Below are positions 1 to 64,000 of a stretch of DNA of 64,000 nt, piece by piece. Positions within the stretch are counted from its first letter, which is position 1. Every line of letters begins with the position of its first letter. The position numbers and the translations under genes are program-made. The stretch covers positions 18,352,001 to 18,416,000 of the forward strand of contig OX597840.1 in the NCBI GenBank assembly GCA_951406725.2, read 5' to 3'. This stretch comes from Octopus vulgaris. Its lineage: Eukaryota. The notes under the pieces are model-generated. The model saw only the letters and a list, made by a program, of their open reading frames with translations, made no database searches and was not told the origin of the DNA.

Positions 1-29
1 AACTCTGCAAAATCAAGGTCCCCTGACCA

Positions 30-345
30 CTAGAGCAAGTGCCCTCTCCACATTGTCAACAGGCTCATGTTTAGAGTAGACCTTCTCACTGTTGCCATTC
101 TTACCACATTTCCCCAGCCTTCAACAAAATTGCTGGGGAGAAGCACTGCCCTCCCGACCCTCACTTTCCTTTTCAAGTGAAACTTGAAAAGGATGATGAG
201 GGCTTGGCCAAAGAGGAAAGCATCTGTCTTTCAGCACTTTCAATCTAGTCCACCAGACAACCTCTTTTACTAGGGTCACCAGACAAAGGAACACTATCTG
301 CCCTTCCTGGCCAAAGGAAGGCGTCGGGACGATCTTCACAGCGTA
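30..345 (-). mobile_element. Possible decayed 3' end of an L1/Tx1-type LINE ORF2
   Basis: Minus-strand frameshifted translation (KEVVWWTRLKVLK...FKFHLKRKVRV...W) has the aromatic/basic pattern I recall for L1/Tx1 ORF2 C-termini; no catalytic motif visible. Confidence 0.35.
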
Positions 346-639
346 ATAATAACGCAATATAGATAAAATGTCAAAAATGCCTTGGTACGTGATTTTTGGT
401 CCACCCTGTAAATCGGTGGTCCTCAACCATTTTTTTTTTTCTTGCCTATGGATTCCTTTGATTTCTCGGATAGAACCTCATAGTTATCTGATGTTTAAAA
501 TTTAAAAACTCCTTTTCATATTCTTATCATGAAATATTATTAGGAAGTGTATAAAATTTTTTTTAATATTTTGTGTATTGTAGAAGTGTAAGGAATTTGG
601 TACGTGGGAGAGTTTGTCTACAACAATTCATCTACAACC

Positions 640-910
640 GTACACACACGTACAACCACACATATACACATACAACCACACACACACACATACACATACA
701 TCGAACCACACACAAACCACACACTCATACATACAACCACACTCATACACATACATACAACCACTCGCACACATACACACATACAACAACACACAACACA
801 CACACATACATACAACCACACACACACATGCAACTACACACACATGCAACCATACATACACATATACAACCACACATACATACACATCCAACCATACACA
901 AACCACACAC
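640..910. repeat. Compound CA-rich microsatellite/minisatellite (ACAACCACAC..ATAC units)
   Basis: Directly visible; explains the overlapping H/T/Y and V/C ORFs. Confidence 0.9.
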
Positions 911-1737
911 AGATAAATTGTTGGGGACGAATTCACCTAGACCCAACCAATTTATTGCACCTAAATTTTAACTACAAACCCCTCAACGTAACAAGGGCCG
1001 TAACAGCCCCCGAGGGCCATATGGACCCGGAATGAGAATCGCTGGTGTACAGACTCCTTCGTTAACCCCACGATTTGAAGGATTTTCTGTGTTTTTACCA
1101 TATCCATTCTGTATTTTTATGGAGAACTGCATTATCTAATGTGTCATTACCATGGTTGAATGGGTAGAAAACTCGCGTCTCAATCACATGGTCACCAGTT
1201 CAATTCCACAGTGTGGCATTGCGGTAAATGTATTTTATTGGTGTCTCGGGGGGACCCATACATTGCGCGAGAAATTGGATGGAGGGAAACTGTATGGAAG
1301 CCCGGCAGATGATTGTTCCTGTAGTTCTGATAGTCCAACCTTGTCCCACTGATTCTGTCTTAGAATTGCGCTAAACGGTGCCCGTGTCTGTGGAGCAGGG
1401 AATTCGATTAACCGAACAGTTGTATCCTTATCGTTGAAATCGACGAAGATTCATTTGTATTAAGCTTATTTAAGATGGCAGGTTATGATTTGAGGAACAT
1501 TTAATCGTTATTTCTAGCAGGTCTATCTCGTCGGCGCCATTTATTGTGTGTGTGTGTCTGTGTGTGTGCTTCATTTTCCAAACATACAAACATAAAGGAT
1601 TGCGCTCGAAAGAGGTCACATCCGGTAAATACTTCGCTATCTTATACGAAACACGACTGGCAAGGATTGGTCGATTGCTAAACACGAATTCCGTTTGCAG
1701 ATTCCAGCAATTTTGTTGTTTGTAATTCATGCACATT

Positions 1738-1804
<67 letters not shown>

Positions 1805-2496
1805 CTCGTTCACAGATATACGTATGTATATGTGCGTGTGTATATACATATGTCTGTATACATACATATATGTATGTATGTGTGTGTATTTGTATATATG
1901 TATATATGTATATTTGTGATGGTTGTCAGTTCAATACAAAGCTTGACCACTTCGGTGTATACACGAGTACACGATGCTCAATTCTCGCATGAGATCCTCG
2001 CTAGCTTTTCAGACCAGGCATACATTTGAAAAGAAGTTCACACAAATTGCTCGCTAGTTTAGGTACAACTTGAACTGTTTGTGATTTCTGATCTTGATGA
2101 ACTTTGAAATGTTTCTTCAGACGTTAAGAATCGCACATCCTGCAGTTTATGTTTCATTGATAAGAGCAAACTAATAGAAATGTTCTATAACACGGTATAA
2201 CACGATTATTGTCCTCGGGTAGTAACTCTTATTTCCTATTTGCTTACTCCTAGAAACAATGAATAATGGCTAATATTTGCCTTTGTAACTTTTATTCAAA
2301 CCCCAAAGGATCCCTCTCACACATGGCCATGATGCTCCCTCACTACTCCTGCTCATATTCAGAGATGCACGTATTGTCAGCCACTAAGGGACATGCTCAA
2401 CTGGTTAAGGTCAAGCAACTGACAAACAAATCTGTGGTATTGAGCAGAATATTTGCAATAATGATATATTTGCTTCTGCAACTCAACGATGAGTGA

Positions 2497-2750
2497 GGGC
2501 GCGTGGCTTAGTGGTTAGGGTGTCAGCATCAAGATTGTAAGATTGTGGTTTCGATTCCTGGACCGGGCGACGCGTTGTGTTCTTGAGCAAAACACTTCAT
2601 TTCACGTTGCTCCAGTCCATTCAGCTGGCAAAAATGAGTAACGCTGCGATGGACTGACGTCCCGTCCAACTGGGGAACACATACGCCATTGAAACCGGGA
2701 AACCGGGCCCATGAGCCTGGCTAGGCTTTAAGAGGGCGCATTTATTTTTT
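2497..2750 (+). mobile_element. tRNA-derived SINE (family D)
   Basis: A-box-like GTGGCTTAGTGG, B-box-like GTTTCGATTCC, central module TTGAGCAAAACACTTCATTTCACGTTGCTCCAGTCCATTCAGCTG shared with families B and C, T-rich end. Confidence 0.8.
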
Positions 2751-3060
2751 TTTAAACTCAACGATGAATCTGTCTCAGATGTAATGGAAAAATTGGTGAC
2801 AAAAGTTTGAAGGGAATGGTAGTCATTTCCTTTGATTTCTAGATACAAGCAAATAGGAAATAACACTTAACAAAGACGAAAAAGAAAGAAATATATAATA
2901 GTTTTGTTACACAGTGTTATATTTGGAAGTGCCCTAATGTGTGCTCTCCCTTAAGATTTAAGCCCAGCCTCAGAGAAGCAGAGGTTTCTCCAAAATATAC
3001 AAGTAGAAAACGTTTCAAGCTCATATTACCTTACTGGTTATTTCTTTTCTTATTTCCCTC

Positions 3061-3112
<52 letters not shown>

Positions 3113-3116
<4 letters not shown>

Positions 3117-3482
3117 CGCAGGAGTGGCTGTGTGGTAACCAACCACACGGTTGCGGGTTCAGTCCCACTGCGTGGCATGTTGGGCGAGTGTCTTCTGCTA
3201 TAGCCCCGGGCCGACCAATGCCTTGTGAGTGGATTTGGTAGACGGAAACTGAAAGAAGCCTGTCGTATATATATATATATATATATATGTATATGTGTGT
3301 GTGTTTGTGTGTCTGTGTTTGTCCCCCTAGCATTGCTTGACAACCGATGCCGGTGTGTTTACGTCCCCGTCACTTAGCGGTTCGGCAAAAAGAGACCGAT
3401 AGAATAAGTACTAAAAGGTGGTACTCCAGCATGGCCGCAGTCAAATGACTGAAACAAGTAAAAGAGTAAAAGAGAAAAGAGA
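3113..3482 (+). mobile_element. tRNA-derived SINE (family A, octopus-type, central TA/TG microsatellite)
   Basis: Head GGCGCAGGAGTGGCTGTGTGGTA..GGTTCAGTCCC, body TGAGTGGATTTGGTAGACGGAAACTGAAAGAAGCC, tail CAGTCAAATGACTGAAACAAGTAAAAGAG; many near-identical copies in the window. Confidence 0.9.
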
Positions 3483-3494
3483 ATATATATATAT

Positions 3495-3643
3495 ATATTA
3501 AGGACATTACTATACATAAATGCCTCACGCTAGGAGGGACTCTTGAAGTCACAACTACCATAGTAAACAAAACTATTATGGTCGTTTTGACTTTAAGAGT
3601 CCCTCCTAGCGTGAGGCATTTATGTATAGTAATGCCCTTAATA

Positions 3644-3644
<1 letters not shown>
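3495..3644. repeat. Fold-back inverted repeat, arms about 68 bp, abutting a TA tract
   Basis: ATTACTATACATAAATGCCTCACGCTAGGAGGGACTC is the reverse complement of GAGTCCCTCCTAGCGTGAGGCATTTATGTATAGTAAT; a related single-arm sequence lies near 50450-50490. Confidence 0.9.
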
Positions 3645-3674
<30 letters not shown>

Positions 3675-3847
3675 GTATATTTAAAGGGAAAAATTAATAA
3701 TTTTTTCCCTTATGAGGTAAACGTAAAGTACACTAGTTTATTGAAGCCGATCTAGTAGCGTGTTACTCCGAAGTTTCCACGGCGTGCCGCCGCTTCTTCA
3801 GTGTATCAGGCTACTGAACCAACGAAATTACATATATTGTGAGTACG

Positions 3848-3896
<49 letters not shown>

Positions 3897-3914
3897 AGGG
3901 TGGGTAAAATTCCC

Positions 3915-4776
3915 GAGATCCAAGGATGAGTACTCTCCAGCGGTATTTGTTCCTCATCATCACTGCCATGTCCTGTGTCTCCTAGCGACCAGTGTCTGTC
4001 CTTAAGGCATCAACATATGTCATCCTTGGTCTCCTTCTTCTTCTGTGTCCGAGTAGAGGATCTCACAGGATCACCGAGTGCAGTATCAACTCTCGATGAC
4101 GGTGAACATATCCATCCAACCTCAGTCTCCTCTCTGTTATTTTCGATCTAACTTTTGGGAGGCTCTCGTACAGCTCTGAGTTCTTCATCTTCAATGTTTA
4201 CTGATTAATGATCAGAACCATCCTCAGCATTCTCGTGTAGCACCCATCCACCATCTGAGTGAGTTTCTTGGTCAGTGTCCAAGTCCCGCACAACAGCGCA
4301 GGCTCCACTGCAGCAACAAAGACACAGATCTTCAGATCTTTACAAAGGTCCGACTTCCATACAGATCTGAAACTGTGACATGCCACCCAGGCTTTGCTCT
4401 TTTTCTCAACTATATCACCCTCTGTGTTTCCAGTCTTTGCTCCCAGATACAGGAAGTCCTCAACCAACTCCAGTGGCTTCCTGTCTACATTCATAATCTT
4501 CTCTGGCTTCTTAATATTCTCTACCAGATTCTTCGCCTTAATTTCATTCATTTTCAGCGCCACACTCATCGACATAGTCTCCACTTCCTGCATCAATTCC
4601 TCTATCTCACTCACAGTGTTTGCCAACAGAAATATGTCATCAGCAAATTCAGCATCTGATATCTTTTTAGTCTTAACCCTCTTGCTTAACCCTACAGTAA
4701 AGCCAGAGTCCTGTTGTTTTTCCAACGCAAGGCGCATACAATCATCCACCACGATGATAAAAAGGTAAGGAGTCAA
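3915..4776 (-). mobile_element. 5'-truncated RTE-clade LINE fragment (RT C-terminal half and C-terminus), decayed
   Basis: ORF 4198-4776: PYLFIIVVD, FADD catalytic motif, FLYLG, WTLTK, RMLRM; downstream GHVHRH...RRRRPRMTYVD typical of RTE C-termini. Confidence 0.88.
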
Positions 4777-5021
4777 TGTATCTCTCAGAGGGAAAGAGAA
4801 GGGAATAATATATATGTATATATATATATATATATATGTATATATTTGAGTAGTAGAATGAATTATCTTGTTATGGATAATTCGGTTAACCGATACCTGG
4901 GTAACAAATTCACATCAGAGAAGACACGTTTGAAGTTACGTGCTTTCGTGTGGAAATTTGTATGTTTTTTTTTTAAATATAAATATATGAAAGAATGGAG
5001 TTGAACGACGAATTAACAAAA

Positions 5022-5120
5022 TTCCTTTATTTTCGACATATGTTTCGAAGGCTGCATATTCCTAATTGCGAAGGAATAAGGAGTATATTATGCCGCTTTC
5101 TCATCAGGAAAAGCAAGGAA
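5022..5120 (-). ncRNA. Type-I hammerhead ribozyme (family H1)
   Basis: Minus strand: TTCCTTGCTTTTC-CTGATGA-GAAAGCGGCATA...TATGCAGCCTTC-GAAA-CATATG-TC^GAAAATAAAGGAA. Intact core, about 11/13 bp stem I, long stem II, palindromic stem III, GUC triplet. Confidence 0.85.
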
Positions 5121-5398
5121 CTTATGTCAACATCAAGATGCACAAAAAAATTTTAGATGACTGCTCACACGGGGCCCATAGTGATAATGAGTGTCTCTTT
5201 AAGAAATTCCTTTATAAGGAGTGACGTTAAAATGGTTGGATGTAGGAGATTCTAGAAGGTTCTAAAGGTTCAAGGGTTCAAACGAAGTAGGAGAAGAGGG
5301 GCATAAGAATAGGAAGGTGAAAGGGTGCAGTTCAAATGAATGGTGAATTTTCTTTTGTGAATGAGTGTCTGTGTGTGTGACTTTATATAACTGCATTA

Positions 5399-5448
<50 letters not shown>

Positions 5449-5710
5449 GCGTGATTGTGTTTGTAGATGGGTGGATGTCAGAAAACAGACAGTGGTGAGG
5501 TGAACAGTGTGTGTCTGTGTGTTTGATTGTGCTTACTATAGATAGCGGGAAAGAGAGAGAGAAAGAGAGAGAAAGAGGAGGGCGAGGTATAGGGACAAAG
5601 GTAACACATACCTCATTGGATTGGGTAGTAGTTCTTTGAAAGTATAAAAAGAATTTTTAGACTATGGGGGTGAAATATATAAAAAAAGAGAGTTATATCA
5701 ATTATATTAA

Positions 5711-5791
5711 TTTCCTGATGAGAAAGCGGCATAATATACTCCTTATTCCTTCGCAATTAGGAATATGCAGCCTTCGAAATATATGTCGAAA
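5711..5791 (+). ncRNA. Inverted second copy of hammerhead H1
   Basis: TTTC-CTGATGA-stem II-GAAA-TATATG-TC^GAAA; 5711-5845 is the reverse complement of about 4978-5111; stem I shortened to 4 bp. Confidence 0.72.
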
Positions 5792-5842
5792 ATAAAGGAA
5801 TTTTGTTAATTCGTCGTTCAACTCCATTCTTTCATATATTTA

Positions 5843-5910
<68 letters not shown>

Positions 5911-6079
5911 TTATAAAATGAGATAGGGGTTGAAAATTCAACCCACCATGGGATAATATATATCCAATATACTGCTAGATAGGTACCCAACAAAATTAAT
6001 ACATAGATGTTAAAAATTGTCAAGCAATCATTTCATCTATTGTATTAAATGGGTAAAGGTAATAATATTACCGTAAATT

Positions 6080-6486
6080 AATACTACAAAATTAGAGAAT
6101 GGAGAAACATACTTAAATCAGTAAAACATCAACTATCCGATGATACTCAATCCATACTTTAATACACCATTACATATGAGTAAAGGCAATATATAAAATG
6201 AAATGAGATATACAGTAATAGTAAAAGTAAAAAGATAAAGAGATATAAGTAAAAATTTCAAATATAATATGCAAATAAATCAAAACTATTTGCATATTAT
6301 ATTTGAAATTTTTTACTTATATCTCTTTATCTTTTTACTTTTACTATTACTGTATATCTCATTTCATTTTATATATTGCCTTTACTCATATGTAATGGTG
6401 TATTAAAGTATGGATTGAGTATCATCGGATAGTTGATGTTTTACTGATTTAAGTATGTTTCTCCATTCTCTAATTTTGTTGTATTA
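6080..6486. repeat. Fold-back inverted repeat, arms about 200 bp, loop about 9 nt, between TA tracts
   Basis: ...TATAATATGCAAATA-AATCAAAAC-TATTTGCATATTATA...; arms match almost perfectly out to AATACTACAAAATTAGAG / CTCTAATTTTGTTGTATT. Confidence 0.92.
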
Positions 6487-6510
6487 TATATATATATATA
6501 TATATATATA

Positions 6511-7616
6511 GTTATCAGTAACAATATAGGGTGAAATTAATTAATTTGGAATAATCATTAATTACACCAAGTAGATTTCGGCATGTAAAAGCCTCATTCG
6601 AGGAAAGTTTAAGTAATACTAAGCAATTAAGGGTTTAGCAACGAATTGCCTCACCACACACCGAATTTAGAAATAGTAGTCAAAGAGTTATAGCTATTCT
6701 TTCTACTAAAAGGGAGATCTCAGTAAAAACACAGCACTTGAAAGGCAAACACAGACAGGTAAGAGAGAATGAAATGACGGCAATCTATCATACAATTTTA
6801 AGTCACCTACGGACGTACGTTTCGAAATTAAGTTTTGGAAATTAAGGTGTCTTAAAATTGTATGATAGATTGCCGTCATTTCATTCTCTCTTACCTGTCT
6901 GTGTTTGCCTTTCAAGTGCTGTGTTTTTACTGAGATCTCCCTTTTAGTAGAAAGAATAGCTATAACTCTTTGACTGCTATTTCTAAATTCGGTGTGTGGT
7001 GAGGCAATTCGTTGCTAAACCCTTAATTGCTTAGTATTACTTAAACTTTCCTCGAATGAGGCTTTTACATGCCGAAATCTACTTGGTGTAATTAATGATT
7101 ATTCCAAATTAATTAATTTCACCCTATATTGTTACTGATAACCATATTTCATCCCAGTAAATGACCACAGTATCTTGTCTTGGCTACACGCTGGTGGGAA
7201 GGGGTTGGTGACACAAACTTTCATTCACACTTTGAATTTGGTGATACTGGTAACGGCTTTAGATCGCTCTGATACTGAGTTGAGATGATGCCTTCTAGTA
7301 TCTCGAAATTTAATATACAATTATTCATAATTGTAGTGTCCTACGCTGATGAGAAAAGAAGTTGGGTAAGATATAATTATCTAATTCTTATGCTTTCCTA
7401 AAACTTAATTTCGAAACGTACGTCCGTAGGTGACTTAAAATTGTATGATAGATTGCCGTCATTTCATTCTCTCTTACCTGTCTGTGTTTGCCTTTCAAGT
7501 GCTGTGTTTTTACTGAGATCTCCCTTTTAGTAGAAAGAATAGCTATAACTCTTTGACTGCTATTTCTAAATTCGGTGTGTGGTGAGGCAATTCGTTGCTA
7601 AACCCTTAATTGCTTA

Positions 7617-7619
<3 letters not shown>
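6511..7619 (+). mobile_element. Non-coding Penelope-pLTR/retrozyme-like element: inverted arm plus partial tandem repeat (period 583 bp)
   Basis: 6511-6802 is the reverse complement of 6851-7141; 6851-7037 recurs directly at 7434-7619; hammerhead at the repeat junction; both ends abut (TA)n. Confidence 0.75.
7340..7430 (+). ncRNA. Type-I hammerhead ribozyme (family H2)
   Basis: CCTACG-CTGATGA-GAAA...TTTC-GAAA-CGTACG-TC^CGTAGG: perfect 6-bp stem I, intact core, palindromic stem III, predicted cleavage after 7424. Confidence 0.87.
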
Positions 7620-7690
<71 letters not shown>

Positions 7691-7883
7691 AAAGACAAAG
7701 TTTACGAAAATAAACAAAAGACGAAAGCAGGTGGAGTACAAACAAACAAATGTATTAGTATGGTGCTCAGGAATAGAAAAAATCTTTTATATTTCGAGCC
7801 TACGCTCTTCGACAGAAAGATACACAGAAAAAAACAAGGAGAGAAAATATATATATATTTCTTATTTTTATTTTCCTAAAATG

Positions 7884-8048
7884 TTATCCGATGAAGAGAT
7901 GGCGACGTGGATTTCCACCCCGACATCCGAAACTCGGAGTTTTATCATGGCTACCAAATAATTGTCACATATTACATTTACAGATAAATTCTTCTGTTTA
8001 CATAAAATCGAGGTCTCTTTATTCTTTTGTTGTCTTACCATTTCTATC
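7884..8048 (+). mobile_element. Decayed copy of hammerhead family H4 element (core damaged)
   Basis: Aligns to 30208-30365 but CCGATAACTGAAGA is reduced to CCGATGAAGA; GAAACTCGGAGTTTTATC is retained. Confidence 0.7.
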
Positions 8049-8049
8049 A

Positions 8050-8130
<81 letters not shown>

Positions 8131-8389
8131 GATGGGCAGACAGACACACACACACAATTTGATATAAATTATTCTCACAAAAACGCAATATATACCAAAT
8201 TCTATGATCTTCCAATATTTCGTTATTTCAAAAACCTTCCAAACCATTTCATTCTTCCAATATTCTATTCTCCCATTTCAACCATTTACTTATTCCTTTC
8301 GTTTGACTTTAATCTTCCATCATTTGGCACCACGTGGAGACAGGAACTCCGCCACAATTCCGTGTTTTCTGTAGCTTTTCGGTTGGTAT

Positions 8390-8606
8390 TGTCGTTGTTG
8401 TTGTTGCTGCTGTAGCTTTTGTTGTTGTTGTTGTTGTTGTTGTTGCTGATATATTTGCTGGTTATTGCACAGTGGGTTGTTGTTGTTGTTGTTGATGATG
8501 ATGATGATGATGATGATGGTGGTGATGATGATGATGGTGGTGGTGGTGGTGGTGATGATGATGATGATGATGATGATTATGATGATGATTATGATGATGA
8601 CGATGA

Positions 8607-8679
<73 letters not shown>

Positions 8680-9510
8680 GATGATGGCGATGATGATGAT
8701 GATGGCGATGATGATGATGGTTGTGTTGCTGGTGGTAACGTGACAATACCTCCACCATCACCAACACACCACCGCCATCACAAATACCAAACGTACCTCC
8801 ACCACCATCGTCACAATATCCACTGCCACAACCCTTACAAACACCATCACCACCACCACCACCACCATCATCATCACCATCATCCCCACCACCACCACCA
8901 CCACCACCACCGCCACAACTGTTGGCCTGAAACAAGTTCACATTGTGAACAAATAAATACGTAACTGATAAGGACGGTGTGGTGGTATGGGGGTGGTTGT
9001 GGTGGTGGTGGTAGTAGTGATGGTGGTGGTGATGGTGGTGGTGGTGGTGGTGATGAGGTTGGTAGTCGTGGCGTCGTGGATGGTGATTTGGGACGATGAT
9101 GATGGTTGTGTAGGTGGTGGTGGTGGTTATGATGGTGATGATGATGATGGTGATGATGATGATGGTGGGGTGGTGGCGGCGGTGACGGTGTTTAGGCTGG
9201 TGGTTCTGGCGGTGGTGATGATAGTGGTGACGATGATGATGGTGGCAGTATGGTGGAAGTATTGCGGAGGCGGAGCAGTGGCAACGGCGGCGGCGGGGCA
9301 GTGGCATTGGCGGCGGCGGGGCAGTGGCATCGGCGGCGGAGCAGTGGCATTGGCGGCCGCGGAGCAGTGGCAGCGGCGGCGGGTGTTTTTGTGGCATTGG
9401 AGATGATGATAATGATGATAAGGATGGTTATAGAAATAGTGGCGGCAGCGAAGGAGTGGATGGTGGTTGGTGGTGGTCATGGTGGTGGTGGCGGTGGTGG
9501 TGGCGATGAC
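8390..9510. repeat. Trinucleotide low-complexity block (GTT, GAT, GGT, CAC, GGC) with a ~21-bp GGCGGCGGRGCAGTGGCAT minisatellite at about 9265-9380
   Basis: Directly visible; source of the poly-D/H/M/G ORFs. Confidence 0.9.
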
Positions 9511-10534
9511 AATGCCAGACAATGTCATCGTTATTCATTCACTCAGCTCCCGTGATTTCCAGCCTCCTTTACAATTAACTCGGTGTCACATGATAAAAGG
9601 GGTCCTTTTAACAAGCTTTAAACACCCTTTATCTAATTGCCCCAAATATCTATCATCTTCCCCTTCTCTCTCCTTGTCTCCCTCCCTCCCTCTTTCTGTA
9701 CAACTCTTTTTCTCCATCTATCTCTACCTTCTTTCTGTACCTTCTCTCTCTCTCTTTGTCTCACTTCCTCTCTCTCTCTATCTCACTCTTTCTGTACCCT
9801 TCTTTTTCTCTCTTTATCTCTCTCACACTCTCTCTCTCATCCTCTATCTCTTTCTGTCTCACCTACTCTTTTTCACTATCTCTCACTCCCTCTCTCTCTC
9901 ACTCTGTCTGTTTGTGTCTCTCTCTCACCCTCTCTTTCATCCTCTCCCTCTCACTCTCACCCTCTCTCCCTCTTTCTCTCTACTCGCTCTCTCTCACTCA
10001 CTCTCTCTCCCCTCCCCCCTCTCTCTCTTCCTGGTGGCTATTTTAACAACCTCCCCAAATTAAACAAACCCCTTAAAATTTCACGGCTCACACCTCTCCC
10101 CTTCGCCCTTTCGCTCTCGTTCTACTCCCAAGCGGATCTATCTTCGCAACCATTCAAACCTGGTATGTGTGCGTGAGTATCTTTTGTTCCGGTCATTCGA
10201 TTGCAGCCATTCTGGAGCACCGCCTCGAAGAATTTTCTGTTGAAGGGCGGAGAGCAACAGGATTGAACCTGCAACTATTTGCCCGCAAAGCTAGCAATTT
10301 AACCACAACAGCCATACGTGGGCCCAGCTGTCTTTTATCCTTTATCTTTTGCTAGTTTCAGGCATTGGGTTGCGGCCATGCTGGGACACTGCCTTGAGGA
10401 AATTTTAGTCAAAATAATCGACCCCGCTACTTATTTTCTTACGAAGTTTGGTGCTTGTTCTATCGATCCTTTTTGTCAAACCGCTAAGTTACGGTAGTGG
10501 GAGATAGATAGACAGATAGACAGACACACACACT

Positions 10535-10565
<31 letters not shown>

Positions 10566-10718
10566 GCGCGCAAATCCACATGTGTGTGTGTGTGAAACAG
10601 ACCAGTAGAATAAGTACAAGGATTTTAAAAAGAACGTTGAGGTCGATTTGTTCGACAAAACCCTTCAAAGCACTGCCCCAACATGGCCACAGTCCAGTGT
10701 CTGAAACAAGTGAAAGGA

Positions 10719-10785
<67 letters not shown>

Positions 10786-11165
10786 TGTTGTGTCTGGGGA
10801 GAGTCATTCTCTTTTGGTGCCTTATAATTTAACACACTCACCGGTAAAATTTCCATTTATTTCTTTTTTATTTTTCTAAAATTTTTATTGCATCTTGCAG
10901 CCTTTTCAATTATACGGCATTTAAAAGAGACTGGCTCTCCAGACACAACAGAATATGCTTCAACACACGAACTCACATAAAGAATCTTGCAAACCAAATC
11001 CAAAAATGAAACATATATATATATATATATATTAAAAGTCTGATACTGTACCGAATGAGCTATGCTATATATATTTGGTCACACTGTTTCAAACTGATTC
11101 TGCCACGGAATTTCCTTATGGCAACACGAAGTGTTTCTGTGCAATACACGGCCACCAAATAATTG

Positions 11166-11615
11166 GGATCTTTTCGGTTTGACCAGCAGTTTTTTAAAAT
11201 AATTTCCACGTAACTAAACACTTTTAAACTTCGTATACTGGTAGAATGTGTTTATAAAACGTCTTTTTCTTTTGGCTTTATTGAGAAAATTCTATAGTTT
11301 GTAAGATATTTATTGTTTTTTTCTTCAATTTCTGCAATTTCAACCAATCAATGACGTCTCTTGAGGTGAAAACATTCTGTGCCGTATGAATATGTCCCTC
11401 GTTTAAGAAACAGATTGGGTTTATTTACATTTGTGAAGAAAAAAAGATACCCTTCTCCCCACCCCTAACCCTAACCCTAACCCTAACTAACCCTAACTCT
11501 AACCCTAACCCTAAAACAGATTGAAATGCAATAGATCGATACTAGGGTCATAATTATGGGTGACAATTTCATATGACACCCCTAGAAAAAACTGCCGGTC
11601 AAACCGAAAAGATCC
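11166..11615. mobile_element. MITE with ~29-bp TIRs, near-perfect 8-bp TSD and internal (CCCTAA)n tract
   Basis: GGATCTTTTCGGTTTGACCAGCAGTTTTT ... AAAAACTGCCGGTCAAACCGAAAAGATCC; flanks AATAATTG / AACAATTG; CCCTAA repeats at 11463-11514. Confidence 0.82.
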
Positions 11616-12455
11616 AACAATTGCATGCTCATCGTCGAACGACGGAGATCCACCACCACCACAATATATGTATGTTACTTGAAGTTTGTCCCAAGACTAC
11701 GAGCTCCCTTGACTGGAATTTATCCAAATTTCTCACCGCTTACACGATTGACAATGCAAAACCTACTCCCTACATTATTGGACGAACGCGACCCCAGCTC
11801 GTCACGTGTTTAACCTCCAGCAGCAGCAGCTTTTGAGACTGCAACGGGCCATAACTCACAGCCATTTTAATTATCGTAAAGTAACATGGCGACGTTATGA
11901 CAGACGCAGCGTGTATGTATGTGCGATGGCTTGGTTGGGCTGTGCTGAGCTGTGTTGTGTGTTTGTGTTGGTGAGATGGTGCTTGAAAAATAACATTTAT
12001 AAATAGCATATCTCACTGAAATAATCTACATATTCGAATGCTGTACGCTCTAATATTGATTTTATCATATAATTCGGGTCATGATATCTGGATATTTAGA
12101 GCGGTGAGGAGAAGATATTCTGTTCTATTATTATATCTGCATTTTGTTTCTAAAAGCAATTTGTGTTTGGTATTGGCAAACTGGCAATGACACATGCACG
12201 AGGAAACCTTGCTAGCCAACAAGTGGTGGTGGTGGTGGTGGTGATGGAAGGGCCGATGGGGGTGGGGTGGATTGGCAGTAATCGTTAAAGTGTTGGACAT
12301 TGCGGTATTTAGTTTAGTTACTTGGGCAATCTTGGGCATTCAGTTATTTGGACGTTCTTGATTCAAATCCCGACTTGATCGAATTTGCCTTGGTTCAAGT
12401 TTTGTGGTCGAATGTGTACATACATACATAGATACATACGTACACACACACACAC

Positions 12456-12532
<77 letters not shown>

Positions 12533-12536
12533 TGCT

Positions 12537-12855
12537 GAGACCACCGTCGGTCATGACTGACCTTGGGATTGCACCTAGAAAGTTACCCTCTCAGGCACAA
12601 TTCCGGGCAAGGTTGTTTATGGAAGACCAGCAGTCGCCCATGCATACCAGCCTCCCCTCTCCATGCCACCAGTGTTATCCAAGGGAAAGGCAAAGGGGCC
12701 GATACAGCTTGGCACCAGTGATGTCACAACTCATTTCTACAGCTGAATGAACTGGAGCAAAGTGAAATAAAGTGTCTTGCTCAAGAACACAACACGCAGC
12801 CCGGTCCGGGATTCGAACTCACAGCCTCACGATCGTAAGCTCTACGCTATAACCA
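12537..12855 (-). mobile_element. tRNA-derived SINE (family B)
   Basis: B-box GAGTTCGAATCCC on the minus strand, shared central module, tail matching copies at 21205-21446 and 53830-54152. Confidence 0.85.
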
Positions 12856-15320
12856 CCCCATGTAACAACCCATGCAGCATCATCAACTTTCTCGTCCTTC
12901 TATCCAGTATTGATATTTCCTCCTTAGTCCATCTGAGGATGGACGCACTATATCTGACCACCGCAACTGCCCAGATATTCATTGCGGTAATCAAATTTTC
13001 GGAATTCAGATTGGATTTCAACACCATCTTCACCCATTTTTGATACGCCTCGCTGACCTTGACTTTCATTTCTCTGTGTAAAATGTCATCCAGCTCCCAA
13101 ATCCCTAAATATCTATACCCACAATCGTCGGGTTTACCCATGGTCTCTCCTGATGGTAACCGCAATCCTCTGCAGGATGCTTTCTTCCCTCTTTTCATAT
13201 TAATACTGAGCATTTGGTAATCCCAACTTCCATACCGATGTCTTTACAACTCTTCTAGACTGTTTTTGGTCAAAGAATGTATCTTTTTTTCAGATTTACC
13301 AAACAATTTAAGGGCTTCCATAAACAGAATTTGATTCTATGACAGGCTTTTCTTTCTCCCGCCGGTAACCCATCTTAACTTTCCTAAGTGCCATTGTTAT
13401 GAGTATTAGTTCAATTACAAATATTTACGGAGAAAACGAGTCACCTTGGAAGATTCCCTTTTTAATATTAACTTCTCCAAGTACAATTTGGTTTTCCACT
13501 CTTCCATGCTATGCATCAGAAAGTTTGTGATGTTGTCAACAACACCAAACACCTGCAGGCATTCAACGATCCAAAAATGAGGCATCATATCATATGCCTT
13601 CTTAAAGTCAATCCAAGCCGTAGATATGTTCGTATGATGTTTTTTTACAATGCCTCAAAACTGTTTTATCGATGACCAGGTGATCCTTGGCACCCTGAGA
13701 ACTCTTCCTACATCCTTTTTGTTCCCTTGGTAGTATTTCTTCCTGTGCTAGGAAAGTACATGTCTTTGCCGCACATATTCCAATGAGTATCTTCCAGATT
13801 ATATTTATGCATGATATCTTTCATTAAAAGTGTTGTCCTCCAAGTCACCATCCAGCGGGGATTGTACCTTTCTGGACACACTCATTCAATTGGGCTGCTA
13901 GTCTTTAATGCACCGCGTGGCATCTCTTCAGCCAAAAGCCATGAATCCCTTCTGGTCCGGTGGCTTTCCAGTTAGGCATTTTACCCACTTGTTTTTTCAC
14001 ATCACCCGTGCTTATGACAATATTCCTTTGTTTCTTTCTTCCTTGTGATTCTGTCTTGATAGTTCCTATCTATATTGCAGCCCTTCTATGCACCACATTG
14101 TTTCCCCATAAACCGCTCCAGAACTCCTTGGCTTGATTTGCATCAAGAGCAATATTTTCCCCATTGTCTCCTAACGTTCGGAAGAATTGCTTCGGGTTAT
14201 TTTTTTAACTATCTGTTCCCCTCGAACTACTTATTTCTGTTGACAAATATTCAGATCTGTTTTGTCTTTTTGTTTTTTTGCCATGATCCTATGTTTTAAC
14301 TGCTCTATTACTGCCCCAAACCCGATCAACCGTATTTTATATTTCTTCTCTAATTTTTCTCGGTCGGTCCTTTTCCCATTTTTCCAGTTCCCTCCTAACC
14401 ATTGCTCAATTCTTCCTAGATCTTGCCTTACCCGCATCATGTTGCTTTCAATGCGTCATTTTCACCATGGTTCTTTTGTTCCACCATTTTTAGTTCTCTT
14501 AAGTTGTAATTTCTCCTCAGCAAGTAGTGCAATAGCTCAGAGAAGATTCCCTGTTTGTGTTAAGTCTGGATATATTCATCTTTTCTGTTACTTTATTTAT
14601 CATAATCCTATCTACCCGTCTTCACATTCATGGAGATTTCTTCTTCTGGAGCATCCATCAACTCGTTGAGTCGTCTTTGAATTTCAATCAATTCATTATC
14701 TAATTGGTTCATTTCCTCTGCATGTCCACCCACCACAGTATCAGGGTTCACTCTATAACGCTCCTGTTCCTCATCCTTAACAGCCCCATCACCATTTCCC
14801 TGTTCCTCCTGTCTACTCTTCTCCCTGCTTTCAACTCCGACCTCTCTGTTTTTAACTCCAACCATCCTTTGTAGCCCAACCGCAGGGTCTCTCAGACTCT
14901 CACTAATCCGAGATATTTCTACTCCAGTTGAGTGACCCTTCCTTCTAATCACTCTCACTTGGTTCATTAGTTTCTTATCTGACATCGAACACAGGTCCTT
15001 TTCCATCCAAAATTTCAAGATACGTCGGCCTACTCAGCGACTTCTTTCCAGCTTTGCTCTTTCATGACATTCAATAAGTGTATCGAACTCTTCCTTCATC
15101 AACACCGTGTTTTTGCGCACACCGTGTATGTGATCTGTTGTGACATAACGACCGTCCTAGGCCAGATCACTGCCCCTGATGCGGGCGGTTTCGGACGTGC
15201 CGGGCGGGAAACCTTCACCATGATCTGCTATAGCTTCATTCTCGCCGTTAAATCTTTCCTGGCTTATTGCATCAAAATTTCATGAGTCGTTCGTGGGGTT
15301 CTCACGAGAGTTGTTATTGA
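12856..15320 (-). mobile_element. Decayed R4/Dong-clade (RLE-type) non-LTR retrotransposon, N-terminus to RT; 3' part missing at a SINE junction
   Basis: Frameshifted motifs KLMNQVRVIRRKG, GPEGIHGFWLKR, AWIDFKKAYDMMPH, GIFQGDS, YRYLG, and NIWAVAVVRYSASILRWTKEEISILDRRTRKLM characteristic of R4/Dong RT-thumb. Confidence 0.82.
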
Positions 15321-15547
15321 GATCCCATCTCTCTCGTCCTCTCTTTATTTGTATATACACGTGCACATGTTTCTACATACAGATATATATATATAAATAA
15401 TGTGCGTGCATTGTGTAGCCTCCATAACCACAGTGATTATCATTATCACCACCGTTCTACCCATAGCATTTAAAAATATCAATAATAATATGGGACCCGG
15501 CATATTGCAGCAGATTTTCGTCACTATTTATCAAATAGTTATTATTG

Positions 15548-15930
15548 TAGTAGCTGTGTGGTAAGTAGCTTGCTTACCAACCACATGGTTCCGAGTTCAG
15601 TCTCACTGCGTGGCACCTTGGGCAAGTGTCTTCTATTATATCCTCGGGCCGACCAAAGTATTGTGAGTGGATTTGGTAGACGGAACTGAAAGAAGCCCGT
15701 CGTATATATGTATATGTGTGTGTGTGTGAGTGTATTTGTGTGTTTGTCCCTCCAACATCGCTTGACAACCGATGCTGGTGTGTTTACGTCCCCATAACTA
15801 GCGGTTTGGCAATAGAGTTCGATAGAATAAGTACTAGGCTTACAAAGAATAAGTCCTGGGGTCAATTTGCTCGACTAAAGGCGGCGCTCCAGCATGGCTA
15901 CAGTCAAATGACTGAAACAAGTCAAAGAGT
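15548..15930 (+). mobile_element. SINE family A, near full length, followed by (TTA)n
   Basis: Same head/body/tail as 3113-3482. Confidence 0.9.
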
Positions 15931-15943
15931 ATCGTTATTATTA

Positions 15944-16014
<71 letters not shown>

Positions 16015-16049
16015 TCAACTAGTTAACCTTTTAACCAATTAACTAATTG

Positions 16050-17079
16050 ATTCTTTGATTAATCGTTCGGTCTGCCCCAGCCTCAAGGTTTATCAAAGTC
16101 GTTACGTCGCCATTCGCGAGCTCATCAATGATTTGCATCCTCTTTTCCAAGTTTGCTTCTATGTCTCTTTGTCTGTCTCCAAGTGCAAAGGTTTTATGTT
16201 CATATTGACAGGTTAAAACGACCAGACAGACAGACAGGCAGAAATCAAGCTTAGAGAAGGTAAATCATTGATGAGGTTACGAATGGCTACGATAGGACTT
16301 TGACGAACCTGTAACGGTTAGGATTGATTAGGTACACATTATTATCAAATGTCGGAGTCAGCAGTTGTAACGAAAAAAATTTGTTGTTATAACGGCAAGT
16401 TGCAGGATGTGAAAGATGAACAATGCATGAAGTTTTAAGAAGGTATTTATTTACCGTTAAGCTGAAAACTACCATACCTCGACGGGCAGATTATAACATC
16501 CGAGAGCATGCGAAAGAAAGTTAGATGTGGTAGAATTTTGTTTTTCTTGGCATAGTTTGTTAGTAGTAATACACAGATAGCGATAGATGATGTAAGAGAA
16601 AAGAATTAGAGCTAGTGAAAGTTGTAAGGTTGTGGGACGTTGTCTCACAGTTGCTGACAGTAAACTTCATTTCTCCCTCTTACCAAGGTTCTTGCTGGTC
16701 AGCCAGACTTTGTTGTCGCCGTTGTGATTAACTGGTTGAGTCGTCACCATGTAACTGGACTCGTTGAGTCGTCACTGACTGATTTTTGCTTGGGGTGTTC
16801 TTGCTTTTATAACTATCCAGAAGGATAGACATATCATTGAGACAATAGATTAGTTGGTGGTTTTGTTATCTCTATTCTAGTTTTTGGTGAAGTAGAAGAG
16901 ATTAGAAAGGGTCAAGTAGTGAAGACATTATTTCGGCTTAGCTAAAGGCATCTGGAAAATGTAAAACTGCTGTCAGAAAAAAACCCATTGTTCCACCGTG
17001 GGAAAAGTTCTGTTGCAGTGTTAATTTAAATTTGGCTGTGGTGGATCGAATCCACTTCATGCATGCAAGATTCACTACA
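16050..17079 (-). mobile_element. Probable LTR-retrotransposon relic: 330-bp LTR (16750-17079), PBS-like site and decayed leader/gag start
   Basis: Minus strand begins TGTAGTG, ends GTTACA, is immediately followed by TGGTGACGACTC (TGG-start PBS pattern) and contains TTATAAAAG; no second LTR or pol in the window. Confidence 0.45.
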
Positions 17080-17151
17080 AACCTAACTGATTTACTGACC
17101 GAATGATCACTCTATGAATCGATGAATTAACTGGTCAGCCAACTGACAAAT

Positions 17152-17362
17152 AATAATCCTTTCTACTATAGGCACAAGGCTTGAAATTTTAGTGGAAGGA
17201 TAAGTAGATTACATTGACTACAGTACTTCACTGGTACTTATCGATCCCAGAAGGATGAAAAACGAAGTTAAACTTGGCAGAATTTGAACTCAGAATGTAA
17301 TGACGGATGAAAAGCCGCTAAGCATTTTTCGCAGCGTAATAACGATTCTGCCATTCGCCATC
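17152..17362 (-). mobile_element. SINE family E, diverged
   Basis: Matches 56441-56611 in reverse complement (TTCTGAGTTCAAATT..., GATAAGTACCAG). Confidence 0.7.
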
Positions 17363-17809
17363 TAACAATTGACAAGTAATAATAAAAGAAGTGAAATAGA
17401 ACCAGTGCGTGTGCGTATCATTGGCATAATGACCGTCCTAAAATACAAGATTTTGTCTAATAGTTTTGTATAATCTCAGCTATCCGATTTCTTTTTTTGC
17501 TAATTCATTGTGTGACCCTAGGGTCTCTGAGTGACCCCGAAATATGATAGTAATACAGAGTGAGCTTACTTCATCATCGTTAACGTTTCGACTTAGTAAA
17601 TCTTGCTTTTGTTATCATTATTGAGGCCGTCGTCGTCGTCATCGTCGTCATTGTTTTTTGTGATTAGTCTGGCGACAAAAACGAGCTTACTCATGGCACA
17701 CGTGCGTCTGTTTGGAATGGGGGACGGGTGGGAGATTCGTTGCTGTGTACGTATGTATCCGTGTTTATATATATGTGTGCGTGTGTGTGTATGTATATAT
17801 ACACACACA

Positions 17810-17864
<55 letters not shown>

Positions 17865-17936
17865 ATATCTGTCTATCTCTCTCTCTCTCTCTCTTTCTAT
17901 ATATATATATATATACATAGATAGATAGATAGATAC

Positions 17937-18007
<71 letters not shown>

Positions 18008-18451
18008 TGTGTGTGTATATACATACACATAATATGCTTGTGTATATACAAACATACACACCCACACGCGTAATGTGTGTGTGCTTGTATACACAAGCAT
18101 ATATGGATGCTTGTACACACACATATTTATGTATATGTATATACACACATACATATAATATACATATATACACACGTACATACATGTTTAAATACAATAC
18201 ATTTGTTTCTATGCTTATCTCGCTTACACACACAAACACACACGATCCTTCACAAAACTAAAAATACACATACAAAAATGTCAAAATAAACGTTAATATT
18301 TAACAACTACCAGCTACCCATCCACCCGTATGTATACACAAACACACACACACACTCACACATCTCCCTCTTGCTCTCAGTCTGTATACATACATACATA
18401 CATTGACACACATAAACACTACATACATACATACATGCATACATACATACA

Positions 18452-18526
<75 letters not shown>

Positions 18527-18552
18527 GAAATATTAAAATTACTAAGTCTCTC

Positions 18553-18611
<59 letters not shown>

Positions 18612-18636
18612 CTATATCTACACACACACACACACG

Positions 18637-18697
<61 letters not shown>

Positions 18698-19082
18698 AGG
18701 ATATCACTCCAAGAGTCACTCCCCGACCGATTCACTCAAAATCTCGTAAATAATAGATTTTTTAAACTTGTTTTGTTTCCTTGTTTGTCAGCAGTTTTTG
18801 TCTTTGCTTCTTCGTCCTGTTGCTACCACTACTACTACGACTACTACCACTACCACTATTGTTGTTGTTATTGTTGTTGTTGGTGGTGGTGTCGGTGGTG
18901 GTGGGTGGTGGTGTTGATGCTGTTAATCCCAAGTCCCAGAAGATTCCGAGTCGAAATCACGTGCGATTCTTTGTTTTGCGATAAGTGTGTATATGTTTGT
19001 AATTAGCTGCATACATATAACATGTACATATGTACATATGTATGTGTTTGTGTATACACACACACTTTTATATACACATATG

Positions 19083-19134
<52 letters not shown>

Positions 19135-19260
19135 TACATATATATAAATATAAATGGTTATATATTCAAATATGTGCGTGTGTGTGTTAATAATTAGCTA
19201 TATGCATATAACATGCATGTATGTGAATGTATACATGTATAAATGTACGTTTACGTATAC

Positions 19261-19337
<77 letters not shown>

Positions 19338-19723
19338 TGTATGTATGTGTATGTATGAATGCATGCAGATGTGTGTGTGTGTATGTGTTTGTGTGTGAAT
19401 ATATAAATGGATATATGTAGAGACCCGAGAAAGAGAGAGAGAGAGAGAGATAAAGAGTGGGGGGGAGGGGTGCTATGTGACAATAAAGTTATATTCAGGA
19501 TTTTCAGATAACAAAATTGATTTTTTTTGTTTTGTTGTTGTTGCTGAATATGAATCAACATCGCCATCTGGAGGGAGAACGCTTCACTAAATAAAGATTG
19601 GGGTTTGTTTGCTAGAGTCTCTCTAAAAAAGAAAAAAACCCTTTCCTTTCACTTCGGATCCTGTTCTCTTTCTCTCTAACCCCTCGTTTTCTCTTTAGTT
19701 GCCTTTCTCTCTGTCTGTCTATC

Positions 19724-19766
<43 letters not shown>

Positions 19767-20904
19767 CTCCAACTCTCTCCCTATCTCACTGACCATTTCC
19801 CTTTCTTTCTAGACCTCTCCTTCTCTCTCTGCCCATAGCCCTCTCTCTCCCTCTCTCACCCCGTCTTTCTCTAGCTTTCTCTCTTTCTCACAAACCTCCT
19901 CTCTTTCTCTAAAGTCCTCTCTCCTTCTGTCTCCCCAGATGTCTATCTCCATCTTTCTCCAGCCCTCTCTCCCTCTGTCTAGCTCTCTCTTTCTTTCTCT
20001 CTCTCTCCCTCTCTCGCCCTCTCCTTACTCTCCGCTCTCTCTATACCTTCTGCTTCTCCTTTCCTCTGTATCCCTTTCTTTCTCTGCGTAGCTTTTCCTT
20101 AATCATTCATTCGTAGTCTCTCTCTCTCTCTCTTTATCTTTCTCTCTCTCTCCCTCTTTCTCATCTGTTCTCTCTCTCTCTTCTTTTCCCTGTCTCTCTT
20201 CATTTCTCTCTCTCTCTCTTCTTTTCTCTCTCTCTCTTCATTTCTCTCTCTCTCCCTTTCTCTCCATCTCTCTCTCTCTCTCTGCATTATACACACACAC
20301 ACACACACGCACACATTTCCCTTGTCTACTTATCATTCACATTTCACACACAATTTAGTCATCTCTTTCTCTGTCTTTCATTCATTCTCTCTCTCTCCCA
20401 CTCTCCCTCCCCCCCTCTCTCACACACACACACTCGTACACACAGACATACATACACACTCCCAATTCATTCACCCCCAGCTCTACTTCCCCTCCCCACT
20501 CTCTCTCGCCCCTTTTGTGTTTAGTCACTGCACCTTCACTCACCGACGAACAATACCGTCATCCGCCCCATCACCCCCCCCACTGCCAAACATACACCCA
20601 CCGCCATTATAATAATGCCGCGGTGGGGAGTACGGGGGCCAACAAAGCCACGATGAGGGAGGGGCACTAGTGATTTAATCGACCCCTGTACGCCATTTAA
20701 TGCTTAATCAACTCAACAGCTGAAAGGCGAATATCGATCTCTAGCGATGCTTATAACCCGGTCTCCGACTGAAGAGACGGAACGGTAAATGCTGTGGTGC
20801 TGTGCTGTTTCCACTGTTACGCCATCTTGCACTCAATTTAACCCCTGTCCTACGACTGCTTGACTGGGTCACAGTCGATGATATCAATTTCCCCCTAACC
20901 CCTT

Positions 20905-20935
<31 letters not shown>

Positions 20936-20949
20936 GTGTATATATATAT

Positions 20950-21131
20950 GAGTGGCTGTGTGGTAGGTAGCTTGCTTACCAACCACATGGTTCTGGGTTC
21001 ATTCCCAATGCGTGGCACCTTGGCCAAGTGTCTTCTGCTATAGCCTCGGGTCGACCAAAGCCTTGTGAGTGGATTTGGTAGACGGAAAGTGAAAGAAGCC
21101 GGTCGTATATATATATATGTATGTATGTATG

Positions 21132-21172
<41 letters not shown>

Positions 21173-21446
21173 GTTTGTGTGTCTGTGTTTGTCCCCACAA
21201 CACAGTCACCCATGCATACCAGCCTTCCTCCTCTCCACGTCACCAGTGTTATCCAAGGGTTAGGCAAAGGGGCCGATACAGTTTGGCACCTGTGACGTCG
21301 CAACTTATTTCTACAGCTGAGTGAACTGGAGCAACGTGATATAAAGTGCCTTGCTCAAGAACACAACACGAAGCCCAGTCCGGGGTTAGAACCCACAACC
21401 TGGCGATCGTAAACTAGACGCTCTAACCACTGAGCCATGCACCTTC
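20950..21446. mobile_element. Tail-to-tail junction of truncated SINE A (+, 20950-21200) and SINE B (-, 21205-21446)
   Basis: Family A sequence stops at GTCCCCACAACA and switches to CAGTCACCCATGCATACC of family B. Confidence 0.8.
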
Positions 21447-21700
21447 ACACACACACACACATATATAATGCGTGTGTGTTTGTACCTGTTTGTTCCCTTA
21501 CCGTTTGTCAACTGGTGATGGTATTTTCATGTCCTCGTATATTAACGGTTCGGCAAAAGAGAACGATAGAATACGTACCAAGCTTTAAAATAAAATAAAT
21601 ACTAGGGTCGATACATTCGACTAAAAATTCTTCGAGGCGGCGCCCCAGCATGGCCGCAGTCTCATGACTGAAACAAGTAAAAAATAAGAATGAAGATAAC

Positions 21701-22100
21701 GAGTGGCTGTTTGGTAAGTAGCTTGCTTACGAACTACATGGTTCCGGGTTCAGTCCCATTGCGTGGCACCTAGGCCAAGTGTCTTCTACTATAGCCTCAT
21801 GCCGACCAAAGCCTTGTGAGTGGATTTGGTAGACGGAAACTGAAAGAAGCCCGTCGTATATATGTATGTATATATGTATATATGTGTGTGTGTGTGTGTG
21901 TTAGTGTTTGACCCCCAACATCGCTTGACAACCGATGCTGGTGTGTTTACGTCGCCGTAACTAGCGGTTCGGCGAAAAACCCCCGATAGAATAAGTACAA
22001 GGCTTACAAAGAGTAAGTCCTGGGGTCGATTTGCTCGACTAAAGGCGATGCTCTAGCATGGCCACAGTCTAATGACTGAAACAAGTAAAAGTGTAAAGAA
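21701..22100 (+). mobile_element. SINE family A
   Basis: Near-complete copy; a diverged 3' half precedes it at about 21470-21690. Confidence 0.88.
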
Positions 22101-22829
22101 TAATAAAAATTCAGTCATTACTTTAATCGGGTTTGAATATCGAACCCGTGGAGATCTACATTGACCTCCAGGGATCAATATTGACCACTTTACCGATCCC
22201 TGCTTTACGCAGTCATTGGACGATGAAATAGCCGCGCAGTCGTCCTCAAATCACCATCCACTGCGGTTGTTTTATAACTTTCAGAACTCAACGCCCTCAA
22301 TCACACAAATGACATCTTACAAGCGCTCTCTTCCCCGCTGGGAGACCCGTCGCCCGACTTTGGTACTTGATGTGCATCAGGATATTCCGGGTGGGCGCTA
22401 ATTTGCTATAATGCTAAAGAGTTTCAAAATAAGTGTTTCACTGTAAATCCGAGGGTGCATCATTGAATAGTGAGGCCCCAGTGCCGTCCAGTGCACCCGC
22501 TGAGCAACGCGCATTCCCCCATGTTTCTTTGGCATAAAGATAATAGGACACAACCCACTAAATTATTTTAATCAGACGGGTTAATTTTGTGCACTGGTTT
22601 ATCATTTGTCATATTTCTACTAATTGATAACACCTCATCCTGTTCGCAGTCGGAATCTGTCAAAGATTTCTTTTTTAAACGTGTTTAAAATATTAAGTAT
22701 TTTATCTAACCTAATAGGTATAATATGGCCAACTGGTTAAGTTGTTCGCTTCATAATCATGAGATGCTAGGTTCGGTCCAACTGTGTGTTACCATGTCCG
22801 AATGTAATTTTTTTATAGCTTCGAGTCAA

Positions 22830-23260
22830 CCTATCTACAGCACATCAACCCTCTCCATTCTCCTGTATGGCGCAGAAACGTGACCCTTCTAGAAAACTCT
22901 GGCAAACAGGATCGACGGCTTCGGTAGCAGAACTCTGAGACATCAGATGGTACCATAACTCTTCCAGTAAAGAACTGCGTGCGAGCACGCATCAGCCCGC
23001 AGCCTCCCACCTCATAGCTATCCGGCACATGCGCTGGTACGGAGATGTCTCCGTCTTCTCTAGATCATCCTACCATCTCTCATTTGATGCAGCAGCTGTG
23101 GAATGAAGGAGCCTTGTGGCAGGCCCTGCCCCAGATGATTGTACGAGACTGGGGGAAGATTTCCAGAGGCTCGATGTCATCTTGGAGGGTGCAGAAGGGC
23201 TGGTGTGGGACCGCCAGCAATGGAGAGCACTGGTGAACCTGATCGGCTCTACACATGATG
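22830..23260 (+). mobile_element. Decayed RTE-type LINE 3' fragment
   Basis: Frameshifted MRWYG..., GRP.P, and RLGEDFQRLDVILEGAEGLVWDRQQWRALVN; the DR..WR motif is typical of RTE C-termini. Confidence 0.65.
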
Positions 23261-24000
23261 ACGTCTCTGGGACCCCTAACCTAGGATTACCCCAGCCCCA
23301 TTGAGTCAACCCATAAAATGGGTGGATAGCAACTGTACAGAATCCTGTCGGATGGACTGTACCCGTAATTCAAAAGGTGCACCCATGTCAGTCATTGTGT
23401 CACGCTTATTCTGGCTGAGAATTACATTAAGGGTGCAGATGTCAGTGGAATACTCAGCCACTTATAAGTTAAATAAGGGGCAGGTAATTCAGTGGATCGA
23501 ACAACTAAATCCTCGTTGTCAAACGGCAAAGATCCACCACCACTTGGTTTAAAACCTTCATTTCTAACAAAACCTATGAAACTCCTCTAAACAACCAGCA
23601 CTACCCTAGAACATCTTTGACATTTGCGATCCCCCAAAGTACTCACAACGCCCCCGAGGGGACAGTAGCTCCGAGTTTGAGAACCATTGCTCTATTGTCC
23701 TTAAAAACAAGGGTGCGTTGGATAATATAGTCCTTCATGTGGGATGGTCACGGTAAGGGTAGTTTCGATCGTTAGATCGGCTCCACCCGGATTAAAGAGC
23801 AACCAGAAAGAAAGGATGGTAAGAAATACGAAATACAGTAATGGAGGGTGGGGTAGGGATGGGGGGTAAAAAATATTTATGATTGAATTGTGATTATTTA
23901 TTATTGATATTTATTGGAAAAAAACTAATAAACATCGATATCATGACCTTTTGCTTACAATACAGTGTGTTAAACTTTGGATAAACAGGCACACCGGTGT

Positions 24001-24034
<34 letters not shown>

Positions 24035-24077
24035 AATCACTCAATCTATCTATCTATCTAAATATATGGATATGTAA

Positions 24078-24112
<35 letters not shown>

Positions 24113-24241
24113 GCGTGTAATAAATTTGACTCGGCTCTACGTCCTACACGTCAGATGTTCGGAGATGGTGTAGAGAATTTAAGACAAATCCATTTCTCTT
24201 AAACTTAGGTCTCCATTAGCACACACAAACACACACACACA

Positions 24242-24281
<40 letters not shown>

Positions 24282-24286
<5 letters not shown>

Positions 24287-24724
24287 CATAGGGGCATCAG
24301 CCATCTGAATGTGGCTAGGGACAGGGCAGGGCGGTGGGGGTGTTACTGATGCATTTAGCCCCAGGCGATCATCAACGTCACCAGGAGGGCTGACACCATC
24401 TCGGTGTCCTCTAGCCTGCAAAAGGGAGATCATTCCCCGAAGAAGCGGATGCTACATACGGACCAGGTTTCAAGGTCTTTGCCTATTATCAACGCGAGCG
24501 GTGCTTACCATGCGTTGATAATAGGCAAAGACCTTGAAACCTGGTCCGTATGTAGCATCCGCTTCTTCGGGGAATGATCTCCTTTGCAGGCTAGAGGACA
24601 CCGAGATGGTGTCAGCCCTCCTGGTGACGTTGATGATCGCCTGGGGCTAAATGCATCAGTAACACCCCCACCGCCCTGCCCTGTCCCTAGCCACATTCAG
24701 ATGGCTGATGCCCCTTATGTTATA
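24282..24724. repeat. GC-rich fold-back inverted repeat, arms about 212 bp, loop about 16 nt, starting at a TA tract
   Basis: ORFs 24309+ and 24696- translate identically for 38 aa; arms differ only by a small indel and a terminal mismatch. Confidence 0.95.
24496..24564 (+). ncRNA. Hammerhead-like ribozyme with U3-A8 core variant (family H3)
   Basis: GCGGTGCTTAC-CATGCG-TTGATAA-TAGGCAAAGACCTT-GAAA-CCTGG-TC^CGTATG-TAGCATCCGC; extended stem I, weak stem II (U.U at its base). Confidence 0.6.
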
Positions 24725-24766
24725 GAGCAGTTACTGTTTATATCTCGTCTAGAGATTTATTATTGC

Positions 24767-25270
<504 letters not shown>

Positions 25271-25291
25271 CATATATATATAAATATATAC

Positions 25292-25361
<70 letters not shown>

Positions 25362-25376
25362 TTATATATATACATA

Positions 25377-25434
<58 letters not shown>

Positions 25435-25823
25435 ATAAATAAATAATCACAATTCAATCATAAATATTTTTTACCCCCCATCCCCACCCCACCCTCCATT
25501 ACTGTATTTCGTATTTCTTACCATCCTTTCTTTCTGGTTGCTCTTTAATCCGGGTGGAGCCGATCTAACGATCGAAACTACCCTTACCGTGACCATCCCA
25601 CATGAAGGACTATATTATCCAACGCACCCTTGTTTTTAAGGACAATAGAGCAATGGTTCTCAAACCGGAGCTCGTCGATTGTGAGTACTTTGGGGGATCG
25701 CAAATGTCAACCACTAGGGTAGTGCTGGTTGTTTAGAGGAGCCATAGGTTTTGTCAGAAATAAGGTATAACCAAGTATATATATTGACAACGAGGATTTA
25801 TATTCGATATATATATGATTTAT

Positions 25824-25929
<106 letters not shown>

Positions 25930-26260
25930 ACTTGTACACCGTCAGTTACGACGACGAGGGTTCCAGTTGATCTGATCGATGGAACAGCCAATTCGTGGAA
26001 TTAACGTGCAAGTGGCTGAGCACCCCACAGACATGTGTACCTTTAACGTAGTTCTTGGGTAGATTCAGCGTGGCACAGACTGTGACAATGCTGGCTCCTT
26101 TGAATTACAGGTACTACGCATTTTTGCCAGATGAGTGGACAGGAGCAATGTGAAATAAAGTGTCTTGCTCAAGGACACATCGCGTCCGCCGCCGGAAATT
26201 GAACTCACCACCTTACAATCGTGAGCCGAATGCCCTAACCACTAAGCTATGAACCTTCTC
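25930..26260 (-). mobile_element. SINE family C
   Basis: Minus strand CTTAGTGGTTAGGGCATTCGGCTCACGATTGTAAGG..GAGTTCAATTTCC head and full tail. Confidence 0.85.
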
Positions 26261-26284
26261 ATACATATATACATATATGTGTGT

Positions 26285-26321
<37 letters not shown>

Positions 26322-26368
26322 GTGAGTGTTTATGTATGTATATACATAAATACATATGTGTGTGTATG

Positions 26369-26419
<51 letters not shown>

Positions 26420-27089
26420 TTATATGAGAATGAGTGAATGGTTAGCAGCTTTGCACCAAAGTGGTTGTTGGTTCGATTCCAAGGCGTACCATCTTCAAGA
26501 AATGTGGTTTCCTATACCCTCGGTTCGACCGTATCTTGTGACTGAAATTATGGTGGCACTGCTGATGAAGTGGCTGTCTCTATTGTTTGGGTTGCGGTGA
26601 ACTCTGATCCTGGAGACGTATGACAAAAGACGTTCCAAATATGACAGTCCCCCGCCATCTTTTCGTTCAGATGTAATCAATCATTCTTCTTTATTGTGTT
26701 CGGTCCGTAGGAAAGCGCGATTTGAGGTTGATGTAAGTGTTCCGTCTGGCAAATCCGCTGACCTCATAGAGGCTTTCTCGTCTGCTCGGACACACCTTTA
26801 GACGTACAGAACTACAGGTAGAGACACCGAATGATGGACAGACGTATAAATAGGTAGACAGTTCCGTAGGTGGTTAGATGGATAGAAGAAAGATAGACTT
26901 ATAAATAGATAGGTAGGTAGGTAGGTAGGTATGTAGGTAGGTATGTAGGTAGGTAGGTAGGTAGGTAGGTAGGTAGGTAGGTAGGTAGGAGAGGAGAGGG
27001 GTGGATAGATTGATTGATAGGCAAGTGGAAAGTAGACAGATAGATGGATGGATGGGTACGTAAGATAGATAGATAGGTAACTAGGTAGG

Positions 27090-27153
<64 letters not shown>

Positions 27154-27166
27154 GATAGGTAGGTAG

Positions 27167-27197
<31 letters not shown>

Positions 27198-27297
27198 GAG
27201 AGAGAGAGATAGGTACGTAGATAGGTAGGTAGATAGCTAGCTAGCTAAATAGGTAGGTAGGTAGGTAGGTAGGTAGGTAGGTAGGTAGGTAGGTAGG

Positions 27298-27358
<61 letters not shown>

Positions 27359-28225
27359 GGGGAGATAGATAGAAGAAACGTGTCAGAAATGCCGATAGGC
27401 GAAGAGGTAGGTGTGCATTGTCTGTCTGCAAATTGGTGCAGTGCAGCGGATGTGTTTGCCATAAAATGGTGTATGAATGGAGATGAATATTTGGCCAAGG
27501 GAGAAGAGGTGGCGATGGGGGTGGAGTGACGACTGACCGAGAATGGTGGGGTGTGGGGGTGGAGGGAGAGGAGAAAGGTGTTAACGAGAAGGAGAGGAAT
27601 GGAAACCGGAAAGAGGAAGAGGGAAAAAAACGGGAAGAGGTTGGTGGGGAGGGAAGGATTTACAGCATTGAAAGATTACGGTTTGGAATGGGTGTAACGT
27701 AGAGAGAGAAAGGCGAGGAGAGGAAGACAGGGAGATAGAGAGAGAAAGGGTAGAGAGGGGGAGGGAGAGATAGAGACAGAGAATTTAGGAATCTAGAAGA
27801 GGGAATGGAGAGACAGTTATGTAAGAAGGATGGAGGTCAGGAAGTAGGTTAGGAAAGGCGAGAGTGAGAGATCGATCGATCGATCGATAGATAGATAGGT
27901 ACATAGACGGGGGTGGAGAGAGTAAAGAGTCGGAAGAGAGGAGGAGGAGGAGGAGGAACGAGGTAGGGGAGAAGGGAGAGGGAGGGTTTAATATTTGGCA
28001 ACGTTGGAAAAAATGTTTAGATTGAACAGTGAAGAGGTTATAAAGATATATATATATAAATGTATATATCTATATATATGTATACATACATACATATATG
28101 TATATATAGAGAGAGAGAGAGAGGGGGGTGATGGAGTAATAGTGTGAGAAAATGACTGACAGATGAATATATATATACAGACAGATCTATGTATATATGT
28201 ATGTACATATGTACATGTGTGTGTG

Positions 28226-28274
<49 letters not shown>

Positions 28275-28277
28275 GTT

Positions 28278-28309
<32 letters not shown>

Positions 28310-28315
28310 TTACAC

Positions 28316-28363
<48 letters not shown>

Positions 28364-28490
28364 ACATATATATATATATATGTATACGTATATGCGTGAG
28401 TCTGTTTAGATAAAACAGTAAGAACTCCATTTTTCACTTGACCGATTTTTACCTTGTGGAATATATTTTCTTCTTTCTTGGGTAACTTCA

Positions 28491-28540
<50 letters not shown>

Positions 28541-28740
28541 GTATCTATTTATCTATCTCCCTCTGTTTTCCTTTCCTTCTTTTCTCTCTTCTACTCACTA
28601 TTTATTAATCTATATTACATTTACTCTGTTCCCGCCCTCACATACACATATACATACATACATGCATCCATTCATACACACACACACAAAGTGAGAGAGA
28701 GACATATATACATGCAAATCTACATACACCCGTACATACA

Positions 28741-28810
<70 letters not shown>

Positions 28811-29632
28811 TAGATAGATAGATAGTTAGATAGATAGATATAATATGTATATATATGCATATATACATACATACATGTACATACCTACATATATAAGTAT
28901 ATATACATGCATATATGGGTAGAGGACATCAAAAAAACCTTGAACACAATGAGAAACGAAAACATAAAAACAAAAACAGAGAAACGAACTTTTTTTCGGA
29001 CAACGAAAAAAACAAACAGAGAAACGAGACATGCAACATTACAACATAAAGAATATCCCCCTTCTTTAGTTGTCCCTGTTTTGTCTACTCCACGTTTCGA
29101 AGGCGCACACGCACACACATACACAAACATATATAGATTCATAAATACACGCATATGTCCGAAAGTATATTTGATATCGATCAAGATTTCAGTTCAATAA
29201 CAACTTATGATTTGTGATTGTGTTTGTGCATATATATATATAGACGCACGCGCGCCATCTTCACTGGTGTCGTCTGCTACTTTACAGATATCGCCGTGCC
29301 GTCTATTGATTCAGCTCGGCTGGATGTGTTGGAGCATAAGAAGCTTGCTTCTCAACAACATGGTTCTAGGTTCGGTTCTCATACCTGGCACCTTCTACTA
29401 TAGCCTCTAGCTGACCAAAGCCTTGTAAGTGAATTTGGTGAACGGAAACTGAAAAGAAGCCAGTCGTATATATATATATATATATATATATATTAATAAT
29501 AATAAAAAGGTAAAAAATTATTGATAATTTATGCCAAGTGGTCAGCGCGGAAATAAAAACTCATAGGTACATTTTATAAATAATTATAACAAGGGCTTAG
29601 CTTGTGCTTCATATCTGGGGGGTGGGGAATGC

Positions 29633-30038
29633 ATAGGCGTGGCTATGTGGTAAGAAGCTTGCTTACCAACCATTTGGTTCCGGATGCAGTCCCATTGCGT
29701 GGCACCTTGAGCAAGTGTCTTCTACTATAGCCTCGAGCTGACCAAAGCCTTTTGAGTGGATATAGTAGACGGAAACTGAAAGAAGCCCGTCGTATATATG
29801 TATATGCATATATTTTTGTGTGTGTGTTGTGTGTCTGTGTTTCCCCCGCTCCACACCTTTGCTTGACTACCGATGCTGCTGTATTTACGTCCCCGTAACT
29901 TAGCGGTTCGGCAAAATAGAGACCGATAGAATAAGTACAAGGCTTACAAAGAATAAGTCCTGGGGTCGATTTCCCCGACTAAAGGCGGTGCTCCAGCATG
30001 GCCGCAGTCAACTGACTGAAACAAGTAAAAGAATAAAA

Positions 30039-30041
<3 letters not shown>
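29633..30041 (+). mobile_element. SINE family A
   Basis: Complete copy; a 5' half copy lies at about 29312-29470. Confidence 0.88.
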
Positions 30042-30078
<37 letters not shown>

Positions 30079-30087
<9 letters not shown>

Positions 30088-30303
30088 GTGGCAGTTATTC
30101 GGTAGCCATGATAAAACTCCGAGTTTCGGATGTCGGGGCGGAAAATCCACGCTGGCATCTCTTCAGTTATCGGGCCATCGAAAAAAAATGAACATTTTTT
30201 TCGATTGCCCGATAACTGAAGAGATGCCAGCGTGGATTTTCCGCCCCGACATCCGAAACTCGGAGTTTTATCTTGGCTACCGAATAACTGCCACATATTA
30301 TAT
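30079..30303. repeat. Fold-back inverted repeat, arms about 110 bp, 2-nt loop, carrying two back-to-back hammerheads
   Basis: Centre AAAATG-AA-CATTTT; arms nearly perfect; left end abuts (TA)n. Confidence 0.95.
30207..30277 (+). ncRNA. Type-I hammerhead ribozyme (family H4); mirror copy on the minus strand at about 30105-30175
   Basis: GCCCGATAA-CTGAAGA-GATG...CATC-C-GAAA-CTCGGAG-TT^TTATCTTGGC; near-palindromic stem III, GUU triplet, one extra C before GAAA. Confidence 0.7.
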
Positions 30304-30495
30304 TTACAGATAAATTCCTCTATTTACATAATATCGAGATTCTTTCATTCTTTTGTTGCTATCAATATATATATATTAAGTGTCAAGATCAATCATATTA
30401 TATCCGGTTCTTGACAGATGAATTCCTCCGTGTTTATTTATCATAATATCGTTCTTGTCCATGTTGTCTTTTTCTACATACCTTCTTTTGTTATA

Positions 30496-30566
<71 letters not shown>

Positions 30567-30722
30567 ATTATGCCATAAGGTCTGCAAATATCAAAGACAT
30601 TTTATATATGCAGTCTATGTAGGTGTCTTTTCAATACGCTGTCTAGTTTAAAAAGCTACATCAGACACAATGGTCAAACTGCGCATAAACAAAAGACAAC
30701 CATATATATATATATATATATA

Positions 30723-30794
<72 letters not shown>

Positions 30795-31106
30795 ATCATT
30801 ACACAAACACACACCTGCGCGCATGCACATACCCACATGTACACACACATACCTCCTTCTCTTGCACTCTCCTGTCTTTGAAAGAACTTTTTCTTCACCC
30901 ATTCCCTTCCGGTCATTTCAATATGTGGCCGGGTGTGTATCGTTGGCAACTTTCTTTCTCCGTCTTCCCTTCCTTTGGACTTTTTCTATATTTCTGATGA
31001 AGGACTCTTCCTTTTCTTTCCTTTTCTGAGCGTCCAATAACACTGTACTTATTCCATCCACGTCCTCGCGTTGTTGTGTTTTTCTTGCTTGTTCATGTTT
31101 GGATTG

Positions 31107-31168
<62 letters not shown>

Positions 31169-31299
31169 TGGGGACGGTCATTCTGTTTTAATGCCTTACT
31201 AATTAACACACTCACCGTTTCGATTTCCACTCATTTACTTTAATTTTTCAAAAAATTTCGTTACTTCTCGTAACATCTTCAGTAGTCGTTGACTATATA

Positions 31300-31622
31300 T
31301 AGAGAGTCAATTTACTTTAAGGAGTGAACCATAGAATTTCCTGCAGGCAAAATGGGAAAAGCGTTGCCCCCGGAGGACGGCGAGGGAGATGCGCTGGAAA
31401 AACCACTCGCACTTGCGAACAGCCATTTTCACCCTGTTAGTGATGAGCAGGGATATGGTCCTGGGGTCGAGAACGCCGGAGGACTCCACTGCCACAGGAT
31501 CGACCGTGAACCTATCGAAGAGTGACCGATACCTTGAGAATTTGCTCTTCTCAGCGAAGCCTGGACTTGTAGCTGAAAACACCAATTTGTCACTGGAGGT
31601 GTTACAGCATGTGACATCTCGG
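31300..31622 (-). mobile_element. CRE-like non-LTR retrotransposon 3' fragment (restriction-like endonuclease C-terminus)
   Basis: DVTC..., KFSRYRSL, PVAVESSG, WFFQRISLAVLRG match the D..K..KY / P.A.E..G / QR.S.A..RGN pattern of CRE-clade RLE ends. Confidence 0.72.
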
Positions 31623-32069
31623 GAAGAGAGAGAGAGAGAGAGAAGAAAAGAGAGAGAGAGAGAGAAAGAGACAGACAGACAGAGAAAGGATTATAAGCGT
31701 TGACAGCAGAGAGAACAGCTGGCCACTCCTTAAAAGAAATGCTGTGAAATTGGTTACAAGAATTGTTTACAAGAAGTCGAGTCTGTTGCTTTGATTTAAG
31801 TTTTGGTAAAAGCGAACCGTTCCCTAATAAAGTGGTAAAAAAACGAAAGATCTTTGAGTCTGTCATCTCTTCGGTTTGTCAGCCAGTTGCTTCTTTAATT
31901 ACATTTTGGCAGCCTGCAAAAGATTTTTTTTTCTTTTCTCCATTCAATATTCTCGTTGATGCCAAAGAAAAAAAAACGGGAGCAAGAAGATGGTAGCATC
32001 TGAAGGACTTGTCAGTAGTTCCTTGAAAGAAAGGGTATTCGTAGGGTTGGAGCGGTGACTCATATTAGA

Positions 32070-32400
32070 ATGGCGGCGGTGGTGGTGACGGCGTGGGGGT
32101 GGCGATGACGGTGTGGAGATGGTAACGGCGGCGGCGGCGGTGGTGGTGGCGGTGACGGCGGCGGTAACGGTGGTGGTGGCGGTAACGGTGTGGAGATGGC
32201 GGCGGCGGTGGTGGTGGTGGCGGTGACGGTGTTGGGATGGTGGCGGCGGCGGCGGGGGTGGTGGCGGTGACGGCGTGGAGATGGCGGCGGCGACGGTGGC
32301 GACGGTGGCGGCGACGGTGGCGGCGACGGTGGCGGCGACGGTGACGGTGACGGTGTGGGGATGGTGGCAGCGGCGGCGAGGTGGTGGTGGTGGTGGCAGC
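32070..32400. repeat. GGC/GGT/GAC trinucleotide-derived minisatellite
   Basis: Directly visible; recurring GACGGTGTGGAGATGG units; source of the poly-P/R/H ORFs. Confidence 0.9.
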
Positions 32401-33544
32401 CAAGCATTTGGAAAAGGCATTTATAATTGAACTTTACATGTTTCAGTCATTGGACAGCTGCCATACTGGGGCACCGACTTGAAAGGGTCTGTTTTTTTTT
32501 TTACCTTTTTAACCGTCCCCCGTACTTATTTTAAAGTCTGGTGTGACTTATTCTATCAGTCTATAAGATTCAAGGACGTAAAGAAACGTATACCGGTTGT
32601 TAAGCAGACACAAGCGCGCGCGCACATATATGTATGTTAATTCGGTAGATGGAGCCAGTGGCACTCTGTCGTGTGTGCGCGTGTTTACGCATACAAGACA
32701 ACTCTCACCAGTTTCCGACTACCAAATTCCCTCACAATGAGTTGGTTGGCTTAAGGCTGGAACTGAACTCGGAACCATGCTGTTGCCAAGTATGCGTCTA
32801 AACCACACAGCCATATGCTCACACACATAAGCAGAGAGAGGGGGAGATAGAAAGGAGGGAGAAGGGTGGGAGAAAGAAGAGAGAGGACAACGGAGACGTT
32901 AAAACGACTGATGTCAAATAAGTCATCGTTGAATCAGCGCCGCCAAATAAGCGGAGCCAAAACGGCTGCGCCATAACGTCTCATGCCTCACCATCACCCT
33001 TATCGTATGAATCTTTTCATATAACTGTTTAAACGTGCGTATGTATGGGGTTGGTGTATGTATTAGTATGTATTAGTGTGTATTAGTGTGTTAGTATGTG
33101 TGTATAAGTGTGTGTGTGTGTGTATGAGAGAGTATAAGTGCGTATGAGGGGTCTGGACGTGTGTATGTATAGGGTTGGTGTATGTATTAGTATGGCACAT
33201 CATATATGATGTGATGTGTAAAGTCGTGTGGTGTAGTGAGGAGAAGAGGGGGAGGGGAGAAGAGGGGAGGGGAGAAGAGGGGGAGGGGGAGAAGAGGGGA
33301 GGGGGAGAAGAGGGGGAGGAGAAGGGGATGGGAAGAAGAGGGGGAGGAGAGGGGAGAGGGGGGAGGAAGGAGGAAAGAGGGAGAGGGTGAGAGAGAAGGG
33401 GAGTGAGGGAGCAGAGGGAAGGGGAAGAGGGAAGGAGGGAGGGAGAAAGAGGGAAGAAGAAGGAAGGGGAGTAGGGGTGAAAGGATGAAGGACTGAAGAA
33501 GTAGGGGTCGGGGGGAAGGATATGTGAGGAGGGGGAGAGGGGGG

Positions 33545-34867
33545 TTAGATGAGGAGGGGGGAGAGTTGAGACCAAATGGCGTATAAGAGCGAAGAGAGAA
33601 GATTAATTCCTGTTCACGGCGCAAACGGGAATCCGGATGGCCTCTGTGTAAGGACAAACCGAACACAGATAGGTGTTGCAAGGAGTGACCGGTGGAGCGG
33701 AAATGGTGTGAGACCGGTGTGTCGTTCGCAAGGTGGATGTCACGAAGGTGTTCCACGAACCGGTCAGCCAAGCGGCGTCCCGTTTGTCCGATGTACAAGG
33801 AATGGCAGAGAGAGCAAGAGACGCAATAGATAATATTGCTGGAGGTGCAGGTGAAGGAGTGGATGATGGGATAGGGTCGATGGTGGGTGCTAGTGAGGAG
33901 GGTGGTGTTGGAGAGGTAAGGGCAAGTGCGGCAACGTGGGCGGGAGCAGGGGAACGAGCCGGGTTGGGAGGTAGGGTCAGGGAAGGAACTATGGACCAAA
34001 AGGTCTCGAAGGTTGTGGGCTCGTTTGAAAGAGGGGAGGGGTCGGTTAGGGAAGAGGTGTGAAGTGGACGGGTCGGACTGGAGATGACGGAAAGCTCGAA
34101 GAATGGTGCGTTGGAGACGTAGGGTCGTGGGGTGGTAAGTGAGGGGAAAAGGGAGGCGGGAGACTACAGGGCGGGTTCGGGGAGAGAGAGCAGATACACG
34201 GTCCACGGACCGTGCTCTGGCAAGGGCGGTGTGGATAGTGGTGAGGGGGTATCCACGTAGGGTGAAGTGGTGAGCCATACGTTGAGACTGAGTCCCAAAG
34301 TTATGGTCGTCACTACAGAGCCTACGTAGACGGAGGAATTGGGAATAGGGGATGGAAAGCTTGGTGTGTTCTGGGTGGGAGGAAGAGAAGTTGAGGTATG
34401 AGTGTGAGTCTGTGTGTTTGTAGTGAATGGAGGTGGTAAGAGTGGAGTGAAGAATGCTAACCGAAATGTCGAGGAAGGAGACAGAGGTGTTGGAGATAGT
34501 GGAAGTGAAGTGGAGGGCTGGATGGAAAGATTGGACGAAAGAGAGGAAGGAATCTAGATGTTCACGGGAGAGTGAGGTGGCACCGATAATGTCGTCAATG
34601 TAACGACCATATAGTTCAGGAGTGGGACCAGTGAAATTAGAGAATATTTGGGCCTCAACATAGCCAACGAACAGGTTCGCATAGTTGGGGCCCATTCGCG
34701 TTCCCATGGCCACTCCCGAGACCTGATGGTAGAACTCGCCCGCGAACGAGAAGCAGTTCAGAGTAAGGACAAGTTCGGCCAGACGATTGAGTGTGGAGGT
34801 GTCAGGTACAGGGTTAGAGAGAAGGTCAAGACAGTGTCGAAGGGCCTGCAGTCCTTCGTGGTTAGGG

Positions 34868-34872
<5 letters not shown>
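33545..34872 (-). mobile_element. Penelope-like element (Neptune-type) RT + GIY-YIG endonuclease ORF, 5'-truncated, reading frame uninterrupted
   Basis: IPNHEG, GVAMGTRMGPNYANLF, RYIDD, FLD, YKHTDSH.YL..SSSHP, Cys linker CSRPRCRTC, NIIY..SC..C...YIGQT, RF.EH, HF, PFGLN; 5' end abuts (TA)n; the ORF track's extra N- and C-terminal residues are SINE/microsatellite read-through. Confidence 0.95.
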
Positions 34873-34899
<27 letters not shown>

Positions 34900-34918
<19 letters not shown>

Positions 34919-35105
34919 TCATATATACTGGCATTGGTGTGTTTACGTCCCCTGTAACTTAGCAGTTCGGTGAAAGAGTACGATAGAATAAGTACCAGGC
35001 TTAATAAAAGATAAGTCCTGGGGCCGATTTGTTTCACTTAACCCTTTCAAGGCGGTGCTCCAGCATCGCTACAGTCAAATAACTGAAACAAGTGAAAAGC
35101 AAGAG
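34900..35105 (+). mobile_element. SINE family A, 3' half
   Basis: GGTGTGTTTACGTCCC..GATAGAATAAGTACC..ACTGAAACAAG. Confidence 0.8.
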
Positions 35106-35697
35106 ATAAAAAAAAAGGATAAAGGGCAATGGTTACAAAATATAATTAAGGAGCACTCTGTTAGAGCGTTCGGCTAGAAAGCTTTTCGCGATATTTATTC
35201 CGGATCTCTGCACACTGGGTTCAAATCTAACCTAAATCAATCTTACCTTTCGATAGGTTAGAGTCGATAAATAAAGTACCAGTATTGTACTGGGATTATA
35301 TCCTTCTTTCTTCTCTTTCCCTCACCTCCGCTCTTATTCTTTCAGAACCGGCTCCCTTGTGTTGTGGGGAGTTTTGAGGGACTACCCAAAGGAAATGGTA
35401 GAACTTACAGGCTCAGTTACAAAATCTCCTGGGAGTTCGAAAGGGGCCCTTCATACTCCAAGAATTTCGGTTGCAGTTGTGGGTGTTAATTTGATTGGAA
35501 TTTTATATTTCATCAACGCTTGGGAATAACTAAAAGTAACTTCATATACTCCTTTGAGCGTGTATGAAGGGCCTACCAAAAGACTGTCAAAGCAGAGCGA
35601 AACTGTTTTCGGCGGGTATATGAGGGGTAGCCTCTTAAAAGTAGGCTATAAGGATTGTAAAAAAAATTTTGGAAGGGGCATAGATAAATAGAATAGA

Positions 35698-35728
<31 letters not shown>

Positions 35729-36043
35729 GAGAGAGAGACAGAGACAGAGAGAGACAGAGAGAGACAGAGAGAGACAGAGAGAGACAGACTGGCAGACAAA
35801 AAGAGAGAAATGTATAGACAGATAGACTGGCTGATAGAGAGGAAGATAGAGTGACAGATTGTCAGAGAGACAGACCGAAAGACAGGCAGACAGTCTGAAA
35901 ATAATCACAGGCCCGTTTTGGGCTCTCCAGGTCCCGGACCGGTGTACCGGTTTACCCACACCTCTTTTAAGGTCCTAGGGTGAGTAAATTGGGTAAGAAA
36001 ACAATGACAGCTGCTTTCACGCTCACCCTCTTTCCCCCGCACG

Positions 36044-36127
<84 letters not shown>

Positions 36128-36293
36128 CGCACACACAGACACGCACGCACAGATGCATATACACACATGCACGCACATAGCTGAATCTAAATGAAAAGAA
36201 ACACATCAGCAATGATGATCTAAGTGACGTCTAAATGAGTCTTTAGGGCGTCACCAGAAAACTATTCATTTTGATATGTCTCAAGTCGCACGT

Positions 36294-36329
<36 letters not shown>

Positions 36330-36788
36330 ATAAATATCAAGCAACAGGGAGGGGTGGTGAATAGTATTTCGACAATTTAATATATATTATTAAAGTGATA
36401 AGATAAAACAGATAAAACTGTCTGTAAAGCAATTAAATGCATATATTGTCAATGATGTTGTTGTATTTGTTGTGTTTGCAGCATTTGTTGGTGATTTCGG
36501 GTCTTTTTATTTGACCAAGCAGACCCACAACCATCTCGTCATTTCTTCCTCTCCCGAGACATAGTTTACATCTGACTTCATTATCCAATGTTATCTCTTT
36601 TAGGGTGGCGGGGTGGGATTTGAAGGAAGTTAGAAATTGGCTGATATTTCCCAGTCGAGCGGGACAAGTAAAAGCTTTATCTTGGAATCAATCTCGATAT
36701 TTTTTTTTCATTTCACGGGTAGATTTTATTCCTACCCTGAATTATATAATATAATGAACACCGGGCGATATATGCATAGGAGTGGCTT

Positions 36789-36956
36789 ATAGGCGAAGGA
36801 GTGGCTGTGTGATAAGTAGCTTGCTTACCAACCACATGGTTCCGGGTTCAGTCCCACTGCGTGGCACCTTGGGCAAGTGTATTCTACTATAGCCTTGGGC
36901 CGACCAAAGCCTTGTGAGTGGATTTGGTTGACGGAAACTGAAAGAAGCCCATCGTA

Positions 36957-36960
<4 letters not shown>
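36789..36960 (+). mobile_element. SINE family A, 5' half, ending in its TA tract
   Basis: Head to GAAAGAAGCCCATCGTATA. Confidence 0.85.
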
Positions 36961-36997
<37 letters not shown>

Positions 36998-37249
36998 GAC
37001 TGCTTTAGCAGTTGAGATATGGGATAAAAATAGTTCAACTAACCTAAATTGTGTGTGTGTGTGTCTATATATATATATATATATACAAAATGGGACAAGA
37101 ACGCAAAACATCCGGACGACTAGGTGATACAAAAAGAGACGACAAAATATCAAGATAGACGATACAAAGAAAACACAGACGGGTCAATCGAAGCCTTTAA
37201 TCTTCAGTCAAGAACCGGATCATCCTCGCAATTTCGGCTGATGTATGTA

Positions 37250-37322
<73 letters not shown>

Positions 37323-37327
<5 letters not shown>

Positions 37328-37530
37328 TAATCCAAACAAGAAAACAAAAAACAACAACGCAAGGATGTGGAACAAATAAAGTATTATTGGACGCTCAGGA
37401 AAGAAGGGAAGAAGGAGGGCTTGACGTTTCGAGCGGAGCTCTTCGTCGGAAACATAGGAGAAAGAAACATCCCGAGATGGGAAGGACAGAGGAAAAAAAA
37501 ACAGGTAGTCTACACGAGGTCACATACTAA
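37323..37530 (-). mobile_element. Non-coding pLTR-like repeat with minimal hammerhead-like motif (family H6, U4C)
   Basis: Minus strand GTTT-CCGACGA-A-GAGCTCCGCTC-GAAA-CG-TC^AAGC; homologous to 53395-53610, 60030-60240, 30915-31110 and 51170-51280. Confidence 0.65.
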
Positions 37531-37701
37531 AAGGACGGAAGTGGTCAAAAGGAAGGAAAAGTGTTTTTTTCCTTTCCGACAAAAGTGCGGGTCAGAGAAT
37601 GAATGGTAAAAAAGGTGTGCGAGATGACAAGGGTGTGTGTGTGAGTGTGTGCGTGTGTGTGTATGTGTGTGTATGGTTTATTTGAATATATATATATCAA
37701 T

Positions 37702-37768
<67 letters not shown>

Positions 37769-37824
37769 TACACACAAGGAAGTGGCTGAAAAGTTCCTGG
37801 TTTTGAATAAATGAAAATACAGGC

Positions 37825-38150
37825 TATATGCTTACCAACCACATGGTTCCGGGTTCATCAGTAATAACCAAAGCCTTGTGGGGGATTGACGGAAACTGAA
37901 AGAAGCCCGTCGTATATATGTATATATATATATGTGTGCGTGTATGTTTGTGTGTCTGTGTTTGTCCCCCTAGCATTGCTTGACAACCGATGCTGGTGTG
38001 TTAATGTCCCCGTCACTTAGCGGTTCAGCAAAAGAGCCCGAGAGAATAAGTACTGGGCTTACAAAGAATAAGTCATGGGGTCGAGTTGCTCGACTAAAGG
38101 CGGTGCTTCAGCATGGCCGCAGTCAAATGACTGAAACAAGTAAAGAGAGT
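37825..38150 (+). mobile_element. SINE family A with internal deletions
   Basis: Family A sequence blocks. Confidence 0.82.
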
Positions 38151-38153
38151 ATA

Positions 38154-38224
<71 letters not shown>

Positions 38225-38278
38225 GAAATTTAAAATTACAAAGTCTCTCTAAAAGAGAACAGCGGCAGCGTTCCCGGA

Positions 38279-38392
38279 AAATAATAGTTATCGCCATACT
38301 AATATGGCATTCTTATAAAAATAAGAATAAAGCTGTCCGCTTATTCTTATTTTTATAAGAATGCCATATTAGTATGGCGATAACTATTATTT
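38279..38392. repeat. Perfect 52-bp-arm fold-back, 10-nt loop, between TA tracts
   Basis: AAATAATAGTTATCGCC...AAGAATAA-AGCTGTCCGC-TTATTCTT...GGCGATAACTATTATTT; single-arm copy at 48931-49011. Confidence 0.95.
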
Positions 38393-38418
38393 ATATATAT
38401 ATATATGCACACATACAC

Positions 38419-38632
38419 ACAAGGAAGGGGCTGAAAAGTTCCTGGTTTTGAATAAATGAAAATACAGGAGGATCAGTTATGATTTTATTCAACATATTCC
38501 CCTCTCAGATTCAGACACTTATTGTGGCGGTCCTTCGGTTTTTCTAAGTCCTGTAAAAAAAAACTCAGAAGTTTGGGTCTACAACCAGGCCTTTCTCGAT
38601 CCCCTTGAAGCCAGAAACTTTTCAGCTCCTTT
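38419..38632. mobile_element. Mariner-derived MITE
   Basis: Imperfect TIRs GGGGCTGAAAAGTTCCTGGTTTT / AAGCCAGAAACTTTTCAGCTCC; internal TTCAACATATTCCCCTC resembles the reverse-complemented mariner transposase end (GEYVE). Confidence 0.65.
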
Positions 38633-38647
38633 TTTGCGGGTCTCTCT

Positions 38648-38712
<65 letters not shown>

Positions 38713-38740
38713 TATCTATCTATCTATCTATTTATCTATT

Positions 38741-39142
38741 ATGGCTGCCCCCTCCTTATCGAGTATGACCATTGCACGAAGCTTAACTGTTATTGGTGCT
38801 GTGATCGAATGTGACTTTTTAGCCCAGCTAAAGATCTACAATGTCTTGTACAGAATTGGCAGCTAAAACCTTTACCGGTAATAGCCGGCTGTAGTTGTAA
38901 CTGGGCTTCATGTACCTTTGCATGTCGTTTAAGTCCTCCTGCCGAATTACACTCTCTTCCACATGCCCGACAGATATGATTAGTATGGTGTGTCACACCA
39001 CCACCAGTGGCCAGGCTGTCACTCATCTGTCTCGCTTTATTACTACGAAGATGACTCATGAGTCCAGCTTTACTGAGGCAGGGTCTTGCACAGATATTGC
39101 ATGTCAGAATCAAAGGAAGACCCTTCCCTTCTGGAAGTGTAA
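38741..39142 (-). mobile_element. LINE-like 3' fragment encoding three C2H2-type zinc fingers (second copy 55847-56118)
   Basis: CNIC..AGLMSHLRS, CRAC..GGLKRHAKVH, CQFC..AGLKSHIRSQH, then stop and short UTR; two copies share the 3' end and differ in 5' truncation. Confidence 0.7.
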
Positions 39143-39261
39143 CACATACATACATACATACATACATATAGATATATACTTTTATAAAAGCATTCGTCGG
39201 TCAGTTGTGATCATACTAGATTAAAATTGAGATGGTACATTTAATATAATATTAGGTATCA

Positions 39262-39450
39262 CATTTCTTCTTCTTCTTCTTCTTCTTCTTCTTCTTCTTC
39301 TTCTTCTTCTTCTTCTTCTTCTTCTCCTTCTTCTTCTTCTTCTCCTCTTCTTTTTCTTTTCTTCTTCTTCTTCTTCTTCTTCTTCTTCTTCTTCTTCTTC
39401 TTCTTCTTCTTCTTCTTCTTCTTCTTCTTCTTCTTCTTCTTCTTCTTCTT

Positions 39451-39480
<30 letters not shown>
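39262..39480. repeat. (TTC)n trinucleotide tract
   Basis: Directly visible. Confidence 0.97.
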
Positions 39481-39481
<1 letters not shown>

Positions 39482-39767
39482 TCAGGATTCATGCCATTAG
39501 CCACAAAGAATAATCTCTAATTCGAGCCTACTCTAAGCTACTAAGAATGCGTGTGGCAACTTGAAGATCCACCCACCACACGCGATAGACTGGCGGTTGC
39601 ATGGGCACGAAAGATACGTTGTTATCCTCATTCTGTAAACGGTGGCTTTTAACGGGTGGAGAGCTGAACCATCCTTGGGTACAGAGGATTCGTAATCTAG
39701 ACTAGAGTCTGAAAGTTTACCACCCCATAGTGGGTTACACCAAGGTTCCTCTGCTTTGTGGCAGAAG

Positions 39768-39947
39768 TAGGAAGAAAGAATGAGAGAAAGTTGTGGTGAG
39801 AGCGGGTTCCTGCCCTTCCCCCCCCCCCCGAACCCCGGAGCCTCGTGGAGCTTAGGTGTATTTCCTCGATAAACACTCACAATGTCCGGTCTGGGAATCG
39901 AAACCGCGAGTCTGTTGCCCTAACCACAGGGCCATTGCGCCTCCACT
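39768..39947 (-). mobile_element. tRNA-derived SINE (family F), 5' part
   Basis: Minus strand GTGGAGGCGCAATGGCCC.GTGGTTAGGGCA..GGTTTCGATTCCCAGACC head. Confidence 0.7.
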
Positions 39948-39966
39948 CTGCTGCTGCTGCTGCTGC

Positions 39967-39997
<31 letters not shown>

Positions 39998-40229
39998 ACT
40001 GAGTGAGGGGCGTAGTTTGGTGATTAGGGTATTCGGCCCGCCATCGAAAGGTTCCGAATTCGATATTCCCGGTGGGACGTTGTGTTCTTGAGCAAGACAC
40101 TTTATTTCATGTTACTCCGCTGCACTCAGCTGGCAAAAATGAGCCGTTTCCATATTTCAAGGGACCAACCTTGTCACTCTTTGTGACACGCTGAACCTCC
40201 CTCACGACTATATTTAAAGATTAGTAATT

Positions 40230-40331
40230 TTGGTGGCGGTGGTGGTGGTGGTGGTGGTGGTGGTGGTAGTGGTGGTGGTGGTGAGGAAAATAAGAATAGA
40301 TATTGTCATCATCACCATCATCATAATCATC

Positions 40332-40363
<32 letters not shown>

Positions 40364-40408
40364 CATCATCACGACCATCATCATCATCATCATCATCATC
40401 ATCACGAC

Positions 40409-40443
<35 letters not shown>

Positions 40444-40448
40444 CGACC

Positions 40449-40500
<52 letters not shown>

Positions 40501-40504
40501 CGAC

Positions 40505-40589
<85 letters not shown>

Positions 40590-42091
40590 GTTGTCGTCAT
40601 CACCACTCCCATTATCTCCACCATTGACATCGCAATTATCACAGATGTCAACAATGTTACCATCACCACCGCCACCACCACCACCCTCCTACCACCACCC
40701 TTAAAACCAGTTCTGTTAACACTCTTCGTTACTTCGATTAAACACAACCGTAGTCATGATGATGATGATGATGAAGAAGATGGAGGTGCCGATAGTCCAT
40801 GATTGATGGTGGTATTAGGTTTCAAACGGTGACGGTGTTGATGATGGTGGTGGTGGTGGTGGTGGTGGTAGGAGTGGAGGTTGTGATGATAGAAGAAGAA
40901 GGAGTAGTTGTGATGGCGATGGTGGTAGCGGTGATGAAGGTGGTGGTGGTGGTGACAGCAATGGTGGTGGTGGATGGTGGTGGTGGTGGTGCTGCTGCTG
41001 CTGCCGGTGCTGGTGGTAGTGGTGGTAGTGGTAGTGGCGGCGGTGTTGGTGCTGGTGCTGGTGGTAGTGGTGATGGCAATGGTGGTGGTGGTGGTGTTAG
41101 TGGTGATGGTGGTGGTGGTGGTGGTGGTAGGAGTGGAGGTTGTGATGATAGAAGTAGGAGTAGTTGTGATGGCGATGGTGGTAGCGGTGATGAAGGTGGT
41201 GGTGGTGGTGATGGCGCTGCCGGTGCTGATGGTAGTGGTGATAGCATTGGTGGTGGTGGTGGTGGTTCTGATGGTAGTGATGGTGTTGATACCATTGACC
41301 AAGCCTAATTACCTTCTCCCCAACACTGGTATCCACTGGACGAGATGAATAAACAATGGCAGAGGAAAATAAACAGAGACAGGGAGACGAGGCCTGCCTC
41401 TCTGTGTGTATGTGTATAGATGTGTGTGTATGTATGTGCGAGTGTGTGTATGTGTGTGTATGTATGTATGTGTGTGTGTATGTATGTATGTATCTATGTG
41501 TGTATGTATGTATGTATGTATGTATGTGTGTGTATGTATGTATGTATGTATGTATGTATGTATGTGTATGTATGTATGTATGTATGTATGTATGTATGTA
41601 TGTATGTATGTATGTATGTGTGTATGTATGTATGTGTATGTATCTATGTGTGTGCTTGTATGTCTGTGTATATGTATGTTAAAGTGTGTGTACGTATGCA
41701 TGTATGTATGTGTATCTATGTATGTATGTGTATGTATGTGTATGTATGTGTATGTATGTATGTATGTGTATGCATGTATGTGCGAGTGTATGTGTGGGTA
41801 TGTGTGTATGTATCTATGTGTGTGTATGTATGTGCAAGTGTATGTATGTTTGTGCGTATGTGCGAGTGTATGTATGTCTGTTTGCATGTATGTATGTGTG
41901 TGTGTGTGCATATATGGCTGTATATATGTGTCTGTATCCATCTATGTATGAGTACGTGTAATGTGTGCATGTATGTGTATGTACTATGGGTGTATGTACG
42001 GATATATCTGTGAATGAATATATATATATACATGTACGTATGCATTATACTTGTATGTACGAACCTGTGTACGTATGTGTGTGCGCGTGCC

Positions 42092-42123
<32 letters not shown>

Positions 42124-42540
42124 GAAACAGAAATAACTTTGATAGGAGACAACAATAAATGATATAAATCGAAAATATAATATATATACACCCACACATT
42201 CTTTTGCACTTTATGCACGAATCTATTCCTATATCTGTCACTGTGTGAAAGTGCATACATACATACATACATACATACATACATACATACATACACATAC
42301 ATACATACATACATACATATAACACATACATATAACACATACATACATACAATATATATATATATATATAAACATAGATACATACATACATGCACATACA
42401 TACATATACATACATACACATACATACACATACATACATATAAATGTGTATATATGTGTATATATATAATGTATATAAATAAATATACTTATATATATGT
42501 ATATATATATTTATATACATATATATAAAAATATACATAT
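40230..42540. repeat. Low-complexity block: (CAT)n, (GGT)n with ~260-bp internal duplication, (GTAT)n, (CATA)n
   Basis: GGTAGGAGTGGAGGTTGTGATGATAGAAG occurs at about 40866 and 41126. Confidence 0.9.
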
Positions 42541-42582
42541 AAATATATATAGAGAAAGAGACAGACAGACACACACACAGAA

Positions 42583-42629
<47 letters not shown>

Positions 42630-43009
42630 CTCTCACAAACCCTTATGTACTTTTACATATACACCCACATTCATATATATATAAATATCCGCTTAATGCG
42701 TGTACGTGGTTATTGACTCAAACAAACGAATTTAGGCGTTTGATGCAGAAAGCTATATTGAGTTCTGATATCACCAATTGTTTACCATCTATAAAATGTG
42801 CATTATAACGTTGTGTATGCATATAGATATCACATGATCACGTGATATCACGTGAGCGACCAGGCCATCAGATGTTGATACTCATCGCTGGTCACAATGC
42901 GCTTCGCATTGTTTTAGCCTTCAATGACGCCACCTCGCTGGCTAAGCGAGCAGGTCAGCTTATAGATATATATATATATGTATATGTATGCATATGTGAT
43001 GTGTGTTTG

Positions 43010-43064
<55 letters not shown>

Positions 43065-43360
43065 TATACCACAGAGGAAAAAGACATTATGCTATCAACT
43101 CTATGTTTCTAAGAAAACCCTTTTTAGGAATTTTCTTCTCACAAAAGTGTCCCAAATGAAGACGGCTGAGATGGTGCGTGGACAGCTAAATAGAAAAGAG
43201 CGTAGTATAAAATTACCTGAGGTCCAAGGTTTTTTTTAATGTTATGACTAAGAAGTTTTGCGCCGGAATAACATCAGCTGTACAGGAAATTTATTCAGGA
43301 AAGCAGTGAAATATATTTATTAAAATCCGCCCTCTATGGCTTCATTACTTCACATATATC

Positions 43361-43575
43361 AAGGCAGCGAACCGGCATAATCGTTACCACGTTGATCAAA
43401 ATGCCGAGCGCTCTTTCTTCCAGATTTACGTTCTGAGTTCAAATTTCGCCGAGGTCGACTTTGCCTTTCGTCATTTCGAGATTGATAAAACAAGTACCAG
43501 TTGAACTCTAGGTTCAATGTAATCGTCTAACCTTTCCCTCTCATTTTCAGGCCTTGTGGTCGTAGAAAGAATTAT
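43361..43575 (+). mobile_element. SINE family E
   Basis: AAGGCAGCGA..TTCTGAGTTCAAATT..GAGGTCGACTTTGCCTTTC..AAGTACCAG. Confidence 0.78.
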
Positions 43576-43617
43576 TTTACAGTTCTTTAGTTTAATGCTT
43601 AAAATACATATTTTAAA

Positions 43618-44877
43618 TATTAGATTGTTTCACATCAATTGTCGTATTTGAAAGTTAACAATAAAATGTTTCAGAAGTGTTGGAGAACTGATTTATTTAA
43701 TCAAAGTATGATCCATGTTCATTTATGACGTTTACCCAACGTTTCTCTATCTCATATATTCCATCTTTAAAAAAAAAAAATTCATCTTTTGCTGTGATGT
43801 CCGAATCTTTTGCATCTTTTGTCCGAATGCTTCAATTACCTCTTCTCTATTTAAGAATGTCTTATTGCGTATGAAAAGCTCAAAATGCTTAAATAAGTGA
43901 TGATCAGTAGGAGAGATATCAGGGGAATAGGGAAGATGTTACAAAATCTCATAATTCAGGCTTTGCAACTTTGGGACCATAGCTTGAGGAGTGTGAGGAT
44001 GTGCATTGTCGTGGAGCAAAATTGCGCCATCTCTATTCACTAGTCTGGGTCGCTTCTTTTTCAAATTCTCATGCATACAATCAATTTCCTGGCAATGCGA
44101 TGTTCCTGTTACCGTTTTTCCTTGTTGCAAAAACGAATAATGAATAACTCCCTTCGCAGACCACCATACAGTGACCACTAACTTTTTAGGGTAAATGGCG
44201 GGTTCGGGTGGTATTTAGGTGACTCTCTTACATCTAATCACTGTGTTGTTCTCCTGCTATTGTAAAAAAAGTATCCATTTCTCGTCACAAGTAATGATTT
44301 GATGCAAAAATGGTCTTTTTCCAGTCGAGAAAGCAATAAGGAGCACACTTCGAGCCTTTGTTTTTTATAAATTTCGATGAGTTGATGTGGAACAAACCTA
44401 TCTGTTTTCTTGACTTTTCCAATTTTTTACAGGTGTCCAAAAACAGTTGAGTGAGATCTTTGGAGTTCTGATGAAGTTCTCCGATTCTGTTCAACTAAAG
44501 CATTTAACTCATCATGCCGAATAACTGATTTTGGCCTACCCCTTGGTCTATTTTCAAGACTATCATCTCTTGAACGAGAGCTTTGGAACCATCTCTGAAC
44601 AGTTCTGATGTCAACAAAACCATTACCAAAGGCCCGCTTGATATTCCGTAGAGCTTCTGCAGCATAGTGACCAAGTTTGTACTCATACGAGAAAATAACT
44701 CAACATAATTTGGTTGTTATCATTTTTATAAGGTCTGTGGGTACGAATTTTGTATACCAATATTGTTGAGAAAGAAAAAGAGTCAGGATTAAACGCAAGG
44801 TATACATAATTGAGTTTTTAAATGACTGAAATAACAAGTAATTAAAAATGTGATATTTCATGTGGAACAACCTAATA
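43618..44877 (-). mobile_element. Full-length (about 1.26 kb) decayed mariner transposon
   Basis: TIRs TATTAGATTGTTTCACAT / ATGTGGAACAACCTAATA with terminal TA; transposase remnants MVTVWWSAKGVIHY, LLHDNAHPH, PYSPDISPTD with stops and frameshifts. Confidence 0.92.
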
Positions 44878-45637
44878 TTTTAATACGTCTGTTTAACTAG
44901 ATGAATCGCTATCAAAAATAGAAAAACAGAAGAGAAAAAACATTGCTGGTTTTCATTTGATGAGAGACTGCGACAAGATACTCTTTCTGTATAAGAAAAG
45001 TTGTATACCAAAAACAGCACATTTGTTAAACTTTGTATGAAAAATATCCAATTTATATTTACAAATATTTAACCATAATACCATGTTTTTCCTTCGTCGG
45101 AGTGACGAGGAGCATCTTGTCCTCTTAATTCTGCGGGGGTTTTAAAGTGAAGAAAAGTTGCGCATCATCATCATCCTTTTTCCGTCTGCGACCATCTTCA
45201 ATCCAGTGGCAACACAAGGTGAAGAAGACCGCTAGCGTAGCTAGTGTGCCACCCGGGGTGGCCCTTCCGTTTGCTGCCCTCGGACCCCATAAAAAACACA
45301 TACTGCCTACAGCAGACCCAAAAGTGGTATTCCTTTAAATGTGCTGCCCGGGACGGACAGCCCCGCTCCAGCTACGTTAGTGGTCAAGACGACTGGGGAT
45401 AGAGACGGATGCAGTGGATGACCAAGATGTCTTACTCGCCTCATCGTGTTTTCTGCTCTCCGGAAGGCATGGCTGCGGCTGCCTTCCTCTCCGCTGAACC
45501 ACGAAGGTTTCTTCAAACAAGTCTACCGTATCCAGCCTTCACATGCATGGGTAGGCAAACCCTAATATGCTAAGTAACCCACAGCTGGGACCCTGACAGG
45601 TGTTAGCTACTATTCCGGGTCAGAGTAGACCTGGGAA

Positions 45638-45845
45638 TAATCCTTTCTACTATAGACACAAGGCCTGAAATCTTGAAAAGCGGGATAGTCGATTACATCG
45701 ACCCCAGTATTTCACTGGTACTTAATTTATCGACGCGAAATGATGAAAAGCAAAGTCGGAATTTGAACTCCGAACGAAGCGACGGGCAAAATACCGCTAA
45801 GCATTTTTCTCAGCATGCTAACGATTGCGCCAGCTCGCCGCCTTT
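45638..45845 (-). mobile_element. SINE family E
   Basis: Reverse complement begins AAGGCGGCGAGCTGGC. Confidence 0.78.
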
Positions 45846-47088
45846 AGGCCCGGGAATAATGTTGGATAAGAGGGGCTTCCACATTCCTCAAGACCCTGGA
45901 GCCCCCTAACTAGAGCCCCGCGACCAGATACAGTTTAAAGTTACTTCCAGGACAAAATTTTGTTTCAAAAACACGCACAACTACACAAACACACACGCAC
46001 ACACGCACATACACACACACACACGCACACACAAGCACGCACACACGCATGCACACACAGACACATATTCGCACACACACGCACACATAGTCACACACAC
46101 GTGCGCGTACACACATACATACACACGCGCACATACAGGCACGCACACACGCATGAACACACAGACACACATTCGCACACACACGCACACACACTCACAC
46201 ACACACGTGCGCGTACACACATGCATACACACGCGCACAAACACGCACACACACACACACGTATGCACGTATATGTATGCATGCATGTATGTATGTATGT
46301 ATGCGTGCGTGCGTGTATGTATGTATGTATGTGTGCGTGCGTGCGTGCGTGCGTGTATGTATGTATGTATGTATGTATGTATGTATGTATGTATGTATGT
46401 ATGTATGTATGTATGTGTGGGTGCGTGCGTGCGTGCGTGCATGTATGTATGTGTGCATGTATGTATGTATGTATGTATGTATGTATGTATGTATGTATGT
46501 ATGTGTATGTATGTATGTATGTTTATATGTATGCATGTACTACGGCGAGGTCGACTATGCTTTTCGTCCTTTCGGGGTCAATAATGTAAGTACCAGTTGA
46601 GCACTTGGGCCGATTCCCCCCCCCACTCGCCCAAACTTGTGCCAATACAAGTATTTAAGAGTGCTGCAGTTTGATTTCTCCATAGTACCATTTATTCCTA
46701 TTCCTCTGTCCTTGACACCTTTCTTTTTTATCTCTGATTATTGCAAACTCTTTCACACACTTTGCAATGGCGTACTTGATATGGAAGTTCTCAAATATAA
46801 GTGGGTCAGATTTAAACAAAAGGGCCTTTAATAAATATAAAACGTACCACTACTCAATCGCTTTCTGAGATGATCAAGTGTATGTTAAATGCTAAAACCA
46901 GCAGCTTTAAAACAGTGGTTGGTGGTGGTTGGAGATTAATTCCAAGAATTTAAACAAAGTTAGGTACAAGCAGGCCGTGGCCGTGGGATTCTTGCGACTA
47001 CATGGTTTCGGATGTCAGTACTATAACGCAGTATCTTGAGCAGGTGTCTTGGTAGACGGATACTGCAGGGAAGCCCGTCATATAAATG

Positions 47089-48190
47089 TATTGGGTCATC
47101 CCATAAATAATGCGGTTTTTTCAAATGCATGAACTAAAAGTCGGAGCAGCGGGGTGGGATAAACTACCTGCATCGACTTGCTATAAAAGCAGGTTGTAAT
47201 TTTACCTTGTCCTTATTCTTAATGCAAGTTTTGAAGAGTGCAGTTCGATTGTAACATTTATAGATGCTTTCGATCAAGTTTGGATTCTTTGCCATCAAAT
47301 TTGAATTCTTTGCAATCAAATTTGAATTCTTTGCAATGAAATTCGAATTTTTCAATTGGTGCTCAAGCCTTGAAAAAAAACACACACTTATAGCTGCCTC
47401 TGATAGGCAGTATCAGTCGTAAGGTAATCCAAATTAGATCGAAAACATCTACATTTTTTCAAAGTTATAATGGAAGTGACAAAGAAGACTATTCGACATA
47501 TTTTGCTTTATGAGTTCAATAAAGGCAACAACAAAACGGAAAGTGTGAGGAATATTAATGCAGTAACAGGGATTGGACAATAAGCGTAAGCCAGTATCAG
47601 TCGTGGTTCCGAGCCAGAAACTACAGACTCGGAGATGAGCCTCGTGCTGGAAGATCTGTAGGGCTCGGCGAGGACGTCCTGCATATACTGATGGCAACAA
47701 AATCCCATTGTAATTGTTGAGGAACTAGAAGGGAAGCTTAGATTTTGTCATTCAACCATTCATCGACACCTGCATGCTATCGGAAAACAACCATCGTTGG
47801 TTCAAGACGAAAGGTGTTCTTCCATCAGGTTAATGCTTGGCTACATCCAGCGAGGACGACTTTCCAAAGGCTGAAGCGGTTTGAATGGGAAACGATGTCC
47901 CACCCATCATATTCGCCGGACATTGCCCCATCTCATTATCATTTATCATTCATTTGGATGGAAAAAATATGAATTCTGTATATGAGGTCAGAACAGTACT
48001 GGAGGAGTATTTTTCATCAAGGACAAGTGAATTTTGGAAAAGGGGCCTTGCAAGTCTACCAGATAGAGGGAAGAACATTGTAGAAAATGAAGGGGAGTAT
48101 ATTTTAAATTAAAAAAGAACTTCGTTTATCTTTAATTTTGAAAAATTAAAGAAGTATAAAAATCTGCACTATCCATGAGATGACCCAATA
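47089..48190 (+). mobile_element. Internally deleted mariner transposon, nested in the TA tract of a decayed SINE A
   Basis: TIRs TATTGGGTCATC / GATGACCCAATA; MEVTKKTIRHILLYEFNKG at 47470; HPSYSPDIAPS; VENEGEYILN end; 21-bp tandem repeats at about 47280-47350. Confidence 0.9.
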
Positions 48191-48498
48191 TATATGAGTG
48201 TGTGTGTGTGCATGTGTGCGCGTGTGTGTATGTGTGTGTGTAAATTGTAAAGGAATACCCCAAAACGATTACCAGTTTGCTCTCAGTTAGGCATTCAAAA
48301 TATGTTATTCAACAGTTAAAATACAAATCCAATAAAGTTCTTATAAGACAAGAAATTGGAGGAATATTCCGTTGGATAATTCTGAATACATTTCCTTAAC
48401 CATTTTGGTTTCCTGGAGTATAAACGTTAACAATATTAACAATAAGGTTCACTACGAAGTTCCATAGCATTACTTTTAATTCATGAATTCATACACCT

Positions 48499-48665
48499 AT
48501 AGGCACAAGAGTGGCTGTGTGGTAAGAAGCTTGCTTACCAGCCACATGGTTCCGGGTTCAGTCTCGCTGCATGGCACCTTGGGCAAGTGTCTTCTACTAT
48601 AGCCTTGGGCCGACCAAAGCCTTGTGAGTGGATTTGGTTGAGACGGAAATTGAAGGAAGCCCGTC

Positions 48666-48712
<47 letters not shown>

Positions 48713-48912
48713 TGTGTGTCTGTGTTTGTCCTCCCAACATCGCTTGACAACCGATGCTGGTGTGTTTACGTCCCCCGTAACCTAGCGGTTCGGCAAAAGA
48801 GACAACTAGAATAAGTACTAGGCTTACAAAGAATAGGTCCTGTGGTCGATTTTCTCGACTAAAGGCGGCGGTCCAGCATGGCCACAGTCAAGTGACTGAA
48901 ACAAGTAAAAGA
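48499..48912 (+). mobile_element. SINE family A, full length
   Basis: Complete head, body and tail. Confidence 0.9.
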
Positions 48913-49007
48913 TATATATATGAATATATATGGCCTCATGGAGCTAATAAGCGGACAGCTTTATTCTTATTTTTATAAGAATGCCATATTAGTATGGCGA
49001 TAACTAT

Positions 49008-49074
<67 letters not shown>

Positions 49075-49408
49075 AATACATATATAATGAGGGTTCATCA
49101 ACTGACGTAATGTGGTAAGTGTGTAGGATGATTTCTCCTCTTGGTTTTTACCACTAAAACTCCGGCTTCAAAGTGTGATACTGACACTGCCTATCAGAGG
49201 CGGCTATAAGTGTTGTTTTTTTAACCTTGTGAAGTCATTTTTACATCTATCTGACTTCCTCCTCTCTGATGAAAGTTTAGACAAGATCCTCTCTGATGAC
49301 GGTTTATATGGGATCATTGCTCAATGTCATCATCTATGTACTTGACTATTCTAGTAATGTCTTTAAGAGTGGGTGAATTTGGTAGACGGAAACTGAAAGA
49401 CTACCGTA

Positions 49409-49465
<57 letters not shown>

Positions 49466-49652
49466 CACATACTTTATAATTAGGGTTCAGCAAAGATTTG
49501 CTTTACCACATACCGAAGTTTAGAAATAGCAGCCAAAAAACCTTAGCTATTTCTTCTACTTTAAAACGGGACTCCCAGAAAAACCAAAATACTTGAAAAT
49601 AATCCACACAGGCAGAGAGGAAAAATAACGAAAATCAATCAATATCTGGTCA

Positions 49653-49735
49653 CCCATGGACGCGCGTTTCGGAATTAGATCGGTATAAAGAATATAGAAT
49701 TATACTTAACCAACCATTTTCTTCATCAGCATGGG
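49653..49735 (-). ncRNA. Type-I hammerhead ribozyme, diverged relative of H2
   Basis: Minus strand CCCATG-CTGATGA-imperfect long stem II-GAAA-CGCGCG-TC^CATGGG; flank 49478-49580 resembles 6625-6720. Confidence 0.8.
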
Positions 49736-49978
49736 ACTCCAACAATATTAAATATTGAAATATTAAATTCAAATGTACTGGAATAATTGAACATATCTCT
49801 CCACCTAACGGTATCAGACAGATCATATTCAGTGTTAGTACCGCCGAATTCAAAATATGAATGAGGTTCATCACCTTCTCCTGCCCATCCGCGCGTGTCG
49901 TCAAGTAAAATACTACAGAATAAATTATTAATCATATATATATATATATAAATTAAAACAGATTAGGAGATCGAAAAT

Positions 49979-50021
49979 CCACCTGACGAATGTCGTTGAA
50001 GACATGAAACGATTGTAGTGG
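49979..50021 (+). ncRNA. Compact type-I hammerhead ribozyme (family H5)
   Basis: CCAC-CTGACGA-ATGTC(GTTGAA)GACAT-GAAA-CGATTG-TA^GTGG: all three stems and the full core, GUA triplet. Confidence 0.85.
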
Positions 50022-50194
50022 CGGTTTATTTCTTTATATTGAAAATTTTTATGTATTGATTAAGTCTTTCCTTGTTTGTTTTGCAAAATAGTGGTTTTGT
50101 CTCGAATTAATATTATATAATATTTTACTATAAAATTGGATTTAATCCTAAATCTGATTTTTTCCCTGTAAATTTGGATTTATTCCCTAATATT

Positions 50195-50309
<115 letters not shown>

Positions 50310-51285
50310 TAATAATATCAGGGTAATAAAGATTTTAGAAATGTTTACTACCAGTGGCCTAGCGTTTAGAAAAATTAGTCAATAGACTATATATTATTCA
50401 TATAAAATACAGTGTACATTAAAACACATAAGAGGTTTCCATCATAGGACTCCCTTACGCTAGAAGGAACAACTAAAGTCCAAACCACTAATATATACAC
50501 ACACACACATACATACATATATATATATATATACATACATGCATATATATGTGTGTGTGTGTTTGTGCATGTATGTAATAACATAAATAATATATTAACA
50601 TATGCATATATACATACATATAAGTACAAACCTACATATATATGTATATATACATGCATATAAAGGTACAGGACACCAAAAAAAAACGTTGAATACAATG
50701 AGAAACGAAAACATAAAAACATAAACATGGAAACGAACTTTTTTCAAACAACGAAAAAACAGAATACAAGACATACAACACAAGGAATATTCCTCTTCTT
50801 CAGTTGTCCCTGTTTCGTCTACTCCGCGTTACGAAGGTAAGGACATGACGCGACTTCGTTGAAACAGTCCTTCCCGCAAAGCAAATTAAATAAAATTTAG
50901 GTTTTTTTTGCGGAGGGGTAAAAATGGTAGCAAGAACAGGACAGTAAAACCAATACAAATAAAAACAGTAAAAGACCGGACAAGGAGAATAACACAGTAA
51001 AAACAAACGATGAGGGATGTTGTATGTATGTATGTATGTATGTATGTATGTATGTATGTATGTATGTATGTATAAAGTCAAATCAAATGAACGAACTTTA
51101 AAAATAACAATCACAAATCATAAGAGGAGTAGAAGAGGTGCACGTGGTATTTATTAATTTGATGTTCAATAAAAAGAGGGAATTTTTGACGTTTCGATAA
51201 GAGCTCTTCGTCGGAAAGGAAAAACGCAAAATTCCAAAGAAAGAAAACAAAATCACCAACAGTACGTGTGTAGTTACATTACTCT

Positions 51286-51332
<47 letters not shown>

Positions 51333-52697
51333 TCATGAACGTTTGACAATCTGTGTTCGTGTGTTTACGCCCCCGTAACTTAGCTGTTTAACAACAGAGA
51401 CCAATAATCTTTTAAAAACTGTAATGTATAGGTGCAGCTGTTGCTGTGTGGTAAGAAGATTGCTTACCAACAATGTGGTTACGGTGTCTTCTACTATAAC
51501 TTCGGACCGAGGTTATAGTATATATATTTTTTATCTTTTACTTGTCTCAATTATTAGACTGCGGTCATACTGGAGCACTGCCTGAAGACGTTTTCTTTTT
51601 AGAAGCCTGGTATTTATTCTATTGGTCTGTTTTACTGAACCACTAAGTCTGTGTGTGTGTGTGTGTGTGTGTGTGGTTTTGCGTTTGTCACCTACCACCA
51701 CGTGACAACCGGTGCTGGTTTGTTTACATCCCCATAACTTAGCAGTTCGGCAAATGAGACTGACAAAATAAGTACAAGGCTAAAAAAAGAAAGCTCCAAA
51801 AGGACTCGGGTCGATTCGCTCGGCTAAAAATTCTTTGTGTGTGCGTGTGGGGGTGGGGTGCGCGTGCGTTCGTGTGTGTGTGTGTGTGCGTTCGTGTGTG
51901 TGTGTGTGTGTGTGTGCGTTCGTGTGTGTGTGTGTGTGTGTGTGTGTGCGTTCGTGTGTGTGTGTGTGTGTGTGTATGTGACCTACTGCCACTTGACAAC
52001 CGGTGTCAGTGTAGCCCCCGTAACTTAGCAGTTCGGCAAGAAGAGAATGATAGAATAAGTACTGGGCTTAGCAAAAATTAAGCACCGGCGTCGATTCTTT
52101 CGACTAAAACTTCTTTAAGGCACTGCTCCAGCATGGCAGCAGCTTAATGACTGAAACAAGTATAAGATGCAGGATATATATGTATCACTCACTGGTGACT
52201 CACACACTACAAAATGACTTTAATATTTGATGTGTTGTAGAACGGCGACAGCTATAGACATAGTTTTTACTGTGAGCCAGAAACAGATATGGTTAAAAAA
52301 CGATGCATAATTTATAAGAAAATTAAACCACAAGTACGAAAGAAAATGTGGTCCAAAACGAATTTGGTGAGCAAAATGTTAAATGATTTCTCTGTCTGGG
52401 AGACATTCCAGTTTTGGTTGTTGAAATCTATATTCTTCGTTGTCGGTTGTCTTCCATAATAATTTTTTTTCTTCCAGCAGCGACTGGTGTTTAGTTTCAA
52501 AATGTCCTGTCTACATTCCAAATCGTTGTCGCAACTAATTCGTTTTTCACACTAACACAAAATACAGGGTGGACCAAAAGTCATGCACAAAATAAGTTCA
52601 ATGCGCTCCGGAATTGTAAAAGACACGCTTCAATTTTTCAAAAATTGAATAAAATCAAATCATGATGAATACACCCGCACTTGTACATGATAACAAA

Positions 52698-52699
<2 letters not shown>

Positions 52700-52794
<95 letters not shown>

Positions 52795-52853
52795 TTAATA
52801 ATGACAATAATAATAATAATAATAATAATAATAATTAATAATAATAAATAGTA

Positions 52854-52910
<57 letters not shown>
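52700..52910. repeat. (AAT)n tract
   Basis: Directly visible. Confidence 0.97.
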
Positions 52911-52912
<2 letters not shown>

Positions 52913-53223
52913 CTTTACTCTTTTACTTGTTTCAGTCATTTGACTGCGGCCATGCTAGAGCACTGTCTTTAGTTAAGCAAATCGACCCCAGGACTTATTC
53001 TATCGGTCTCTTTTGCTGAACCGCTAAGTTACTGGGACCTAAACGCACCAGCATCGGTTGTCAAGCGATGTTGGGGGGACAAACACAGACACACAAACGA
53101 TATATATATATACATATACACGACGGGCTTCTTTCAGTTTCCGTCTACCAAATCCACTAACAAGGCTTTGGTCGCCCCGAGGTTATAGTAGAAGACACCA
53201 CTTGCCCGCCACTCCTACGCCTA
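52911..53223 (-). mobile_element. SINE family A with deletions
   Basis: Reverse complement of family A. Confidence 0.85.
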
Positions 53224-53231
53224 TATATATT

Positions 53232-53311
<80 letters not shown>

Positions 53312-53323
53312 TAGATAGATATG

Positions 53324-53384
<61 letters not shown>

Positions 53385-53500
53385 ATATATATATAAAGTT
53401 AATCCAAACATGAAAACACAAAGAGAAAACACAACAACGCGAGGACGTGGAACAAGTATAGAGTTATTGGACGCTCAGGAAAGGAAAGAAAGAAGGAGGA

Positions 53501-53534
53501 TTTAACGTTTCGAGCGGAGCTCTTCGTCAGAAAC
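53501..53534 (-). ncRNA. Minimal hammerhead-like motif (family H6) within repeat 53395-53610
   Basis: Minus strand GTTT-CTGACGA-A-GAGC(TCC)GCTC-GAAA-CG-TT^AAA; stem III reduced to the palindrome AACGTT; one extra A before stem II. Confidence 0.6.
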
Positions 53535-53666
53535 ATAGGGAAAGAAAAGATCCAAGGAAGGGAAGACGGAGGCAAAATATCGCCAACGATACACACGCGG
53601 TCACATATTGAATGTGTGTGCATGCGTGTGTGTGTACATACATATATGTATGTATGTACACACACC

Positions 53667-54152
<486 letters not shown>

Positions 54153-54647
54153 CACACACACACACACACGTATATATGTGTGAGTGCGTGCGCGCGCTTA
54201 TAAATAAATCTCTGTGTGTGTGTGTGTGTGCGTAGCAAAGAAAAAATAACAGACCTGTCATCCACACAACGCCCTATTTGGACCAGTCCCTGGGTGTTAA
54301 ATACTCATAACGGTGGATTTTCCCCGTGTGCACAGCATAAATATCTCACTGGAATTACTTCAGTACCCGGTATATTGATCCGACTAAAGGTGGTGCTACA
54401 GGTTAAATCAACCCAACCTGGCGCATACCATCTAAGTACCCGATTCTCCCCAGAATCCTTTATCATGTTTTATATACATATATATATAAAATATTAGAAA
54501 AAAAATCACATTTTATCAATTCAAAATGAATAATTAAATTACACCATCTAGAAAATTACATATAATAGAAAACTTAAAATTAAAATAATTTACTTAATCT
54601 TTACTTTTTAATTGTTATTTTAATTTTAATATTTCTATTATATGTAA

Positions 54648-55041
54648 CTAGCAGTAACGCCCGGCGTTGTTCGGGTTTGTAAGGGAAATAACTATATAAG
54701 CATTTTTAGAGATGTAAAGTATAATAGCCATCTCAATATGGCTAACCACAAAGGGGGGTGTTACTGTAGCTTTTTACGTCTGAGATTTAATAATAAATTT
54801 TTAGAGAGTTACTTCCCTTGTATATGCCAAAAATGCATTAAAAATGGGCAAAATTGATGGTAAATTTTTTTTTAAATCGTAGACTCATCGTAGACGCGCG
54901 CTAATACCCAGAAGGGCTCGATATGAATCACGACTATAAGATACCCGGTTTTGGTTAAACTGCACCGCAAAATGTGGGAGTAGTTAGGAATCTAAATCGT
55001 AGGAGACAGACAGCACACAACCTCACTTTTATATATAAAGA
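54648..55041 (-). mobile_element. Non-autonomous Helitron (394 bp)
   Basis: Minus strand starts TCTTTATATATAAAA, ends with hairpin CCCGAACAACGCCGGG then CTAG; inserted between A and T, no TSD; empty site reconstructable from the opposite arm of the host inverted repeat. Confidence 0.88.
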
Positions 55042-55377
55042 TTTTTCTAGATGGTGTAATTTAATTATTCATTTTGAATCGATAAAAAGTGTTTTTTTTT
55101 TCTCTAATATTTCATATATATATTATATTGTGTGGAATTTGATTTAGTATTTCTAAATTGAATTCTTTTTCCTTGTAAGTTTGGATTTTATTCCCTCAAA
55201 TAATAATTATGTATATATATGCATGAATGTATGAGGTATGTGTAAATGTATGTATGCATATATGTATGTATATATCATGTGTGTACATATCTAGGCAGGC
55301 AGGTAAATTGGTGGGTATGTGTATGTACGTACGCATTGTTTTAAGCATACAAATAATGTATGGCAACTTGGGGTGTA

Positions 55378-55414
<37 letters not shown>

Positions 55415-55846
55415 TACAAACACAAACACACACATTCGCATGTGTGTATACATGTGTCCTTATTCTCTTTGCACACCCTACCAAACACTTCATATATCTT
55501 TTCCTTTCCTTCTCGCACCAATTCCTCTCAGACATTCCCAGAAACTCAATAATTCTCCGCCAATTCCACATTCCTGTGAACTAAAGACATAAAAAGAATA
55601 TCTTTTCTCTTTCCTCACACAGAGAATCCGTCTGAAATGCCAGGCAATTCTTCACCCAGCACCGTATGAACTTAAAGAATTTATGTTTTACCAATAAAAG
55701 ACAATTTATGACAGCGCAGACCACCAGCACTGGTGGCTATGAAATCTGCTTTACTCCCCATGCATGCATACATACATACATACATACATACATACATACA
55801 TACATACATACATACATACATACATACATACATACATACATACATG

Positions 55847-56118
55847 ATGGCTGCCCCCTCGTTATCGAGTATGGCCATTGCACGAAGCTTAACTGTTACT
55901 GGTGCTGTGATCGAATGTGACTTTTTAGCCCAGCTAAAGATCTACAATGTCTTGTACAAAATTGGCAACTAAAACCTTTACTGGTAATAGCCGGCTGTAG
56001 TTGTAACTGGGCTTCATGTACCTTTGCATGTCGTTTAAGTCCTCCTGCCGAATTACACTCTGGTGTGTAACACCACCACCAGTAGCCAAGTTGTCACTCA
56101 TCTGTCTCGCTTTATGAC
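55847..56118 (-). mobile_element. Second, shorter copy of the zinc-finger LINE-like 3' end, flanked on both sides by (CATA)n
   Basis: Near-identical to 38741-39040 with a ~29-bp deletion. Confidence 0.75.
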
Positions 56119-56159
56119 ATACATACATACATACATACATACATACATACATACATACA

Positions 56160-56190
<31 letters not shown>

Positions 56191-56369
56191 TATAATTTCA
56201 GGTCCGTGGCACACTGGAAAGAAAAAACTGCCAGTATGTCACATTAGATAGTTTGAGAAGAACTGCCCTATTGGATCATGTCCGAGATTGACAAGTTATG
56301 CCGGGGTGCCACCAGTTGCCATGGCTTTGGTGTTTTCAGCTCTAATCTACAGTGTCACCTTAGGTAAGA

Positions 56370-56910
56370 GAAGAGGTCCCAATAAAGATTGGTGGATTAC
56401 AGCAGTGTCAGACTTGTGTTGATGAAAGGAAGCAGGCCAAAAGGCGGCGATCTGGCAGAATCGTTAGTACGCCGGGCAAAATGCTTAACAGTATTTCGTC
56501 TGCCGCTGCGTTCTTAGTTCAAATTCCGCCGAGGTCGACTTCGCCTTTCATCCTTTCGGGGTCGATTAAATAAGTACCAGTTACACACTGGGATCGATAT
56601 AATCGACTTAAGTGAAAGCTTTACGATGAAGACTATCAGAGAATTGGTCAGGAAGTGAAGAAAATGTGCAGAGGAGACAAGCAGCTGTGGCTGGAGAAGA
56701 AAGGTATGGAAGCTGCAAATGGAAATAACTCACGAATTCCATGTATAAGATCGTGTTCGAGTTAGCAAGTGGGAAGAGTAATTCCAGTGTACCAACGAAG
56801 GCTGATGATGGTAAAGCGCTAACAACCGAAGACGGACAAGCATCACGCTGGAAAGAGCATTTACGTGAAGCTTTCAGTCAGCCAATTCCAACAACTATCT
56901 TTGAAATGGG
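56370..56910 (+). mobile_element. Decayed RTE-type LINE linker fragment interrupted by SINE E (56441-56611)
   Basis: EVKKMCRGDKQLWLE and DGKALTTEDGQASRWKEHL (RW.EH motif upstream of RT); SINE E head AAGGCGGCGATCTGGCAGAATCGTTAG. Confidence 0.7.
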
Positions 56911-56914
56911 TAGC

Positions 56915-56998
<84 letters not shown>

Positions 56999-57050
56999 CA
57001 TATAGCTATAGATTTATATATACATGCACACACGTATATCAATGCGGATA

Positions 57051-57545
57051 TATTGGGTTGTTCGGAAAGTTGGTGCCGATTTACAATAGCTTACCTTTCG
57101 ACTTATTTCAGAACATGGTTGAGTCTGGTGGGATTGGAAAGGAATTCTGTTCAATGAGCTTCTTCCAAGTAACCAGACAATTAATTCTGAGAAATACTGC
57201 ACGCAACTGGACGAGTTAAAAGCAGCAATTCAAGAGAAACGTCCAGAATTGGCCAACAGGAAAGGTGTTCTTTTCCAAAATGATAATGCAAGACAGCACG
57301 TTTCTTTGGGAACCAGACAAATATTGCTGCAGCTCGGCTGGGATGTGTTACCCCACTCTCCATATTCACCAGATATTGCTCCTTCGGATTTCCACTTGTT
57401 CAGGTCTCTGCAGAATAGTCTTAATGATAAAAATTTCAATTCCTTTGATGACGTAAAAAGATACCTCGATTAATTCTTTGCCAAGTTAAAGGAAAGATGG
57501 AGACACATTGTGCAACAAAATGATTGATATTTGGTTGATTGAAAA
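57051..57545 (+). mobile_element. Internally deleted mariner relic (C-terminal catalytic region)
   Basis: TIR-like TATTGGGTTGTTCGGAAAG; VWWDWKG, FQNDNARQH, HSPYSPDIAPSDFHLFRSLQN. Confidence 0.88.
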
Positions 57546-57589
57546 TGTAATGGCGAGTATTTACATATGTGTGTGTATGTGTGTATCTT

Positions 57590-57958
57590 TTACTTCTTTT
57601 AGTCATTGGACTACGGCCTTGCTGGGGCACCACCTTGAAAGGGTTTAGTCGAACAAATCGAGTCCAGTACGTTGTCTTCTTTTAAACTGATACTTATTCT
57701 GTCGCTCTCTTTTGCCAAACGAGTTACAGGGACGTAAACACACCAACACCGGTTGTTAAGCAGTGGTCTCTCTCGCACGCACACACTCACACACACATCT
57801 GGCTTATTTTCGGTTTCTGTATTCTAAATCCATTCACAAGATTTAGGTCAGCCCGAGTCTATAGTAGAAGACACTTGCCCATGGTACCATGCAGTGGGGC
57901 TGAACTTAAGATCCTTTGGCTGGGAAGCAATCTTCTCAACCATCCAGCCGCACCTCTG
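57590..57958 (-). mobile_element. SINE family A, diverged
   Basis: Reverse complement of family A head, body and tail. Confidence 0.75.
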
Positions 57959-60288
57959 TAGGAGTAGCTATTGCTAAGGGTGATAGTAAGAGTAAAGGTG
58001 ATAGTAAGAGTCTACGTGATAGAGGAACAAAAGGTAATCTTGGAAAACTAAGAGAGAGAGAGAAGGGGAGAAAGGGAGTGAAAGAGAGAAAGAGAGAGGA
58101 AGAGATCCAACAGCAAATGCAGCGATGGTTGGATCAGGCAGGAAGCCACCTTGCCAAAGGCCAAGGGACAAGAGCCGGCCGTGTGGATGGGTTTAGATTG
58201 GGTGATGCAGGGAGTGGAGGGTCGGGAATGGTTGGGGTTCTTGTTTCTTGGATCGGTGGAATTGGATCAGGATTGAGCGTCAAGTGAGGAGTGGGCGGCC
58301 CGGAAGAGTTGTCATGTGTGTTGGCTAAAAGACGTTCTGGTACGACCGTTTCAATTCGGCGTTGATTATTCGACGCAGACTTATTTGACATCCCACGTTT
58401 TAATATTGCTCTTGTTCTCTTGTCTTTGCTCCTCCTCCCCCCTCTCCTCCACTGTTTCCTCACCTCTCTCTGTTTCCTCACCACTGTCCTCCACTTCCTC
58501 TCTCTCTCCTTCTCTTTCCTCCTTTCTCTCCTCCACTATCTCCTCGTCTCTCTCCTTCTAATTCCTCGTCCCCTCCTTCTCCTCCTCCTCCTGTTCTCTA
58601 TTCCTCTCTTCTCCATCTCCTTCTGTTCTCTCTTCCTCTCTCCTCTTCTTCCTTTCTCTCTCCTTCTCTTTCCTCCTCTCTCTCCTCCACTATCCCCTCG
58701 TCTCTCTTCTTCTAACTCCTCCTCCCCTCCTGTTATAGCGGTCTCTATTGCCGAACTGTTAAGTTACGAGGACGTAAATACACCAGCATCGGTTGTCAAG
58801 CGATGTTGGGGAGGGGGGCAAACACAGACACACAACATATACACACACGCACACACACACATATATATATACATATATTTACTTGTTTCCATCTCCTCCT
58901 GTTCACTCTTCATCTCTCCTCCTTCCCACCCCCTTTTGCACCTCTCTGTTTATGTGTAGGAGCATGTTACTATGTTCGTATGTCTCTCTCTTTCTCTTCC
59001 TACATGTATGAATATACTTCTACCGCGCATGTGCGTGTTTTCCTCCAGTGTCAAAACGTACAATCGCCAAAACAGGCTGAATTTCCTGTCCAATCCAGTC
59101 CAGTCCAGTCCAATCCAGTCCAGTCAGCAGCGCCAACTTATCAACGTCCAAACGCCAGTGCCCAATCGCCAGTGCCCAAACGCCAGCACCCAATCGTCTC
59201 ACACCGTTAAGATTGCTGTGTCGGGGAAATCAAGGATCGATCGGTGTTCGCGGATGTAGGAAATGATGAGAGAGAATTATTCAACGAATTTAGATGTTGC
59301 TTTGGGCATCGAGAGGGAAGTGTAGCGAGGTTGGTGGGTGGGTGGGTGGGTGGGTGAGTGGATGGTGGTGTACCGGGAGATCGCTATAACATCCCCTTGC
59401 GGGACGCCTGCAGTGGAGGCTTACAATAGAGTGAACTCCGTTAAAGGTACTCGCGAACCCAAGAAGTGGGTTTTAAAAAAAACCGGTTTTGAAGCCTACT
59501 CACCGTCTCCATTAAAGACAATCTATATTTATCATCACCATCATCATCATCGTCATCGACATCGTCGTCGTCATCATCATCATCATCATCATCATTAGCA
59601 TCATCGTCATCCTCATCGCCATCATCATCATCAACTTTGTATCATAACCAGCATCCCTCGTTTCATTATCAGCAACAGTCGCCTCCCCCCCCCCCCCAAC
59701 ACCAGCACCACCAACACCACCGCTCCCGCTACGACCGTCACCATCATAAGCATCACCACCAAATAATTAATAAACACGTGTCTCGTATCTTTCTTCTTCT
59801 CTTTCTCTCTCTCAGAGTTAGACAAATATTCATATATATATGTATGTGCATATATATATATATATATATGACGGGAAGGTTTACGAAAATAAACAAAAGA
59901 CGAAGGCAGGTGGAGTACAAACAAACAATATATAAATATATTTATATATATATATATATATATTCCGAAAAATTTAGAAATTATAACATATATATGTGTG
60001 TGTGTGTATATACATATATTTTTTTTTTCAAAATGTGACTGCGTGTATCGTTGGCGATTTTTTTCCCTCTGTCTTCCCTTCTCTGGATCTTTTCTTCTCC
60101 TATGTTTCCAACGAAGAGCTCCACTCGAAACGTTAAACCCTCCTTCTTCCCTTCCTTCCTGAGCGTCCAATAATACTATATTTTTTCCAAGTCCTCGCGT
60201 TGTTATGTCTTTTTGTGCTTTCTTGTTTGGATTAACTTTATATGCATATATATATATGTGTGTGTGTGTGTGTGTATGTGTATATAAT

Positions 60289-60678
60289 CTTTTACTCTTT
60301 TACTTGTTTCAGTCATTTGGCTGTGGCCATGCTGGGGCACCGTCTTTAGTCGAGCAAATCGACCCCAGGACTTATTCTTTGTAAGCCTAGTACTTATTCT
60401 ATCGGTCTCTTTTGCTGAACCGCTAAGTTACGGGGACGTAAACACACTAGCATCGGTTGTCAAGCGATGTTGGGGGGAGAAACACAAACACACAAATACA
60501 TACACATATATATATACATATATACGACAGGCTTCTTTCAGTTTCCGTCTACCAAATCCACTCACAAGGCTTTGGTCGGCCCAAGGCTATAGTAGAAGAC
60601 ACTTGCCGAAGGTGCCACGCAGTGGGACTGAACCCGGAACCATGTGTTTGGTAAGCAAGTTACTTACCACACAGCCAC
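60289..60678 (-). mobile_element. SINE family A, near full length
   Basis: Reverse complement of family A. Confidence 0.9.
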
Positions 60679-61075
60679 TTATCTGTGACTATTCATCTAT
60701 CTCTACATTTAGTTGTCCGTATCAATGCATGTGTGTGCGGACGAAGCGAGGGGTGTATGTACTATACTATAGATATTATATTATATATATATATATAAAA
60801 TATATATATATAAATATATACGCGCGCGCGCGTACAACTTATATTGGTATACTATCTCCGTTGTGTATGTATACAAAGGTATCTTTCTCTTTCTCTTTCT
60901 CGTATGCGTGTGTTTGTCTGTGTGCGTGTATGTGTGTGTTATAACACACGAATTTACATAAATGTGTATAGGATACATTTAAAACCATATACACACACAT
61001 ACACACATACATACATACATACATACATACATACATACATACATACATACATACAAACATACATACATACATACA

Positions 61076-61133
<58 letters not shown>

Positions 61134-61189
61134 CACACTGCTAGACAGACACTTGATGTCGAATCTGACACATACACCCAAGTACATTA

Positions 61190-61254
<65 letters not shown>

Positions 61255-62111
61255 TTCACTTGTACACAACACACACACACACAGACGAGACACTAACAAC
61301 TCCCGAAACAAACTCGTCTACCCAACACAAACACACACAAACACACACAGACACACACACAGCCACACACACACAGCCACACACACAGCCACACACACAC
61401 AGCCACACACACAGCCACACACACACAGCCACACACACAGCCACACACACAACCACACACACACAGCCACATAAGCGTATACGCTACGTCACACCGCACC
61501 TTCTCTTTTCCACTCTTTCTTTCTTCCCGTCCCCCTCCTCCACCTCCTCTCTTACTCTTAACTGCCCCGCCTCATTTCACACACGGATACATACATCAGC
61601 GTTAACTCTACACACTGATACAAACACACATACACACACATATCACATCACAAGGAGATACACACACGTATGTATGTGTGTGTGTGTGTGTGTGAGCGTT
61701 AATGCATATATACATACGTGCACGCAATAATAAAAAGCGTTCACGTTTGTGAAATATATATATATATATATAACAAATATATACACATATATATACACAT
61801 ATATATTCATAGATACTCGTTACCACACGTATAGTCGTCGATTAATTAGTTAGTATATACACGCATATACAAACAAATACACATGCACACACTTTCGATA
61901 GACCCCTCCCCCCAGATTTGTAAATAAACAATCCATATACATATACGTATACACACACACACACACACACACATATCCATCTCTTTCTACTCCGCTCTCT
62001 CTATCCATCTCTCTCTCTCTATCCGTCTATCTATCTATCTATTTGTCTATTTGTCTATCTATCTATCTATCTATACATCGCTTCTTTTTGTTATTTTTGT
62101 CTCTCTGCATA

Positions 62112-62142
<31 letters not shown>

Positions 62143-62147
62143 ATGTT

Positions 62148-62202
<55 letters not shown>

Positions 62203-62207
62203 ATGTT

Positions 62208-62247
<40 letters not shown>

Positions 62248-62252
62248 AACAT

Positions 62253-62295
<43 letters not shown>

Positions 62296-62323
62296 AACAT
62301 ATTCATATATATGATATGATATG

Positions 62324-62376
<53 letters not shown>

Positions 62377-63960
62377 AATAAACTGAATATTGAAATCTAC
62401 GTAAGTTCAATGCTAAAAGAAATCACACCCATCCATACACACACGCGCGCACAAACACACTCACAAAACGTACACAAACCCACCTACAAGCACGCACAAC
62501 ACACCCACAAACAGCACACACACACACACGCATATATAGGTTGTTGAATCCACACACACGCAGGCGCAACACGACCTCTTTCTGTTGTAGCACCACACAT
62601 GCGCACACACACAACCACCGACACACATAGGATATATACACACGCGCGCACGTTGCTCTCACACAGACACAAACAGTAAGAGAGAGAGAGATTTCGGAAC
62701 GAAGAACTTCGTGTACATTATTAGCAGCATGGTCGCAAAACGTGACGGATTTTGGATATTACTCTACCTTATTTTATTTCTTTCTGGAATATTTGGACAG
62801 AATATCAGTCCAGGTTTGTTGCATTTAATTATTCTTTTAAATAAATCTTTACTTTCATCGCCCTTCTTTCTTTTTCCCTCTTCGTCTCTGGAACCAAATT
62901 CTTTACTCTACAAAATTTCTCTGATGCTACGTTGCTACATAACCAGTATTGATGTCTCTACTCGGTCGCTTGATTTACTAGAAATAACAGTCAAATCTTC
63001 CTCAAATTACACTTTACTGTCTTCAAAGAGAGGGATAGGTTTTGTTGATGTCACTTTTGTTCCTGTTAAGAAGTGGTGTTTTTTTTAAATACGTGTTATT
63101 CGAAGTCCCATACTTTCATGGGAAAGGAAAAGAGTACAGAAAGGGGGGGGGGGAGTGAACGCAAAAATGTAAAAAAAAAATTAAGTTTTGGGGAAAATAT
63201 TCTTGGAATTAGGATTTCCGTTGTATGAAATACAGGAATATTTTTGTACGAAAGCTTCCCCTTTACTTTTCCTTTCCCATGAGATGAGGGACTTCGAAGG
63301 ACAGCTATGCCAAAATTCCACCAAGGAAGGATGGTCATGGATGGATTACCTTTTTATTATAGACGTTATCGGTCAGAGTCGACCTGTGGCTAAACAACAA
63401 CTTTACGTGTTAACGATGGTGCCTCTATGTGGTTAGTCCATGTGCTAGAAATAGCAGCCGAAATCCTGGCAGAATCGTTAGGATGCTTTGTGGTATTTCA
63501 TTATAGTATTTCGTCAAGTTCTGAGTTCAAATCTCGCCCATGTTAAACATTTTGCTTTTTGGCCATCCCCTCTCTTCCGGGGTTAAAAAAAGAATAAAGT
63601 GCTCGCTAAGTAGTGAGGGTTCGAGTTTAATATGCTTTCGGGGTTCTAAATGGAACCTACAATATTACCCCCGATATTTCCTATAAAAGAATCTTAGATG
63701 AGACTAGAATTTCAGAAGCTTCACAATCTAAGTTCGAATCATATCGAGGTAAACTTTTCTTGCTTATCCTCCCTCTGGGGGTAGTGTATAATACTTTCCC
63801 TTACAGACACAAGTCCCGAAATTTTTGTGGGGTCAATTAAATCGATCTCAGTGCTTAACTGATTCTTATTTTATCGATCTCGAAAGAATGAAAGGCAAAG
63901 TAAAGTCGAAGAATCAAAATGTAAAGTTGGTGAACGCATAACAACAATATACCAGTTTAG

Positions 63961-64000
63961 AAGGGTGGCGAGCTGGCAGAATGGTTAGCACGCCGGGCGG
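63961..64000 (+). mobile_element. Start of a SINE family E copy at the window edge
   Basis: GGTGGCGAGCTGGCAGAATGGTTAGCACGCCGGGC. Confidence 0.7.

Follow-up and report, generated by a model that had tools for sequence, protein, structure and literature searches.

Within a window of 64,000 nt of the Octopus vulgaris genome (contig OX597840.1; all coordinates below are those of this window), a sequence with a period of 583 nt and a predicted hammerhead ribozyme lies head to head with an inverted arm, and the locus raises the question of what kind of RNA templated the insertion and which machinery carried it out. The reading that we favour, with confidence somewhat above even, is that a short multi-copy hammerhead unit was mobilised in trans by a Penelope-like element, with priming at two ends on a cut linear template longer than one unit.

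The direct part of the locus is composed of a near-complete unit of 583 nt (6845-7424, + strand; 36% G+C) followed by a tail (7425-7620, + strand) that runs into the right (TA)n tract at 7618-7691. Comparison of the repeats showed that 6845-7037 and 7428-7620 are identical over 193 nt except for a single mismatch (6850/7433), the perfect stretch beginning at 6851/7434, as the original prediction had it. Its placing of the repeat start 3-10 nt downstream of the predicted cut also stands, as the first direct unit starts at unit position 4, or at position 10 if a perfect match is demanded. Counted from the cut, the direct part covers unit positions 4-583 and then 1-196, i.e., 1.33 units with one complete ribozyme; the name tandem monomer that the locus had been given was therefore right as to the period of 583 and overstated as to the tandem. 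Complete hammerheads in at least two consecutive units were not found at the locus. With 1.33 units and one complete motif it does not amount to an array and is unable to release a monomer on its own.

The inverted arm, for which about 290 bp had been predicted, is longer. The segment 6511-6808 pairs with 6845-7142 over 298 nt except at 6677 and 6803, and further pairing of 6616-6841 with 7395-7620 carries the whole arm from 6511 to 6836/6841, about 331 nt, its inner part being the complement of 7395/7400-7427 out to 6836/6841. The arm is thus an inverted 5'-truncated copy (6511-6841, - strand) of unit positions about 554/559-583 and then 1-301. As predicted, it carries the 3' half of the hammerhead (6806-6836, - strand, pairing with 7400-7430), composed of GAAA, helix III, the cut site and the 3' strand of helix I, and it lacks CTGATGA. 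Both outer ends of the locus are sense 3' ends and both meet (TA)n, the left one at a tract (6485-6510) which is likely half of the target site; only the right-hand merger had been noticed before. Microhomology with TA is limited to a possible 3-4 nt at these two ends and, because (TA)n stands on both flanks, a target-site duplication is unreadable. The head-to-head junction (6837-6846, overlapping the direct copy by 2 nt) contains a 9-nt duplication in which 6824-6832 appears again at 6838-6846, presumably the scar of end-joining.

The predicted hammerhead (7340-7430, + strand) pairs helix I at 7340-7345/7425-7430 and carries CTGATGA at 7346-7352, a 60-nt helix II domain, GAAA at 7413-7416 and a helix III made by the palindrome CGTACG (7417-7422), with the cut predicted after 7424. 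The CUGANGA and GAAA cores, the UH cut site and the order of helices I-III are those of type I. A strict ribozyme pattern matched twice in the window, at this hammerhead and at that of a relative near 49 kb, and in none of 100 shuffles, and a relaxed scan found five motifs compared with one in 30 shuffled windows. No Rfam hammerhead reached the gathering score anywhere in the window, and none of the 17 Rfam matches obtained at 6500-7700 with E up to 10 was a hammerhead, those to miRNA families reflecting the inverted repeat only; the long helix II is the likely explanation of the absent Rfam match. Pattern scans of metagenome contigs (two scans), genome contigs and viral contigs gave no matches, and a search of the text supplement of PMC8557442 for four ribozyme motifs of the window found none of them.

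Folding predictions suggest that the ribozyme needs a dimer. In both window copies, i.e., the 583-nt unit and a relative at 49 kb, part of the core is paired in the lowest-energy fold, which is predicted to be inactive, and the active monomer fold lies above that one by 3.6 kcal/mol (unit) and 4.2 kcal/mol (relative). The 8-bp duplex which helix III would form between two copies is predicted at -9.8 kcal/mol for the unit and -13.3 kcal/mol for the relative. As modeled, this pattern is in line with PMC4209133 (in the text available), which describes motifs of Penelope-like elements that depend on a dimer. A G-U-rich stem predicted at 7165-7230/7440-7510 encloses the ribozyme in both copies, and the 5' end of the relative is near the start of this stem.

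The relative itself (49478-49925, - strand) is composed of an upstream part of about 265 nt, a hammerhead and a tail into (TA)n, and is identical to the unit at 216 of 309 alignment columns (70%). It starts near unit position 320, and its tail stops in (TA)n at the same unit position as the main tail. Its helix I differs by two changes, each on both sides, and its helix III is formed by another sequence that is still palindromic. A further paired change, at 7340/7430, was seen in rows sharing a depth of 35.7 in one of the sequencing runs compared below (X7), which we infer to be one contig. Judged by the compensatory changes, the ribozyme is conserved between the locus and the relative. Back to back with the relative, over a (TA)n tract, lies a short hammerhead of another family (49979-50021, + strand).

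Other hammerheads and fold-backs are present in the window. An inverted pair of 135 nt with 99% identity (4977-5111 and 5711-5845) carries outward-facing type I hammerheads 600 nt apart, with long helix II and palindromic helix III, the right copy having one change in helix III. A fold-back at 30088-30294 holds a pair of hammerheads that face outward, with 76 nt between the start of each arm and its cut, and a single related copy with an altered core (7892-8032) lies just to the right of the 583-nt locus. Near-perfect fold-backs beside (TA)n in which no hammerhead was detected occur at 3497-3642, 6081-6484 (adjoining the left TA tract of the locus), 24286-24720 and 38279-38392; these may represent similar elements inserted as tails only. 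The window is also rich in microsatellites and contains an abundant SINE-like repeat of about 380 nt (15549-15931) with many copies, often by (TA)n, remnants of Mariner-type transposases (43942-44699 and 57123-57470) and of LINE-type reverse transcriptases (4201-4914 and 12845-13654), and C2H2 zinc-finger exons (38793-39143 and 55899-56093).

The spread of the family was addressed by comparing 6800-7430 with contigs from four of the 24 listed runs, representing four studies and three organism codes. The numbers of matching contigs per run were 2308, 1478, 1309 and 144, most of them 90-99% identical, and all 29 bins were covered in all four runs; on this comparison the family is diverse and multi-copy. 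The X7 sequences are contigs, taken to be RNA by guess only, and say nothing on strand, ends or circles. With bridging defined as at least 31 letters on each side, the 32 listed pieces (out of 5301) bridge at least 484 of 525 positions. These include 7142-7172, the link between the tail and the upstream part of the unit, in runs X6 and X7, where the bridging contigs near the link show 3-11 differences from the window and the X6 contig crossing the zone has a depth of 343.5. Strict bridging of 6998-7038 was seen in none of the listed pieces, the best having 29 letters on its short side. The original prediction had named the terminus of a long coding element with no monomer periodicity as the finding that would count against it; as the tail-to-upstream link is bridged in two of the four runs, the contigs support a short unit and not the end of such an element. 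Since it is variant contigs that cross 7142-7172, the link is a trait of the family, and from the sequences compared the 583-nt cycle most likely is as well. No listed piece spans a whole unit, so that the tiling speaks for adjacent links and not for whole units or arrays. The joint of 7427 to 6845 was present in three of the four runs and variant joints in all four, and it is uninformative because any tailed copy would show it.

The contigs also revealed recurrent 3' ends, both outer ends of the locus being seen again in other copies. Among the 24 loose ends listed (out of 273), X7 has ends that run into TA behind 7037 (at least one contig) and 7140 (at least three contigs), and X3 and X6 have such ends behind 7025. 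On the upstream side, two of the contigs listed depart from the unit, with 323 (X3 record 16) and 403 (X7 record 27) unread letters beyond it. In each of the four runs 6866-7129 had a greater summed contig depth than 7152-7393, a measure which cannot rank parts of the unit. At the 12 tabulated polymorphic sites that they cover (40 of 63 rows listed) the three tail tracts of the locus agree without exception, and at nine of these sites at least two of three runs show the window letter as the minority, judged by contig depth. That the three tracts share one haplotype indicates one recent event, and these letters point to a locus that arose as one young insertion from one source haplotype.

The unit gave no sign of coding capacity. 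No Pfam family was detected in any of its three sense frames, and the database-wide protein searches, which covered two of these frames, returned just two weak phmmer matches to repetitive proteins (E 1e-4) for one frame and, for residues 1-100 of the second, nothing at E 10 among 147 candidates. A tblastn search of the unit with 100 Penelope-like proteins, all relatives of one lineage (104 were found, and four over 1100 aa were left out), had zero matches. An N-terminal profile made from 34 of the 100 proteins scored 0.3 bits on the unit, a value equalled by 64 of 300 shuffles. The Pfam, phmmer, tblastn and profile searches lent no support to a supposed likeness between the tail and the N-terminus of Penelope-like ORFs. 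A decayed ORF remnant may be present in the unit, as far as its sequence can tell; a single ORF with reverse transcriptase (RT) and GIY-YIG between pLTRs was not found at the locus by the protein searches of the unit. At 33571-34869 (- strand) there is a 5'-truncated open Penelope-like ORF of 433 aa with RT, the linker cysteine motif and GIY-YIG, the start of which directly adjoins a (TA)n tract; it was missed by the Pfam scan, and among its 104 longer relatives identity reaches 56%. This ORF shows that such proteins exist in the genome and does not imply a partnership with the 583-nt unit. No autonomous partner with the same termini was found in the window; a low-copy coding parent of this kind is possible and would be expected.

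Under the favoured reading, a Penelope-like RT/GIY-YIG protein acting in trans would cut the (TA)n tract, and both broken ends would prime internally on a linear RNA longer than one unit, the 5' end of which was likely produced by the predicted ribozyme cut. The first cDNA would start at about unit position 196, cross an uncut ribozyme and copy a full unit to position 4, and the second, from about 301 on the opposite end, would halt 25-30 nt past the ribozyme junction, after which end-joining, leaving the 9-nt duplication, would connect the two cDNAs head to head. A stop 3 nt from the cut better fits a linear cleaved multimer because a circle is without an end, the association with the cut being that of a single 5' end, 3 nt off. 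Against this, five other 5' ends with a ribozyme were measured in the window, at distances of 25-266 nt upstream of the respective cuts; 5' ends at the cut would escape detection, as no ribozyme would be left to detect. A more-than-unit-length template, as the original prediction proposed, is supported, but the locus does not favour the circular form that it had allowed. More tentatively, this compact, young and very high-copy unit could record the Penelope reaction in the genome, a dimeric protein priming both strands at two fixed internal sites of an RNA which is cut at its 5' end by the hammerhead and retains an uncut internal hammerhead. A purified Penelope-like protein is reported to nick and extend both strands of AT-rich DNA and to begin at two preferred sites within the RNA, its main substrate being uncut RNA; in the available text of that report, cleavage is unnecessary for insertion and no RNA-seq ends map at the cut (PMC11167929).

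Among the alternatives, a covalently closed circle of 583 nt as the template, as in the cycle of animal non-LTR retrozymes, with the stop at position 4 owed to structure or chance, survives best, and we consider it unlikely. The contigs close the unit into a 583-nt cycle, but the joint that does so is expected for any Penelope-like copy bearing a tail. The low G+C and a circular fold of -146.9 (versus -117.8 +/- 5.3, z -5.5) would suit a circle; the linear fold is equally stable (-153.5), and one of six control regions had a stronger z. The stem at about 7165-7230/7440-7510 would hold the cut ends together in both copies, although it is G-U rich and based on two sequences. Circles of 150-400 nt have been demonstrated for coral, mussel and axolotl repeats (PMC7229834, in the text available), but a circle has no 5' end, and for one end under uniform truncation a halt so near the cut (10 nt or less) would be a coincidence of about 2% (10/583). 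Moreover, copying at the locus covered 1.33 units only. A degenerate inverted repeat (68%) at 16086-16310 is behind a strong folding score in one control region.

Other origins of the inverted arm are rather improbable, whether self-priming by fold-back (perhaps from an antisense template), a DNA rearrangement after insertion or an artefact of assembly. Antisense-template self-priming has been proposed for head-to-head Penelope inversions (PMC3846280, in part), the window holds several near-perfect fold-backs at (TA)n, and none of the listed contigs spans the junction at 6837-6846. Against this, each arm has next to the junction sequence that is absent from the other; the inverted one crosses the ribozyme junction and goes on to position 301, a path missing from the direct part, which makes a simple fold-back unlikely. 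Its end is also a site used by other copies (the loose end at 7140), and it has two mismatches of its own and the 9-nt junction duplication, unlike a read fold-back. Least probable is that the locus is the terminus (pLTR and tail) of a long coding Penelope-like element, the period of 583 coming from local joining of the tail to a 5'-truncated end: the start of the relative near 320 and the arm end at 301 make a junction near 7145-7165 plausible, two listed contigs run upstream out of the unit and dual ribozymes on opposite strands 100-700 bp apart are known in truncated elements (PMC4209133, in the text available), but variant contigs cross the 7145-7165 zone in X6 and X7 and the protein searches of the unit detected no ORF remnant.

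On its own the locus is an ordinary case of a known layout. PMC8557442, in the text available, calls it unclear what role hammerheads play in Penelope-like elements, and whether animal retrozymes insert from a circle or a linear multimer has so far been a matter of hypothesis. Both questions become testable with a short family whose copies include many young ones and have fixed 3' ends and a mappable cut site. Should 5' ends pile up at the cut genome-wide, as the more tentative reading would have it, they would be the first in vivo footprint of the role of the ribozyme and would speak for linear cleaved multimers, and against circles, as the template from which retrozyme-like units insert.

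No description of the 583-nt family was found in the literature searched; repeat databases were outside this scope, and the family may be catalogued already. The text available of PMC6962438, which counts Rfam hammerheads in a squid, has nothing on it, while the supplements of a preprint (10.64898/2026.07.22.740005) list families which could include relatives of the unit. That preprint, in the portion available, argues that retrozymes of 51-972 bp are non-autonomous Penelope-like derivatives. The unit resembles animal non-LTR retrozymes, for which circles have been demonstrated, in being short, non-coding and multi-copy, with a type I hammerhead and a G+C content under 45% (PMC7229834, in part); its 583 nt fall within the range of the preprint, and coding Penelope-like elements co-occur. 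It departs from retrozymes in having one complete ribozyme where the preprint's 'active' class needs two consecutive ones, a 60-nt helix II domain in place of the canonical 4-bp helix II, and the layout of inverted arm and tail.

Non-autonomous Chlamys elements such as MRC1 share with it pLTRs and head-to-tail insertions; these are green algal and mostly without canonical hammerheads, according to the accessible text of PMC8557442. In architecture the locus agrees with the EN+ Penelope-like elements (Penelope/Poseidon, Neptune and Hydra), which have hammerheads in their pLTRs (comparison drawn from the available parts of PMC4209133, PMC8557442, PMC3846280 and PMC11167929). It is without their RT/GIY-YIG ORF between repeats, and its tails reach 196 and 301 nt past the cut compared with an extension of 30-40 bp. 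It shares with them a partial tandem with an adjacent inverted 5'-truncated copy, a tail past the ribozyme, internal preferred 3' ends, a palindromic helix III and, in the 49-kb relative, a bulged base after the core. Circular templates yielding more-than-unit copies were already proposed for such elements (PMC4209133, in the text available). The partial tandem, inverted 5'-truncated copy, tail and bias for (TA)n microsatellites are the standard Penelope-like layout (PMC8557442, legend of Fig. 2; PMC3846280; both in part), and because the locus has this layout, the unit is likely a small parasite of Penelope-like elements.

Follow-up and report, generated by a model that had tools for sequence, protein, structure and literature searches.

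A one-tailed palindrome between TA tracts in Octopus vulgaris, and twin priming of a probable Penelope-like retroelement as its favoured origin

How a fragment of a dispersed repeat comes to lie head to head with its own inverted copy, with a tail on one side only, is the question raised by a hairpin at 38279–38392 of the stretch of DNA analysed here (64 kb; the window). The hairpin is a perfect inverted repeat of 114 bases, whose 52-nt arms (38279–38330 and 38341–38392) are identical at 52/52 positions and enclose a 10-nt spacer, AGCTGTCCGC. On its left, a (TA)36 tract (38150–38221), which closes a SINE-like repeat copy (37824–38148) and appears to be the left part of the target site, is followed by a 57-nt tail on the minus strand (38222–38278), and then by the left arm, the spacer and TTATT, which together make up native minus-strand sequence that is 5'-truncated at 38345 (38279–38345). 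The element most likely has its sense on the minus strand. The junction (38326–38345) consists of AATAA (38326–38330) and TTATT (38341–38345) on either side of the spacer. The right arm (38341–38392, plus strand) is inverted and tail-less, and its outer end is the equivalent of 38279, the second common terminus of the family. The initial annotation had the hairpin strand copied back to its own TA tract, which lies 57 nt away from the left arm; instead, the right arm breaks off at 52 nt and abuts another tract, (TA)7 (38393–38406), putatively the right part of the target site. The hairpin is made of two end fragments, both truncated, of a single TA-targeting, high-copy repeat placed head to head, an orientation that we infer from the TA ends together with two hammerhead-bearing fold-backs elsewhere in the window, in which the 5' ends face the centre.

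Comparison with a single copy of the same repeat at 49 kb confirmed that the two diverge directly after TTATT: positions 38280–38345 match the minus strand of 49011–48946 at 66/66 positions, after which the single copy continues AGCTCC and the hairpin CTTATT. In read contigs, the loose ends behind 38345 read AGCTCCATGAGGCC in 4/4 runs (1, 12, 2 and 2 contigs), so that AGCTCC is the continuation of the family, as had been proposed, and the hairpin is the derived form and not itself the consensus. The continuation CTTATT was absent among the contig loose ends listed behind 38345. A fall in contig depth towards 38345 was set aside as a sign of a polymerase stop, since divergence of the reference there could cause it. 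The single copy (48930–49011, plus strand) is tail-less and 5'-truncated, lies between TA-rich sequence and (TA)28, and, like the hairpin, stands at the end of a SINE-like copy (48498–48913). The right arm of the hairpin matches native sequence out to 38279, the 49-kb copy out to 38280. The latter is not one half of a before-and-after pair, as first supposed, nor a precursor of the hairpin, but a sibling among a very large number of copies, inserted separately at a TA tract of its own.

Contigs in 4/4 runs cross the boundary between tail and arm at 38278/38279 (for example 38250–38309, 38231–38305, 38230–38327 and 38214–38309), and the 57-nt tail is native to the repeat. Further contigs have loose ends with AT-rich flank ahead of 38279, 38280, 38282 and 38284, which indicates that this very high-copy family has two termini; these would correspond to two start sites of reverse transcription. 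A third insertion in the window, a 31-nt fragment of the outer end of the tail (18524–18554, minus strand, 29/31 identical) lying between two TA tracts, begins at the tail (outer) terminus. All insertions of the hairpin's repeat in the window (3/3) adjoin (TA)n, and none carries poly(A). At the hairpin locus, there is no tandem, and a target-site duplication is unreadable inside the TA tract. The left outer end of the hairpin lies at the tail terminus and the right at the inner terminus, both on TA, and both look like primed start junctions. At the right-arm end, just 1 nt of sequence is TA-like, so that it resembles a start junction and not a microhomology join; at least 3 nt of such sequence occur at 11/109 positions of the would-be copy-back strand.

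An assembly or library artefact was also considered, namely a read that had folded back into a chimera or TA tracts that had been joined wrongly. No contig or joint spanning the hairpin was found among those listed, contig depth was zero at 38382–38430 (which was not taken as proof of absence), and the best runs contained 41% of the sampled words of 38222–38640. Depth at 38350–38381 was not counted in support of the hairpin, because contigs from the arms can be placed twice (15, 36 and 15 records). A direct duplication of 62 nt flanks the hairpin region, and consensus errors might account for the indels between the arms of two fold-backs (24286 and 6081). By contrast, the right arm ends at a terminus that is biologically used, and the same layout, with a native tail on one side, recurs in unrelated families. 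In addition, the runs may come from other individuals or species, the mapping left out repeats from 38378 onwards, and contigs can show presence but not absence. We regard an artefact as very improbable.

The repeat is probably a Penelope-like retroelement. In the 124 nt present at the hairpin locus, there was neither an ORF nor a hammerhead that would tie it to these elements; Rfam gave 0 matches in the window, and the three matches of a hammerhead motif scan of the window were all in other families. An ORF with reverse transcriptase and GIY-YIG domains at 33502–34938 (weak Pfam matches, E 0.02 and 0.33; Atlas 0.95) had no self-BLAST link to the repeat in the window. Another ORF, which would open at an ATG near 38297 and read on across the tail, was dropped, a frequent contig variant being 1 nt shorter there. 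A repeat search of the entire window was dominated by microsatellites. Pattern scans for the repeat gave 0 matches in metagenome (first scan), viral and prokaryotic genome sequences. A second metagenome scan returned two loci that had no more in common with it than a 23-nt match each, and these were treated as chance; one of these matches (L002) sits within a prokaryotic-type reading frame. Neither of two 19-nt motifs of the repeat occurs in one supplement of PMC13282606, a paper on Octopus vulgaris repeats; the supplement is a 5-kb methods and table file and not the repeat library.

The turn itself falls, as originally noted, at a native 5-nt complement, AATAA/TTATT. Of 1275 random pairs of breakpoints on the native strand, 30 (2.4%) gave junction homology of at least 5 nt, and terminal stems of at least 5 bp are available at 10/65 of its positions. 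The match is real, and it is compatible both with snap-back and with the annealing of two cDNAs. The initial annotation had read it as the signature of self-primed synthesis. The native complement stands, and snap-back is an established class of event in target-primed reverse transcription (PMC11371274), but a 5-nt match is not specific, as two cDNA ends give the same sequence. Snap-back would require a tail-bearing cDNA to stop at TTATT, fold onto AATAA and copy itself, the copy then ending, or being cut by the endonuclease, at the tail boundary and joining the other TA end. Besides the native complement (p ~0.024), it would explain the identity of the arms, and there is precedent for it: R2 has documented snap-back junctions (PMC11371274), junction palindromes led in 2013 to the inference of self-priming in Penelope (PMC3846280), and the tail has been ascribed to endonuclease resolution of an intermediate (PMC8557442). 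The 5'-ATT-3' preferred by the enzyme studied in PMC11167929 occurs at the tail boundary. Short spacers are seen in several of the window's fold-backs (9, 10 and 16 nt, and ~2 nt at 30088).

Against this, the inverted arm ends at the second common terminus without copying through the 57-nt tail, so that a self-primed copy would have had to stop within a zone of ~6/109 positions and at 1 nt of TA homology. The stem is also predicted not to form: its pairing probability was at most 0.0001 in the tail-bearing strand and at most 0.015 without the tail, in folds of naked strands at equilibrium, whereas cDNA may stay hybridised to RNA. The spacer side (38332–38341) is instead predicted to pair with the tail (38261–38269) in a 9-bp helix with a probability of at least 0.9. 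Two native hairpins of -4.2 kcal/mol (predicted) were passed over by the junction, and the same 3' end offers a 6-bp alternative register. Nothing stood out in RNA folds of two other tails (tail-only stretches; z -0.53 and 0.55), so tail structure may not be a general feature. On balance, we consider snap-back unlikely.

Local inverted loci in the window, defined by arms of at least 35 nt with at least 85% identity spanning less than 3 kb, numbered 11 (12 rows, two of which are one locus). One arm sits at a TA tract in eight of the 11, at a gap of 0–4 nt in 7/8 (at 4977–5845, exact-arm ends give a gap of 3 nt and masked BLAST ends one of 15 nt); a random position lies as near to a TA tract in about 0.4% of cases. 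A TA-abutting arm is lacking in the other three (11161, 47374 and 54472). At three TA-anchored loci, the other arm bears an extension of 46–61 nt, and then TA. In the fold-back at 24286–24766, one arm is on (TA)n, and 46 nt separate the other from (TA)n; the fold-back at 30079–30364 has the same arrangement with ~61 nt, and this extension recurs in a copy at 7892–8060. Spacers of 599 and ~1500 nt occur with the same layout, which counts against snap-back. Outside their junction zones, the arms of the other inverted pairs differ at 1–3 positions, which has no diagnostic value.

The locus at 6511–7617 belongs to a different family and serves as a comparison. Its inverted arm (6511–6840) lies on (TA)n, and its direct copies (6845–7142 and 7395–7617) end on (TA)n, with a hammerhead-type motif at 7340–7431. 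The inverted arm combines sequence found only in the second direct copy (7395–7427) with sequence found only in the first (7035–7142), while 7143–7394 is missing from it; neither strand could serve as template for the whole of the other. Of the seven other TA-anchored loci, this is the one for which native junction sequence exists, and the suggestion that other fold-backs also turn at native micro-stems could be followed there: the junction (6511–7142) has a short templated insertion and no native 5-bp stem, and snap-back would need an extra template switch.

TA-anchored inverted pairs are common (8 loci) and come from different families. This suggests that a single step is enough, and so weighs against formation in two steps, in which a longer head-to-head repeat, or two opposite insertions in one TA tract, would have lost its centre by microhomology-mediated deletion at AATAA/TTATT. 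Each arm does end at a normal family terminus, as expected of independent insertions, and the family is abundant and TA-targeting. Long palindromes lose their centres. Microhomology-mediated deletions have been reported in Penelope copies (PMC3846280). The 100% identity of the arms and the 49-kb copy, however, leaves little time for two events, and we hold this route to be improbable.

We favour, by somewhat better than even odds, formation of the hairpin by twin target-primed reverse transcription, the two cDNA ends annealing at AATAA/TTATT; snap-back ranks well behind. Both ends of the cut TA tract would each prime one cDNA. The left target end would prime at the outer end of the tail and yield 124 nt (tail, arm, spacer and TTATT), and the right at the inner start site to yield 47–52 nt, after which the two 3' ends would pair over 5 nt and each be filled in on the other. 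The predicted 9-bp RNA helix between spacer and tail would stop a polymerase coming from the inner site at ~38331, whereas a polymerase that had begun on the tail would by then have unwound the helix. The hairpin locus alone cannot decide, because intra- and intermolecular pairing give identical final sequences; points in favour of twin priming include that only one arm carries the 57-nt tail, that neither strand at 6511–7617 templates the whole of the other, and that folding predicts no snap-back stem.

Some observations run the other way. The 52/52 identity of the arms is what snap-back predicts, and 3/11 inverted loci have no arm next to TA. The AAT of AATAA is also held in a predicted hairpin of the short cDNA, which hinders intermolecular annealing too. 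The 49-kb copy, although tail-less, reads past the predicted helix, so a stop there is not absolute.

The idea of self-priming is not new, and the hairpin's layout is a known signature of Penelope-like insertions; the useful part is the asymmetry of a tail on one arm only, which bears on how these elements make inverted repeats. PMC8557442 names the making of inverted repeats with a one-sided tail as unresolved. In the excerpts of PMC11167929 available, a purified Penelope-like protein, for which a dimer is predicted, cuts both target strands and extends each of them, starting at two RNA sites on either side of the tail, the same for both strands, and requires no homology to the cut DNA; these excerpts make no tie to inverted inserts. 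Among Creative-Commons PMC and bioRxiv papers, judged by listings and the starts of abstracts, we found none that applies twin priming to Penelope inversions. We tentatively suggest, at rather less than even confidence, that one-tailed palindromes are the footprint of a Penelope-like reverse transcriptase dimer priming both cut strands, one per RNA start site, with the tail-pairing RNA helix setting the inner cDNA stop. If true, inverted pLTRs and the one-sided tail would be explained by a single step. With ~8 TA-anchored inverted inserts per 64 kb, a genome-wide tally of where arms end and how they differ could tell twin priming from snap-back.

Among known systems, the hairpin's repeat shares with Penelope-like elements the (TA)n target, the lack of poly(A), 5'-truncated copies, a head-to-head inverted copy, an extension on one end only and two family termini; inverted 5'-truncated copies with the tail at one end and (TA)n targets are described for these elements in PMC8557442. 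The hairpin locus differs in holding 124 nt only, with no ORF, hammerhead or partial tandem, and in its tail of 57 nt, against the usual 30–40; a hammerhead ribozyme is expected in Penelope-like pLTRs and is absent in Naiads. A MITE or other fold-back DNA transposon would likewise present a short perfect inverted repeat next to TA, but the hairpin is not the family form, its ends differ from each other and truncation affects one side of the copies; a MITE or TIR transposon was rejected, as family copies continue AGCTCC without a second arm. Snap-back 5' junctions of R2 similarly have an antisense cDNA copy beside the truncation point, but in the R2 cases described in PMC11371274 one target end is primed and the end of the copy is tied to no second start site, whereas the hairpin's inverted arm ends at one. 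In L1 twin priming, settled by microcomplementarity of the two cDNA ends (10.1101/2024.08.27.596794), both target ends prime cDNA and the joining of the ends gives an inversion, as proposed here. In L1, the second primer acts at an arbitrary internal site and the arms hardly overlap, whereas each arm of the hairpin begins at a fixed terminus, the two termini being separated by 57 nt, which gives a palindrome with a one-sided tail.

The two arms of the hairpin, an inverted repeat at 38279–38392 (left arm 38279–38330, right arm 38341–38392), are complementary at 52 of 52 positions and flank the spacer AGCTGTCCGC. The minus strand of a single-arm copy of the same repeat near 49 kb (48930–49011) is identical, from 49011 to 48946, to 38280–38345 (66/66 nt). 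When Logan contigs from 4 of 24 listed runs (one presumed to be RNA, the others DNA or without a label) were aligned to 38214–38430, the loose contig ends beyond 38345 read AGCTCCATGAGGCC in all four (1, 12, 2 and 2 contigs), as the initial annotation had claimed for the consensus continuation past TTATT, and none of the loose ends listed continued as CTTATT. Because contigs of all four runs carry the non-hairpin continuation, the hairpin is a derived form of the repeat. None of the contigs listed for these runs spanned the hairpin or joined across it, with depth at zero from 38382 and repeats from 38378 left out. The assembly does contain the hairpin, whose structure is of a known class; that it is an artefact is very improbable. 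The 49-kb copy, previously read as the "before" of a before-and-after pair, lies in a separate TA tract and is a sibling of the hairpin, not its precursor. Both copies sit in the TA tract that ends a member of one SINE-like family (37824–38148 and 48498–48913), which is present many times in the window.

No TA tract adjoins the left arm, which is kept from (TA)36 by a 57-nt tail (38222–38278). Contigs crossed the tail/arm boundary in four of four runs, so the tail is native to the repeat, and in other contigs an AT-rich flank lay directly ahead of 38279, 38280, 38282 or 38284; together, these contigs indicate that the family has two termini. In each of the four runs, summed contig depth, which does not equal copy number, was lower over the tail than over the arm. 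The outer terminus is used by a fragment at 18524–18554 and the inner one (38280) by the 49-kb copy. The inner terminus (38279) is also where the hairpin's right arm stops; the TA-like match at this join is only 1 nt, while a copy-back strand would have a TA-like match of at least 3 nt available at 11 of 109 positions. The motif TAATAG on the plus strand opens both termini (38220–38226, 38280–38287). The one-sided tail makes the mechanism testable by counting.

The initial annotation attributed the hairpin to snap-back priming, in which one cDNA folds at TTATT/AATAA and copies itself. The 5-nt match cannot separate this from twin priming, in which two cDNAs primed from both cut TA ends anneal, because the two models yield the same junction letters; homology of at least 5 nt was present at 30 of 1275 random breakpoint pairs. 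Both outer ends of the hairpin lie at family termini on TA, an arrangement that twin priming would produce directly, whereas snap-back requires coincidence or an additional cut. In the tail-bearing strand, pairing of the AATAA/TTATT stem is predicted at no more than 0.0001, since the spacer is predicted to pair with the tail (at least 0.9) and AAT to lie within an 8-bp hairpin, and the junction bypasses two native hairpins of −4.2 kcal/mol in the predicted folds; both points count against snap-back.

A fold-back of another family, 6511–7617, bears on the same choice. Its inverted arm includes 7395–7427, found only in direct copy 2, together with 7035–7142, found only in direct copy 1, and lacks 7143–7394; neither strand can have templated the other in full, which favours twin priming. 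Its junction is a short templated insertion, with no native stem seen at the turn. Direct copy 1 begins at the equivalent of 7428, ~3 nt past the expected ribozyme cut of a motif at 7340–7431, a site we take from the hammerhead consensus. A motif scan gave hammerhead-type cores here (plus strand), at 5028–5113 and at 49652–49735 (both minus), each with a short palindromic stem III; Rfam gave no hammerhead match in the window at gathering thresholds. In both fold-backs with such a core, the 5′ ends point to the centre. The segment 7035–7617 resembles a 583-nt tandem monomer, and 49478–49737 is a relative (~70% alike).

Local inverted pairs were listed automatically (at least 35 nt, at least 85%, span below 3 kb), yielding 12 rows for 11 loci. 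One arm adjoined a TA tract in 8 of these, against a background of ~0.4%; the gap was 0–4 nt in seven loci and 3 or 15 nt, depending on end definition, at 4977–5845, and the remaining three (11161, 47374, 54472) had no TA-adjoining arm. The opposite arm extends for 46 nt (24286), 61 nt (30079) or 57 nt (38279) before its own TA tract, and the 30079 extension is native, as a third copy (7892–8060) carries it. The same layout is also seen with spacer lengths of 599 and ~1500 nt, which again speaks against snap-back. Further structures were a fold-back at 3499–3640, with near-perfect outer arms, a more diverged inner palindrome and ends on (TA)n and (AAAT)n; an AT-rich fold-back with a 9-nt spacer at 6081–6484, sharing a TA tract with that at 6511; and an inverted pair at 23506–25800, whose arms, ~1.5 kb apart, enclose the 24286 fold-back.

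Taken together, the outer ends, the stem predicted to stay unpaired, the templates and junction of 6511–7617 and the long spacers tilt the balance towards twin priming, which we modestly favour. Against it, the hairpin arms are identical to each other, the fold predictions leave out the RNA–DNA hybrid, and the AATAA of the short cDNA is itself partly paired in the predicted folds. Snap-back, which the identical arms would suit, is also helped by an ATT motif at the tail boundary that permits endonuclease resolution of the product and by the short spacers of several fold-backs; this reading may be right and has been published before, and it does not fit best. A two-step origin with deletion seems unlikely.

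The position of the junction may have a structural reason. Shuffled versions of the 124-nt sense strand rarely fold as well as the original (z −3.24; 2 of 200 equally good), and a predicted 9-bp helix (38332–38341/38261–38269) encloses two hairpins and a mostly unpaired inner terminus. The hairpin's two breakpoints flank one strand of this helix, such that a polymerase starting from the inner site would be predicted to reach the closed helix exactly at the end of the short arm. A frequent variant at 38262, carried by 9, 16 and 16 contigs of three runs, would change a G-C pair to G-U and so lends the helix weak, one-sided backing. The 49-kb copy extends past the predicted helix site.

The window is animal DNA in which microsatellites and dispersed repeats abound, and its SINE-like and MITE-like repeats are presumably akin to those in octopus genomes. 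A 62-nt direct duplication (37762–37823 and 38407–38468, one mismatch), each copy behind a TA tract, brackets the hairpin together with the SINE-like copy beside it; a long target-site duplication, which would also have doubled the start of a MITE-like element (~38424–38632, terminal inverted repeats alike at 21 of 24 positions), may account for it. A C2H2 zinc-finger frame and RT-like fragments on the minus strand (38793–39200, 4201–4914 and 12845–13243), with Pfam matches for the first two and none for the third, are probably pieces of LINE-type elements. An interstitial telomere-like repeat, (CCCTAA)9, lies at 11463–11514. An uninterrupted 616-codon frame at 33187–35037 (minus strand), with RT-like and C-terminal GIY-YIG-like parts, is probably a Penelope-like element ORF. 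The ORF at 33502–34938 gave weak RT and C-terminal GIY-YIG matches, and its Atlas neighbours have the same make-up. No link was found between this ORF and the hairpin's repeat family.

From its layout, the hairpin's repeat is likely, though unproven, to be Penelope-like, a group with 190 families in Octopus vulgaris according to PMC13282606. As described in PMC8557442, Penelope-like elements form 5′-truncated inverted copies with a 30–40-bp tail at one end at (TA)n targets, and the authors call the formation of these copies unresolved. The accessible part of 10.64898/2026.07.22.740005 holds nothing on junctions. PMC3846280 inferred self-priming from palindromes at inverted Penelope junctions, and snap-back junctions are documented for R2 in PMC11371274; self-annealing at L1-made breaks is described in 10.1101/2024.12.14.628481. 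For L1, 10.1101/2024.08.27.596794 describes twin priming closed via microcomplementarity between the two cDNA ends, and PMC11167929 shows a purified Penelope-like protein that cuts and extends both strands, starting at two RNA sites on either side of the tail.
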